Of a stretch of 64,000 nucleotides of DNA, positions 1 through 64,000 are shown piece after piece. The position numbers and the translations under genes were made by a program. The notes below the pieces were generated by a model. It was given only the letters and a program-made list of their open reading frames with translations, was not told the origin of the DNA and searched no databases. The DNA comes from Mobula birostris (Eukaryota): the NCBI RefSeq assembly GCF_030028105.1, contig NC_092387.1, positions 37,209,590-37,273,589 on the forward strand, given 5' to 3'. How positions within the stretch are numbered: the stretch's first letter is position 1; each line of letters starts with the position of its first letter.

Positions 1-360
1 CTCCCCAGCATTGAGCACATCTATTGAGCATTGTCGCAGGAAATCATCAGGCACCCCCACCACCCAAGCCATGCCCTCTTCTTGCTGCTGCCATCAGGAA
101 GAAGGTACAGGTACGTCAGAACTCACACCACCAGTTTCAGGAAAAGTTATTACTCCTCAACCATCAAGGCTCTTGAACCAAAGAGGATAACTTCACTCAA
201 TTCACTTGCCCCATCATTGAAATATTCCCACAATCAATGGACTCACTTTCGAGGACTCTTCATCTCATGTTCTCAATACTCATTGTTATTTATTTATTAT
301 TTTTATTTCCTTCTTTTTGTATTGGCAGAGTCTGTTGTCTTTTGCATACTGGTTGAACAC
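1..360 (+). mobile_element. Rex1/Babar-type LINE, 3' fragment (ORF C-terminus and 3' UTR)
   Basis: Translation HPSHALFLLLPSGRRYRYVRTHTTSFRKSYY is the typical Rex/Babar C-terminal motif, followed by an AT-rich 3' UTR. Confidence 0.75.
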
Positions 361-1083
361 CCAAGTTCAGAATTACAGAATGAATGGGTTTGCAGCTCAA
401 GCTAGCTCTCCACAAATGAAACAGACAAAATGCTCGACCCCAAGTATATTCCCAGATTCCCATCAGTTGGAAAGATTTCCACTCTGCTATTGCTTGGGTA
501 GCATTCAATTCAAGATTCTTTCTCCTGCTCTCTGTAAGGTTCTTAAGTAGCTGCCATACTTCAGCCAGTGGCAGTCCAAACTCCCTAAGACTTTGAAGCC
601 TCTGTGAAAACAGATGCAAGCTGTTACATATGGAACATAGAGAATCCTGTCTGAGGATTGGATATATAACTAACGTGGAACCTACGCAATGGGTCACAGG
701 GTGTTAAAGCCAAAACCATTTGCCCACCAGAAATTTGACCAAATAAAGAACATGAATGCTGAGAAAGTATCTTGTATGTTTTACTGAACCAGCCAGGATT
801 TCAGAAGCCAAGATAATCTATATAGTAACCTGCTCTGCACAATACCCAGCAGAAATTAGATGGAACACATGCCGGAGAAGAAAAGGAAGAGGAAGGTATA
901 GATCCAGGTCTAGTGTGAGGAGCAGTACATATTGCTGCACAGGTTACTAGAATGACCCCATCACTGCAAAGTTCAGTTGACCTTCAGGAATCCATCCAAC
1001 CAGCAGAATAACAATCATTCTTTCCTGACTCCATTCCACCAGAAGTATCAAGGGCATTGGGTAAAGAACAGGTTCCATTTTAA

Positions 1084-2600
1084 TAGTCAAGTCAAGTTTA
1101 TTGTCATTTAACTACATACATGTACATTACGTTATTAACCGTATAATGTATATAGAAACAAGACAACGTTTCTTCAAACCAGGGTGTAAAGCATAGTAGT
1201 GCACATAACACACAATAATTTATGAAGGTAAGGATAAAATCTACAGATGAATCATATGTAAATAACAAACTAAAGTACATTAATATTAAATATTGTAAGG
1301 TACAGAACAGATTAACCAGTGACACTTGGAATACGATGTGGCCAGGAGTTCAGAAGCCTAATGGCCTGGAGGAAGAAACTGTTTCCCATCCTGACCATTC
1401 TTGTTTTTATGCATCATAGTCTCCTGCTTGATGGTAGAAAGTCAAAGAGGATGCTGGATGGATGGGTGGGATCCTTAATAATGCTAAGGTCCCTGCATAT
1501 GCAATGCTCCTGATTAATGTCTGCAAAGAACGGTAGGAAGACCCCTATGATCCTCTCAGCTGTTCTCAGACTCCTTTGTAGGGTCTTATGGTCCAATGCT
1601 TGACTGCTCCCATACCAGAGGGAGATACAACTTGTCAGGATGCCCTTAATGGTGCTCCTGTAAAACACAGTTAAGATGTGGGAGGGGAGGCTTGCTTGCC
1701 TCGATCTTCTTAGAAAGTGGCGACACCACTGTGCCTTCTTGTTCAGGGGGGTGATATTAAGGGATCAGGGGAGGTCATCCATGAACTCCCAGGAACTTGG
1801 TGCACTGAACTCTCTCTATGGAGGAGCCATATATTCGCAGAGAGAGATGGTTCATCTACACCTTCCTGAAGTCCACAATGATTTCCTTTGTCTTCTCCGC
1901 GTTCAGGCTTCGGCTGTTCTTCTCACACCAGTCCACCAGCCGCTCCACTTCCTCTCAACACTCTATCTCATCATCGTTCTTGATAAAGCCATCTACTGTC
2001 CTATCATCTGTAAACTTGATGACACGGCTTGAGCTGGATCCTGCGACACAGGTATGCATCAGCAGTGGGCTGAGCGCAGTCTTGCAGGACACCAGTGCTC
2101 AGCGTCATGGGACGAGAGACGTTGCTGCCCACACAGACTGACTGTGGCCTTACTGTTAAGAAGTCCAGTATCCCATTGCAGAGGAAGGTGGTGAGACCTA
2201 GCAAGGACAGCTTCTCCACCAGTTTCTGGGGTATGATGGTGTTGAACACCAAACTGGTCTACAAACAGCTGTCTGGCATATGAGACACCATTTTCCAGGT
2301 GAGACAGGACTGAGTGGAGGGCAGAGGCTACTGCATCATCAGTGGATCGATTTGAGCGATAAGCGAACTGGAAAGGGTCCAGTGTAGCCGGGAGAAAGGC
2401 TTTAATGTGCTGCATGACCAGCTAAACAAAGCATTTCATAATGGTTGATGTTAATGCCACCAGATGATAGTCATTTAGGCAGATTACTGTCCCCTTCTTT
2501 GGCACTGGAATGATGGTTGCCACCTTGAAAACCAAGGGGACAACGGATTGTTCCAAAGAGATGTTAAATATATCCGTCAGTACCTCCATTAGCTGATATC
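1084..2600 (-). mobile_element. Rex1/Babar-type LINE, degenerate RT and 3' end
   Basis: Minus-strand fragments IIPVPKK...[51 protein letters not shown] and SILTSCISLWYG, with frameshifts. A short (TTGAC)n-type tail lies at about 1084. Confidence 0.85.
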
Positions 2601-3319
2601 CATAAAACAACTTTCTTCATAACTAAGAAAATTCACAAAAATCACTCGATGTTGCGACCATAATTCCACAGTATTGTAATGAATCAAAAAGACACAAGAC
2701 TGATAAGAAAGAGTAATTACTAAAAGCAGAGAGAGAGGAAAATAGTTCTACCATTCATAGGAGCAAACTTATGTTCTTACGTTGGGTCCTTGAATGTAGT
2801 TATATTATAGGAGTTCTCTTCTATGGAAGGTTGTCAGTAAATTGGGTGTTTGTTAACCCAGAGATGACCTAAATAATCCAATTATGCCCCTTCGAAGCCC
2901 CCAATTCTCAAATTCAGTCCACAATCTCTTGATTCCAAACGAAATAGCCACACCTGTCATTAACCGTATATATTGCTGAACAGAAAGCTGTGTCAAAATA
3001 TGTTTATGGGAATTCAAACAACTGATACTACAGCATCGTGTAAAACATACATCTGCATACAATGTGGAAGCACAAATGTTTACCCTTTCTTTTCCTCTAG
3101 GATTCTGTGAGGTACCATCCCAACAATTTCATTGGAGGTAGATGCAGTCTGTTCTGACCCATGTCCTAAAGGTTGTTTTGATTTTAAATTCCAGGGTGTT
3201 ATTAGCAAATTAGTACTTACTCCCTTTTTCTATTTGTCCTTGATAGGGTGATGCTGAGCCTTCTAGAACTGCTCCAGGCTGAATATAAGAAAAAGAAGGC
3301 AGAGTGGGCTTTTTAGCCC

Positions 3320-3640
3320 TTGCACCTGGCCAGCCATTCAACAAGGCTGATTTTGTACTTCTGCATTACTTTATTCGTTGACATCCTTAATATTCAAAAA
3401 TCTATTGAACTCTTTCTTGAATATACCCAGTAACAGCGCTTCCTCAGCCTTTAGGGTACAGAATTCCAAAAGTTTATTATCCTCTGGGCTGAAGAAATTT
3501 CTTTTCATCTCAGTCCTCATCCTTTATTTTGAAATTATGGTCCCTTATTAAAGACACCCTATCCAGTGGAAACATCAATTCTGCATGTACATTGTCAAGC
3601 ACCGTGAGAATTTTGTTTATTTCAATAACTTTGTGTTCTT
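3320..3640 (-). mobile_element. Old CR1 LINE 3' end
   Basis: Degenerate match to the CR1 3' end also seen at 61415-61800 (agaattccaaa...cctctgg...gaagaaatttctt...catctcagtcct). Confidence 0.55.
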
Positions 3641-4097
3641 CTGCACTCAAGAGAGCACATGCAAGCATTAAAATCAGCAGCTGCTGTCACATTGCCTGAT
3701 GACAGTGAGCATTTGTAGCTTCAATGCCTTTACTCTGCAAAACTGGGACATAAACTGGAATAGTTAATCTGAGATGGTGGGGTGTACCTGTTCTCATCAC
3801 CCCTACTCTGGGGAACCTAGGAGTGTTGCATCAATGCTACAGATGAATTAAAGCCACCCTAATGAATGTACTACCAAAATCTTTTGTTTTCTCCTCATCG
3901 GCATTCTATTTTCCCATAGCTCATTGACTGACAAGTTAAAGAATTGAAGTAACACGCACAAACTGCCAGAAGAACTCAGCACCTCGGGCAGCATCTATGG
4001 AGGGGAATAAACAACAACATTTTGAGCTGAGACCTTTGTAAGAGCTCCAATATCTGTGTCTATAAAGTTTGGAAGTGTCTTTACTTTCATCCAATTA

Positions 4098-5712
4098 CAG
4101 GTGTCCCCCGCTTTTTGAACGTTCGCTTTACGAAACCTCACTGTTACGAAAGACCTACATTAGTTACCCTGCTTTCACTTTCAGAAGGTATTTTCACTGT
4201 TACGAAAGAAAAGCAGCGCGCGATAAAAGGCAGCGCGCGCCCTGAGCAGCCGCTCTCCCCGGATTCGGAACTGCATTCTCGCTGGCATTGCTTTAACACG
4301 TGCCTGTGAGCAGCCATTTGCAAGATGGGTTCTATGGTGTCGGAAAAGCCTAAAAGAGCTCGTAAGGGTGTTACACTTAGCATAAAACTAGACATAATTA
4401 AGCATTTCGATTGTGGTGAATGAAGTAAGGACAAAGTGAGTTTGGCTTGTGGAAGCTGACGAAGATGATGTTGAAGAGGTTTTGGCATCCCATGACCAAG
4501 AACTGATAGATGAAGAGCTGATGCAATTGGAAGAGGAAAGGATAAGAATCGAAACCGAATGCAGTAGCGAAAGTGAAGCAACTACGTGAGATTTTCGCTG
4601 CAATTAAAGTACAACTTTAATTTTGAAAGGGTACATAGGTTTAGGGGATATTTGCAAGAAGGTTTGAGTCCTTACAAAGAACTGTATGATAGAAAAATGC
4701 GCGAGGCTCAGCAGTCAAGCAAGCCTTCCATATCAGCCACAGCAGACGACGAACCTCGACCTTCGACATGGAGGCGGGCAGTCACAGGAGAAGATGAGCT
4801 GCCTGCTCTAATGGAAATAGGCGACGAGATGACACCCCAGTGTCCCACCACCCCAACCCCCAGGCCACAGACAGATACTGATTTGCGGAGAATGCAAAGG
4901 TAGCCAGGAGGCACACAGCACATCATTAAGAAGAAAGCTGGAATAAACATGCTAATTAATTAGGTGCTGCTGACACGTAATTGTCGGCCCAGATCAGAGA
5001 TGACGCAATCGAAAATCAGCACTGATCTGGTCCGATAATTACGTGTCGAGCGGCACCTAATTAATTAGCATGTTTAGTTTGTTTTTTTTCTTAAAGATGT
5101 GCTGTGTGCCTCCCGGCTACCACTGGACCCCTGCATGCTTCGCAGCAATGTATCGGTCAGTGGCCTGGAGGGTGGGGGCCACTGCACCAGCCAACCTGCG
5201 ACAACTCAGTCTAACACACCATCTTCAGTGTGCTCTGCGCTGTTTTCCCGATTCCAGTAAGTGATACTACACTGTACATACATTATTTCTACTTTATATT
5301 GGCTGTGTATTTTTACATGTTATTTGGTATGATTTGGCAGCTTCATAGCTTAAAGGTTACTGGAGAGCACTTGCACCGTGTTTTTGCCAACAGTGCTTGC
5401 GTTAGATTTTCTGCCGACGGCGTTTGCGTGAGATTTTCGTCATGGAGAACAGTGCAGTAATGATTGTGGAAAAGTATTTCTACTTTATATAGGCTGTGTA
5501 TTTATCATATCATTCCTGCTTTTACTATATGTTACTGTTATTTTAGGTTTTATGTGTTATTTGGCATGATTTGGTAGGTTATTTTTGGGTCTGCGAACAC
5601 TCACAAAATTTTCCCATATAAATAAATAATAATTGCTTCTTCGCTTTATGACATTTCGGCTTACGAACCGTTTCATAGGAACGCTCTACCTTTGGATGGT
5701 GGGGGAAACCTG
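4098..5712 (+). mobile_element. Tigger/pogo-type DNA transposon, internally deleted
   Basis: Termini caggtgtcccccg and gggggaaacctg are flanked by TA at 4096-97 and 5713-14. Remnants of the transposase N-terminal HTH (KPKRARKGVTLSIKLDIIKHFDCGE) are joined directly to an acidic C-terminus (DDVEEVLASHDQELIDEELMQLEE). Confidence 0.85.
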
Positions 5713-5773
5713 TAATACTCAGATTTAATAAGAATGAGGCATTTTGTTCATTCAACATCAGTCACAGAACATA

Positions 5774-6302
5774 TACACAATGGCCACTTTATTAGGTACT
5801 AGAGTGGAACGCCTGTAGCTACTGAATTGGCTCTGGGTGTTTTATGCTCATCTACTGCTGTAGACCATGCACTTCAAAGTTCACCATGCTGTGCACACTT
5901 TTGTTCTTTTGCACACTACTGTTGAAATGTATGGTTACCTGAGCTACTGTTACCTTCCTGTCAGCTTGAACCTGTCCGACCTCTCTCATTAACAAAGCTG
6001 TCTCTAACTGGATGTTCTTTTTTATTGCATCATTCTCCGTAAACTCTTGATCTCCCAGGAGATCAGCAATTTCTCAAATACTCCAACCACCCCATCTGGC
6101 ATCAACAATCATTCCACAGTCAAAGTCACGTAGATCCCATTTCTTCCCCATTCTGATGTTTTTGGTCCAAATAACAATTGAACTCATTGACCATGTTTGC
6201 GTGCTTTTGTGCATTGAGTTGCTGCCACGTGATTGGCTGATTAGATATTTGCATTAATTAGCAGGTGTACAGGAGTACCAAATAAAGTGGCCACCGAGTG
6301 AA
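5774..6302. mobile_element. Non-autonomous Tc1/mariner-like element (MITE)
   Basis: Inverted termini tggccactttattaggtac and gtaccaaataaagtggcca. No ORF. Confidence 0.75.
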
Positions 6303-6819
6303 TGGTATAAAGTAAGTACTGGATCCTAGGCCTTTCAATGGTTGAAGTTCTTTTTAAGAATATTATCAGATGGCAACATTGTTTTTACAATTCTTACTAA
6401 GAAGGAGCAAGAATGCACTGCTACCACTCCTCCAGTTAACATCAACAATTACTTCAGCATGCAAGATGTCTCCGCCTTCCCTAGTTTTCATCCTTCTCAA
6501 CATAAGTCTCCAGATGACACTTGAGCACAGACTCTCTCTCTGGCATGGTCAAGTCTATATTTGTGGGTAAATATGAAGCTCCCTCTTATGGGAGCCATTG
6601 GAAATAATACAATAAGATTGGATTGCATTATGGTGTGTTCCAAATGTACAGGAGGAACTGCCAGTCTGTAAAAGCTTTCAGCAAAATAAAATTAACTTAT
6701 TTTACAGAAAGGGAGACTACTTGGTAACATAATTTTGAACTAGTTAAGAAGATGGTTTCGCCAAAAGCAGGACTACCTTCTCATCTCTGAGCCCTGGGAT
6801 TGAAACCAGAACAGGAAAA

Positions 6820-7850
6820 TTTTTCCCTCCACCATTGGTGCTGCCCACACCCACACCTCCTCCATTCCCTGAATGTCTGCACTCAGCCCATCTTCCGACC
6901 ACCTTAACATTGACAGAGTTCCTCTCAACTTACCTACCACCCCATGAGCCTCGGCATCCAGCACATCATCCTCTGCAACTTATGCCATCTCTAAAGGGAT
7001 CCCACCAACCAATATATCTTTACCTCCCACCTCTGCTTTCCACAGGGATTGCTCCCTCTGTGATTCCTTTGTCCATTCATCCCTCTCTGCTAATCTCCCT
7101 CCCAGCATTTATCCCTGCAAGCAGCCAAACTGCTACACCTGCCCATTTACCTTGTCTGTCACCTCCATTCAGGGCCCCAAACAGTTCTTCCAGGTGAGGC
7201 AACACTTCAGCTGAAAATCTATTGGGGTCATCTATTGTATCCAATGCTCCCGAGGCCGCCACCTCTACACTGGTGAGACCCTTTGTACATTAGGGAGCGC
7301 TTCACCAAGCACTTCTACTCTGTCCACCGAAAGAGAAACATTCTGGTGGCCAAACATTATAATTCCGATTCCCATTCCCATTCTGACATGTCAGTCCATA
7401 GCCTCCTCTTGTGCCAAGATGAGGCCATCCTGGATGAAGGAGCTACACTTTATATTCCATCTGGGTAGCCTCCAATCTGATAGCATGAACATCCATTTCT
7501 TCTTCCAGTAAAAAAAACCTCCCCCTTCCCTCTTCTTTTATTCCATGGCCTCTTACCTATAATCAGCTGCCTATCACCTGGGTCCCCTCCTTCCTCTCTT
7601 TCTGCTATGATCTACTTTTCTGTCCTATCAGATTCCTTTCTCTCCAGCTTTTTATCTTTCTAACCCACCTGGCTTCACCTATCACCTTCTAGCTATTCTC
7701 GTTTCCCTCCCCTCACTTTTTTATTCTGGTGTCTTCCCCTTTCCTTTCCAGTCCTGAAGAATGGTCTCAACCCAAAATGTCAACTGTTGGTGCATTTCCG
7801 TAGATGCTGCCTGACCTGCCGAGTTCCTCCAGCATTTTGTCTGTGTCGTA
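6820..7850 (+). mobile_element. Penelope-like element 3' part (GIY-YIG remnant, pLTR with decayed hammerhead)
   Basis: Translation LVAKHYNSDSHSHSDMSVHSLL, a pyrimidine-rich 3' UTR, and cagtc-ctgaaga...aaaa-tgtc-aactg at 7749-7786. Confidence 0.8.
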
Positions 7851-8089
7851 CAGGAAACATCGTCTATCATTGATTCTTCGGAATACCTATTACCTCTTCC
7901 TGAGGAATTGAGACAAGCATTAGCTTGCTGCCACATGGCCAGGACAGGTACAGTAGCTCAAAAGTTCCCTTCTCTATGATTGATCCAGTGGCTTTTGGGA
8001 TAATTGTTCATGGCAGAGAGCACACTAATGCAGGTTGTTTGGGGTGATTCCAATTTATTTCCCATAGTTCTATTATTGTGGTACCTATT

Positions 8090-8890
8090 CAGCTCTTGGC
8101 AATTGCACAAGATGTTGGTGAGGCTGCACTTGGAATATTGTGTTCAGTGTTGGTCACACTGCAATAGAAAAGATGCCATTATGGTGGAAAGAGTGCAGAG
8201 GAAATTTACAAGAATTTTGCCAAGCCTCAAAGGACTAAGTTATGGAGAGAGGTTGAACAGGCTGGGATGTAGGATAATGAGGTAGGATTTTTTTTTGTTA
8301 TCTTTTTATTAATTATTATTGAAAATCAACAACAGAGAAAAATACATCAAAATAATCAAGACAACATATCCATATGTAGAATAAAAGTTAAACTATCAAC
8401 CCAGCTGAACAGTAATAAAAAAAACTAAAATAATAATAAAAAAACAAAATGTTAAAGCTTTTATTTAATGGAAAAAAGAAAGAAAAAAAGAACCCCTACT
8501 AACTAAAACAGAAAAAAAACCCTAATAACAATGAGGTAGGAAATTATAGAAGTCTATAGAATCACGAGGGTCAGCATGTCCAGTCTTTTTCCCAGATGAA
8601 TCAAGAACAGAGATCATAGAATTAAGCTGAGGGGGGAGAGATTTAATTGGAACTGGAGGGGTAACATTTTCACCCAAAGGGTGATCAGTATATGGAATGA
8701 GCTGCCGGAGGAAGTGGTTGAGGCAGGTACTCTTACAACATTTAAGAGGTACATGCAAATGAATAGGAAGGGTTTCGAGGGAAATGGATTAAGTACGGGT
8801 ACATGGGACGAGCTTAGATTGGAATCTTGGTCAGCATGGACCAGATAGGCTGAAGGGCTTGTTTCCATGGTGTATGACTCCGTGACTCTA
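8090..8890 (+). mobile_element. CR1 LINE 3' end interrupted by a reverse-oriented retro-insert (8288-8529)
   Basis: Translation LVRLHLEYCVQCWS...ERVQRKFTRILP. The insert is bounded by TSD aatgaggtagga (8276-8287 and 8530-8541) and starts with a T-run. Confidence 0.8.
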
Positions 8891-11039
8891 TGACCTACAC
8901 ACTCATTTGTGCTTAAATTATCAGCTTTGTCCAATTCAGTTTCACAATTCTACAGGATAGAACTGGAACCAAAGGGAAGCCGGTTTCTTACCTTAAATGC
9001 TTGATTGCAATTCCCACTGAGGACAGCCAGGGAAACAATTTTCCATTGCAATATGAATTCTTCAATGAAGCAAAATCAGGCGCACCAATTGCTTTTCAAG
9101 CAAATGTCCTGTCTCCTTTTTTTAACCAGAGTACCAGGAACAGAGAAATGCCTTGGGTCTCTTTCTTCCACTTTGAAATACAAGTGTATCTGGTGGCTTT
9201 AATGTTTTACTTTCAGAACATTGACCAATTCAGATTCAGTCCTGTATATAATTAGAACAATAGCCACTGGTCACCACGACATTAGTTTTTGAACGTCTCT
9301 GGAATGGAAGCCCCTGGCAAGATGAGCTATCTCTGACTGCTGTGGAAATGTTTGCACAACAGAACCAGGCACCTGTTGCCTCGGTGACAGAGCAATCATG
9401 TGTAAACGGACACTGTCAATCTTGAGGCATAGAGAGTCGGGTGTTGGTACGTTTCACTACCATACTGAACCTTACTGAGCAGATTGCAAAGTTTAATGGG
9501 TTTCACTTGAGGCATTCCTACATTAAGATGACAAAGATACAATTACCCCAGCCTTGCCCAGGCCAGGTAGAAACATCACTGAGTCAATCCAATGATTTTA
9601 AGAGTCATGTTTGTATGCAGAGAACATACAGATATAGATAGGTAAATGAACTATTTTCATTATGCAAATTGCCCATAAGTCAATGACAATAAGCCCTCAG
9701 TAGAGTCTGACTGTGCTCCCATTTGCATTGTTTTCTTCAGTGAGTATATCAGTGCAATCTTCTACCAAAACAGTTATAATCAGCATTGTTAATACTGCTC
9801 ACATACACACAAACACTGAGTAAATTTAATTTCAGTCTCATTAACACTTGAGTTTTGTATGCAGGATCTGAGACTGAGCAGTCTCATTCATTAGGTTTGT
9901 CTTTAAGAGTATTGTAGAGTCAACATGCTGAAATTATTAATCATTAAATTACAGCTGGTGCATGAAATAAACTTACTTACTTCACATAGGAGCACAGTGG
10001 TTCCAAATCAATGCTCTGAAAATCCAAAAATCTAGCAATTCTTGACTGAGATCTCTCTTCCCCCCCCCTCCCCCTGCCCCCCTCCCTCTCCCTCTCTCTC
10101 AAAACAATAAGTCTGGGAATTTCAATCCTATTTCTAATGTCTGTGATTTCCATAAATTAGTTTAATTCTCCGACTTTCCAGAGCATTAGAAAATAAAAGC
10201 AAAATAGATTCCATTGAAAACCTAAACCCTATAACCATGACATACAATGCTGTGATAAAGTTCTATGAAATCACTAAGCATTCTAAATGTTTTGGCATAA
10301 TGCCCAATGGTATTGAATTGCTTTGCATAACTGGCATCCAATCACAATATGGTTCATAGGTCGGCATGGCACCCAATGGCTGACTTTGCTCTATGTTATT
10401 ATCTTGTTCTGTGTGATGATGAATGGTCATACAAAATTAACGTAAATAAACACAAATGTTGGCATGAGAACCAAGAGGCACAGGGTCAGCACTATTAACT
10501 GAAAGTTTGGATTATGAACATACTAACAGAAATAAATGGTCTCAGAGGATAGTTTTAAAAACAAATATGGTAATATGTCCAAACAATGTTGAAACTAAGT
10601 ACGATGGCCTTCATAACCAACCTCAAAATTGGCTGTAATGAAGAAAAAAGAAATCAGCACTGATACTGGAATGGCAGGTTCATCACTGCCCACCCTCACG
10701 AAACTCAATGCATCCTAATCAAACCAGGGCTGGATGTTAGCCAGTATGGTCTGGCACAATGTGCTGGTACAAAAGCAGCTGATGCAAAGACTAAAAATGG
10801 GCTAATTATTATCCTGGTAAGAAATTTAAGTTAATTTTTATGCTGAATAAGACTCACTTTGAAAAATGTTAGCAGTGGGTCATTCTGTGCTATGTAAGAG
10901 CCTGACTCTTCAATAAAATGTAAAAAAAACCCTGTTTGTACAGCTTGTTCCTTGTTATCTAGAAATATTCTTACAATGAGTTTATGTTAATTTTCTGGTT
11001 GTGACCTTCCCCATTCTGACACTATATGACTATACCCTC

Positions 11040-11345
11040 TATAGCGGTTAGCACGAGCTATTACAGCTAGGGGCGCTGGCATTCGGAGTTCAATTCTGAC
11101 ATCATCTGTAAGGAGTTTGTACGTCCTTCCCATGAATGTATGGGTTTCCTCTGGGTGCTCTGGTTTCCGCCCTCAGTCCTTCTCATGAAGGTATGAGTTT
11201 CCTCTGGGTGCTCTGGTGTCCTGATTAATAGGTTAATTGTTTATTGATAACTGTCCCATAATTAGGCTAGGGTTAATCGGTGGGTTGCTGGTGGCAGGGT
11301 TCAAAGGGCTGGAAGAGCCTATTCCATGTTGTATCTCTAAATAAA
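11040..11345 (+). mobile_element. tRNA-derived SINE (HE1/V-SINE-like)
   Basis: A-box-like tagcggttagc, B-box-like ggagttcaattc, and the central motif tgggtttcctctgggtgctctggtttcc. Related copies lie at about 28530, 48530 (-) and 58905. Confidence 0.7.
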
Positions 11346-11504
11346 AATAAATGAAATCTCTTTATGTACTGTGACATTGCCCTGGTGCAGAGACATGTAA
11401 AGTAACAAAGGAAATAATACAAACTGCTAAAACAACAATGCATTTAAATACAATAACTCACAACAAATGCTGGAGGAACTCAGCAGGTCAGGCAGCAGAG
11501 TAAA

Positions 11505-11542
11505 CAGTCGATGTTTCAGGCTGAGACCCTTCATCAGGACGG
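11505..11542 (-). ncRNA. Minimal hammerhead ribozyme motif (PLE pLTR)
   Basis: The minus strand reads ccgtc-CTGATGA-agggtctcagcct-GAAA-catc-gactg. The core is intact, the triplet is AUC and stem I has one mismatch. Confidence 0.65.
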
Positions 11543-11665
11543 AGAAAGAAGGGGAGAGATGCCAGAACAAAAAATTGGGGGGGAGGGGAAAGAGACTAGC
11601 TACAAAGAGAAGCCAGGTGGGTGGGAAAGGTCGGGCTGGAAAAGAAAGAATCTGATAGCAGAGGA

Positions 11666-13310
11666 TTATTATTATTATTATTGATTATGATTATGAGGAC
11701 ACGCAGTCCCCTTTTATTGTCATTTAGTAATGCATGCATTATGAAATGATAAAAATGTTTTTCCAGAATGATATCACGAAAACACATGACAAACTGACTT
11801 AAAAACTAACAAAAACTCAGGGTTCAGTGCTGGGACCGCAGCTGTTTACAATATATATTAATGATTTAGATGAGGGAATTAAAGGTAACATTAGCAAATT
11901 TGCCGATGACACAAAGCTGGGTGGCAGTGTGAAATGTGAGGAGGATGTTATGAGAATGCAGGGTGACTTGGACAGGCTGGGTGAGTGGGCAGATGCATGG
12001 CAGATGCAGTTTAATGTGGATAAATGTGAGGTTATCCACTTTGGTGGTAAGAACGGGAAGGCAGATTATTATCTAAATGGAGTCAAGTTAGGAAAAGGGG
12101 AAGCACAACGAGATCTAGGTGTTCTTGTACATCAGTCACTGAAAGCAAGCATGCAAGTACAACAGGCAGTGAAGAAAGCTAATGGCATGCTGGCTTTCAT
12201 AACAAGGGGAATTGAGTATAAGAGCAAAGAGGTCCTTCTGCAGCTGTACAGGGCCCTGGTGAGACCACACCTGGAGTACTGTGTGCAGTTTTGGTCTCCA
12301 AATTTGAGGAAGGACATTCTTGCTATTGGGGGAGTGCAGCGTAGGTTCACAAGGTTAATTCCCGGGATGGCGGGACTGTGATATGTTGAAAGATTGGAGC
12401 GACTGGGCTTGTACACTCTGGAATTTAGAATGCTGAGAGGGGATTTTATTGAAACATATAAGATTATTAAGGGATTGGACACGCTGGAGGCAGGAAGCAT
12501 GACCCCGCTGATGGGTGAGTCCAGAACCAGAGGCCACAGTTTAAGAATAAGGGGTAGGCCATTTAGAACGGAGTTAAGGAAAAACCTTTTCACCCAGAGA
12601 GTGGTGGATATATGGAATGTTCTGCTCCAGAAGGCCGTGGAGGCCAAGTCTCTGGATGCTTTCAAGAAAGAGATGGATAGAGCTCTTAAAGATAGCAGAA
12701 TCAAAGGTTATGGGGATAAGGCAGGAACTGGATACTGATTGTGGATGATCAGCCATGATCACAGTGAATGGTGGTGCTGGCTCGAAGGGCCGAATGGCCT
12801 ACTCCTGCACCTATTGTCTATAAAAACCACATAATTATAACATATAGTTACAACAGTGCAAAGTAATACCGTGATTTGATAAGAACAGACCACGGCACAG
12901 TAAAAGTCTCAGAGTCTCTCGAAAGTCCCACCATCTCACGCAGACGGTAAACCTCCAGCGCCACCAACTTGCCAGTGCAGCATCCCGGAAGCATCCGACC
13001 ACAGTCCGACTCCGAGTCCGTCCGAAAAACTCCGAGCCTCCGACCACCTATTCGACACTGAGCACCGAGCACCATCTCTGCCGAGCATTTCGACCCCAGC
13101 CCTGGCAACAGGCGATATGCAAAGCCGAGGATTTGGGGCCTTCGCCTCCGGAGATTCTCAATTGCACAGTAGCAGCGGCAGTGAAGCAGGCATTTCAGAA
13201 GTTTCTCCAAATGTTCCTCTGCGTTTCACGGCTGTCCCCATCAAATCCGGATTGTGCATGGCACCCCTAGTTACACATATCGATATTCATTCGATATACA
13301 GCCGCGCGCG
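11666..13310 (-). mobile_element. LINE 3' UTR fragment (probably Rex/Babar) with (TAA)n tail, nested in the PLE
   Basis: Begins with a (tat)n microsatellite followed by ttttattgtcatt (polyA-signal-like on -). It is itself split by the CR1 insertion. Confidence 0.55.
11817..12821 (+). mobile_element. Young 5'-truncated CR1 LINE (ORF2 RT C-terminal third and 3' UTR)
   Basis: The frame 11827-12738 reads LGPQLFTIYINDLD...KFADDTKLGG...HLEYCVQFWSP...TRGHSLRI with only one in-frame stop (12379-81). TSD aaaaac at 11811-16 and 12822-27. Confidence 0.92.
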
Positions 13311-14130
13311 TGGAGAGTGAACAATATGAGAAAGGGAAGGAGGAGGGGACGCAGGTGAAGTAATAGGCAGGTGAGAAGAAGAGAAAGGTCTGAGTAAGGT
13401 GGGTTGGAATTTGTTCAACGGAAGGAGAAAACAATATTCATGCCATCAGGTTGGAGGGTACCCAAACAAAATATAAGGTTTTGTTTCTCCACCCTGAGGG
13501 TGGCCTCATCTTGGTACAAGAAAGGAGGCCATGGATCAACACATCGGAATGGGAATGGGAATGGGAGTTAAAATGCTTGGCCATCAGGAAGTCCCGCTTG
13601 TGGTGGATGGTGCAGAGGTGTTTGACGAAGCGGTCCCCCAATTTACAACGGGTCTAATGCATTTAAATACATTCACTGGGAGTAGAAAATAATTATGTGT
13701 TTGCTAATGACTCTTAATGATCCAAGAGGAGAGGTGATTCAGTGTAGCTATCAAGAAAAATTAACATATGTCATTAGATATAAAGACTTAAAAGTTACCA
13801 AACAAACACAATAAGCCTGAGAACTGGGGATAGGTCAGACCCTTGTAATAGAGTACCAAGTGAAATGGATAGTAGAAAACAAGAACATGTTGACAGGAAA
13901 TGTAAAAAGAGATTGTGAGATCTTCCACAGGTACATAACAAGAAAAAAGATTAGCAAAGGGTGGGTCTATTACAGACTAAGAGCTAAGAAAATTTAATGA
14001 GAAATTAAGCAAATATTTTGTGTTTATCTTTCACATTAGAAAGCACAGATAGCCTCCTGGAATTAATATTGGAAAAATTAAGGAGACCTGCATCTTAAGA
14101 GTTTTGAAGTAGGCAATTATGGAGGTTCAC

Positions 14131-14918
14131 AAACATGAGAAAATCTGCAGATGCCTGAAATCCAAGTAACACACACGAAACACAAAACGCTAGAGGAACT
14201 CTGCAGGGCAGGCAGCATCCATGGAAAAGAGGACAGGCGATGTTTTGGGCCGAGACCCTTCAGCAGGACTGGAGAAAAGAAGATGAGGAGTAGATTTAAA
14301 AGGTGGGGGGTGGAGGAGTGGAGGGAGAAACACAAGGTGATAGGTGAAACTGGGAGGGGTAATGACTCCCCCTCCTTCACCATTCCCCATCCACTTCTCC
14401 CTTTCTCACCTTATCTCCTTGCCTGCTCATTACCTCCCTCTGGTACTCCTCCCGCCCTTTGCTTTCTTCCATGGCTTTCTGTCCTCTCCTGTTAGATTCC
14501 CCTTCTCTAGCCCTGTAGCTCTTTCACTAATCAACCTCCCAGCTCTTTACTTCACCCCTCCCTCTGCCGGTTTCATCCATCACCTTGTGTTTCTCTCTCC
14601 CCTCCCAGGGGAAGGGGGAATCTGATAGGAGAGGCCAGAGGCTATGAAAGAAAGGGAAGGGGGAAGGGCACCAGAGGGAGGTAATAGGCAGGTGAGGAGA
14701 TGAGGTGAGTGAGGGAAATGGAAATGGGGAACGATAAGGGGGGGGAAGGAGTTCAAGAAATTGATCGATGTTTATGCCATCAGGTTGGAAGCTACCCAAA
14801 GGGAATATAAGGTGTTGCTCCTCCAACTTGAATGTGGCCTCATTGCGGCAGTAGAGGAGGGCATAGACTGACATGTTGGAATGGGAATGGGAAGTAGAAT
14901 TGAAATGGGTGGTATCTA
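14131..14918. mobile_element. Penelope-like element pieces in alternating orientation (-/+/-)
   Basis: pLTR on - (14131-14362), 3' UTR on + (about 14363-14605), then 3' UTR and GIY-YIG on - (THFNSTSHSHSNMSVYALLYCRNEATFKLEEQHLIF). Confidence 0.8.
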
Positions 14919-14929
14919 CGGAGGTTGGT

Positions 14930-16230
14930 GCACTGGTTGTCATCTTCCAAATTTTCTTAAGTTCCAGAATGATTTCCACAGAGTGGACGGTAGAAAGCAT
15001 AACCATACAACAGGGAAGACTATTATGAAGGAAGTAGTAACTAAGCACTTGGGAAGTAATAAGATTGGAAAAAGTAAATATGGATTAATGATAGGGAAAT
15101 CATACATACTGAAACAGTTGAAATTTTTTGAGGTTGTGACTGCCAGAATAAACAAGGGCTATTGAACTTCCAAAAGCCCTTTGACAAGGTCACTTGAGAG
15201 ATTATTAGACAAAACAAGAAGGCAAAGTATGAGGGTGGGGGGTAGTAAAGACTGATGTGGATTAAGGATTAGTTTGTAGATCTCAAGTAGAGGAAAAAGA
15301 CAAGTCAGTTTTGGATTGCCAGTTGGTGACCAGTCGGTGCTGTGGCCCCAGCTGTTGACACAGATGTTGAGAATAGATCATGTGCAATACACTGTATGTA
15401 AATTGCCTGATAGTAAAAAGCTATGTGGCAGCATGGTTTATGAGAATGATGCAGAGGCTTCAGAGAGAGAGAGAGAGATTTAATGAATGGGGAAGAACTA
15501 ACTGACTATTTTGAAGGAAATTGTGAGGTTATCTACCTTGGTAGAAAAAAAATTAATTTAGATGGTGAGAAATTGAAAAGAGTTGGTGCTCTGTGAGATG
15601 GATGAATGTGAATAAACAGGTTCAGAAAGTGAATAGAAAGGCAAGCCGTATAATGTCCTTTATTGCAAGAGATTTTAGGTTTAAGAGGAAAGATGTCGAA
15701 TTATATTGTGTCCAGGTAAGCTCAATGGGTTTGCCATATGAGTGGACATTAAGCAGATTTGAGCAAGGGCCATAGTTTCAGAACAAGGGATAGGCCATTC
15801 CATGACTAAATGTGAAAGAATTTCTTCAGTCAGATGGTGGTGATGGAAATTGTGGACATGCTAAAAGTCAGACATGACAGAAATCTCAGAGGTTATCAAG
15901 GTGAGTGAAATGATGAAGGGGTTTGAAATCTGGTTGAGAATCCCTATTGGGATCTGTGGCTGTGACTGCAATTAGTTGCAAACCATGAATATTAACTACT
16001 TGCGGAAAGAGGAAAATGTGAGACTTTCCACTTTCATTGTAAAAGCAGAAGTGCTGAGTATTTCTAAATGACTAGAGGTTGGGAGATATGACGTTCGTAT
16101 TGACCTGGGGATACTTGTACTCAGTTCTGAAAGCAAGGAGCAATTACGAAGAGATTACTTGCTTTAATTACAATATGGTGTGAGTACAAGACTAAGGATG
16201 CCTTGCTGGTTATACAGGCCTTTGTGAGCA
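14930..16230 (+). mobile_element. Old degenerate CR1 LINE ORF2 pieces
   Basis: Remnants SKYGLMIGKSY..QLKFFEVVT and KASRIMSFIAR. Further pieces at about 13740-14110. Confidence 0.6.
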
Positions 16231-16579
16231 ACTCCATTAAGAACTTCTCAAAAAATAAGCATCCCATGCCTGCAAGCAGCAAACCTAAACAACGTTCAAA
16301 TATTAACTAAGTGGCAAGCAGCGTTCATGCCATAATTGTGCCAGGCAAAGACCATTTCCAACAAGGTCTAATCATCTTCTCCTGGACATTACGAACACTT
16401 ACTCCTGCACCATCAACATCCTGGGAGTGACCAACAGCACCAACTACATAAATATCGTAGCTAAATGAGTAAGTCAATGGGTGAGTATACTGTGGTGAGT
16501 GATTCACCTCCTGACAATTCAGTCTTTACACTATCCATAAAGTACATTTCTGATACAAAACTCTTGAGTTGCATATAAG

Positions 16580-17935
16580 AATCAGAATCAAGTTTATTAT
16601 CACTGACATATGTTGTGAAACTTGATGTTTTGCAGCAGTGTAGTGCGATACATTTAAAAAATTACTGTAAGTTACAATAAGAAATATGTAAAGCAAAAAG
16701 CAAGATAGTGTTCATGAATTCAAGATCCATTTGCAAATCCGATGGTGGAGGAGAAGAAGCGGTTCCTAAAACATTGATTATATGTCTTCAGGCTCCTGTA
16801 CCTCCTCCCTAATGGTAGCAATCAGAAGAGGGCATGTCCTGGAAGATGACCATCTTTAATTATGGAAACCACCCCTTTGAGGCATCGTCTATTGAAAATG
16901 TCCTCATTGGTGTAGAGGTCAGAGTCTATGATGGAGACGGTTGAGTTTACAACTCCCTGCAGACCTTTCTGATCACATGCATTGGCACTTCCATACAAAA
17001 CTGTGATGTAACCAGTCTGAAATCTCCAGGGTACATCTGTAGAAATTTGCTGGAGTCTTCGGTGACATACCAAATCTCCTCGAACCCCTAATAAATTATA
17101 GCCTCTAGCCTGCCTTCCTCAAAACTGCATCAATATGTTGGCCCTAGGATAAAACCTTAGAAATGTTGACACCCAGGAACTTGAAGCTGTTCATCCTTTC
17201 CACTGCTGGTCCCTTGACGAGAACTGGTAAGCCTCCTGACTTCCCGTTCTGAAGTCCATGATTAATTCCTTGGTCTTACTGACATTGACTGCAAGGTTGT
17301 TGTTGCAGCAGCAATCAACCAGCCAACCTATCTCACTCCTGTGTGCTTTCATGTCACCACTTAGATTCTGCCAGCAACTGTGGTGTCATCGGCAAATTTA
17401 CAGTTGGTATTTGAGCTGTGCTGAGCCACACAGTGATGACTAGAGAGATTAGAGCAGTAGGCTAAGCATGCGTCCTTGAGGTGCACCTGCATTGATTGTC
17501 AGTGAGAGGAGATATTATTTCTGATCCAGATTGACTGTGGTCTTGTGATAAGGAAGTCAAGGATCCAGTTGCAGAGGGAGGTACAAAGGCCTATGTTTTG
17601 AAGTTTGGCAATTAGTAGTGAGGGGATGATGGTGTTGAATGCTGAGTTGAAATCATTAAAGAGCAGCTTGATGCAGGTATTGTTGCTGTCCAGAAGGTCA
17701 AAGGCCAAGTGGAGAGCCAGTGAGATTGCATCTACTGTAGACCTATTGTGGTGGTAGGTAATTTACAGTGGGTCCAGGTTTGGGCCTAGTCAAAGGTTAG
17801 TCATGACCCAGTTGTCAAACCAAATCATTGGAGTATAACAGTAGATGTGAGTGCTACTGGGCAATAGACACTGAGGCAGCTAATCCTGGTCTTCTTGGGC
17901 ACTGGTATAATTGATGCGCATTTGAAGCAGGTGAA
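16580..17935 (-). mobile_element. Rex1/Babar-type LINE, degenerate
   Basis: Translation [40 protein letters not shown], with an (agaatc)n tail at about 16580. Confidence 0.8.
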
Positions 17936-18112
17936 AAGATTAAAGCAGCTCCAACACTGTCAAGAAGCTCAACATTTTCTAGAGTAAACCAGTCATACTT
18001 GACTGGCAGCCTACTCACCACCTAACATTCATTCCTTCTGCCACTGGTGCATAGTAGCCACAGGGTGTACCATTTACAAAATTCAGTGCAGTTATTCAGC
18101 TAAGCTATCAAT

Positions 18113-18810
18113 AGATTTCAATAGGTACGTTTAATGTCGGAGAAATATATACAATATACATCCTGAAATTCTTTTTCTTCACAAGCATCCAAGAAAACAG
18201 AGTACCCCAAAGAATGAATAACAGTTAAATGTTAGAACCCCAAAGCCCCCCCAACTCCCCCTCCCACACATAAGCAGCAACAAAGCAACAACCCCCCACT
18301 CCCCTACAAGCAAAAAAGCATCTGCATCCTTCATTGAGCACTCCAGTGTGCAGCAAAGCATCAGTAAAGACACAGACTTGCAGTACTCCAAAGGCTACTC
18401 ATTCACCCAGTAATTCGACATACCATAGGCTCTCTCTCTCCCTAATAAGGGAAAAAGAGATGTCTCCATTTCACAGTGAGAGGGGAGACATAACAAAACA
18501 ACTCACTGATTTATGGTGTTAAAAGTCTGTTGCGTCACTTTTTCCAAGCTCTGTGCCCAAAGAACTTGGGTCTCTGGGCACACAGCCAGCCGCCAGCTAG
18601 CTGCTTTTGATTGTCCGTGTACTCCCATGACACATCAGGTGGTGGTACCGGCCTCGAATCAGCCCGTCTCCAGAGCCATGAAAATCCAGCACCCTGAAGG
18701 CGCACTAGTCTTCCAGGCTGCATCCTGATTGCATCTTCTAAATGTGCAAGCTCTGTCACCCAAAGGAACGAGGAGAGCAGGCACATAGGAATAACACTAC
18801 CTGTAAATTT
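18113..18810 (-). mobile_element. LINE 3' UTR-like insertion, family uncertain
   Basis: Starts with a tttaatgtc polyA-signal-like end and interrupts an older LINE relic (17950-18110, 18830-19015). Similar in style to the inserts at 20495-20870 and 33680-34110. Confidence 0.45.
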
Positions 18811-19559
18811 CTTTCCTTGTTGCATTCCATTCTCATTTGGAAATATATTGCCAGTTATTTATCATTATTGAGTCAAAATCCTGGAAATCCCTACAAAACA
18901 CTACTGTGAGAGTGCCTTCAGCAAAGAGACTGCAACAGTTCAAGAAAGCACATCACCAACACCTTCTCAAGTGTAAATAGGGATGGACAATAAATGCTAG
19001 CCTCTCTAGTGACATAGAAAAAATAAATAGATGTATAAATAAACTGATAATAAATGAATAAGTGTTGAGATGATTAAATAACCAAATCAGCAATTAAATA
19101 AATACATAAGTGTGCTTTTAGAATTTCTATTTCAAAGCATGGAATCAACAATGGATATTGAAGCAGCTCAAAGTGATGCAGTTTAGAACTGAGCATGGGA
19201 GTTTTGTATCAGTTTAAGCTTTTGGAAGCTGAAAAGTTGAGAAGTTAGCATGAAGATACAGTGAGGCTGCAGATCCTGTGCAGTCAGTTTTATTGTTCTT
19301 CCATTCATTTTTGTAATGTCAATATAATGGGGTCAAAAGTCCACCAAATTATGTGGATGCAGGCCAGTCTCTGGGAACAATTATGAAGAGCCCTGGCATT
19401 ATTCAATGCACATGTTGAATGCTAGCGCTGAAATCCTAGACACCAGCAGTTAAGAAAGAGACACTAACAACCTGGTATATACCTGGTTCTATTCTGCCCC
19501 AGATAAAGTATCCTTATACATGGAGGTGGCCATCTAGGATTTGGTTTATTAGGGAGGCA

Positions 19560-20480
19560 GTATGGATTATTTCCTTCCACAGATGATATCTGATCCAATG
19601 AATTCCTCCAGCATTTTTATTTTGGTCCAGGGAATAGCTTCTGCAATCTCTTGTATATTCATTTTACTACCACCGTGAAGTCTCTTCAAGACATGCCTAT
19701 TTTGAAGACGTCTTCCCCCTCTCTTTGATATGAGTTCTATGAGACACTTTTTCCACTAGTGCCACTCTGTGGTTTCTACTGTTCTCTGCCCTATGTTTTC
19801 ACCTAGACTCACATGTCTTTCCTTGGGGATTGTCTTCACCTTTATAACTCCCAGTTCCATTTCCTACACGCACCCCCCAGTTCATTCCCAGCCAAGGTCT
19901 CAAGTATTTACACTCCATTCATCATTTCTCTCAGTGGTCTTCCCTCTGTGTCTTATGTTGTACCCTCTCAGCCACGTGTCAGTAACTTCTGCCCCTTCCT
20001 TTTTTTCTCTCTCGAATGTGTCATAGACATCCATCACCCCTGTCCCTTTCTCTCTCCTTCTGATCTACACACCCCCTCCCTAGCCCCCATCACTCAATTT
20101 CTTTCTTCCCCTCCACATCTGCCCATCACCCACACCCTTCTTCGCTGGTTCCACTTTCCGCACTGCTCTCATTTGCTCTCTCCCCTTATTTGGTTCCATG
20201 CCTCACCTCCCTTTCCTATCAGATTCCATCATCTGCAGCCCTTTGTTGTCTTTGCCTATCACCTGCCAGCCTCTGTCACTATTTCCACCTTTCCCTTGTC
20301 CATCTGTCAATCTCCTCTGCTCACACAAATCCTCTATCACATGTCAGCTCTTGCTACACCTCTTCCCCCCCTTCACCACCTCTTTCTCTTCTTTCCACTC
20401 TTTCAGTCTGGATGAAGAGCCTCACCTGGAAATATGGACCCTCCACAAATGTTACCTGATCCACTGAGCTCCTCCAACAG
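19560..20480 (+). mobile_element. Old Penelope-like pLTR/3' UTR relics
   Basis: Pyrimidine-rich tract with cctatcagattccatcatctgcagccc and a decayed hammerhead-like segment at about 20404-20440. Confidence 0.55.
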
Positions 20481-21075
20481 TTTTTTTTCCCAAAGTCAAT
20501 GTACATTTTATTATCAGAATATATTTAAGTTACACAACCTTGAGATTTGTTTGCTTACAGGTAGCCACAAAGCAAGAATCCTGAAAAAACCTAATTAAGG
20601 AAATAAAAATAAAAGACCAACATCCGACGTGCAAGAGAAAGGGAAAAAATACACAAATCATGAAACAATTGTAGCAAACAACAACATTCCGAATCGAATT
20701 GAGTCCTCAGATCTGAACCCCGGAGCAGCCCAGAGTAGGCCCAAAGCCTCACTTATCAATTCATCATATTAGCGGGCACAGAGCACAGCAGCCAGGGCAG
20801 CCTTCATAACCTCAGCACCATGGAGGGAGGGAGGAATGAGCAAAATCGGCCCTTGCCTCGGATCCCAACAGATTTTTGCTTCAGATTTCTCCATTTGCAT
20901 TTTCTTGTGTCTCCCGGTAGGTTATAGGAGGTTCTGGGGAGAACAACACAATATGCTCAGTATTTCTACAACAGCACAAAATGAGTGCCTTCCGCCTCAC
21001 AGACTGTCCACATAAAACACACATAAAAGTTGCTGGTGAATGCAGCAGGCCAGGCAGCATCTCCAGGAAGAGGTG

Positions 21076-21113
21076 CAGTCGATGTTTCAGGCCGAGACCC
21101 TTCGTCAGGACTA
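21076..21113 (-). ncRNA. Minimal hammerhead ribozyme motif (PLE pLTR)
   Basis: tagtc-CTGACGA-agggtctcggcct-GAAA-catc-gactg on the minus strand. Confidence 0.75.
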
Positions 21114-22097
21114 ACTGAAGGAAGAGTGAGTAAGGGATTTGAAAGTTGGAGGGGGAGGGGGAGATCCAAAATGATAGGAGAAGACAGGAGGGGGAGGGAT
21201 GGAGCCAAGAGCTGGACAGGTGATAGGCAAAAGGGATAAGAGAGGATCATGGGACAGGAGGTCCGGGAAGAAAGACAAGGTGGGGGGGAACCCAGAGGAT
21301 GGGCAAGGGGTATATTCAGAGGGACAGAGGGAGAAAAAGGAGAGTGAGAGGAAGAACGTGTGTATAAAAATAAGTAACAGATGGGGTACGAGGGGGAGGT
21401 GGGGCATTAGCGGAAGTTAGAGAAGTCGATGTTCATGCCATCAGGTTGGAGGCTACCCAGACGGAATATAAGGTGTTGTTCCTCCAACCTGAGTGTGGCT
21501 TCATCTTTACAGTAGATATACTGCGTCCGGTACTCCCGATGTGGCCTTTTATATATTGGCGAGACCCGACGCAGACTGGGAGACCGCTTTGCTGAACACC
21601 TACGCTCTGTGCGCCAGAGAAAGCAGGATCTCCCAGTGGCCACACATTTTAATTCCACATCTCATTCCCATTCTGACATGTCTATCCACGGCCTCCTCTA
21701 CTGTAAAGATGAAGCCACACTCAGGTTGGAGGAACAACATCTTATATTCCGTCTGGGTAGCCTCCAACCTGATGGCATGAACATCGACTTCTCTAACTTC
21801 CGCTAATGCCCCACCTCCCCCTCGTACCCCATCTGTTACTTATTTTTATACACACATTCTTTCTCTCACTCTCCTTTTTCTCCCTCTGTCCCTCTGAATA
21901 TACCCCTTGCCCATCCTCTGGTTCCCCCCCCCTTGTCTTTCTTCCCGGACCTCCTGTCCCATGATCCTCTCTTATCCCTTTTGCCTATCACCTGTCCAGC
22001 TCTTGGCTCTATCCCTCCCCCTCCTGTCTTCTCCTATCATTTTGGATCTCCCCCTCCCCCTCCAACTTTCAAATCCTTTACTCACTCTTCCTTCAGT

Positions 22098-22135
22098 TAG
22101 TCCTGACGAAGGGTCTCGGCCTGAAACATCGACTG
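22098..22135 (+). ncRNA. Minimal hammerhead ribozyme motif (PLE pLTR)
   Basis: tagtc-CTGACGA-agggtctcggcct-GAAA-catc-gactg on the plus strand. Confidence 0.75.
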
Positions 22136-22959
22136 CACCTCTTCCTAGAGATGCTGCCTGGCCTGCTGTGTTCACCAGCAACTTTTATGTGTGTTGCTTG
22201 AATTTCCAGCATCTGCAGAATTCCTGTTGTTTGACTGTCCATATAAGGCGTGTTTATGGGTGTCAACACACTGCACCCATTCAGTCACTTAGAAACTGTC
22301 AGAACAACCTCAGAGAATTGAGCAGTTGATATCATACTCTTAGTCACAATATTTGAGCTGAAGATTATCCACCAAATTGTGCAGTCTATCCCTGAAACAC
22401 ATGGTGATCACCAGAATAAGTCTGTGATTTGTACTCACAGGGTTATTCCAATGATCACTATGTCTTATTTATTGTTATGTGTGTACTTATAAATACTACA
22501 TTACTGTGTGTTACTTATATAATAACCAGTCTAAATATAACATTTCCAGAAACTATTCAGAGTATAAAATAGGGAATGTGATAAGGTTTGATAAAGTAAT
22601 CTCTCATCCTTGCCTTCAGGCCTTTTCTTTCCTAATCTCTATCATTTCTTCCAGCTCTACCATCCTTTCATTTAAGAAGTAAGTCTGGTGTCACATCCTT
22701 TCCCAAATCCAGTGCACCACTTGCAGCTGTGTCTTCAGCAGCAAAGGCCAGAAGCACCGGGATTCATCCCTTAAACCTCCCTGTGATTCTATCATTCTTT
22801 CCTGCTTAAAAAAAAATGCTCCTTAAAACTTTTGACCAAGCTCTTAGGTTGATCTTCCAACTTCAAAGTTGCTATTCAAATGAAAGCTTTGATTATCATA
22901 GCAGATCATGCTTTTTCCAAATCTGTACTTGACCATGCATAAATCACCACCGATCTTAC

Positions 22960-23119
22960 CTGATTATCTGTCACTATCCCAGAGTTTAGCTTGTCTAGGT
23001 CTTTAAATGGTGGCAAAATATCCGTACCGTGGTATTTATAATAAACAGAGAGCTGCTTCATGATGGTCTCGTAGCACTTCATGAAGACTGTATCATTTTC
23101 AGGATCGATATCTTTAAGG
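22960..23119 (-). CDS. Unnamed multi-EF-hand protein, coding exon D
   Basis: tttcgcag acceptor, CAG|gtaaga donor, 160 nt, phase 2 to 0. Reads (N)LKDIDPENDTVFMKCYETIMKQLSVYYKYHGTDILPPFKDLDKLNSGIVTDNQ, with an EF-loop-like DKLNSGIVT. Confidence 0.85.
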
Positions 23120-23383
23120 CTGCGAAATCAAGTAAAAATTAAACATGTAAAATGTTCACTCTGTGGTTGTAGTGTTTGAATTTGCTACAAATTTCCATTT
23201 GGGAGGAGACCTTATTCTCCTTTACTGGACTGAATGATGAAAGATTAAACCTAGCTAAAGGGTGATGTGATTCTAAATGGCTACAGGATGGTCTCTAGTT
23301 TGATGGATTGGTAATGGAGATATTTTATTTTTTATATCATAAGCACTGAATTAATGTTTATCATGGTGAGTGATTTTACTCAC

Positions 23384-23444
23384 TTTTCCAGCGCTTTCGT
23401 TATCTGAAGACTTGGGTCTTTGTCAATTTCATTTGGATTGAAAC
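23384..23444 (-). CDS. Unnamed multi-EF-hand protein, coding exon C
   Basis: ttttatccacag acceptor, AA|gtgagt donor, 61 nt, phase 1 to 2. Reads (R)FNPNEIDKDPSLQITKALE and is in phase with both neighbouring exons. Confidence 0.82.
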
Positions 23445-24445
23445 CTGTGGATAAAATAGATAAATTACTGCATGGATGTTCTCATTTACTTAGTTCCAGC
23501 GACCTTGAGTTTAAGTGCAGAGAATTTTCTGTCTGTAAATTAATGATCTACAGTACCCAGCTACAACACAGTAAAAACTTGTCTTTACATCTACTCTCTG
23601 TCAGCTTTTTCAGCCTTCTAAAAGTTATCTTTTTCACATTTTTATCTACTGACTTATTTAAATATCATGTTGCAATCACACCCTCCTGCGAGTGGTGGCG
23701 CTGTAGTCTCTCCATTTTATTCCTGTGTCCAAACCTAATCAACTCAGGGTCTCCATTACTAGTGTGGGTGTTATTAGTTAACAGTAAACAATAGTTAATT
23801 AACAGCTTGAGGAATGAATAAAAAGAAAATTAAATTGTGCTGGAAGTTGGTTGCCCTGTTTTCTTTTCTTTAACAATGTTGCCAGGATTGCAATAATATT
23901 GTAGGATTTTGTGAATAAAACATACAGTAGTCGTTGTATGTGCTTAACAAAAATGCGGCCCTTTACTTCCATTATGAACAAACCAAATGCAGTCACCTTA
24001 CACTGATGTCATTACGTCAGACACCGTCTCTTAAAGGGAACTCAACAACTCAGTGATGATGTTTGTGAATTATGTAGAACAGCTTCTATTATGAACTATA
24101 TGTGTCAGCCGTCACACACTATATTACCCTACAATGTAATAACTCCAAGGCTCCTTCTGTAAGTTTTAAATTTTGGACACTTTGAGTACGCATCCAACCA
24201 TCTCCAGTCCTCTAGAGTGAAATGAGATCCAGCACTGACAACCAGGGATTGATACAACTCATTGTCGTCTTCTCCTTGAATCATTTGCAATTTGGACAGG
24301 GAAGACTTTGTCTATTCATTTCTAGATTCAAATGTGACCTTGAATGGTATTAAAATCTCCTTTATTACTCCTTCCAGGGTAGTGGAGGTATAATTTGTCC
24401 ATCTGTGCTGATCAACCTATCCTTAACTAAGCTGTTCCACCGTGA

Positions 24446-24996
24446 AGGTCCTTTAACATCTGCCGGACGATGCTGAGGATGTTCTACGAGTCTGTGGTGG
24501 CCAGTGCTGTCATGTTTGCTGTTGTGTGCTGGGGCAGCAGGCTGAGGGTAGCAGACACCAACAGAATCAACAAACTTATCCGTAAGCCAGTGATGTTGTG
24601 GGGATGGAACTGGACTCTCTCACGGTGGTGTCTGAAAAGAGGATGCTGTCTAAGTTGCATGCCATCTTGGTCAATGTCTCCCATCCACTACATAATGTAC
24701 TGGATGGGCACAGGAGTACATTCAGCCAGAGACTCATTCCTCCAAGATGCAGCACAGAGTGTCATAGGAAGTCATTCCTGCCAGTGGCCATCAAACTTTA
24801 CAACTCCTCCCTTGGAGGGTCAGACACCCTGTGCCGATAGGCTGGTCCTGGACTTATTTCATAATTTACTGGCATAATTTACATATTACTATTTAACTAT
24901 TTATGGTTCTATTACTATTTATTATTTATGGTGCAACTGTAGCGGAAACCAATTTCCCCCTGGGGTCAATAAAGTATGACTATGACTATGACTATG
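24446..24996 (+). mobile_element. Young Rex1/Babar LINE 3' end with (GACTAT)n tail
   Basis: Translations MLRMFYESVVASAVMFAVVCWG and RCSTECHRKSFLPVAIKLYN, then aataaag and (tatgac)n. Same family as 57378-57660. Confidence 0.88.
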
Positions 24997-25832
24997 AACA
25001 CGATCTGTTATGAATCAACATGATGCTTTCAGATCAGGTCATGCATAGCACATACCTCCGCTGCACTGTTCTGGTGTGTTTCTGGGGTACAGGGGCTAGC
25101 GACCCTTGTGCCTGTTATCGCTGAGCAGCAGTGAACCATCTGATTGGCCTATCAGAGTTCACTTTGGGAACTAGTTGCCTTGATCAGCATTTCTGATCTG
25201 GCTATTGTTCACGATTGCACTTAATATTAAAAAAACTGGCTCTTGTGGCTAATGTGAAATGAATCCCCAATTCATTCTCTGTAGAAATATCCTTAATAGG
25301 GAGCAAATTGACAATCTGAAAAAGTCTATAGTACAGCTGAAATGGGAAATGATAAAGACATCATGGAAACTCTAGGCAGTTTCTACAGTAGGTTACATGG
25401 TTGGCACAACATTGTAGGCTGAAGGGCCTGTAATATGCTGTAGATTTCTACATTCTATGTTCCAAAGAAGGCTTGAAATAAAGACCGTGCTAGGGCAAAA
25501 TGGTGAAACAGCTGTCCTATATCTGGCCTAAGTAAAATTAATATGGAGAAGGAACTGGAATGTTTAAATGTCAGCATTCCTAGCGTAGATAATATTACAC
25601 ACTTTGAGATTTTGTGCTTCCAGTGCAGGACATATAATATGTTCAGTGAACTAAATTTCATAAATAGAGCTGAGCATGCAGCCATTTTTACAGTGCTCCT
25701 ACAGTTCATACATTCAAGAGCAAATTTCTATCTCCATTGTCCATAACTCTGCCCCATCCCACCCCCAAGCTTCTCCAACATCTACCCACAACTCTTCCCC
25801 CCCCCCGCCACCCCTAGGCAATCTTCACCTAC

Positions 25833-25973
25833 GTTTATCAATGACATCATTGAAGTGCTTGTAGTTGATGGTGCCATTGCACTTTACGTCATATTTACTA
25901 AATAGGGCATTGCTCTCCTCAAGAGTGAGACGAATCCCTATGGTTTGGTCCAAGCATCGCAGGAACTGAGATC
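25833..25973 (-). CDS. Unnamed multi-EF-hand protein, coding exon B
   Basis: tctgtcttacag acceptor, C|gtaggt donor, 141 nt, phase 1 to 1. Reads (R)SQFLRCLDQTIGIRLTLEESNALFSKYDVKCNGTINYKHFNDVIDK, with EF-hand loop DVKCNGTINY. Confidence 0.87.
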
Positions 25974-27128
25974 CTGTAAGACAGATAAATAGAATATAAT
26001 TACTAGGCCATTGATTGTCATATGAACGAATTTCTTAGCAGGAAGCACACTCAATATTGCAGTTGTAAACTACACAGTTCTAAATAGCCACTCCTAGGCT
26101 AGCGACATCAATTGGTGTTGCAATTTGGCATTGTATCCAATATTGCCAACAGGAGAGAAAAACAGGGATGCTCGCTACCATAGGGCATAGTTAATGCACT
26201 TATGCATAGAAATAAGGGAGGCTGGATAATAACCAGAGTAAGAAAGCAAATGAAGCTTGAGTTAAGAAGTACAGGAGATGTGCTGTATTGAGCATAAATA
26301 TCAACAAAGATCAGTGGGAGTAAATAGTTCATTACTCCTGTGATATGGGCTCAATGTTGTGTTATCTCGGTTAATGTGGTTATGTTGGGAGTGTTTGATG
26401 TTGACTACCTGATCTGTCACAGGGTTTTGCATTAGTTATCTAAACCTATCAGAGTAGATTAATGTGATAATAAATGGAATAAACAAATAACATGCTATTA
26501 CACAAGAGCTAACTCATCTCCAAACACAAATAATTTATCATGTGATAACCAAGTATAGAGAAATGGGTAAAGCATGTCCATCATCATGCTGATAGATGAG
26601 GAAATATTTAAATCTGAATAATGTAACAAATTCTAACCAATCCATTTAAGACAAAAAAGAATCCCAATGAAGTGCAGAAATGGAAATAAGAATTTAAGGA
26701 GCAAATGAGCGCCAAATGAAGAGAGATTGAGCAAGAGTGAGATGTGGGTAAACAATATGAAGGAAAAGAATGAGCATATTCATGAGTAGAATAAAGATTT
26801 CGCGATGGGATTTAGGCCATATTTCCAATGTTGCTTTACTCTAATTTCTCTTCCCTCTAATTGTCTCCTTTTTGAGTCAGGATTATTTCCTCTCCTTATG
26901 AACCATAAGGAATAAGTTGGTGTGTGTGTGTTTGTTTCTGTTACTGGCAACTCCCAGGCTCACAAACCTGATTCCCTTGCTTTCATCACTCACTCCCACT
27001 GAACAGTGCAGCTGAACGGCATTCATAGTGATAGTATCGAACAATATAATAATCTGTATAAAATTCATACAGTACAGATGCTTGGGATACTTCGCTAAAC
27101 ATTTTCAACTTGTGTTTTTTTGACTTAC

Positions 27129-27240
27129 TTGTTATATAACCACTGCGTAATTTGTCATAATCTCCAAAGTACTCAGAAATACGAATCCTTTTAGCTAAGA
27201 CTGTATTTCTTATCCTGTTTTCAACAGCTTCAACATCCAT
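27129..27240 (-). CDS. Unnamed multi-EF-hand protein, coding exon A (putative start ATG at 27240)
   Basis: ttttatttttcag acceptor at 27245-46, then TGAA-ATG, and an A|gtaagt donor. Reads MDVEAVENRIRNTVLAKRIRISEYFGDYDKLRSGYIT, with EF-loop-like DKLRSGYIT. An upstream exon is implied but was not located. Confidence 0.87.
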
Positions 27241-28253
27241 TTCACTGAAAAATAAAACAAAACACTTTAATTAGAATTCAGAAACATGCACAATTCTACT
27301 TAACATGATATTGCAACTGTATGTTGAGCCAAAGTATCCATAGTCAATGGAGAACTTTTGAAATATGGTAAATGATAAAATAATTTGATTTGTAAAATTG
27401 GAAGTTGGAACATATTAAATAAGATATCCTTTGAAATTATTAAAGGCCTACATTAGGCTATTGCTTGAACATTTTCTACTTTAAGGATAACATTCAATCT
27501 ATTCATATTGATACAAGCACCCTGACATCATGTAAGTTTTTTATTTGCCTTCCCCATTTGCCTTTTGTTATCCATTTTCTTAAACTATTCACAGTATCCC
27601 ATGTCCAATGTAATCAAGTTACATCAAGTTAACATAACTTCTCTGCTTTGAATTCCATGCTTCCAGGAAGAAATCCCAGAGCAATGTCTGCATTCTTTTG
27701 TGGTCTTTTTGATATGTTGAGTTATTTTTAATAATTTGCAAACATATATTCATAAATTTTTTTACCTCTAATCCATTCAAACTCATCTATGGATTTGAAA
27801 GGGGCACGACTTTCCTGCAAATTTTTTTAATAAAACTTTGAGTCAAGGTAAATATTGTCAATTTGCATGCATCAGTGGTGTGACTGCTGAGGCTTTTGTT
27901 TGTTAGCTGTAAATTCTGACAGAAGATTTAACGATCAGTACTGAGGAGCTGGGAACATGATTTGAACTGATGTTAAAAGCTTTTGTAAGATTATTTCAGT
28001 TAATGCCTATGGCATAAGACATAGGAAGAATGACATTCCACTTAGTTTTACTGTTTGATTTTCATTTTGGAAACTAACATAACTAGCCTGTTTGAAACTA
28101 TGAACTTTCTGGTCTCTTTCATCCTTCCCAACGGTGGCGCATTGATAACAACAAATTTTTAAATTAATTTGCTGTTGCTTTAGCTACTTAAGACTTCCCT
28201 TTGTCTGGCTGTTGTTGATAAAGTCAGCATTTATTGACCCTGCCTAATTGCCC

Positions 28254-28466
28254 CGCTGGTGGCATAGTGGCATCAGCACCGGACTTTGGAGCGAAGGCTC
28301 CCGAGTTCGAATCCAGCCGGCTCCCTTGCATGCTTTCCATCCATGCTGGGTTGAGCGTCGAGCTAGCAACTCGGCCTCGTAAAAATAAGAAAGCCTGCTA
28401 AAAAAAACACCATCATGACAGTGTCCCGATGACTCCACTCGGAGTTAAGGGCCTTCTTCTTCTCTT
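28254..28466 (+). mobile_element. Young tRNA-derived SINE with (CTT)n tail
   Basis: A box tggcatagtgg, B box gagttcgaatcc, and TSD ctaattgccc on both sides. An older copy lies at about 46280-46430. Confidence 0.8.
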
Positions 28467-28524
28467 CTAATTGCCCTGAGAAGGTGGTGATGAGCCATGT
28501 TCATTTACAAGCCCATGGTGTGTG

Positions 28525-28790
28525 GGTCCACGGTAGCGTAACGGTTAGCGTAATGCTTTACAGCACCAGCGATTGAAGATCGGGGCTCAGTTCCCTCCGC
28601 TGTCTGTAAGGAGATTGTACGTTCTCCCCATGATCGCATGGGCTTCCTCCAGATGCTCCAGTTTCATCTCACATTTGATGTACGAGTTAGGGTTAGTAAG
28701 TTGTGGGTTAGTAAATCGAAATATCTGCTGTACTCTTTTCAGATGCTGCCTGGCCTGCTGAGTTACTCCAGCATTTTGTGTGTGTTGCTT
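28525..28790 (+). mobile_element. HE1/V-SINE-like element followed by a PLE pLTR end
   Basis: cacggtagcgtaacggttagc...tgggcttcctccagatgctccagtttc, then gatgctgcctggcctgctgagttactccagcattttgtgtgtgttgc. Confidence 0.6.
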
Positions 28791-30136
28791 GGCTCATTTT
28801 GTTGTATGTTTCGATATACTGTACTGTGAGGGTAGCCGGCAGGCCTCATACCCCGGCGAGATAGGGACATGCCTGTCCTGGCTTGTGAAGTCAGCCCCGG
28901 CAGACTGGGCAGATGAGATCTCCAACGAGATCCAATAGCCAGGAAGGTGGTTCTGCAATGTGCCATGGAGAGCGAAGGGCACAACATGGCACAGAGATGT
29001 AATGGTCATCCAGTGCAACCAAGGAAGACCTCAGCTTGTGATGTTTGTTCATGCCTCTGGACCCAGACTTCTGAGGTCAAGAGAGTGGAACTGCCCCAGT
29101 TCAAAGGCTTTCCCACTTTAAAAATTCTCTGGCACTGGTTTCCTGTCATCATTGGATACAATAGAAAACCACCATCAGTCCTGTGCCGCAACTGCACCAG
29201 GCTGGCATTCCATACTTAGGAATGCCCAAAGGCATGCCCTTCTCCACAACTCATTGAAGCAGAATTGATCTTCCGGTTTGATAATGCTAGCAATACTGTA
29301 CTGTACAGATTAATACATTTTCTTTGAGCTATGATTTGAGAAAAGTGACAACATTGATAAGCTGTTAGTTGTTAGATCAATGCTTAAAATTCAGGCATGT
29401 TATATTTAAAACCATCTGCTATTTCCAAACCCAGTTCACAGTGAAAGTGCCATTTGTATGTATACAGCACACAACATCTAAAGAATGGCTTGAGATAGTA
29501 CACCTCCGATAGCAACCGTTAGCTTCATCTTCACTTGTTATTTGAGCATTAGAAGTGGTTTGAGGTTGCTGAGCTTCTGGGAACTGATCCTGAAGTACAT
29601 ACTAACATAAGTTCTAAAAAAAAAAGCCCTGGATTTATTCAGCATCTTACATGATGTCAAAACACCTTGTGGTTGCAGGTCTTAAAATGTGTTGGTTGGT
29701 AGGGTAGTCAGCCATTGTAAATTTCCCCTAATGAGTAGGTGAGCTGTAGAGCCTGAGGTGAGGAATGGGGCATGGGGGGGGTGGGGGGGGCGGGAAGAAT
29801 AAAATGGATTAGGATAGTGTTATATTTTATAGCTCCTAAACATAAAACTAACTGAAAGCAAAAACATGGAGCCGGGAATGCATGGCTTAGTATCATGGCA
29901 TATGACATGGTGGCGTGATTACGTATGCCATTCACGTACTTTTACATATAACCCATAATGAATTATTCAAATCATCATGAACGCTTAATTAAATATTTAC
30001 GATATTACTCAAATACGCTGCATTACTGAAATATTAAATAGTTTTGGCGTAAAAAAATGGGTACTGGGTGGTCAGCAGATACTTGATGGCCTGAAGAGCC
30101 TGTTTCTGTGCATTATCTTTCCATGACTCCCTGTAA

Positions 30137-30880
30137 AGGCTGATTTGTACTTGTGCGTACTAGCTTACACTGTAGCCTACGCAAGTGGGCCACGCTGTTG
30201 TGAGCATTTATACTTGTGCGTTGGTGTGTCCGTGTCGCTCTGCAATTCACTGCCAAAATGCTAATTGGTGGTGGGGTTTCTATGCCACTGTGTTGAGTTT
30301 CTTCGTGTTGAAACTCAACACGAAGAAACTCAAACTTCAAACAATGGCGATTGAAACTGAAGGAGGGTGAATTTTCTGTGCTTGTCCGGCCACTGAGAGA
30401 TATGGGTGAAGAAATGCATTTCAAATATTTTCGAATGTAGACTTGAAGATTTGGTTCATCGTCTCCAACCATTTATTTCACATCAGTGTACGCATAGTAT
30501 ACTCTGAGACTGGCAATCATCATTCAAGTTTTAACTTCAGGTGGAAGTCAACAGGCTGTAGCAGCTAGCTACAAACTGGCATCAAGCACAGGGTCCTCCA
30601 TAATTTCAGAGGTCTGTAGATTTATGGAAAGCATCGCAGCCAGAGTTCCTTCCCTGCCTTTCAGTCGCCCAATGGCAAGCTGTTGCAGCGTAGGAGGAAA
30701 TGCAACGCTACCAAGCCGACCAATCACAGTTGTTGTGGTCTGCGACGCCGCGACGCATAGTTACATTTTGGGAGAGGTGCGCATTAGGCTACGGCGTAGG
30801 GTTGGTGTAGAGTACAGCATAGGGTACGCTGCTACGCCGTACCTATGGCGTACATTTGACGCACAAGTATAAATCAGCCT
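30137..30880 (+). mobile_element. PIF/Harbinger DNA transposon, internally deleted
   Basis: 22-bp TIRs aggctgattt(g/a)tacttgtgcgt with TAA TSD (30134-36, 30881-83). Transposase remnants HFKYFRM and [37 protein letters not shown]. Confidence 0.85.
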
Positions 30881-31843
30881 TAAGGAAGGAGTTAAATGTG
30901 ATTCCTCCTTGGCATATGCTAAAATAGAAAGGAAGTCTGCAAGACAAAGTGGTGTTAGCTTGGAGTGGGATTGTTTTGAGAACATACAGTACAAGAGAAC
31001 CAGTCCACAGCAATGTTTTGATAAAGTCAAAGAAGTACAAATCTGCAGCCATAATAGTGGAAGTTGTGAAAAACCTGTTTACTGAGCAGAAGGTTGAAAG
31101 AGATAAGGGGGGTGGGGGGCGGGCTGCTGCTGGTACCACCAAGGGATATACAAGTACTGGAGTAAGAGGTTTTGATGGGTATAAAAAGAGGCATTTTCTT
31201 TGTGCAGGGGGAGTTTTGTCTTAGGCTATGTCATGGCCAGTGCTTGTGCTAAGATGGGGAACAGTACATTGAGTCAGTGTTAGAGTCAGAGAGAAAGAAA
31301 ACACAGGGTGCATGAAATTTTGTTCCCCCGCCCCCGACCTTGCAGAGATTGATTTGTTTAGTGGATGATCAGTACTATTTTGATTTCTGTATTGCTACTA
31401 CTGTAGATATTTGTTTTTCTTTCTGTATGGCATTTGTGCCAGTTCTAAAAAAGTGTTTTCTTGTGACTTAACACATGTGAAATGTCTCCTTTGTTTGTGA
31501 ATGCATATGCGAATACCCTGAGTTGAATAAGGGAAGAACACAGAACGAATTTTAATTTTTTTCTTCGTTACACTTGACGCACAAAGCCTCATAGATGCCC
31601 AGTTTTGTGTTGCCAGAGCCGTTCTGAATCTATTCCGTTTAGGACAATTGTAATGCCACTCAAGCTCTCTGTTAAAGCAAGGACTATCTTCACACAAAAA
31701 AAAAATCCAATTTCAGGGGCATGATGTGAGTGAATGAGTTTACTCCAATAGATGCCAGCACAGATTTGATGGGCAGAATATCCTCTTCAACCTAGTAATG
31801 ATTCAATGATTCTTGATTTCCACAAACAGGTGATCTAGCTTCT

Positions 31844-31955
31844 GCAACACACATCAAAGTTGCTGGTGAACGCAGCAGGCCAGGCAGCATGTCTAGGAAA
31901 AGGTACAGTCGACGTTTCGGGCCAAGACCCTTCGTCAGGACTAACTGAAGGAAGA
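31844..31955 (-). mobile_element. Very short solo PLE pLTR end
   Basis: Nearly identical to 21016-21125 and 43698-43808. It is truncated just upstream of the hammerhead. Confidence 0.85.
31906..31943 (-). ncRNA. Minimal type I hammerhead ribozyme, canonical core
   Basis: The minus strand reads UAGUC-CUGACGA-A-GGGUCUUGGCCC-GAAA-CGUC-GACUG. Stem I is UAGUC/GACUG, stem II is GGGU/GCCC, stem III is the palindromic ACGU, and the cleavage triplet is GUC. Confidence 0.85.
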
Positions 31956-34175
31956 CCCAGATTTCATTTCAACTTTGATTTAATTTTGATCCTCCCTATT
32001 CTTCCTTATGTCTATGTTCAGTGTTGGCTGAGGTTTAGGGTTCAGTTTCAACTTTCCAGTTTTAAGCATCATTTTCAGTACTTTATTTATTCTCTAACTT
32101 TTAACATTAAAAGAAGCTTGGACAATTGTTTTTCATGAATTAGCTTTGACACTGCACTTCCAAATATTATAGAAGTTGAACAATTAACTAATTTTAGTAT
32201 CTGAAACCCCCCCTCCCCACTTGTCACTTGCCATGACAGGAAATGGAAATGGAGAAAAATATACCACAAGGCCTCGTGTATTGTCATATCTTTAAATTTA
32301 TGTTTCTGCTTGAAGGCGAGATAACACATATAGCCCACTAACCTTCAATTAAAAAACTGTCTAATATAGGTTTATATTATAGCCAATTGTATTTTTGGAT
32401 AAATCTTTTGTACGATTACAAGGGCTCTGCCTGTATTGATTGATAATACAAAGTAACAAGATTAAACATTTCTCAACTGGATGACTACTAGCAATTAATG
32501 TAAGTGAATGTGAAGTTTTGCTGAAAATGATATAATTTAAGCTCCTCATTTGCTGGAATATTTCATACACATCTTCAGTTCTAATATTGGAAATATTAGC
32601 CAAATATTGATTGACATGACATTTTCTGTAAGATTACCCACTAATATGTACTCTTTCCATTAAATCTTGGCAAAAATTTCAAATACATTCATTGTGTTAA
32701 TTCAAGATTAATTCAATAAAAATTTTTTCTGCAGCATGCTCCAAACAATAAGGCCTATATTTTTTTTTAACAATTATCATAGCTTTAAAGTTAGCTGAGA
32801 GGCAGAAAAAGAGACTAGGTATAAATAGGGTTTTCTCTTGAGGTGCCAATGTTGACAAGTGGGGTTTGGGCCCCAGCTATTCATCTATATCAATGGTTTA
32901 GACAGTAATGCTTGTATATTTGCTGACAACATTAAATATGAACGTTGAGGAGGAGGAAAAGAGGCTCCATGGGGATACAGACAAGCAAGCAGGCAAATAC
33001 ACAGTACAGTACTTTAGAATCAGAATCAGAACCAGGTTTAATATCACTGGCATATGTCGTGAAATTTGGTGTTTTGTGGCAGCAGTACATTGCAATACAT
33101 GATTTTTTAAAACTATAAATTACAATACATATGCAAATAAAAAATGATATAAGTAGTGCAAAAAGAAACCCAAAAAAATCACATCATCAGATCAACATTC
33201 ATCTTACCAAATCTCATTAGCTCTTTGTTTCTTTTCCTGTCAGTGTCTGCTTCGTACTGTACATGTTTTCCTTCTTCTACTCACACATCTTTGCCAGAAA
33301 TTATCTCTCAGTCTGTATGGCCCTATTTGTTTCTGTGTCTGGATAGCTGTTGTATTATTGCTAGTTTCCCCCTCTCCCAATAAAACTCCAAATGTGTTCT
33401 TAAGATTTATAGTCTTTCACTTTGCTTTTCTGAGACCACAGACCACTCTTACATTTCCTGTGTTAGCCCTTTGCAGTTCTCTGTCAATCTTTATGTGTGG
33501 ATATTTGTTCTATTATATTTGTCTCTCTTAATCCAAAGGTACCCTTGCATCCCTCTGCACAATTCAGTCACCCTCATTCTTTATAATTCCTGTGTTTCTT
33601 TCTCTCTCCATTCTTTCATATCTGAAAGTAGTGTCATAGGTAGACAGGTGGGGAAGAAGGCATTTGGTTCAAGTGTTCAAAGATTCATTTATTATCCAAG
33701 TATACAGCTCTGAAGTTCTTCAATTCTCCGGGTAGTCATGAAACCAAGAAAGAAAAGAAAGGCAGCACTATCATCAACCACAAATCCCACCTCCCCCCCA
33801 AAAAATGTGCAAAAAAGCAACAGAACAGTCGCATCAACCCCTAAATCCCTCCTCCCATGCAAAAACCGAGCAAAACGGATCAGGCACATCAATCCCCAAA
33901 CACTCCTCCCTTCTCGAGGTCAAAAGATTTTACTTTTACCAGAGCTCCATGGTGCTACATTTGGCATGTGCTTCCTTGATGACAAAGGTAGTCTTGCCTC
34001 TGGAATTCAGATCGTTGGATCAAGACTGCGGTGAGATCAGCCATGTTGATTCTGATTCCGAGTTCCGGTGAAACCCAAACTGCCAGTCAGTGATATTGGA
34101 GGATAAGTGCCATTTGGCTGGGTACTAACTAACCAAATTATACAGCATTTGTCCTGCTTCTTGTGAACACGACAT

Positions 34176-34783
34176 ACCATATAACCATATAACAATTACA
34201 GCACGGAAACAGGCCATCTCGGCCCTTCTAGTCCATGCCGAACTCTTACCCTATCCTATTCCCACCGAACTGCACTTAGCCCATAACCCTCCATTCCTTT
34301 CCTGTCCATATATCTATCGAATTTAACTTTAAACGACAACATAGAACCTGTCTCAACCACTTCTGCTGGAAGCTCATTCCACACAGCTACCACTCTCTGA
34401 GTAAAGAAGTTCCCCCTCATGTTACCCCTAAACTATTGTCCTCTAATTCTCAACCCATGCCCTGTTTGAATCTTCCCCACTCTCAATGGAAAAAGTCTAA
34501 CCACGTCAACTATATCAATCCCCCTCATAATTTTAAACACCTCTATTAAATCTCCCCTCAACCTTCTACGCTCCAAAGAATAAAGACCTAACTTGTTCAA
34601 CCTTTCTCTGTAACTTAGGAGATGAAACCCAGGTAACATTTTAGTAAACCTCTTCTGTACTCTCCCCATTTTATTGACATCCTTCCTATAATTCGGTGAC
34701 CAGAACTGTACACAATACTCCAGATTTGGCCTTACCAATGCCTTATACAATTTCAACATTACATCCCAACTCCTATACCTCAA
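34176..34783 (-). mobile_element. Young CR1 LINE 3' end
   Basis: Open frame MLKLYKALVRPNLEYCVQFWSPNYRKD...RRLRGDLIEVFKIMRG with an (atatggtt)n tail. Confidence 0.9.
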
Positions 34784-34784
34784 G

Positions 34785-35760
34785 GATTAACCTTATTCAG
34801 TATATATGTATAGTTATATATATTGGGAATTTGCTGTGTTGTGTTGGTCAGGGTGCGACATGCAACAAAAATCAACAACATTCAACAATTATAAAAAATA
34901 AAAATATAGTTAGAAGTAAATGTACGGATATGGAATAAATACCAGCATGTATTTACAATATAAACAACATTATAAACAGTGGTTTAAAGTGTTTACAGTG
35001 CAGTGTAGTGATGGGGTTGATAGAGGGTGGGGAGGTCTAACTAGCGGGGAGGGAATGTTGACTCAGACCATGAGAGGCCTGCGTCGGGCATTTTTCATGC
35101 CTTACAAGGCGCAGATTGGAAGTCTGTGTGGGGCGCCACTCCTCGCACAGACACTAGAGCAGTGTGTGATTAAGTGCCTTGCTCAAGGGCACAAACTCGC
35201 TGCCACAACTAGACTGACTGATCAAATTAACTGTTTGAGAAAAGAAGGCATGAAGCATTGCTTTTAATAGTCCTACAGCACTTTCCAGAAGGAAGCTTTC
35301 GGAAAAGGCGGTTTGGAAGGTAGGTTGTGTCTGTAATAATATTTCCTGCCTGATTCTTTATCCTGGAGCAAGTCCTGCAGTGATGGCAGACTGCAGCCAA
35401 TGACCTGACAGTTTGCCATGGTTTTCGCATATTGAGAGAGGATTCAGCACCAACCTGGACTGTAATAGTTGATGCGAGGACGCTTTCTATAATGGCACTG
35501 TAGAAATATACCAGTATGTTCTGGGAAGATGGAATTCAACCAACTGCCACAAGAAATGCATCCTCTGTTAAGCCTTTCTGTTTATTGAAGGAAACATGGT
35601 TCTCCCATATTAGGTCCTGCAAAATAACGCTGGTCATGAAGCTGACTGCTGAAACAGTGCTCAGTGTGGGGTTGTTGATGGTGAGTGGAGAGGGAATACA
35701 TTTCTCCTGGAGTTGATATGCTTCTCCATAGTTTTAAGGGCATTCAGCTCCAAGATTTCT
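34785..35760 (-). mobile_element. Degenerate Rex/Babar LINE 3' end with nested SINE fragment (about 35046-35206)
   Basis: Translation RLFRKLPSGKCCRTIK. The insert contains the SINE motif gtgcccttgagcaaggcacttaa on - and is flanked by aactag on both sides. Confidence 0.6.
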
Positions 35761-36039
35761 AAAAGACTTTCGATAGGTACGTGGATGTGAGGGAAATGGA
35801 AGTATGCAGATATTGTGGAGGCCGAAGGGTTTAGTTTAATTGGTTGTTTGATTACTATTTTAATTGGTTTGGTGCAACGTTGTGGGCTGTAGGGCCTGCT
35901 CCGTGTAGTACTGTTCTAAGTTCCAAGTTCATGTTGCTTCACTATGCCTTGCAAGGCATGATCCAACAAGTTCTACAGCAGTAGAAATCACAGTGATGAC
36001 CTTTATATTAAGAGATGGAAATGTCATTAACCCTTCACA

Positions 36040-36400
36040 ACATCAAACAGTACAGCAGAGAACGTGCCCTTTAGCCCACAATGTCTATGCCAACCTTAAT
36101 ACCAAGTCAAACTAATCCCATGTGCTTGCACACAGTCTAGATCTCTCCATTCCCCTACTTGTCCAAATGCATCTTAAATAATGCTATCATATCTGTTTTG
36201 ACTGCTTCACCTGGTAGCACGATCCAGTCACCTACCACTCTCTGTGCCACAACTTTAGCCTTCGCACAACTCCTTTAAGCTTTCTCCCCCTCATGTTAAA
36301 TCTACACCGTCTAGTATGTGACATTCTCACCCCGGGGAAAAAAACCCCTCTGGTTATTTACTCTATGTCCCCTCATGATTTTATCTACTCATACTAGGTC
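36040..36400 (-). mobile_element. Old CR1 LINE 3' end
   Basis: Degenerate match to the other CR1 3' ends (cctaccactctctgtg, tctatgtcccctcatgattttat). Confidence 0.6.
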
Positions 36401-39400
36401 ATCCCTCTGCCAGGAATGGGGCCAGATACACAAATGGAGCACAAGGGAGAACACAGCAGGAATCTGAAGCGGAGGAACAGAGGCTGATGGGACAGCACCA
36501 AGTGTGCCACCAAGACTGACAGCTCCAGACTGAAATGCGTGCCCCGAGAGGGAGGAAGTGTAGGAGTTTGAGAGCTGTCTGAGATCAGGAGAGGATAGAA
36601 AGTGGAATAGTTCACAGACAAGGAGGATTGACGGTAAGATGGGTTAAGGCGTGGTGGGCAAGGGGATAAAAGTGAGGAGTGAGGCATTTGCAAGGACACT
36701 GAGCTCACGGGCACGTGTGAGCATCTGTGAGAGAGGGACAGAGCAAGTGCATTCTTGCCAGATGATACTCACATGTATTTCCACCGACAAGTGAAATCTA
36801 TACTGCACATATGCTGCACTGGGTAGTGCCTATGAAACCTGTATGATGTCTGGTGTGTAGTGGCTACATCACTTTAAAAGAAACTACATACAGACAACTT
36901 CCACTCCATGTACTGTGATAAGTGGGCAGCATTGTTAGTCCTGTCAATACTGCAGACCTGTCACAAAGGATTGCCTGTTCCCTTCAACAGGAACGTAAGT
37001 GCTTGAAAAAGGACATGCCCTTTGCTAGTAACACTATAATTTGTCAGAAATGTGGAGGAAACTTTTCTTCTTGCAGTAACAAAATATTATTCAGCACCTT
37101 TGAATGAAAGAAACCAAGGACAACGAACAAAGTAAGCAAATCAAAGTGTTTCAAGTCTTTTTTCTAAAGCAGCTTACAGAAGATAATTATGTTCAGGCAT
37201 GCGAGGGACTGTTTGCTGACCAGTCAGTGCATAGAAGAACTAGTGACCATGCATTGCAATCAAAAAGCTTCATCAACCAGAACTTTATTCTGCATAGATA
37301 AAATATGAGAATCATTTAGGGTCTATTGATGGCGCTGTCAATGGAAGAACTACTGGATAATTCAAAGGAATGTTCATTTATCTCACTTGGCGTAGATGTA
37401 TCAAACTATTCCCAATTCCAGTGCATTAATTTTTCCAATTTTCTCTGTCAGGCTGAACTTCTGACTTGCAAATTATCTTTCTACTGGGTAGAGAGCTCAT
37501 CTTTCAAGCACTCTGGGGGCGCGTGATGGTAATGGACCAGCTGCGCTTCTGCATTCCAGCTGCACTCTACCGCTAGGGTCCTGAATTCCACAGTGTAATC
37601 CAACACTGAGCATGAGCCTTGACACAGGCAAAGTATCTAATCTCCTGCCCCCTTCCACATCCTGGAAGGTCAAAAACCTGACGTATCTCCACAGTAAATT
37701 CTTCCTATTTATTGCAAATGGTGGTTTTAATATCCCGGTCAGCAGCGGCCCAGGTCAGAGCTCACTCAGTCGGGAGAAAGATGACGAAGGCAATCTTGGC
37801 TCAGTCTGTAGAATAGAGATGGCTAGAGCTCAAAGCATTAAGGTACATTGGGACAGGAAGTTGCAGCCTCAGAATGATAATCCCTCAACAGCAATAAGCA
37901 ACATTTTACTAAAAAAACTGCAAAATAATGAGCCACAGGGGGAGGGGCCACAAAACCAGAGAGAACAGATACTTAACACAACAGGCTTCAGTAGGAGCAA
38001 CTCGTGGAGGCTGGCTGGTTGGATGAGTGAACAAGGGCTGTGGATGACAGCTCGGTTTAAACAGGCTGCAAATGATGAGTTGGAAATGACTAGCAGGTGA
38101 CTCCTGTTAGCTGGGTGGGGAGTGGGAGGTGCCTGCCTGTGCAGGTCGGAGAGAAGGTTGCACAATGTTTTTATTCCAAGTGCAGTGGAAGGCAGAGCTA
38201 GTGAAAGCAAGTGACCTCATATTGTGTCTATTTGGCATGACAGCCCTGCTGAATGAGTCATTTTGATACTGAACACACCATGAAAAGTCATAAATCAATT
38301 ACTTGATAATTTTGTTTGTGTCATTAAATTTTGGCCTTGCCTTCACAGACATCTGTGATAAATTGTTGAAAAACAAATGGAGTTTACAAACGAGAGCTTT
38401 AAAAGAAAAATAGCACCAATCAGCAATGGGTGTAGGAAACATTGCATGAATTAAGAATTGAAAATACATGTGGACTAAGATGTTAACTGTCCTGTGCAAT
38501 CACCAGTGGGATCATCAGTTGATCTGCCACCTGCCTTCAGGAATTTCGGCCCACTTATGATCAAGACTCCCTCGAGGTGGTGGGCCAGCAGTGCTAAAGC
38601 ACCACCTCCCACTGGTGAGCTTAAAAACTCGGCATCTGTCTCTATCAGAGTTGTTGGTTGCTTCCATCCAACAGATAGTCTACTCTTCAGGTGTCTATGC
38701 AACTACTGAAGGGTTTGCAAAAGATGTATACACTGTCTGACTATCTGCCCCTCTGAACATACTTGGTCCACACCTATGCCGATCCTGTACAATGACAAGA
38801 GATTTGTCAGGCAATGGTGACTTAATGGTTGTGTTTTATTTAGTTTAAGTGTTACATTGTGAAAAATTAGTGTCCTTATGTTGAAGGGAAGGATTGTGTT
38901 TCGACAATTTTACAACGCAACCATGATGAGGTTTTGTGGGTGTTAGCTGTAGATATTTTCAGAAGTCGATGTCCTATATTGAGACAAAGTGAAAACAGTT
39001 ATCCCGTTGATGGAAGATTTATGGTCTGGGAAAATTCAAAGTTAGGAACCAAAAGATGTTTGGTGGCAATCAATAAATTTAATTAAGTTCTCAAAGATAC
39101 CCAAAGAGTGATTAGAATCTACTTTCTCTGGGAAGCAAAACATAATTATTTTAAGAGAAAGCTAAATAAACACACAAGAAAGAACCTGATAGAGGGGAGT
39201 GCTAATAGGTTTTAAAATAGAACAGAAAAAGGCTAATGTGGAACTTAAACACTGCTTAAACACAGCTGTTGACCATTTTGGATGAATAGCTTCAAAAACT
39301 CTGTCCTAAATGTTATCTAATACAAGTCCATAGAAAAACACATTATTGTGCTGCTAAAAATAAAATCACACACTAAAGATCCCAACCCTTCAAATGTTCA

Positions 39401-40059
39401 GTCTAATAACTAACACTGTGACTAGAATGAACAAAATTCAAGATATGTAAACAACATTCCATAACTTCACAATTCAGAGACACTCTATTGTCTTAACCAT
39501 CAATGTGTTTAAGCTGTTTCAAATGACTTGCAGTTTATTGTCTTGTTCCTGTCTTATAAATGGCCAGGAAACAAAAACATTTCTGCACATTTCAAACAGA
39601 ACCAATATGGTCAGCAAAACACAGTACTGACCTAACTAAATCCACCACATGCTACAAATTGTTTTTGTTCCTGTTCATAGCTATTTTCATCAATGAACAA
39701 TCTTGCTTTAATCTTTGTCTTTTAAAGATAATGAATTACAAAATATTAATCTTTAGTAGCAGGAAGTCTACCCGTTATAGAATTAAAATAGGCCCGGAAG
39801 ATTTTTTAATCTATACATACAAATTGCTACAGCTTAATATTTAAAAGCAGCATTAGATTCAGAGATTAATTTACCTTGAATTTAAATAATGTGAAGATTT
39901 TAGCAATTCCTTGGGACCAATCAAATCTCCATTTCCCAGCCGTGTCTCTCTCTTCTATTCCTCTCTCCCTCCCCATCCCCCTCCCTCTCTTGTCACTGTC
40001 TGGGGCAGAACAAGACTATTTGGCATCCAATTTAACCAGCAGCTGAGCTATCTTATATT

Positions 40060-40660
40060 CTGCATCACTAAAATTGGCTCCATAATACTGTTAAATGTTG
40101 CAAAAGTGCTTTCCTCCACCACCCCCTTCACACAGTGCTTTCAGATTCCATCACCTTCAGGGTGGAAAAAAAAGCTCTTTTTCAAAGTCCCTCTAAATCT
40201 CCTATCCATTTTCTATACATATGCCATCTGAGTACAAACATCCCTGGTTTGGGGAAATGTTTCTATTTCTCTCCTAAATTTACATATCTCAGTCAGGTAT
40301 ATTTGAAACTTTCCCCACCTATTCTCTCTTCATGACCAAAACACTCCATCCCAGAAAACATTCTGGTGAACCTCCTTTTTGTCCTCTCCAGTGCAATCAT
40401 ATCCTTCCTAAAGTGTGATGACCAGAACCATGTACAATACTCCAGCTGTAGATGAAGTAACGTTTTATGGAGCTGAACTGTAACATCCCTGCCCAGACTA
40501 ATGAAGGTAAGTACCTGATTGCCATCAGGAAGCCTTGGACATGTACCCTGTATACCTCTACTCCTCAGTACTCCTGAGGATCTTACCACTTACTACGTGT
40601 ATCCTATCCTTAGTCCCCCCCCCCAACATGTCCTCCATTTTAATTGAATTCCATCTGCCA
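40060..40660 (-). mobile_element. Old CR1 LINE fragment
   Basis: Translation LHKTLLHLQLEYCTWFWSSHFRKDMIALERTKRRFTRM. Confidence 0.7.
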
Positions 40661-40999
40661 TTGCTCTGTAGTCATAGAACATAGAAATCTACAACACATT
40701 ACAAAATTATGGCTCTTATAATTGAAACTTGATTTCTGCATTCTACTTTTTTGTTTCAAAATTCTATCTACCTCTGCCTCAAAGATTCTCCTTCCACCTT
40801 CTTTGAAGTATTGTGTGCCTTGCAACTCTGAGAAAGATGATTCGCCTCATCTCTTTCTCTTAAGTGGGTGGTCCTTTATTTTTAAATAGTGACCTCTAAG
40901 CATCAAAATGAACCGCCGTCTGCACCAACACCCTGTCAAGAACCTCCGGGATTTCTCATGTTTTGATTGTATATTTGCATTGATCAGAGAGGAAACATT

Positions 41000-42250
41000 C
41001 ACGAAGAGTAGGGTCCCTTTAAAGATGGCAATCCTTAACTGTGAAGATCTGCTGGCTGGGCGCCTTTCCTCTCGTCTCGCAGCAAGAGGCAGCCAGTAGG
41101 CGGTGCTGCCTGGAGTTTGCTTCACTGCAGGGTGAGGGTTGGACGTGCGGTAAAGGCTAAAAGACTGAAATAGAACGCGATTAAAGCGTTGAACTTTTCT
41201 TTTGCCTTAAAAACAAAATTTAAGGAGAAACGAAGATGTCTGCAGGTTGCCAGCAAAGCGAATGTCGCGTAATCCCCACCAGGACAGTGATTCTGAATGA
41301 TGCAACGCAGCTACCTCATGATTATTGCACTACACCGGGAGGAACGCTGTTCTCCACCACTCCAGGAGGTAAATACATATTAACAATCAATAATGCAACC
41401 TTCCCGGCTCCGGTTTGGGGTTCATGTCATCAGCAAATCCGGCAAATGTGCAGCGGCCTATTCCGAGTGCTGCCCTTTAAATCCGTTAAAAAGTGGGTGG
41501 AGGAACCTTAAGACGGCTGCGATTGCAGAAAGAAACCAAGTGCTATATCTGTGATCATTTTCAGCTCGATTCAGTTTCCGTTGTGCAGATTTGTCCGTTC
41601 TGTCGGTAGAAAAGCAAACCAGAGTGCAGGCCGTTTGCCAAGAGGCAGAACCTCGTGCTGTCGAGTCTGAGCGAACTTTTAGTAACCTGCATAGATTTTT
41701 TGGCAAAATGCAAGCGTACCGTTGCCAAATAAGGATTAGTGCATCTGTGCGGCAATGTTGCACACTTTTATTTTGTATTCGCCGATTTTATTTTAAGTGC
41801 ACGCTTCGAGGCGGCGGATGGGGCTGGCTGAATTCGCTGCTCGATTTCGGGCCCGCTCCGCTGCGGCGAGTTTCCTGTTTGCTCTGATCACTCGGTCTGT
41901 GCGAGTGTTTTGTTTTAGGATTTCGGGCTCTTGTTAAATGTCAGTGTTGCATCTGAATGGGAAAGTGATTGCGCTGGCGTTTCTTTTGCCTCGCTCCTTT
42001 TCCCAGAGGTTGGATTTTTGTGTCTGGCTCTCGTGATCTCGTCTCGTCCCGTCCGTCGCGCACGAACCGAGTCAGCAACACCCGCCTCCCCCTGCCAAAC
42101 CTTCTGCCTTTTGATTAATCCCTGTCCAGTCTCTGCGTGACTGGGTAGGGGGGCTATATTGAGGGAACATCGAGCTAGAATCAGAACGCTTCAAGGGATA
42201 GATCAAATATGAAAATCGGAGCGAGTCCCACCAAACTATAAACCGATAAA
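41000..42250 (+). promoter_or_regulatory. CpG-rich promoter / first exon / start of intron 1 of the 4E-BP gene
   Basis: CpG dinucleotides rise sharply in non-repetitive DNA around the ATG, compared with the CpG-poor background. A YY1-like aagatggc lies at 41022-41029. Confidence 0.65.
41236..41368 (+). CDS. EIF4EBP2: eIF4E-binding protein, coding exon 1
   Basis: Reads [44 protein letters not shown] with donor GAG|gtaaat, phase 1. [10 protein letters not shown] is the 4E-BP2 form. Family assignment is near certain, paralog assignment is likely. Confidence 0.95.
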
Positions 42251-43697
42251 TCACAACAAAAGAATTTTTCTAACTTAATCAGGTGATGGTAACTTCGCAT
42301 TTAATTGGTGCTTTCCTCGAGCACAGGACGTCCCAAGCGCTTTATAGCCAATGGGGTAATCCTGTGTTTAAAATGCAGTCGTAATGTGGGAAATACAGGA
42401 TCCAACATGGACACGGCAGGCTTTCACTGTATGCGGAATAGATGGTTCGTGTTAGTGAAATAAAAGCAGAGAATGCGTGAAAAAACTGTGCAGGTCAGGC
42501 ACATAGAGGCAGTTAACATCTTGGATCCAAGCACCTTCACCAGAACTTGTTTTTGTGATGTGGATACAAAGAGAGACATTAGGCACACTCCTTAACCTCA
42601 TTTGAAATAATTCCGTTTGCAACTGCTTGAGGGGGGAGACCGCTATCAGTTTAAAGTTTCTTCTGAAAGACTGGTCCGAATCTCTGTGCGGCACTTTCTC
42701 AGTACTGCTCTGGCCTTGTCCAACTGATGTTGGGTGGGATTTGATTCCTTGACGTGAAATGAAGTGGCTGATGACTGCTGTGTTCCCAGTATCTCAAAAT
42801 GCTCTACCGTGCAACGCGAAATCCGAAATGGAGGGAGGACAAAGCAGGGGAGAGAAATTTTTCCTTTGGGAGAAATTATTTGTTTATGATGTGTTTGACA
42901 GCAACAATGAACTTGGATACGATTGAAAGGGGTTAGACTGCCTGTTTATTTACTAGATAAAACATTTTGACTGTAATGACAAAAAAAAACTCGTATCACT
43001 TTTAGTTGCTACCTGATCTTTCATAAATACAGTATGGTGCAGAGTTTTAACCTTAAAACACTGATGAAAACCGAATTGGACAAGAGTGATCCCCGTGCGA
43101 CTTTGGGAAGTGAAGTAAATATGATTCTGCGATGGGTGGGGAGGTGTAGTTGAAGAATTATTAATGGAAAATGTGCACTTGTTGCCAAGACGATAAGTCT
43201 CTTGTTATTCTGGCAACTTTTTAACTGAGTTAGTAAAATACAGTACTGTGGAATATCAACAGATTCCTTCATTTCAGCAAAGGAGAATAAAACTTTTAAA
43301 ATTCCTGCCCCAGTCTTTGAGACAACATGGGAAAGTTTATCTGAGAGTCAGGTATAGCCACTGTATTAAGGCAGGCTTCTAATAGTAATAATATTTGTTC
43401 TACTCCTCATGCTCATACAAGTCCGAAGAGCAATTGGGCTTGCCTCAGTTGAAAGTATGCTGATGTATTCATATCAAGTATATTGTATTCTTCTGGATTT
43501 GTTTCAACAGATATAAGAATGAAGACCAGAGAGATAAAAATCAGAACTGATGAATGGTCCAGTCAAAATGTTATTTGCCTTCTGGTTAAAGATTTTTAAT
43601 TGTATAAGATCTTGAGTGTTGTATGTGTGACTCATTAAATCTTGTGGCCTGAAGAAGAGTATGTACTGCAGATACAATGAAACTTTAAAGATTTAAG

Positions 43698-44396
43698 CAA
43701 CACACATCAAAGTTGCTGTTGAACACAGCAGGCCAAGCAGCATCTGTAGGAAGAGGTGCAGTCGATGTTTCAGGCCGAGACCCTTCGTCAGGACTAACTG
43801 AAGGAAGAGTGAGTAAGGGATTTGAAAGTTGGAGGGGGAGGGGGAGATCCAAAATGATAGGAGAAGACAGGAGGGGGAGGGATAGAGCCAAGAGCTGGAC
43901 AGGTGATAGGCAAAAGGGGATACGAGAGGATCATGGGACAGGAGGTCCGGGAAGAAAGACGGGGGGGGGGGGGGGGAGACCCAGAGGATGGGCAAGAGGT
44001 ATATTCAGAGGGACAGAGGGAGAAAAAAGAGAGTGAGAGAAAGAATGTGTGCATAAAAATAAGTAACAGATGGGGTACGAGGGGGAGGTGGGGCCTTAGT
44101 GGAAGTTAGAGAAGTCGATGTTCATGCCATCAGGTTGGAGGCTACCCAGACGGAATATAAGGTGTTGTTCCTCCAACCTGAGTGTGGCTTCATCTTTACA
44201 GTAGAGGAGGCCGTGGATAGACATGTCAGAATGGGAATGGGATGTGGAATTAAAATGTGTGGCCACTGGGAGATCCTGCTTTCTCTGGCGGACAGAGCGT
44301 AGATGTTCAGCAAAGCGGTCTCCCAGTCTGCGTTGGGTCTCGCCAATATATAAAAGGCCACATCGGGAGCACCGGACGCAGTACATCACCCCAATC
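43698..44396 (-). mobile_element. Young Penelope-like element 3' part (open GIY-YIG domain and pLTR) in 4E-BP intron 1
   Basis: Translation YCVRCSRCGLLYIGETQRRLGDRFAEHLRSVR...DGMNIDFSNF. 13-bp TSD ttaaagatttaag at 43685-43697 and 44397-44409. Confidence 0.92.
43759..43796 (-). ncRNA. Minimal hammerhead ribozyme motif (PLE pLTR)
   Basis: tagtc-CTGACGA-agggtctcggcct-GAAA-catc-gactg on the minus strand, antisense to 4E-BP. Confidence 0.75.
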
Positions 44397-44859
44397 TTAA
44401 AGATTTAAGATTCATCTGTTTTTTAAGATAGTAAAGTATGAAGGGATGTATATCTCATGTAATGATTGGGCAGTGTGTAATATCAAAAAGCCACTCGTAA
44501 ATTGGAAACCATTATCCAGTTACAGACTGAAATTATTTTTTTAATAGCATGGTCTAATCATGGGTGGGTAACCTATAGAATGTGTGGCGAAAATGTCACA
44601 AGCAAAAATTGTGTTGTCACATGGCATGCAGTGCCACTTCTTGGTTGCTTAAACCCCACTCATAATAAAAAGATAATCATTTCTGCCAAATGTCTCATCG
44701 AGGGTAAGCGTATTTATTTTCCTTGAGGAGCAACCTGATTGACAACAAAATTATGGCTAGGCGGTGGGAATATTTTCCCCCAAAGTTGAGAATGTCTGAA
44801 ACGAGACGACATGGGGTAGGAGGTTTAGAGTGAATCTGAGCAATAATAAACCTGAATCT

Positions 44860-45370
44860 GAGATTCTTCTGAAGTTGAGAGGGGATTCTGATAGTCACGT
44901 GTCACATCTACGGGCTGTTCCCAGGGGCATGCATCAGAACAGACTTCAATTCTGCCGGAAGGTCACGAAAGACATCCTTTGGTCTGCCCGAAATTCATTG
45001 GTCTTCCAGTGTGGTGAGATAACTGTAAGGGAATGCTGCCAACTGGCAAATTCCAGGATGCAGGAGATTGTGCTGTGGGGTGCCACTGAAGCTTGATGCG
45101 GCTAATGCAGAGTCTCTGAAGGACCCCAGTCTAGGCCCCTTCTGGTGCCACATGTGGAGGGGCTGAGTCGAGTTGGGGAAAGTCCTTAAGCATTTGAAAT
45201 GGTCTATCATCCCAGGGGGCCACATAAGTGATAGTGGTACTATGATTTTAAAAAAAAAAGATAAATTAACACAACTGAATGTATTGACTATGAATGTAAA
45301 AGCTTTGCACTGTTTCTTCTGTATATTTGTTTATTATGACTAAGTTTTGTTTCTGGAATTTAAAAAAAAC
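44860..45370 (+). mobile_element. L1/Tx1-type LINE 3' fragment
   Basis: Translation KDILWSARNSLVFQCGEITVRECCQLA resembles a Tx1 ORF2 C-terminus. It ends in an A-run. Confidence 0.6.
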
Positions 45371-47254
45371 TCTGATTTTGATTGGAGGTGGTGAGCTACA
45401 GGTGTTAGCTCTAACCAATCTGAATCGAGTAGATTCTAATTTTGCCCACTGAATCATCTGATAGCAATACCTGAGGCCTGCTGTTCAGAAGAACTGTTTT
45501 TGTTTTCAAACTGAGAGGAGTTTAGGTTCTCAGGTTCCATCGTTGTGTATTGGTATCTCCAACAATAAGTGGAGCCCTAGACATGCATGTGTGCAATATA
45601 AAGATAATAATCTGAATCCTGTGTTTAAAAAATTAGACGAACTTAGAGATGAGGTAATATTGTTATGTTTCTCATATTATTGATGTTTCCTTGTTACCCT
45701 GAATGGTGAAATATCTGTTGAGAAACCAGGGGCACGTTTTAGTCAGAGAAACGTAGTGGCTTTGGGGATGAGTGGGACCATTACTGCTAGTTAGAAGAAT
45801 CTGTGCCATTATAATTAGGCAGACCTACCTGCCGTGTTCTAAAGTGAATGAATCATTCATTGTTGTAGTCCAGTCCTGAAAAGAAATTCCATTGTGCCTT
45901 TTGCAGAAGTGTGATGAGCATTGATTACAGGAATTCTATTCCATGCTCTGTAATACTATGGCTCTATGCATGGGGATGAAATTAACAACATGTACAACTT
46001 TAAGAAAGCGTTTGGGTTCTGCTGTGATGTTTTGGGGTGATTCTGAGCACAAGACAAGAAGTCAGCAGCCCTTCTGTTAAGACCTTGTAGTTGTGAGAGA
46101 AAATGCTCTGAAGCAGAATTAGTAGGACTTTGTTATTAGCGTACTGACTGCTCGCAGTACTGAAAAATGAAAATGCATTATATTGAGCCAGGAAAGATCT
46201 GACGCTATCAGAGACAGAGATGAATAGACCAGCAGACGGAATATTAACTACATAGTCAAAAACTGGTTGGCACAATTGAAGGTGTAGTGGCATCTGCACT
46301 GGACTTTGGAGCAAGTAGTCCTGGTTTCGAATCAGACTAGCTCCTTGCACGCTTTCCATCCATGCTGGGTTGAGGGTAGAGCTAGCAACTCTCTCATAAA
46401 ACAGACAAATGCTAAAATGAGTGAGGCATGCAAAGGTATTACTTACAATTGAAGGTTACCAGTTTTATATAGCAAAGTATTGCTGTTCCTTACTTCAAGA
46501 TAAATTTCTGATTTCAAATGACATTTATATGAAATAGAGGAGCTTAAATTTGAAGTTTTTGCCTCGGGTCACAAAGGCGGTTATTGCAGTTTGAGAGTAT
46601 TGGTTCTGTATCAATGTAAACACCAATTTTGTATACTTTTGACAATGTTGGGCATGACCCTGGAGCATCGGAAAAGATGGATTTCTCCAGTCCTAGGGGT
46701 TATTGTCATCTGAAGGCACAGAAATAAAGGAGATAGGAAAGTGTGACCATGTAGAAGTTCATCATTATGCCATGTGATTGTTCATCTCTTGGACCATAGA
46801 TTTAGGATGATAATATTGACGAAACTCATTTTCCTCCAATACCCAGCCTTTCATTTTTGGAAATTATTAAATACTTGTTAGCTGTCGTTATTTTGATCCA
46901 GTGGATGAAAAGAGTTTGAATTATAAAGGTAATGAATAAATTCCCCAGCATTTTCTAGAGACGCACAGATCTGGAAATGTCAGAAATATTATCCCTACTT
47001 AGTCCTGCCCTACTACAGTTGGTGTTACCCATAGAGTTAGTCACAGCCCATACAAGGCTAATTGCACTTGTGATGAGCAAAATGGACATGTGAACTCAAT
47101 ACCTGGACTTACACAGTTGGTATGTGAATTTTAAATTTGCAAAAGCTTAAGTTGGAGAAGCTACTTTTATCTGCGGATTTTAATGATAAAATGAAAGTAG
47201 TATGTGAGAATATTTTTGATCTTTGAGTCCTTCAGAGGACCACATCACATTTGG

Positions 47255-47488
47255 GCAACACAAACACAAAAGTTGCTGGTGAACGCAGCAGGCCAGGCAG
47301 CATCCCTAGGAAGAGGTGCAGTCGACGTTTCAGGCCGAGACCCTTTGTCAGGACTCCTGACAAAGGGTCTCGGCCTGAAACGTCGACTGCACCTCTTCCT
47401 AGAGATGCTGCCTGGCCTGCTGCGTTCACCAGCAACTTTTGTGTTTGTGTTGCTTGAATTTCCAGCATCTGCAGAATTCCTGTTGTTT
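47255..47488. mobile_element. PLE pLTR ends inserted as a near-perfect 199-bp palindrome plus 35-nt tail
   Basis: 47255-47353 pairs with 47355-47453 (1-nt spacer, one mismatch). 12-bp TSD acatttgggcaa at 47247-47258 and 47489-47500. Confidence 0.92.
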
Positions 47489-48138
47489 ACATTTGGGCAA
47501 TGTTGGTTAATGCATTATCAGCTAAAATTAATTCACATGTCTAGAACAATGCTTGGATGCAGCTTTCTATTGAAGAATGCTGTTTTTCAGATCACATATT
47601 GGAGTTAGGATTATAGAAAGTTATAGCATAAGAAAAGGCCATTTTCTCCGTTATGCCTTTTTCATTTCTTTGATAAATCCTCTTCCTCTCCTCTTTCCTC
47701 ATAGCACAATGAATTTTATATTTATCCAGTTTCCTTAAAGAAAGCCTTCAGGTTGTGTATTCCAGCTCCAGGAAAATTCAGTGTGCTTACATTTTTAAAA
47801 GGAAAAACTCCACATCTCCCTTCTATTTAGGCAGTTTACCTTTAGTCTGTGTTGTGATTTTATTCTTTCCCTGAGTAGAAATAGTTTTACTTACTGTTTA
47901 CACCTGTTATAGCCTTTTAATAGTTTTAAATGCCTCAGTCATAACTCTGAGCAGACTTTTTGTATCCATAGAGAACAGCCAGTGTCTTCTTGTACCAGAT
48001 GCCCCTCATAACTGATAGCATTCTAATAAGCCCCCACTCCACCTATCGTAGGCTTGTTAAAGGATTTAACACTTAATGTGCAGTCATCTGAGTAATTATG
48101 TGGGATTTTATCTGTAAAATTTAATTTTGCTATTTCAG

Positions 48139-48312
48139 GCACCCGGATTATTTACGATCGGAAGTTTCTTATGGACTGCCGTCATTCTCCAATTGCAAAG
48201 ACTCCACCTCGTTACCTCCCGCACATCCCAGGTGTAACAACCCCTGGCATTGCTGAAGATACCAAGGCAGAAGCAAACAATGCTGCTCACAGTGAAGGAA
48301 AATCATCCACTG
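48139..48312 (+). CDS. EIF4EBP2: eIF4E-binding protein, coding exon 2
   Basis: tatttcag acceptor, TG|gtgaga donor, 174 nt. Reads (G)[57 protein letters not shown], containing the YXXXXL-phi motif YDRKFLM and IPGVT. Confidence 0.96.
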
Positions 48313-48529
48313 GTGAGATATGGTGATTTTAAACTACAGGGAGTTGTGGGGGCAATGGGGGGGGGGGGAGAGGAAAAAAGCTAGACTGACTTAATTTTTT
48401 CTCATTAATTCATAAATTGGAGATGCTGGGGAGATTGCAAGGATCAGAACGGATCAGTGGTTGGGTACACCATCAATGATTGCTGATCCAGTTAATTTAA
48501 TGCAATCTTAACAGTTTAATTATTCGATA

Positions 48530-48855
48530 TTTTGAAGGTAAAGATTGGCGTTATTTGTCACATGTAAATGGAAACATACACTGAACTGCATTGTTTGTGT
48601 CAACAACCAACACAGTCTGAATATGTGTTGCGGCAGCCCGCAAGTGTCAGCACACTTCACTTAGTATGCCCCAACTCACTAAACCTAACCATATGTCTTA
48701 GGAATGTGGGAGGAAACCAGAGCACCCTGAGGAAAACCATGCAGTCACGGGCAGAACATACAAACTTCTTAAAGACAGTAGTGGAAATTGAACCCCGGTC
48801 TTAGAGCTGGGGCTGTAAAGCGCTGTGCTAACTGCTATGCTACCCTACTGCCTGG
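48530..48855 (-). mobile_element. HE1/V-SINE-like element
   Basis: gtgggaggaaaccagagcaccctgaggaaaaccatgcagtcacggg is the reverse complement of the SINE central domain, followed by the reversed tRNA head. Confidence 0.7.
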
Positions 48856-50192
48856 ATTGTGTGCGTGTGTTCGATGCCCTAAATGTGTGCTGAAGCTAAT
48901 ATTAACTGTAATTCAGAAGTGGCAAATAAAGTGCAAAATCGGGGCAGTTGTGCTTTGAGCAGTACTGAAGTAATTTGAGTTCCTTGGGAGAGTTCGAAGG
49001 CAAACCTCAAGTATTATACATTGGCAGCATTTGTCTGCAGAACTTTGGGATAATGGTTAATGCTGTTAAATAGATGAAAGAAATGAAGTGGTGGTGACAA
49101 GAGTAACCAGGATGATGGAAAGTCAAGAGGAAGAAATGGGGGCTGGGGAAGTAAAATTGGCAGAGGAATTGATGAGCTCCTGCGCAGCAGATGCAGATGG
49201 GGCTGGTAAGTGGGGTGACGAGCATCATAGTCAGGCCTAGTAGGTTAGAAAATAAATACTCATTCAACAATACACTAATTACACATGGCATAAATCATAA
49301 TCTTTTAATCTAATTTCCGTGGAAAAGTAAATACCACTCTGCACGTATTGACAATAATTATGTGCACAAAATGTGTGGGGAAGTGATGACAGCATTAGGT
49401 TGAATCACAGCAGGGAACGCCTGGTTCAGTTTCCACACAGCTGGGTTTTTGCCAAGAAGTGTGTGCAAGCTTTGCAGAACTGTGCCCGAAATCATGGCTC
49501 AAAAACAAATGATTTTCATTCTTTGTAGGCAGCTACATTACATCTTGAGTTCTCCATCCTACATATCCTGTGTTCTTTCCCTTCTGTGTTTTTCTGTCTA
49601 TGTTCACTCTTGCTGCCTTGTCTGCTGTGCGGTTATTCCTCTAACACATCTACAGTGCTGATCTGTCTGGAATTATCCATAGCCAGTCTGTTTTTCCTTT
49701 TTCACTCTAAGATGAAGGAGCAGGAAAGTTGTTACCTGGAGGGTTGAGAATCAGGAAAACTCCAACGAGACCATCAGCGGTACCAAGAGTTTTCTTTACA
49801 AGTTGACTTGTAGGAGGAGATGGAACTTAAATGTACTTACCTGGGGTTCAAGAGCAGTACTAATAGATGTGGTTCTGTAGTGAAGACTTCTGAAGTTACC
49901 AGTGCGTAGTCTGGGTACTTCGACCCTACAGCCATTAACTGTGCCATAAGGAGACTTCCCAATCAATGCCTATGCCCAGCAAAACTGGGCCCGCTTGATT
50001 TTTGGCCAGCAACTGCAGCAGTAATGTGAGACAATTGTTTAAATGATCTGTAATCAAAATACTCTGAAGACCCTCATCCGACACTGGATTCTCTAGTTGG
50101 AATTGTGTTTTCTTTGGGGGACATAGATTTCACTGACGCGGCATTTATTGCCCATTCAGAGCTGCATGTTCAAAATTATAAATCTATACATG

Positions 50193-51004
50193 CAGTGGAT
50201 TCCGGTTAATTGGTCCATTGTTTAATAGGGACAGCTGCTTATTTGGAACAACTCTTAAAGAACAAGAACAAATCAAGAAAATAGCCAGGTTCCCTTTGTT
50301 TATTTGTACCACTGTGCGAGTTAATTGGGACAGGATTCTGTTGCCAGTTTGTTAGTTGCATGCACATCGCCTGGCAATTAGACACTACACCATGCTTACA
50401 GTAAACAGTTTTTAAATAGTGTCACTCGCCTGTGTTTGTGTTCAAAAATCAGTGATCTTTGTCACTGATAGTTGGCGAGTAATAAGCAATAAGTTCATTC
50501 AGAACTGTTTCACTCATTGTAGTTTCAAGCATTCAGGCTTGGAGGAATGGCCAGGAGTGAAAATGAAAAGATTTCATTACTTCAACAAGTTAACAAGTTA
50601 GGAACTATAAAGAATTTGAATGTTTTGACAATCATCTTGAATGTTGCAATGAAAATTAAGATTTGGAGGATGCAATCATTGAATGCATTATATGAAGGCA
50701 GTCCATTATCTGCACTAGGCATTTACACTGATTCTGTTCACTTACAGTCACTTAAAAGAACATGGTAGCAAACTTTGGATTAATTCCTATGTTGATAACT
50801 ATTAGGAACTAATGCACAATTTTATAGTAGTTTTGGAAATGTTCTAATTTGTTCTGTATTTCATTTAAATACATAATTTGTTACTCAGCTAAATGGTATG
50901 TTGTCTTTTTTTTATATACCTCTTTAACTATTTCCATGAAACTTCAGCTAATTTGGTGAAAAATATACTGGTCTTGATGTGTGCTAATTAACCAGAATCC
51001 CCTG
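50193..51004. mobile_element. Old non-autonomous Tigger-like DNA transposon
   Basis: Inverted termini cagtggattccggttaattgg and ctaattaaccagaatcccctg, with internal gttaattggg(ac) repeats. The flanking TA has decayed. Confidence 0.65.
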
Positions 51005-52086
51005 CATTTGCTTGTATTTAATGTTGTGATTTGAGCTTGTGTCTTTGGGTCAGTAATCTGGCCTTCTGCATGTCAGTTCAGTAACTTAAACCTTACTCAC
51101 ATTCTGCCACAGCTGTTGCCAGTTAACTCAGCATAAACTTGGGATCTGAGGTACTCCTGGCTTGTGTGTTAGAGATGCAATAGGAATTATATTTAACCCG
51201 TTCTTTCTATGGATACACTCGGCTGTCCACGTGATTTTTAAATAAGGAAAATTCTGACATTACTCTGCTTCCTCACAGCCTCTCATCTTTCTCCATTGCA
51301 GCCATCACCATCCATTCACCCCTTCTCATATGCTTAATTCCCTGTCCCCTGTATTAAATATTCAGCCTTACTCCTTGATCATCCATGCTGAATCCTTGTA
51401 CCTTGCTATTTCTTTCAAATACTGCATTTAGTATTTGGCTTAAGTTAATAGTTTCCATCTGGCATTTCATCCAGAAATGAGTGTACAAACTAAGGCTGAT
51501 ACCCCTGTGATAATATTGACTTGGTGCTGTGGCATGGAAGGTGACTTCTTCAGATAAAGTACTGAACTTAGCATTTACTGCTTCGGATTTAAAAGATCCC
51601 GTGCTACTCGTTGAGAGCAAGGGAGTTCCCGTTGGTAGCCTAGCCAATTAGTATCTATCAACCAACTGCATTCATTGCAAATAATTGCAGCCAGAGGGAA
51701 AATAATCACCTATATTTCAGCACTTGAATCCACCATGGTTTGTCAACAGTGGAGACTATAAGGCTATAACAAAAAACATGTAGATCATCTGAGGAGGTGA
51801 AAGGTGCTACAGAAATTCAAATTCTTTCTAATTACTTTATGAAACTGGCATCTGTCAAAATTTAATTGAGAACATGAAACCAGTCTCTTATCATGGGGCT
51901 CTTCCTCACTGGGAGTGATTAGGAGTGTTGTTGGATTATAACTGCTTTGACCTTAACTGGGAAGCCTGTTTTAATCTTTGAAACTGATGCATTCTCCTAC
52001 CCTTTGACTCAACACATGCTTCTGATGACTTGACTTAAAATAATTCACGCACCAAAATGTTGACCTTTGTCTCTCTCTTCTTCCAG

Positions 52087-52118
52087 GGGACGAAGCTCAA
52101 TTTGAGATGGATATCTAA
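52087..52118 (+). CDS. EIF4EBP2: eIF4E-binding protein, coding exon 3
   Basis: Strong polypyrimidine tract ending ttccag. Reads (G)DEAQFEMDI-TAA, with the C-terminal TOS motif FEMDI. Total protein is 112 aa. Confidence 0.96.
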
Positions 52119-55100
52119 ACTCTCCACGTACTGCAGACTCCGCTTCTCAATGCTTTGAAGACCTGGCTTGTGGTTCCTAATGCACAGGCCTTTGCCGTGG
52201 TACACAAGCTCTCCTGAAATCTGCCAAAAAAAAGTTGAATACAAATGATTTTCGCCTGTGGTTAACCCTGCAACGTTTATACTTTGTCTATGACCTTAAA
52301 TCATGTTGTTTTTGAAGCAAAATAAGTTGGTCCCAATTTTCTGCTGGATATTTGGATAAAGTTGGGGATATAATCTTTTGAAAATGGGAAAGGTAACATT
52401 TTGTTTAATGGACAAACAAAAGCTATTTTTAAAACTTTGTACACAAAGCTATCTTGAAGCATTTCCCATTATATAATACTGTATATATCTAGCATCTGAT
52501 ATTTGTTTCATTACTAATTGAGTTCAAAAGCAATTTTGGTACAAAGCCATAGCTGTATAATCTTATTTTTAGAACATTGTGGAATGTCATATTGAGTTCA
52601 GCAAGAACTCACAATAAGCTCCTAGCTTAACTTTTTTTAATTGCAATCCCTGGAATTCCCAAGTCATTGTTTTTGTTTTAAATCTGATGTTCCACGTTTT
52701 TGTTTTTAAAAGAAATGTCTTTTGTCAGTGAAGTCACTGCTCCATTGGGCGTTTCTGATGTTCTGAGGGTTTTCCATTACTTCATCTTCACGTTCCGTTT
52801 GGGGCACTTACCCCACTGCACTTCCCTGTTGTGAGCAGGGAGTGCAAGTTTAGGCAAGATGAAATTCAGCAAGTATCTCGGACCTGAGTTGCAAACATCT
52901 GAGTGTTTAAGCTTGACAAAATCTGCAGTTATTAGCAGATCATCAGGAGCTGTGAAGTAACACTAGATTTGAAACCATATTGTTGAAATGAAAATAAATG
53001 GGCCTGTCTTGTATTTAATTACTGGGAATAATGAGATACTGTGTTGCTTGCATTGGGTTGGTTCTATGTACTACTAGGCTGGAGAGAGTAGTATGTCCTT
53101 GGCTTTTTAAAAAAAAAAAACACCATGTAACATTTTTCCACATTTAACTGTTTAAGTTGATGAGATTTTAGTGTTTATTATTAAACTTGATATTGTGGAG
53201 AGTGATCTGAAACCTGGTCCACTGAAGCTGCTTTCAATGGGCAGGAGAACAGCGTAGGAAGATGTAATGCTGTCTTGCGTTGCCCTATGAAAGCTGCTAG
53301 GGTATGTTGGAGCTGAAGTTAATTGATTTAAAAACATGGAGAGAACTGGTTAAAAGCACATCAGGTCTGTTAGTAGATAATTTGAGGGGGGGGGGGGTGT
53401 TTGGAAGCCCTCCTTTGGAGCTTTTGATGATAAAATGCCCCAGTCCCAATATAGGCCATCCAACCCATCAAGTTTCTTTCTATGATTGTTCCTGTAACAA
53501 ACTAATCCCACTCATCTCTCCCCACATTGTATGTTAAAGTTTCTTTACTTTTTTTTAAGGAAAGTAGTATTCTCTTCATGATTTGTGGGGTTCTGGTAAT
53601 AGTGTGTAGAATTACACGTTGTAATTGGATTCCTTGGTTGAAAGATGCTCTGGATCTTTGATTGTCTTTCTGCTTGACAGTTGCAGATTGACAGTTTCTA
53701 ATGTTTACTGTTCCTTGGAGAAGTACAGCACAGGAAACAGGCCCTTAGGCCCATCTTGCCATGATTTGATGGGGATTTTGTTTTTAATGGGGTTCATGGC
53801 AAGGTGTCACTGCGTGGCTCCCATAATTAGCTGGTTAATACTCTTGGATAAATTAATTAAACTCAGCTGCTCAGGTATTTTGACTCTGGATAACAACTCA
53901 AATGGCAAGAAAAGGTGTTGTAGTCAATTATGATTTATTCTTATTATTTGTTGGGACAAGTGGAACATTGGTCCAATAACTACAATGCAGGGTTCTGTGA
54001 TTCTTCTTATCGTAAAATAATGATTCCTTGGATTGGAAGTGGTGCTTGTGTCATCTTTTTATAGAGACCTATTATTAGCTGCTTGTTACACTGATAATGT
54101 TTTTTATATATTTTAAACTCAAGTAGACCTCACCTGACTGTGACAATCACTTTCACAGAAATAATCTCAAAATTATGTGGCTTTTCTTTCAGAGTTTGAC
54201 TGCTTGTTGTCCCTTTTGTTACGCTTTTCCTCCCGCACACTGTCAGAGATGATCCCGCTTTCATTGCCACTTCCTGCTACAACCTTGGCTCAAACCTCCA
54301 TCTGTGGCACAGATTGGGCAGGGCGTAATGAAAGTTGTAGCCGAAAGCTGGGCCAGATCTTGTTTTCCTGCACCTCCTGAAAGCTGGTGACTGAGACTAC
54401 ACTATAACGAAGCATCTTCACCAGTTTGTGGCTTTGCCTATCTGATAAATGCAAATTAACATTCATCAGATTGTGTCCTTACTCCACAGTAAGGGCAACA
54501 GGAGTACTATCAGTACAATTCCTGTAATTCTTCAATGCTTTTACTTCTAATTATTCTCATCCTGCAAGCATTGATTTATTTGGTGTGTGATTCTTGTCTA
54601 ATGGCAGCTATTTCATATTCTTCCTCAAACTGCAGTTTTATAATGCCATGCTTTTTTATTTCAATTTTTGCCTCATTTGAAGATAACTCGAGTGCCCCCA
54701 ATCCTCTAATGTTATTGCGCAGACTTTAAACTGTTCGACTCACACTCTGCATTTTCAATTCTCTATCATTGGCCTGCAACCCAGCAAGATACCTTTACAA
54801 ATTTTTGTCTACCTTCCCTCTATATATTGAAAGAACAAGTCTATTTGATTGCATGTTTTCTCCCCTGGCCTTCTGGTTTCCTTTCACTTGGCACATGCTG
54901 ATAGATTAATTGGTTATTACAAATTATCCCAGAGTAAATAGGTAATGAGGGTTTGGGGGGAAGTACTGGTCAAACGAGAGAAATTGGTGGGGTAATCAGA
55001 TTCATTGGAGAGCTGGCATGGACTTGATGGGTTGAATGTCTTCCTACATTGTAAAGAAATGTAGTACTTGAAATTCAGTAGCAAGTCACCTGCTCTCAAC

Positions 55101-56330
55101 TATCTTTGGGAAACCATACTCAACATTGATGGTCCTGGATTAACCTTAAGACAGTTCTGTAGATTTCATTGTTAGCTGATGTGTGAGAATTAAAAATAGA
55201 AATTCAAATTAATAATAAATCCCTTTGTACACTTGAGGATTTCCTAGGTAATATTCTGAGTGAACACTGCCATATCCAGAGGAATCTCACTTTCATCACA
55301 AAGAGTAGTTTGAAAGAACATTAGCATAATGCACAAGCTGTGTGAATGTTGGCTTTTGTGCTCAGCTAAGTTCCATGATGATAGGACAAGTTTGGATTGG
55401 TGGTAGAAAACCTACGTCACTAACAGTAAGGGCAGCTGCCTGCTTGCTTTGATCCTTGCCATAATGTCATGAGTGTTATTTATTTTGTTTTGCTCTATTT
55501 CAATTTATAATTGGATAGAGTCTGAGCCCAGACTGAATATCTGCAGCTCTTTCAAAGCAGAAATGTTACTTTGATGTTTTTTTTTAAATTGATGCGCCTC
55601 GTTTAAAACCGCTAGGTACGGACTTGGGTTCTGCTCCACTTCACGGGCATATTCCTGGAGAGATCATCACATGACTGACCACCTCAACCATGTGGTGTAC
55701 TGTGGTGTGTCTGGTTGGAAAGCGGATAGTTTGCACATCCCCTGGTTTGGATGATTCCTCAGTCTCGTTCAAAAAGCCCTACTTCCATATCAAATACAAT
55801 TGTTCAAAGCAGATTTAAGATAAAACAATTCTTTTGTTGATTCAGTAATCTGGGAAGTGTTAAATGAGAATAAAAATGGGGTTAATGTAGGATTAGTGTA
55901 ACTGGATGGTTGATGGACACCATGGGCCAAGAAGTCTGTTTCCATGATGTACCTCCTTGATTAGTTCTTTCTCCTGGGTTGCTCCAATAGTACCCATAAC
56001 TCTTAATCTTTGTTTCTTGGGAACTCCAGAGCAATCCTGGATGGTCGGTTTTCCAAGAAGTTGATAGAAAGTCATTAGATTATTACCACCTCCCTGGCTT
56101 TGGGCACCAACTTCAGGCAAGCACTGAATTGATGGCCACTTTTTCATTTTGATGGTGGCAGCTTCTTTATTCTAATCCTCTTATCAAATCAACCTGTTGG
56201 CAAGCTGTATGTAGTTGAGTGGTGCTATGGGTGCATTGATGCAACTTGGATTTACCATCAATGGAAAAGAAAAATCTTTGTATGGAATAATAATTCCAAA
56301 AAAAAATAAACTTTATCCTTTTATATTGAA
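52119..56330 (+). other. Probable long 3' UTR of the 4E-BP gene with candidate polyA signals
   Basis: U-rich and nearly TE-free. AATAAA occurs at 52993-52998 and 56305-56310, and TGTATATA (Pumilio-type element) at 52480-52487. The true end cannot be fixed from sequence. Confidence 0.45.
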
Positions 56331-56618
56331 TTTTGAACAATAGTCCAGTTTCATGTGATTTTTAAAAATGTTTTGGAGTGTTAAAAGTTTAGTGTGTTAT
56401 TTGAAATATATGGTTTGTCATGCCAGTTAATTGAATGCCAGAAGATCTTTGGCTTGCAACATGAATTCACAGAACATTTTATCCTTCTGAGGAAATTTGA
56501 AATAAATACTGGAGATTACATATTATAGGCAAGGATTGATGCCATTATCCTGGCCAGTGTCATTAAACAATTGCAGGAATTTACAATCAAAAGAGACACC
56601 TGAAAAATATGGCGATAG

Positions 56619-56658
56619 CGGGATAATTCCTGAGCCTTGGGATAATTCCTGAGCCTTG
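56619..56658. repeat. Short tandem duplication
   Basis: gggataattcctgagccttg occurs twice in tandem. Confidence 0.8.
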
Positions 56659-57377
56659 TTATAATGGCTTCCTACAAGTCTTATTGTATTTCTTTGAACT
56701 TCTGTACAACCTGGTTGAGAGTCTGGCTATGCACCACAAACAAGAGGACATTAAGCCCCATAGACCATGATGTTCCAAATTTAATTGCACTCTCTGTGTA
56801 TGCCGGTTGCAATGCTGGATGGAGAAAAACCGTAAACTCTTAAGTAACTACTCTTCTTAATGGTGAGGAGGGAGGGATGGAAAAGTGGTTGATATTCTTT
56901 TTTAATGGGTGGTAATTCTGTCATGTTTCCGTATAGAAATTTTGAGTTGAGCGTCAGAGGATTATAACTTACTGAAGCATAATGCTGCATAGTATCCTGG
57001 TATTGGTTAGAAAATTAAGGGCATATATTTGCTATGTGGTTTAAGGAATTAGATGAAACCTTTTTGACCACAGTCAAAAATTCAACAGTTTAGTTTGATG
57101 CTCAAAAGAGATTAACTTCAATAATGAAGTACTCCATAAGTGTTGGCTTGAATTAATGCAAATAGTAATCTGTTTGTATGCTCTCTGCCAGGTAGACAAA
57201 ATATTCTAAGCAGTTTTTGAAAACCAAGTAGGGATTCTCTCAATTTTCTGGCAATTGTTTATTATCAATATTAAAGAAAATTATCCAGAACAATTTGAGA
57301 AAGTTTTCTTTGTCTGTATTAGTTTCTCGTACTGCAGTTGTCTGTAATCTGCTTTGGGATATCAGGAAAATATCCTA

Positions 57378-57660
57378 ATAGTCATAGTCATACTTCATTG
57401 ATCCCGGGGGAAATTGGTTTTCGTTACAGTTGCACCATAAATAATAGTAATAGAACCATAAATAGTTAAATAGTAATATGTAAATTATGCCAGTAAATTA
57501 TGAAATAAATCCAGGACCAGCCTATCAGCTCAGGGTGTCTGACCCTCCAAGGGAGGAGTTGTAAAGTTTGATGGCCACAGGCAGGAATGACTTCCTGTGA
57601 CGCTCTGTGCTGCATCTCGGTGGAATGAGTCTCTGGCTGAATGTACTTCTGTACCCACCA
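57378..57660 (-). mobile_element. Young Rex1/Babar LINE 3' end
   Basis: Translation RSTFSQRLIPPRCSTERHRKSFLPVAIKLYNSSLGGSDTL. Near-identical to 24715-24996. Confidence 0.88.
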
Positions 57661-58899
57661 AATTCAGGTCTATAATGTATGTTTTTATTTTTAATAAGAC
57701 TGAGAAAGCAGCAATACCTGGAATAAAATGTCACAAAAAATGGAGCATGACTAGAAACAGTGGATGATAACCAAATGTTTGGAGAATTCACTAGGATTTT
57801 AAAAGTGCTATGAAGGACAGATTGCAGATTTAGGGAGAGAATTCCAGATCTTAAGGTGATTTAAGAAAAATTTTCTCTTGGGGCATTTAGAAAAAAACCC
57901 CACAAATCTACTACAATGAAATGGTTAAAATGTTTTTGTAAGATACAAATAAGGTTTAAAAAATGAAAAGATAAATTCCAATATCGCCTAACCTAATGAG
58001 ATGGTTTCATTTCAGATTCTCACTAACAAGATCCCAAACCTGAGATACCCCTGGGTTGTAAGGCCTAACAATGCACAAGTTCTGATATTTTCATACACTG
58101 AAGATACTGAAAGCTTTTATCAAGTATAGACTCCACTATTTACATTAGTGCAAACTGGATTGCTTTGCTGTTTGTGATGATTAGGGAAAATTAATTTTCT
58201 CTTCAAAGAGATAAATGATGTGGTTGGAAATTACAAAAAGTATTTTGGAACAGAGGGGCCAGAGGAGACAAGTAATTAACCAACGGGCCTGTGCCATCAG
58301 TCATTTGAATTGTGATTGACCTACATCTTCAATTTACTTTGACTTGCCTAACAAAATGATAATGTTTTTCCAAATTCTCTCAGAGGTGCACTGTTGGCCA
58401 AATTTTGAGTCATGAAAGAGAGGTTAGAACTATTTCAGGAATAGGTATGCTGCTTAAAAGGTGAAGGGAAAGTTGGGAGAAAATCTTGCAGATGGACTTC
58501 CAGAACTTGGTCTATATAGCTGAAGTCAATACCTGCCAAGATTTTAAAAAACACTAAACTCTGGAATTCCTCCCCTAAAACTTGCGCTTCTTCAATTCTT
58601 ATACTCATTATGAATTTCCCTAATATCTAACTCCTCAACTCATCTTTATTTAAGCCCAATTTAATCTTTTCATTGTGTCCAATTCTGATGATAAATACAA
58701 TCTTCAGCTTATCCAAACTTGCAGGAGTTAGTTGTTCGTATCTTAAGAGAGATTTGCAGAAATGTAATTCTGATATTTCGTTTCCATTAATATGCTTCAT
58801 GGGAAATTGACCCAATTTCTGTTAAATATATCATTAAATAATTAATGAAATAAGTTAAATAAATAGAAATTTGGACCAATAACAAAAAGGTGGGTTGAG

Positions 58900-59160
58900 G
58901 AGGTAGATATTAGTTAGCACAATGCTTTACAGTACCAGCAACCTGGGGTTCAATTCCTGCCGCTCCCTGTAAGGAGTTTGTATGAAACCCACTGTGTGGG
59001 TTTCCTCTGGGTGCTCCAGTTTCCTTAGTGTTCAAAGATGTACCGGTTGTTAGGTTAATTGGTCATTGTAAGCCAACCTGTGATTAGGTGAGGATTAAAT
59101 CAGGATTTATGGGCGGCAAGGCTTGAAGGGCGAGAAGGACCTATTTCGCACTGTATAAAT
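58900..59160 (+). mobile_element. HE1/V-SINE-like element
   Basis: ggggttcaattcc...ctgtaaggagtttgta...tgggtttcctctgggtgctccagtttcc. Confidence 0.7.
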
Positions 59161-59729
59161 ATTAGTGAGAGGCATAATGAGTGGAAGAGTTGAAAACAAA
59201 ACAACATTTTTGGGAAGGAATTCCAGGGTATGATTTTGGCAACAGAAGGATTATTTGCTATCATGAAATGACTAAATTTGGGGCCAGTTGAAAGACTAGC
59301 GTTGGAGTGCATGTATCTTTTAGGCTTATAAATCAGGAAGTAATTGTTTCAATGGAAGAGCAAGAAATATTTTAAAAAAGTGATCTGTTACAGGAAAGTT
59401 ATTAAAATGTATTGGTTTAAACTTTGGTCCAGCTCCCAACATTTCTACCAACTCCCATGGTCTGAAATGTTTTTAATCTGTAGTGTAGATATATACCAAT
59501 TAATTCTAACTTAGATCCAAAGTTAACTAAGAACTGTCCTATTCTGTGGCTAATGACCTACCAGAACATCTTTTGCAATCTCAGCCAATAAGCCTTTCCA
59601 GCTAAAGAAGTTTCAGGTTACAAACAGCTTTTTCTGCAGCCGTATATAACGCAAAACATGATCGGGGAAATTTCTGTGGTCTGCAGCTGTCAGGTCCTAA
59701 GGGTGCCTGAGTGATTCAACCTATATAAA

Positions 59730-59910
59730 GAAAACAGAAAGTGCTGGAAACACAACAGTTCAGGGAGCGTCTGTGGAAAGAAAAACAAAGTTAGTGTTTC
59801 AGATCAAAAGCTGTTTTCTTCCAGAGATGCTGCCTGACCTGTTGAAAACTTCCAACATCATCTGTTTTCCTTCAAATTTCCAAGACCTACATCTTTGTTT
59901 GTTTTTCTCT
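59730..59910. mobile_element. Old inverted pair of PLE pLTR ends
   Basis: aaaacagaaagtgctggaaa...cagggagcgtctgtggaaag is mirrored by cttccagagatgctgcctga...ttccaacatcatctgtttt. Confidence 0.55.
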
Positions 59911-61094
59911 TGAAATCTATGATTACCTGAATGAGTGCTCAGACATTTGAAGTAATTAGATGAAGCCAAACCCGAATTTTAACTTTTTTGTTTCTGGAAG
60001 GGGGTAGAGTGGAGGAAATAATCTATAAATTAAACATTTAAAATCCCAATAGATGTAATTTATATGCATTTCCAGAATGTTTTGAAAATTCTGAGCTAAC
60101 ATTAAAGCAAATTGGCTTGGTTATTGAACTAGTTTGGTGGCAAAGAGAGGGTGTAGATCATAGATATGCACTCAGAATGGGGGGAAAAAGTGATCTGACT
60201 TGTGGCATGCAATGGTTGGGGGCATTTTACTAATTGCCCTGGCAATCTTTTTACTAGCCAATAAAAATTAACCACCACATCGATCAGTATTTTCCCCAAT
60301 TTACTATCAAGAAGTTGTGGATTTTTTTCTAGCTGTTGGGAATCTCCAGTTAATATGGAAATATGCTGTTACTCCAGATCATGTTGGATTCTACTGACTG
60401 CTTTGCTGTACATTAGTTACCAGATTATTAAATTTACTTTGTTTTAGGCAAGACAATTCTTCTCTGTTCTCTGTTTGCTATCATCAGACTGGCCTATTCT
60501 AATGCTTTAACTTGCTTTTCCTGAAAGTTGAGTTCAACTAAAATTCTTCTACCGTCCTAATTTACACCGTGCCTACTCCAAGCATGCTGACCTAAATTGG
60601 CTTCTTTTTGAGCAGCATCAAAGTAAAAATTCACATCTCTTTTCTTCAAATCTTTCCATGCCTTCCGCCAAATCCGGCTAAAAGTTCTGTAAAGCACTGT
60701 GAAGTCAGCCTTTGCTCAGATCTGACATTATATTATCAGCAGATGTCTTTATCGTGCCCCTACATTTGAATCCAGTTGATATGGAACCAAACTGGTAACA
60801 AACTTCCAATCACAAAAATATGCAAAGCATTAGCCTTTGCTCACTGATACTGGACATGTTTTGGGTACAGTTGGCCATTATCTGTAAGACCCAAGACCTT
60901 TTATCTGTTTGACCTGCCTGCTATGTGGGACATTGTCAGAAGCTTGCTAAAATACATATACTGTAGATTATATCCAACCTACTGGCCTCACTTACTCAAA
61001 AATCAGTAAATTTAAACATGATGTTCCCTCAATAAATCCATGTTAACTGTCCTGGTTAGCTGGTGCTTCCCTAAGTGAATTTTGCCCCAATCCT

Positions 61095-61405
61095 ATGGGT
61101 CCCTGTCTCTTTCCCTTTATGTATATCTTCTGTTAGATTCCATCATCTTCAACCCTTTATCATTTACACTTAACACAGTGCTTTAGAGCTTGTTGCATCA
61201 TTCCCACTCCCTCCCTCACCTGCCTATTATGCCTCCTCCACCAGGGTCCACCTCTCACCTGCCAGCTCTTGCTCCAACACAACACTCACACCATTTTATA
61301 CTGGCTATGTCTTTCTTTCCAGTCCTTCTGGATCTGAAACATCCACTATCCATTTCCTTCCAAGGATGCTGCCTGACCTACTAAGTCCCTCCAGCTTGTG
61401 TTGCC
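61095..61405 (+). mobile_element. Old PLE 3' UTR/pLTR relic (hammerhead partly deleted)
   Basis: ttagattccatcatcttc...ttccagtcc...tgaaacatccact...gatgctgcctgacc. Confidence 0.6.
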
Positions 61406-61414
61406 CTCCTTCCT

Positions 61415-62965
61415 TAAGACCATCAGACATAGGAGTAGAATTAGGCCAATCAGCCCATCAAGTCTGCTCCACCATTCCAACATGGCTGATCCTGGATTCC
61501 ACTCAACCTCATACACCTGCCTGCTCATCATATCCTTTGATGCCCTGACCGATCAGGAAACAATCAACTTCTGCCTTAAATATACGCATGAACTTGGTTC
61601 CACCGCAGTTTGTGGCAGACCATTCCTCAGATTTATTACTCTATGGCTAATAAAAAAATTCCTCCTTACTTCTGTTCTAAAAGGTCACCCCTCAGTTTTG
61701 AGGCTGTGCCCTCTAGTTCTGGATACCCCCGCCAGAGGAAATATCCTCTCCACATCCACCCTATTTAGTCCTTTCAACATTTGGTAGGTTTCAATGAGAT
61801 CCCTTCTCCTCCACCTCCCCCCCCCCCGCCACATTCTTCTAAATTCCAGTGAGTACAGGCCCAAAGCTGCCAACTATTCCTCGAATGTTAACCTCTGCAT
61901 TTCCTGGAATCATCCTCGTGAACCTCTGGACTCCCTCTGATGGCAACGCATCCTTTCTGAGATATGGGGCCCCAAACCCTCGACCATACTCTTCAAGTGT
62001 GGCCTGAATAGTGTCTTATAAACCCTCAGCATTATCTCCTTCCTTTTTATTCTATTCTTGAAATAAATGCCAATATTGCATTTGCCTTCTTTACCACAGA
62101 CTCAACCTGTAAATTAACCTTCAGGAAGTCTTGCACGAGGACTCTGAGTCCTGCTGCACCTCTGATGTTTAAACCTTCTCCTGGTTTAGATAATAGTCCA
62201 CACTATTGTTCCTTTTATCAAAATGCATTATCGTACATTTCCCAATGTCCATTCGCCACATTTTTGGCCATTCTTCCAACTCGCATAAGTCCTGCAATCA
62301 CATTGCTTCCTCAGCACCACCTAACTCTCCACCTATCTTTGTATCATCTGCGGACTTTGCCACAAAGCTATCAATTCCGTTATCTAAATCACTGACAAAC
62401 AATGTGAAAAGTAGTGGTCCCAATACTGACTCCTGAGGAACACCACTAGTCACCCAGCAGCAAACCAGAAAAGGCCCCTTTTATTCTCACTTGCTGCCTC
62501 CTGCCTGTCAGCCATTCCGCTATGCATGCCAGTAATTTTCCTGTAATGCCTTAGGATTTTAACTTGTTAAGCAGCCTCATGTTTAGCACCATTTTATCAA
62601 ACAACTTCTGAAAATCCAAGTAAATGACATCCACTGCCTCTCCTTTGTCCACGCTGCTTGTTACTTCCTCGAAGAACTCTAACAGATTTGTCAGGCAAAA
62701 TTTTCCTTTACAGATACCATGCTGACTTTGACTTCTTTTATCATTAGTCTCCAAGTACCTCAAAACCTTGTCCTTAATAATAGACTCCCAGCACTTTTCC
62801 AACCACTTAGGCTAACTGGCCTATAGTTTTCATTCTTTTGCCTTTCTCCCTTCTTAAAGAATGGTGGCATTTGCAACTGTTCATTCCTCTGGGACCATGC
62901 CAGAATCAAGTGATTCTGAAAGACCATGACCACTGCATCTCTTGTCTCTTCAGCAGCCTTCCTAA
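61415..62965 (-). mobile_element. CR1 LINE ORF2 (RT) fragment and 3' UTR
   Basis: Translations NYRPVSL, SQHGICKGKFCLTNLLEFFEEVT...VDVIYLDFQK and SRTRGHSLK, with frameshifts. Confidence 0.9.
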
Positions 62966-64000
62966 GGTTTGTATTTTCCCTCAGAATTAATTCTAGAGGC
63001 TTGTCCACCACCTAAATTAGACTAATTGGCCTTTGAGTACTTGATTTAACTGCCCTTGTCCCCTATCACTATAGAACTACATTCTATCAATTTCCAGATT
63101 ATGAACTCTGTTCCTTTTGTTGCTTTTCCCAGCTGCTACCAGTTGAGGGAGCTGCTCGTACCTGTCGAGGTAGCTGCACTAGGCATGGAACTGTGCGACT
63201 TGTAATAGGTGAGGTCCTCGATCTGGTTCTTTGCAGCAGCAAAATGTGGGTAGGATCCAGGTCTACTCTGTTTTCATGGGGCCCTTGGTTTTCCTTGGTT
63301 GCGTGATACAAACTCGTAATTCACTGTTTTACTACTTTAATCTTCACCACTTATAGGACAATCACTGATCTTTCTTTATAATCTGCTCTTAGGTCATGCC
63401 AATATCATGATGTACTGAATGTCAGCAATTGTTCAAAGAACATTAACCAATGGCACTGCTGGTCCATTGTGACATGTACATTTTCAGCCACGCATGCCTA
63501 CTCTGTCGAATTGGGATCATTTTCACAATGTACACTATGGAAATCAAGACAATCCAATAGGGTGTTTGACAACCCTAAGGAGCCTATCAGGATCACTTGG
63601 AACTTTACCTTACTGATGGTGCCCGTGTGGGTCCTTCCTACAATTTACCTGAATAACATCAGGAGCATTTTGTACTAATGGGAACAGCGGGAATTCTTTC
63701 TTCAAAGTGAGCTGTGGTGTAATTTTTTTTTCTTTGATGTAAGCCCTTGTCTCATAAAATCTTCCCTCATTTATGCTTCCCTCTCAGATAAAATCCATGA
63801 AGTATCCATCTCCTTGCATGATTTTTTTTTGCCAGAGCCCAGGGAATTCAATCCCTCATTCCTGCACCCCCCCACCCCCCAGCACCACCCTGGAAGTGAT
63901 CTTGGGGATTTCCTTGAACAGGGTCTTAATTGGTATACGTTCCTATTAATATAATGAAATTAAATACTGATAACCCCTTGAACTTGGTGGCCAGCATCAT

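What the first reader, a model, noticed from the sequence alone, without database searches (positions are those of the whole stretch)
31906..31943. Fully canonical minimal hammerhead ribozyme in a ~110-bp solo Penelope end
Seen in sequence: the minus strand gives UAGUC-CUGACGA-A-GGGUCUUGGCCC-GAAA-CGUC|GACUG, with all core nucleotides, stems I and II, a GUC triplet and a loopless palindromic stem III (ACGU). Established: PLE terminal repeats carry such minimal hammerheads, which cleave best as dimers (Cervera & de la Pena 2014). Inference: this is the best-preserved copy here. It is sense to the EF-hand gene and lies between that gene's exon A and the CpG promoter at 41 kb, so it could be transcribed within a 5' intron.
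Basis: partly seen in the sequence, partly recalled or inferred. Interest (0 to 1): 0.7.

Follow-up and report, generated by a model that had tools for sequence, protein, structure and literature searches.

The report
Ordinary Penelope hammerhead stub in intron
This is a real, intact copy of the tiny "hammerhead" RNA motif already known from Penelope-type jumping genes, one of an estimated 70,000 equally intact copies in this (likely ray) genome; it lies in an intron but is predicted to fold shut and is likely inactive there, so it is ordinary.

Summary
It is not fully canonical: it has an extra A after A9 and no stem III, the published signature of Penelope-like element (PLE) minimal hammerheads. 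It sits in a 112-bp end piece (31844-31955) of a Neptune/Nematis-type PLE; a full-length copy elsewhere carries the motif in both pLTRs. A 31-base core has 6,863 exact matches in this genome. In a 1.5-Mb sample, 28 of 109 copies are equally intact, core CpGs decay like non-core CpGs, and this copy's divergence is the median, so being best preserved in the window is chance. Contigs from other runs place it sense in a 5' intron of the EF-hand gene. But the monomer is predicted to fold into a rod that buries core and cut site, both sense neighbours in that intron are broken, and published monomers do not cleave. Family-wide, many copies begin at the motif's front edge, few at the cut site; rare joints at the cut site have a comparable peak at a non-ribozyme control site. 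This scan reported the same family and patterns many times before, also in this genome.

The parts
31906..31943 (-). Minimal type I hammerhead motif (PLE min-HHR): stem I 31943-31939 with 31910-31906; core C3-A9 31938-31932; extra A 31931; stem II 31930-31919; G12-A15.1 31918-31915; C15.2-C17 31914-31911
31910..31911 (-). Predicted cleavage bond, after C17 of the GUC triplet
   Evidence: sequence read on the hammerhead consensus as drawn in PMC4209133; cleavage not tested
31844..31955 (-). 112-bp pLTR end piece of a Neptune/Nematis-type PLE, from 12 nt before the motif to the common tail-less 3' end; no target-site duplication found
27129..27244 (-). Exon A (first coding exon) of an uncharacterised multi-EF-hand gene; 95% identical to ray proteins
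39875..39904 (-). Upstream 5' exon (at least this stretch), GT donor, spliced to exon A in a contig of run X2
52053..52081 (-). Alternative upstream exon (at least this stretch), GT donor, spliced to exon A in contigs of runs X1 and X4; abuts EIF4EBP exon 3 antisense
41236..41368 (+). EIF4EBP coding exon 1 in the CpG-rich stretch
43691..44404 (-). Sister PLE piece: GIY-YIG end of the ORF plus pLTR with motif 43796-43759 (ACAU, palindrome broken); nearest sense copy, 11.9 kb upstream in the long intron
47255..47494 (.). Fold-back pair of PLE ends joined at the motif's front edge; both cores carry G8A
21016..22233 (.). Inverted pair of PLE 3' pieces with a GIY-YIG frame; motifs 21113-21076 (-) and 22098-22135 (+), both ACAU

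Best explanation
This is a 112-bp terminal-repeat piece of a very abundant Neptune/Nematis-type Penelope-like retrotransposon that carries the known minimal hammerhead motif, and it is likely a neutrally decaying, inactive passenger in an intron. Shown: the motif, the parent element with the motif in both pLTRs, the copy number and the neutral decay. Inferred: such stubs likely arise when the element's reverse transcriptase starts inside the RNA, about 100 or 135 nt downstream of the motif's start, and copies an uncut RNA back to a 5' end near the motif's front edge. Predicted: in the host pre-mRNA the lone motif folds into a rod (GACG of the core pairs with CGUC at the cut site) and would cleave only as a dimer or with the element's protein, which normally happens, if at all, in the parent element's RNA.
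For: Parent: L033 holds a 1114-aa open frame with RT (RVT_1, E 1.4e-5) and GIY-YIG (E 0.0066) matches, both below Pfam's cut-offs, and the motif on each side, 3,728 nt apart; the window's own GIY-YIG frame passes the cut-off (23 vs 22.6 bits). The frame has a CX4CX2C linker and the CCHH motif, which PMC8557442 (passages) gives for Neptune/Nematis. Abundance: 6,863 exact matches to the 31-mer core, 0 for the reversed control; 173 copies in 1,516,919 sampled bases, about 4.6e5 genome-wide; 28 of 109 intact, about 7e4. Neutral decay: 9-11 of 51 young copies have lost each of four motif CpGs versus 7 of 51 at a CpG outside; core-breaking CA is as common as TG; this copy 2 of 82 non-CpG changes = median. 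Ends: 3' ends cluster near +100 and +135 (+1 = first base of the motif); 20 of 67 young copies (15 independent events) start at -15..+15 versus 1 of 67 at +30..+38; 12,507 of 53,602 exact matches lack the element's base at -10; about 95 of 100 listed copies run through the cut site. Internal RT starts and uncut template are shown in vitro for an anole PLE (PMC11167929, main text). Folding: core-burying helix P>=0.95 in 3 of 3 contexts; active double hammerhead -16.7 versus two monomers -25.8 kcal/mol. Published monomer inactive (PMC4209133).
Against: The copy is intact, has the canonical G10.1-C11.1 pair that the majority subfamily lacks (39 of 51 have G-U), and lies sense in a transcribed intron in related animals. 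Secondary-structure energies ignore tertiary contacts and protein help. 17 of 72 rare head-to-tail joints end exactly at the cut site, so the family motif may cut in vivo. Orthologous presence or absence of this insertion could not be tested. No target-site duplication was found. Clade assignment rests on motifs, not a tree.
Confidence: 0.88

Rival explanations
1. This copy cleaves the EF-hand gene's pre-mRNA in vivo, by pairing in trans with abundant PLE-derived RNAs or with help from the PLE protein, and so lowers or reshapes the gene's expression.
For: Intact core and stems; sense position in the 5' intron of both isoforms seen; many PLE-like contigs in the runs laid; protein-assisted cleavage shown for an anole PLE hammerhead (PMC11167929).
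Against: No sign of selection on genomic copies or on this one; monomer rod and unfavourable dimer; the two other sense copies in the long intron are broken (ACAU; G8A); dimers cleave weakly even in cis (PMC4209133); a cut in an intron need not block splicing (own knowledge).
Confidence: 0.04
2. The stub is a non-autonomous retrozyme or SINE-like unit that moves on its own rather than a by-product of the full element.
For: Short copies of similar length are very common and many start within a few bases; monomeric retrozyme derivatives are described, also in one chondrichthyan (10.64898/2026.07.22.740005, parts 1-2).
Against: It is colinear with the autonomous element's pLTR with no sequence of its own; starts are spread from -26 to +12 and most copies extend far upstream (38 of 67 young copies start before -30); it is not in a tandem array.
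Confidence: 0.05
3. The stub is an ordinary random 5' truncation of a long copy, and its start near the motif is coincidence or reflects RT failure at a hairpin rather than the template's 5' end.
For: This copy starts at -11, not at the +2/+3 mode (27 and 23 of 100 listed); PLE copies are commonly 5'-truncated (PMC8557442, passages).
Against: Starts are about 13-fold denser at -15..+15 (20 in 31 nt) than at -299..-31 (13 in 269 nt); an RT blocked by the hairpin would stop at its 3' foot (about +38), not its 5' foot (inference). Starts at -12..-10 recur among joints.
Confidence: 0.25

Closest known systems
Minimal hammerheads (min-HHR) in pLTRs of metazoan Penelope-like elements, incl. fish Xena, Poseidon and Neptune (Cervera and De la Pena 2014, PMC4209133; read: parts 1-2 of 4, search in 2 of 3 supplements)
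   Same: Type I layout, no loop 3, palindromic 15.2-16.2, extra nucleotide between 9 and 10.1, G10.1-C11.1, short stem I, position in both pLTRs, mostly dispersed single copies from truncated elements.
   Different: Stem II is 4 bp rather than 7-8 bp as in Schistosoma; copy number far higher (about 7e4 intact versus about 4,000-9,000 reported for coelacanth and Xenopus); no shark, skate or ray found by term search in the two supplement files searched.
Poseidon element of Anolis carolinensis, PAc (Frangieh et al. 2024, PMC11167929; read: parts 1-2 of 4)
   Same: Hammerhead near the start of the ORF-bearing unit; two 3' ends about 35 nt apart (tail); inserts made from uncut RNA.
   Different: This element has the CX4CX2C linker absent from Penelope/Poseidon; its first ATG lies downstream of the motif rather than at stem II; nothing was tested biochemically here.
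Neptune/Nematis EN+ PLEs (Craig et al. 2021, PMC8557442; read: passages)
   Same: RT then CX2-5CxxC linker then GIY-YIG with CCHH; partial tandems, inverted 5'-truncated copies, 30-40-bp tail.
   Different: No tree was built, so Neptune versus Nematis is open.
Non-LTR retrozymes (10.64898/2026.07.22.740005; read: parts 1-2 of 5 and passages)
   Same: Short non-coding PLE-derived units with a type I hammerhead; monomer derivatives dispersed.
   Different: Defined by at least two tandem units with complete hammerheads; this copy is single and colinear with an autonomous PLE.

Membership tests
PLE minimal hammerhead (min-HHR) | Core CUGANGA, GAAA and NUH triplet | tested here: met
PLE minimal hammerhead (min-HHR) | Stems I and II can form; G10.1-C11.1 pair; one extra nucleotide between 9 and 10.1 | tested here: met
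   extra A in 56 of 57 older copies
PLE minimal hammerhead (min-HHR) | Palindromic 15.2-16.2 without loop 3 | tested here: met
   ACGU
PLE minimal hammerhead (min-HHR) | Located in the pLTRs of an RT + GIY-YIG element | tested here: met
   L033: motif on both sides of a 1114-aa frame; window copies 3' of GIY-YIG frames
PLE minimal hammerhead (min-HHR) | Self-cleavage as a dimer or with the element's protein | not testable with these tools
   indirect genomic signal inconclusive
Canonical type I hammerhead (Rfam models) | Match to an Rfam hammerhead model | tested here: not met
Canonical type I hammerhead (Rfam models) | Closable stem III and an open three-way junction in the monomer | tested here: not met
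   no loop 3; monomer predicted as a rod
Neptune/Nematis EN+ PLE (parent element) | CX2-5CxxC linker between RT and GIY-YIG; CCHH motif | tested here: met
   translation; definition from PMC8557442 passages
Neptune/Nematis EN+ PLE (parent element) | RT phylogeny groups with the clade | not tested
   no reference set fetched
Non-LTR retrozyme | At least two tandem units each with a complete hammerhead | tested here: not met
   single 112-bp copy; nearest sense copy 11.9 kb away and broken

The most novel reading that the evidence does not exclude
Tens of thousands of intact minimal hammerheads, this one included, are cut inside host pre-mRNAs by pairing in trans with abundant Penelope RNAs or with help from the Penelope protein, so that transposon activity tunes host transcripts genome-wide; the rare joints that end exactly at the cut site would be the fossil record of that cleavage in living cells.
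Probability: 0.04. Interest if true: 0.65.

Novelty: new member of a known kind. Interest (0 to 1): 0.12.

Why it matters
As a single locus it matters little: it is one of a very large number of equivalent transposon stubs. The family is a useful test bed for an open question, what PLE hammerheads do in vivo, because the copy number is high enough to read template ends from the genome: copies start at the motif's front edge and run through the cut site, as expected if uncut RNA is the template. If trans-cleavage of host introns were real it would be a new way for a transposon to act on host RNA, but nothing here points to it.

Tried and rejected
Rfam scan: no hammerhead hit; this reflects the models, not absence of the motif. 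Target-site duplication: none of 5 nt or more near the ends. Search for RNA runs: no holder on record as RNA; 4 contig sets with small shares were laid; they are contigs from other animals, cannot show strand, level or RNA ends, and no listed piece joined this copy to its flanks. Cap signature (extra G before copies starting at +2): 8 G, 4 A, 15 C among 27 listed (by eye); no clear excess, and sister subfamilies with C at +1 confound it. Cut-site fossil: 17 of 72 events at +33 but 16 of 72 at +38..+40, and a control stretch without ribozyme has 10-13 of about 62 events at one position; not accepted as proof. Selection on the motif in older lineages: core 0.88, stem I 0.92, stem II 0.87 versus 0.81 for the 3' part in 57 older copies, no two-sided stem changes of note; weak and biased by alignment to one reference. 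My first guess of the Poseidon clade was dropped because of the linker motif. Lunse et al. (RNA Biol, small hammerhead variants cleave as dimers) is not held; seen only as a reference title and through the review PMC6765202 (passages). Four requested stretches on contig C2 did not exist.

Full report
Numbering: +1 is the first base of the motif (window 31943, minus strand); the predicted cut is between +33 and +34.

1. Observation. The minus strand reads UAGUC CUGACGA A GGGU CUUG GCCC GAAA CGUC | GACUG at 31943-31906. All hammerhead core positions are present, stem I has 5 pairs, stem II 4 pairs with G10.1-C11.1, and positions 15.1-16.1 are the palindrome ACGU with no loop. An intact-core pattern matches once in the window and never in 100 shuffles. 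Two details make it minimal, not canonical: an extra A between A9 and G10.1 and the missing stem III loop. Rfam finds no hammerhead here. Cervera and De la Pena list exactly these features for PLE min-HHRs (PMC4209133, parts 1-2 read).

2. What it is part of. The motif lies in a 112-bp repeat, 31844-31955, with 10 related copies in the window. Three of them lie about 300 nt downstream of a GIY-YIG frame on the same strand (PF01541). A search of the own genome with that frame gave 177,890 first-look candidates, 150 scored. One of four long copies that I fetched, L033, has an 1114-aa open frame with weak RT and GIY-YIG matches and the motif on both sides, 3,728 nt apart, in the partial-tandem layout of PLEs; the other three carry the motif only downstream of the frame. 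The frame has a CX4CX2C linker before a GIY-YIG domain with the CCHH motif, which marks Neptune/Nematis rather than Penelope/Poseidon (PMC8557442, passages). The host is a cartilaginous fish, likely a ray: the neighbouring exon is 95% identical to ray proteins.

3. Is this copy special? No. A 31-base core has 6,863 exact matches in the 4.0-Gb genome, 0 for the reversed control. In 152 stretches of 10 kb taken at round coordinates on the large contigs (1,516,919 bases), 173 copies were found, about 4.6e5 genome-wide; 68 are young. Of 51 young copies that span the motif, 20 have intact core and stems; of 109 of all ages, 28 (about 7e4 genome-wide). Each of four CpGs in the motif is lost in 9-11 of 51 young copies, against 7 of 51 for a CpG outside; the core-breaking CA change is at least as common as TG. 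The fifth position differs by subfamily: 39 of 51 have U11.1, 11 have C11.1 like this copy. This copy differs from the majority at 4 of 112 positions, one a CpG loss in loop II, and its non-CpG divergence (2 of 82) is the median. One intact copy among 10 is what these rates give.

4. Gene context. The EF-hand gene's coding exons lie at 27244-27129, about 25973-25834, 23444-23393 and 23119-22960 on the minus strand. Contigs from three runs (kind guessed as RNA, other animals) extend exon A upstream: the X2 end matches 39878-39904 with 1 mismatch and the X1/X4 ends match 52054-52081 with a one-base gap; both places have a GT donor. The CpG-rich stretch at 41 kb holds EIF4EBP exon 1 on the plus strand; it may be bidirectional for the 39.9-kb form (inference), but not for the 52-kb form. 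These contigs cannot show level or RNA ends.

5. Would it cut there? Predicted not. The monomer folds into a rod in which GACG (G5-G8) pairs with CGUC (15.2-17); that helix has probability 0.95 or more in the 38-, 112- and 241-nt contexts. The active double hammerhead scores -16.7 kcal/mol against -25.8 for two monomers and -35.9 for the inactive duplex (secondary structure only). The other two sense copies in the long intron are 11.9 and 15.4 kb away and broken (ACAU; G8A in a 99-bp fold-back). In print, a single min-HHR showed no detectable cleavage and dimers little (PMC4209133); an anole PLE hammerhead cleaved only with the element's protein, its cleavage was not needed for insertion, and no RNA-seq ends were seen at its cut site (PMC11167929, parts 1-2 read).

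6. How such stubs likely arise. 3' ends cluster near +100 and +135, like the two internal RT start sites that define the tail in the anole element. Among 67 young copies (1 of 68 dropped at a stretch edge), 20 start at -15..+15 (15 independent events, as 11 belong to six fold-back pairs), 13 at -299..-31 and 1 at +30..+38. Genome-wide, 12,507 of 53,602 exact matches to +6..+24 lack the element's C at -10; of the 100 listed, by eye 27 start at +2, 23 at +3, 20 at +4..+6, 23 at -9..+1 and 7 are long copies with a change. Of 100 listed copies anchored 3' of the cut (those without C at +25 only), about 95 run through it and 1-2 start at it. So templates were mostly uncut, and many had a 5' end at the motif's front edge (start of transcription or processing; not resolved). 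This copy starts at -11, off the mode.

7. Does the family cut in vivo? Earlier notes raised this, so I tested it. Among 84 head-to-tail joints onto +3 (72 events after merging 12 same-locus or duplicated rows; read by eye), 17 end exactly at +33 and 16 at +38..+40. In 16 of the 17 cut-site loci fetched the extra piece is short, starting at -10..+13, and the 3 fetched +40-type loci look the same. A control stretch with no ribozyme (81 rows, about 62 events) has 23 events at +68..+70, 10-13 of them at +69. The cut-site peak is the highest single position but not unique, so cleavage is hinted, not shown.

8. Known and new. PLE min-HHRs, including in fish Neptune elements, are published. This scan has already noted the family many times: 76 findings in at least 22 genomes by words and 183 notes fitting in this genome, with the same front-edge and cut-site patterns. 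These are unchecked AI notes on partly the same data, not independent support.

9. Verdict. Observation confirmed; interpretation partly supported. A new but ordinary member of a known kind, likely inert at this site. Interest 0.12.

Noticed in passing
window 41236-52116 (+) and 52053-52081 (-): EIF4EBP (exons at about 41236-41368, 48144 and 52083-52116) lies nested antisense inside the long 5' intron of the EF-hand gene in the form seen in runs X1 and X4 (two studies); that form's upstream exon runs into EIF4EBP exon 3 on the opposite strand.
   Followed up: partly
genome-wide sample: The dominant young subfamily has G10.1-U11.1 (39 of 51) instead of the canonical G-C pair yet spread widely, which suggests an optimal hammerhead is not needed for its transposition.
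   Followed up: partly
window 31906-31943 (-): With C or U at N7, any min-HHR ending in CGUC can pair its own core with its cut site, giving a built-in off state for monomers.
   Followed up: partly
L173-L192: Short extra pieces starting near +2 and ending at +33, +38..+40 sit at the 5' joints of insertions, often at the centre of fold-backs, as expected from template jumps or re-copying at the RNA's 5' end.
   Followed up: partly
L033, ORF (2670-6014, minus): The long PLE frame holds an internal duplication of a proline/serine-rich block of about 70 aa before the RT.
   Followed up: no
window 47315-47393: The PLE fold-back gives a spurious Rfam miRNA match (mir-3926, 51.6 bits, below the gathering score of 82).
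   Followed up: yes
window 22921-27244 (-): The multi-EF-hand gene (924-963 aa in rays and a catshark) is unnamed in the sources; only its first four coding exons match in the window.
   Followed up: no
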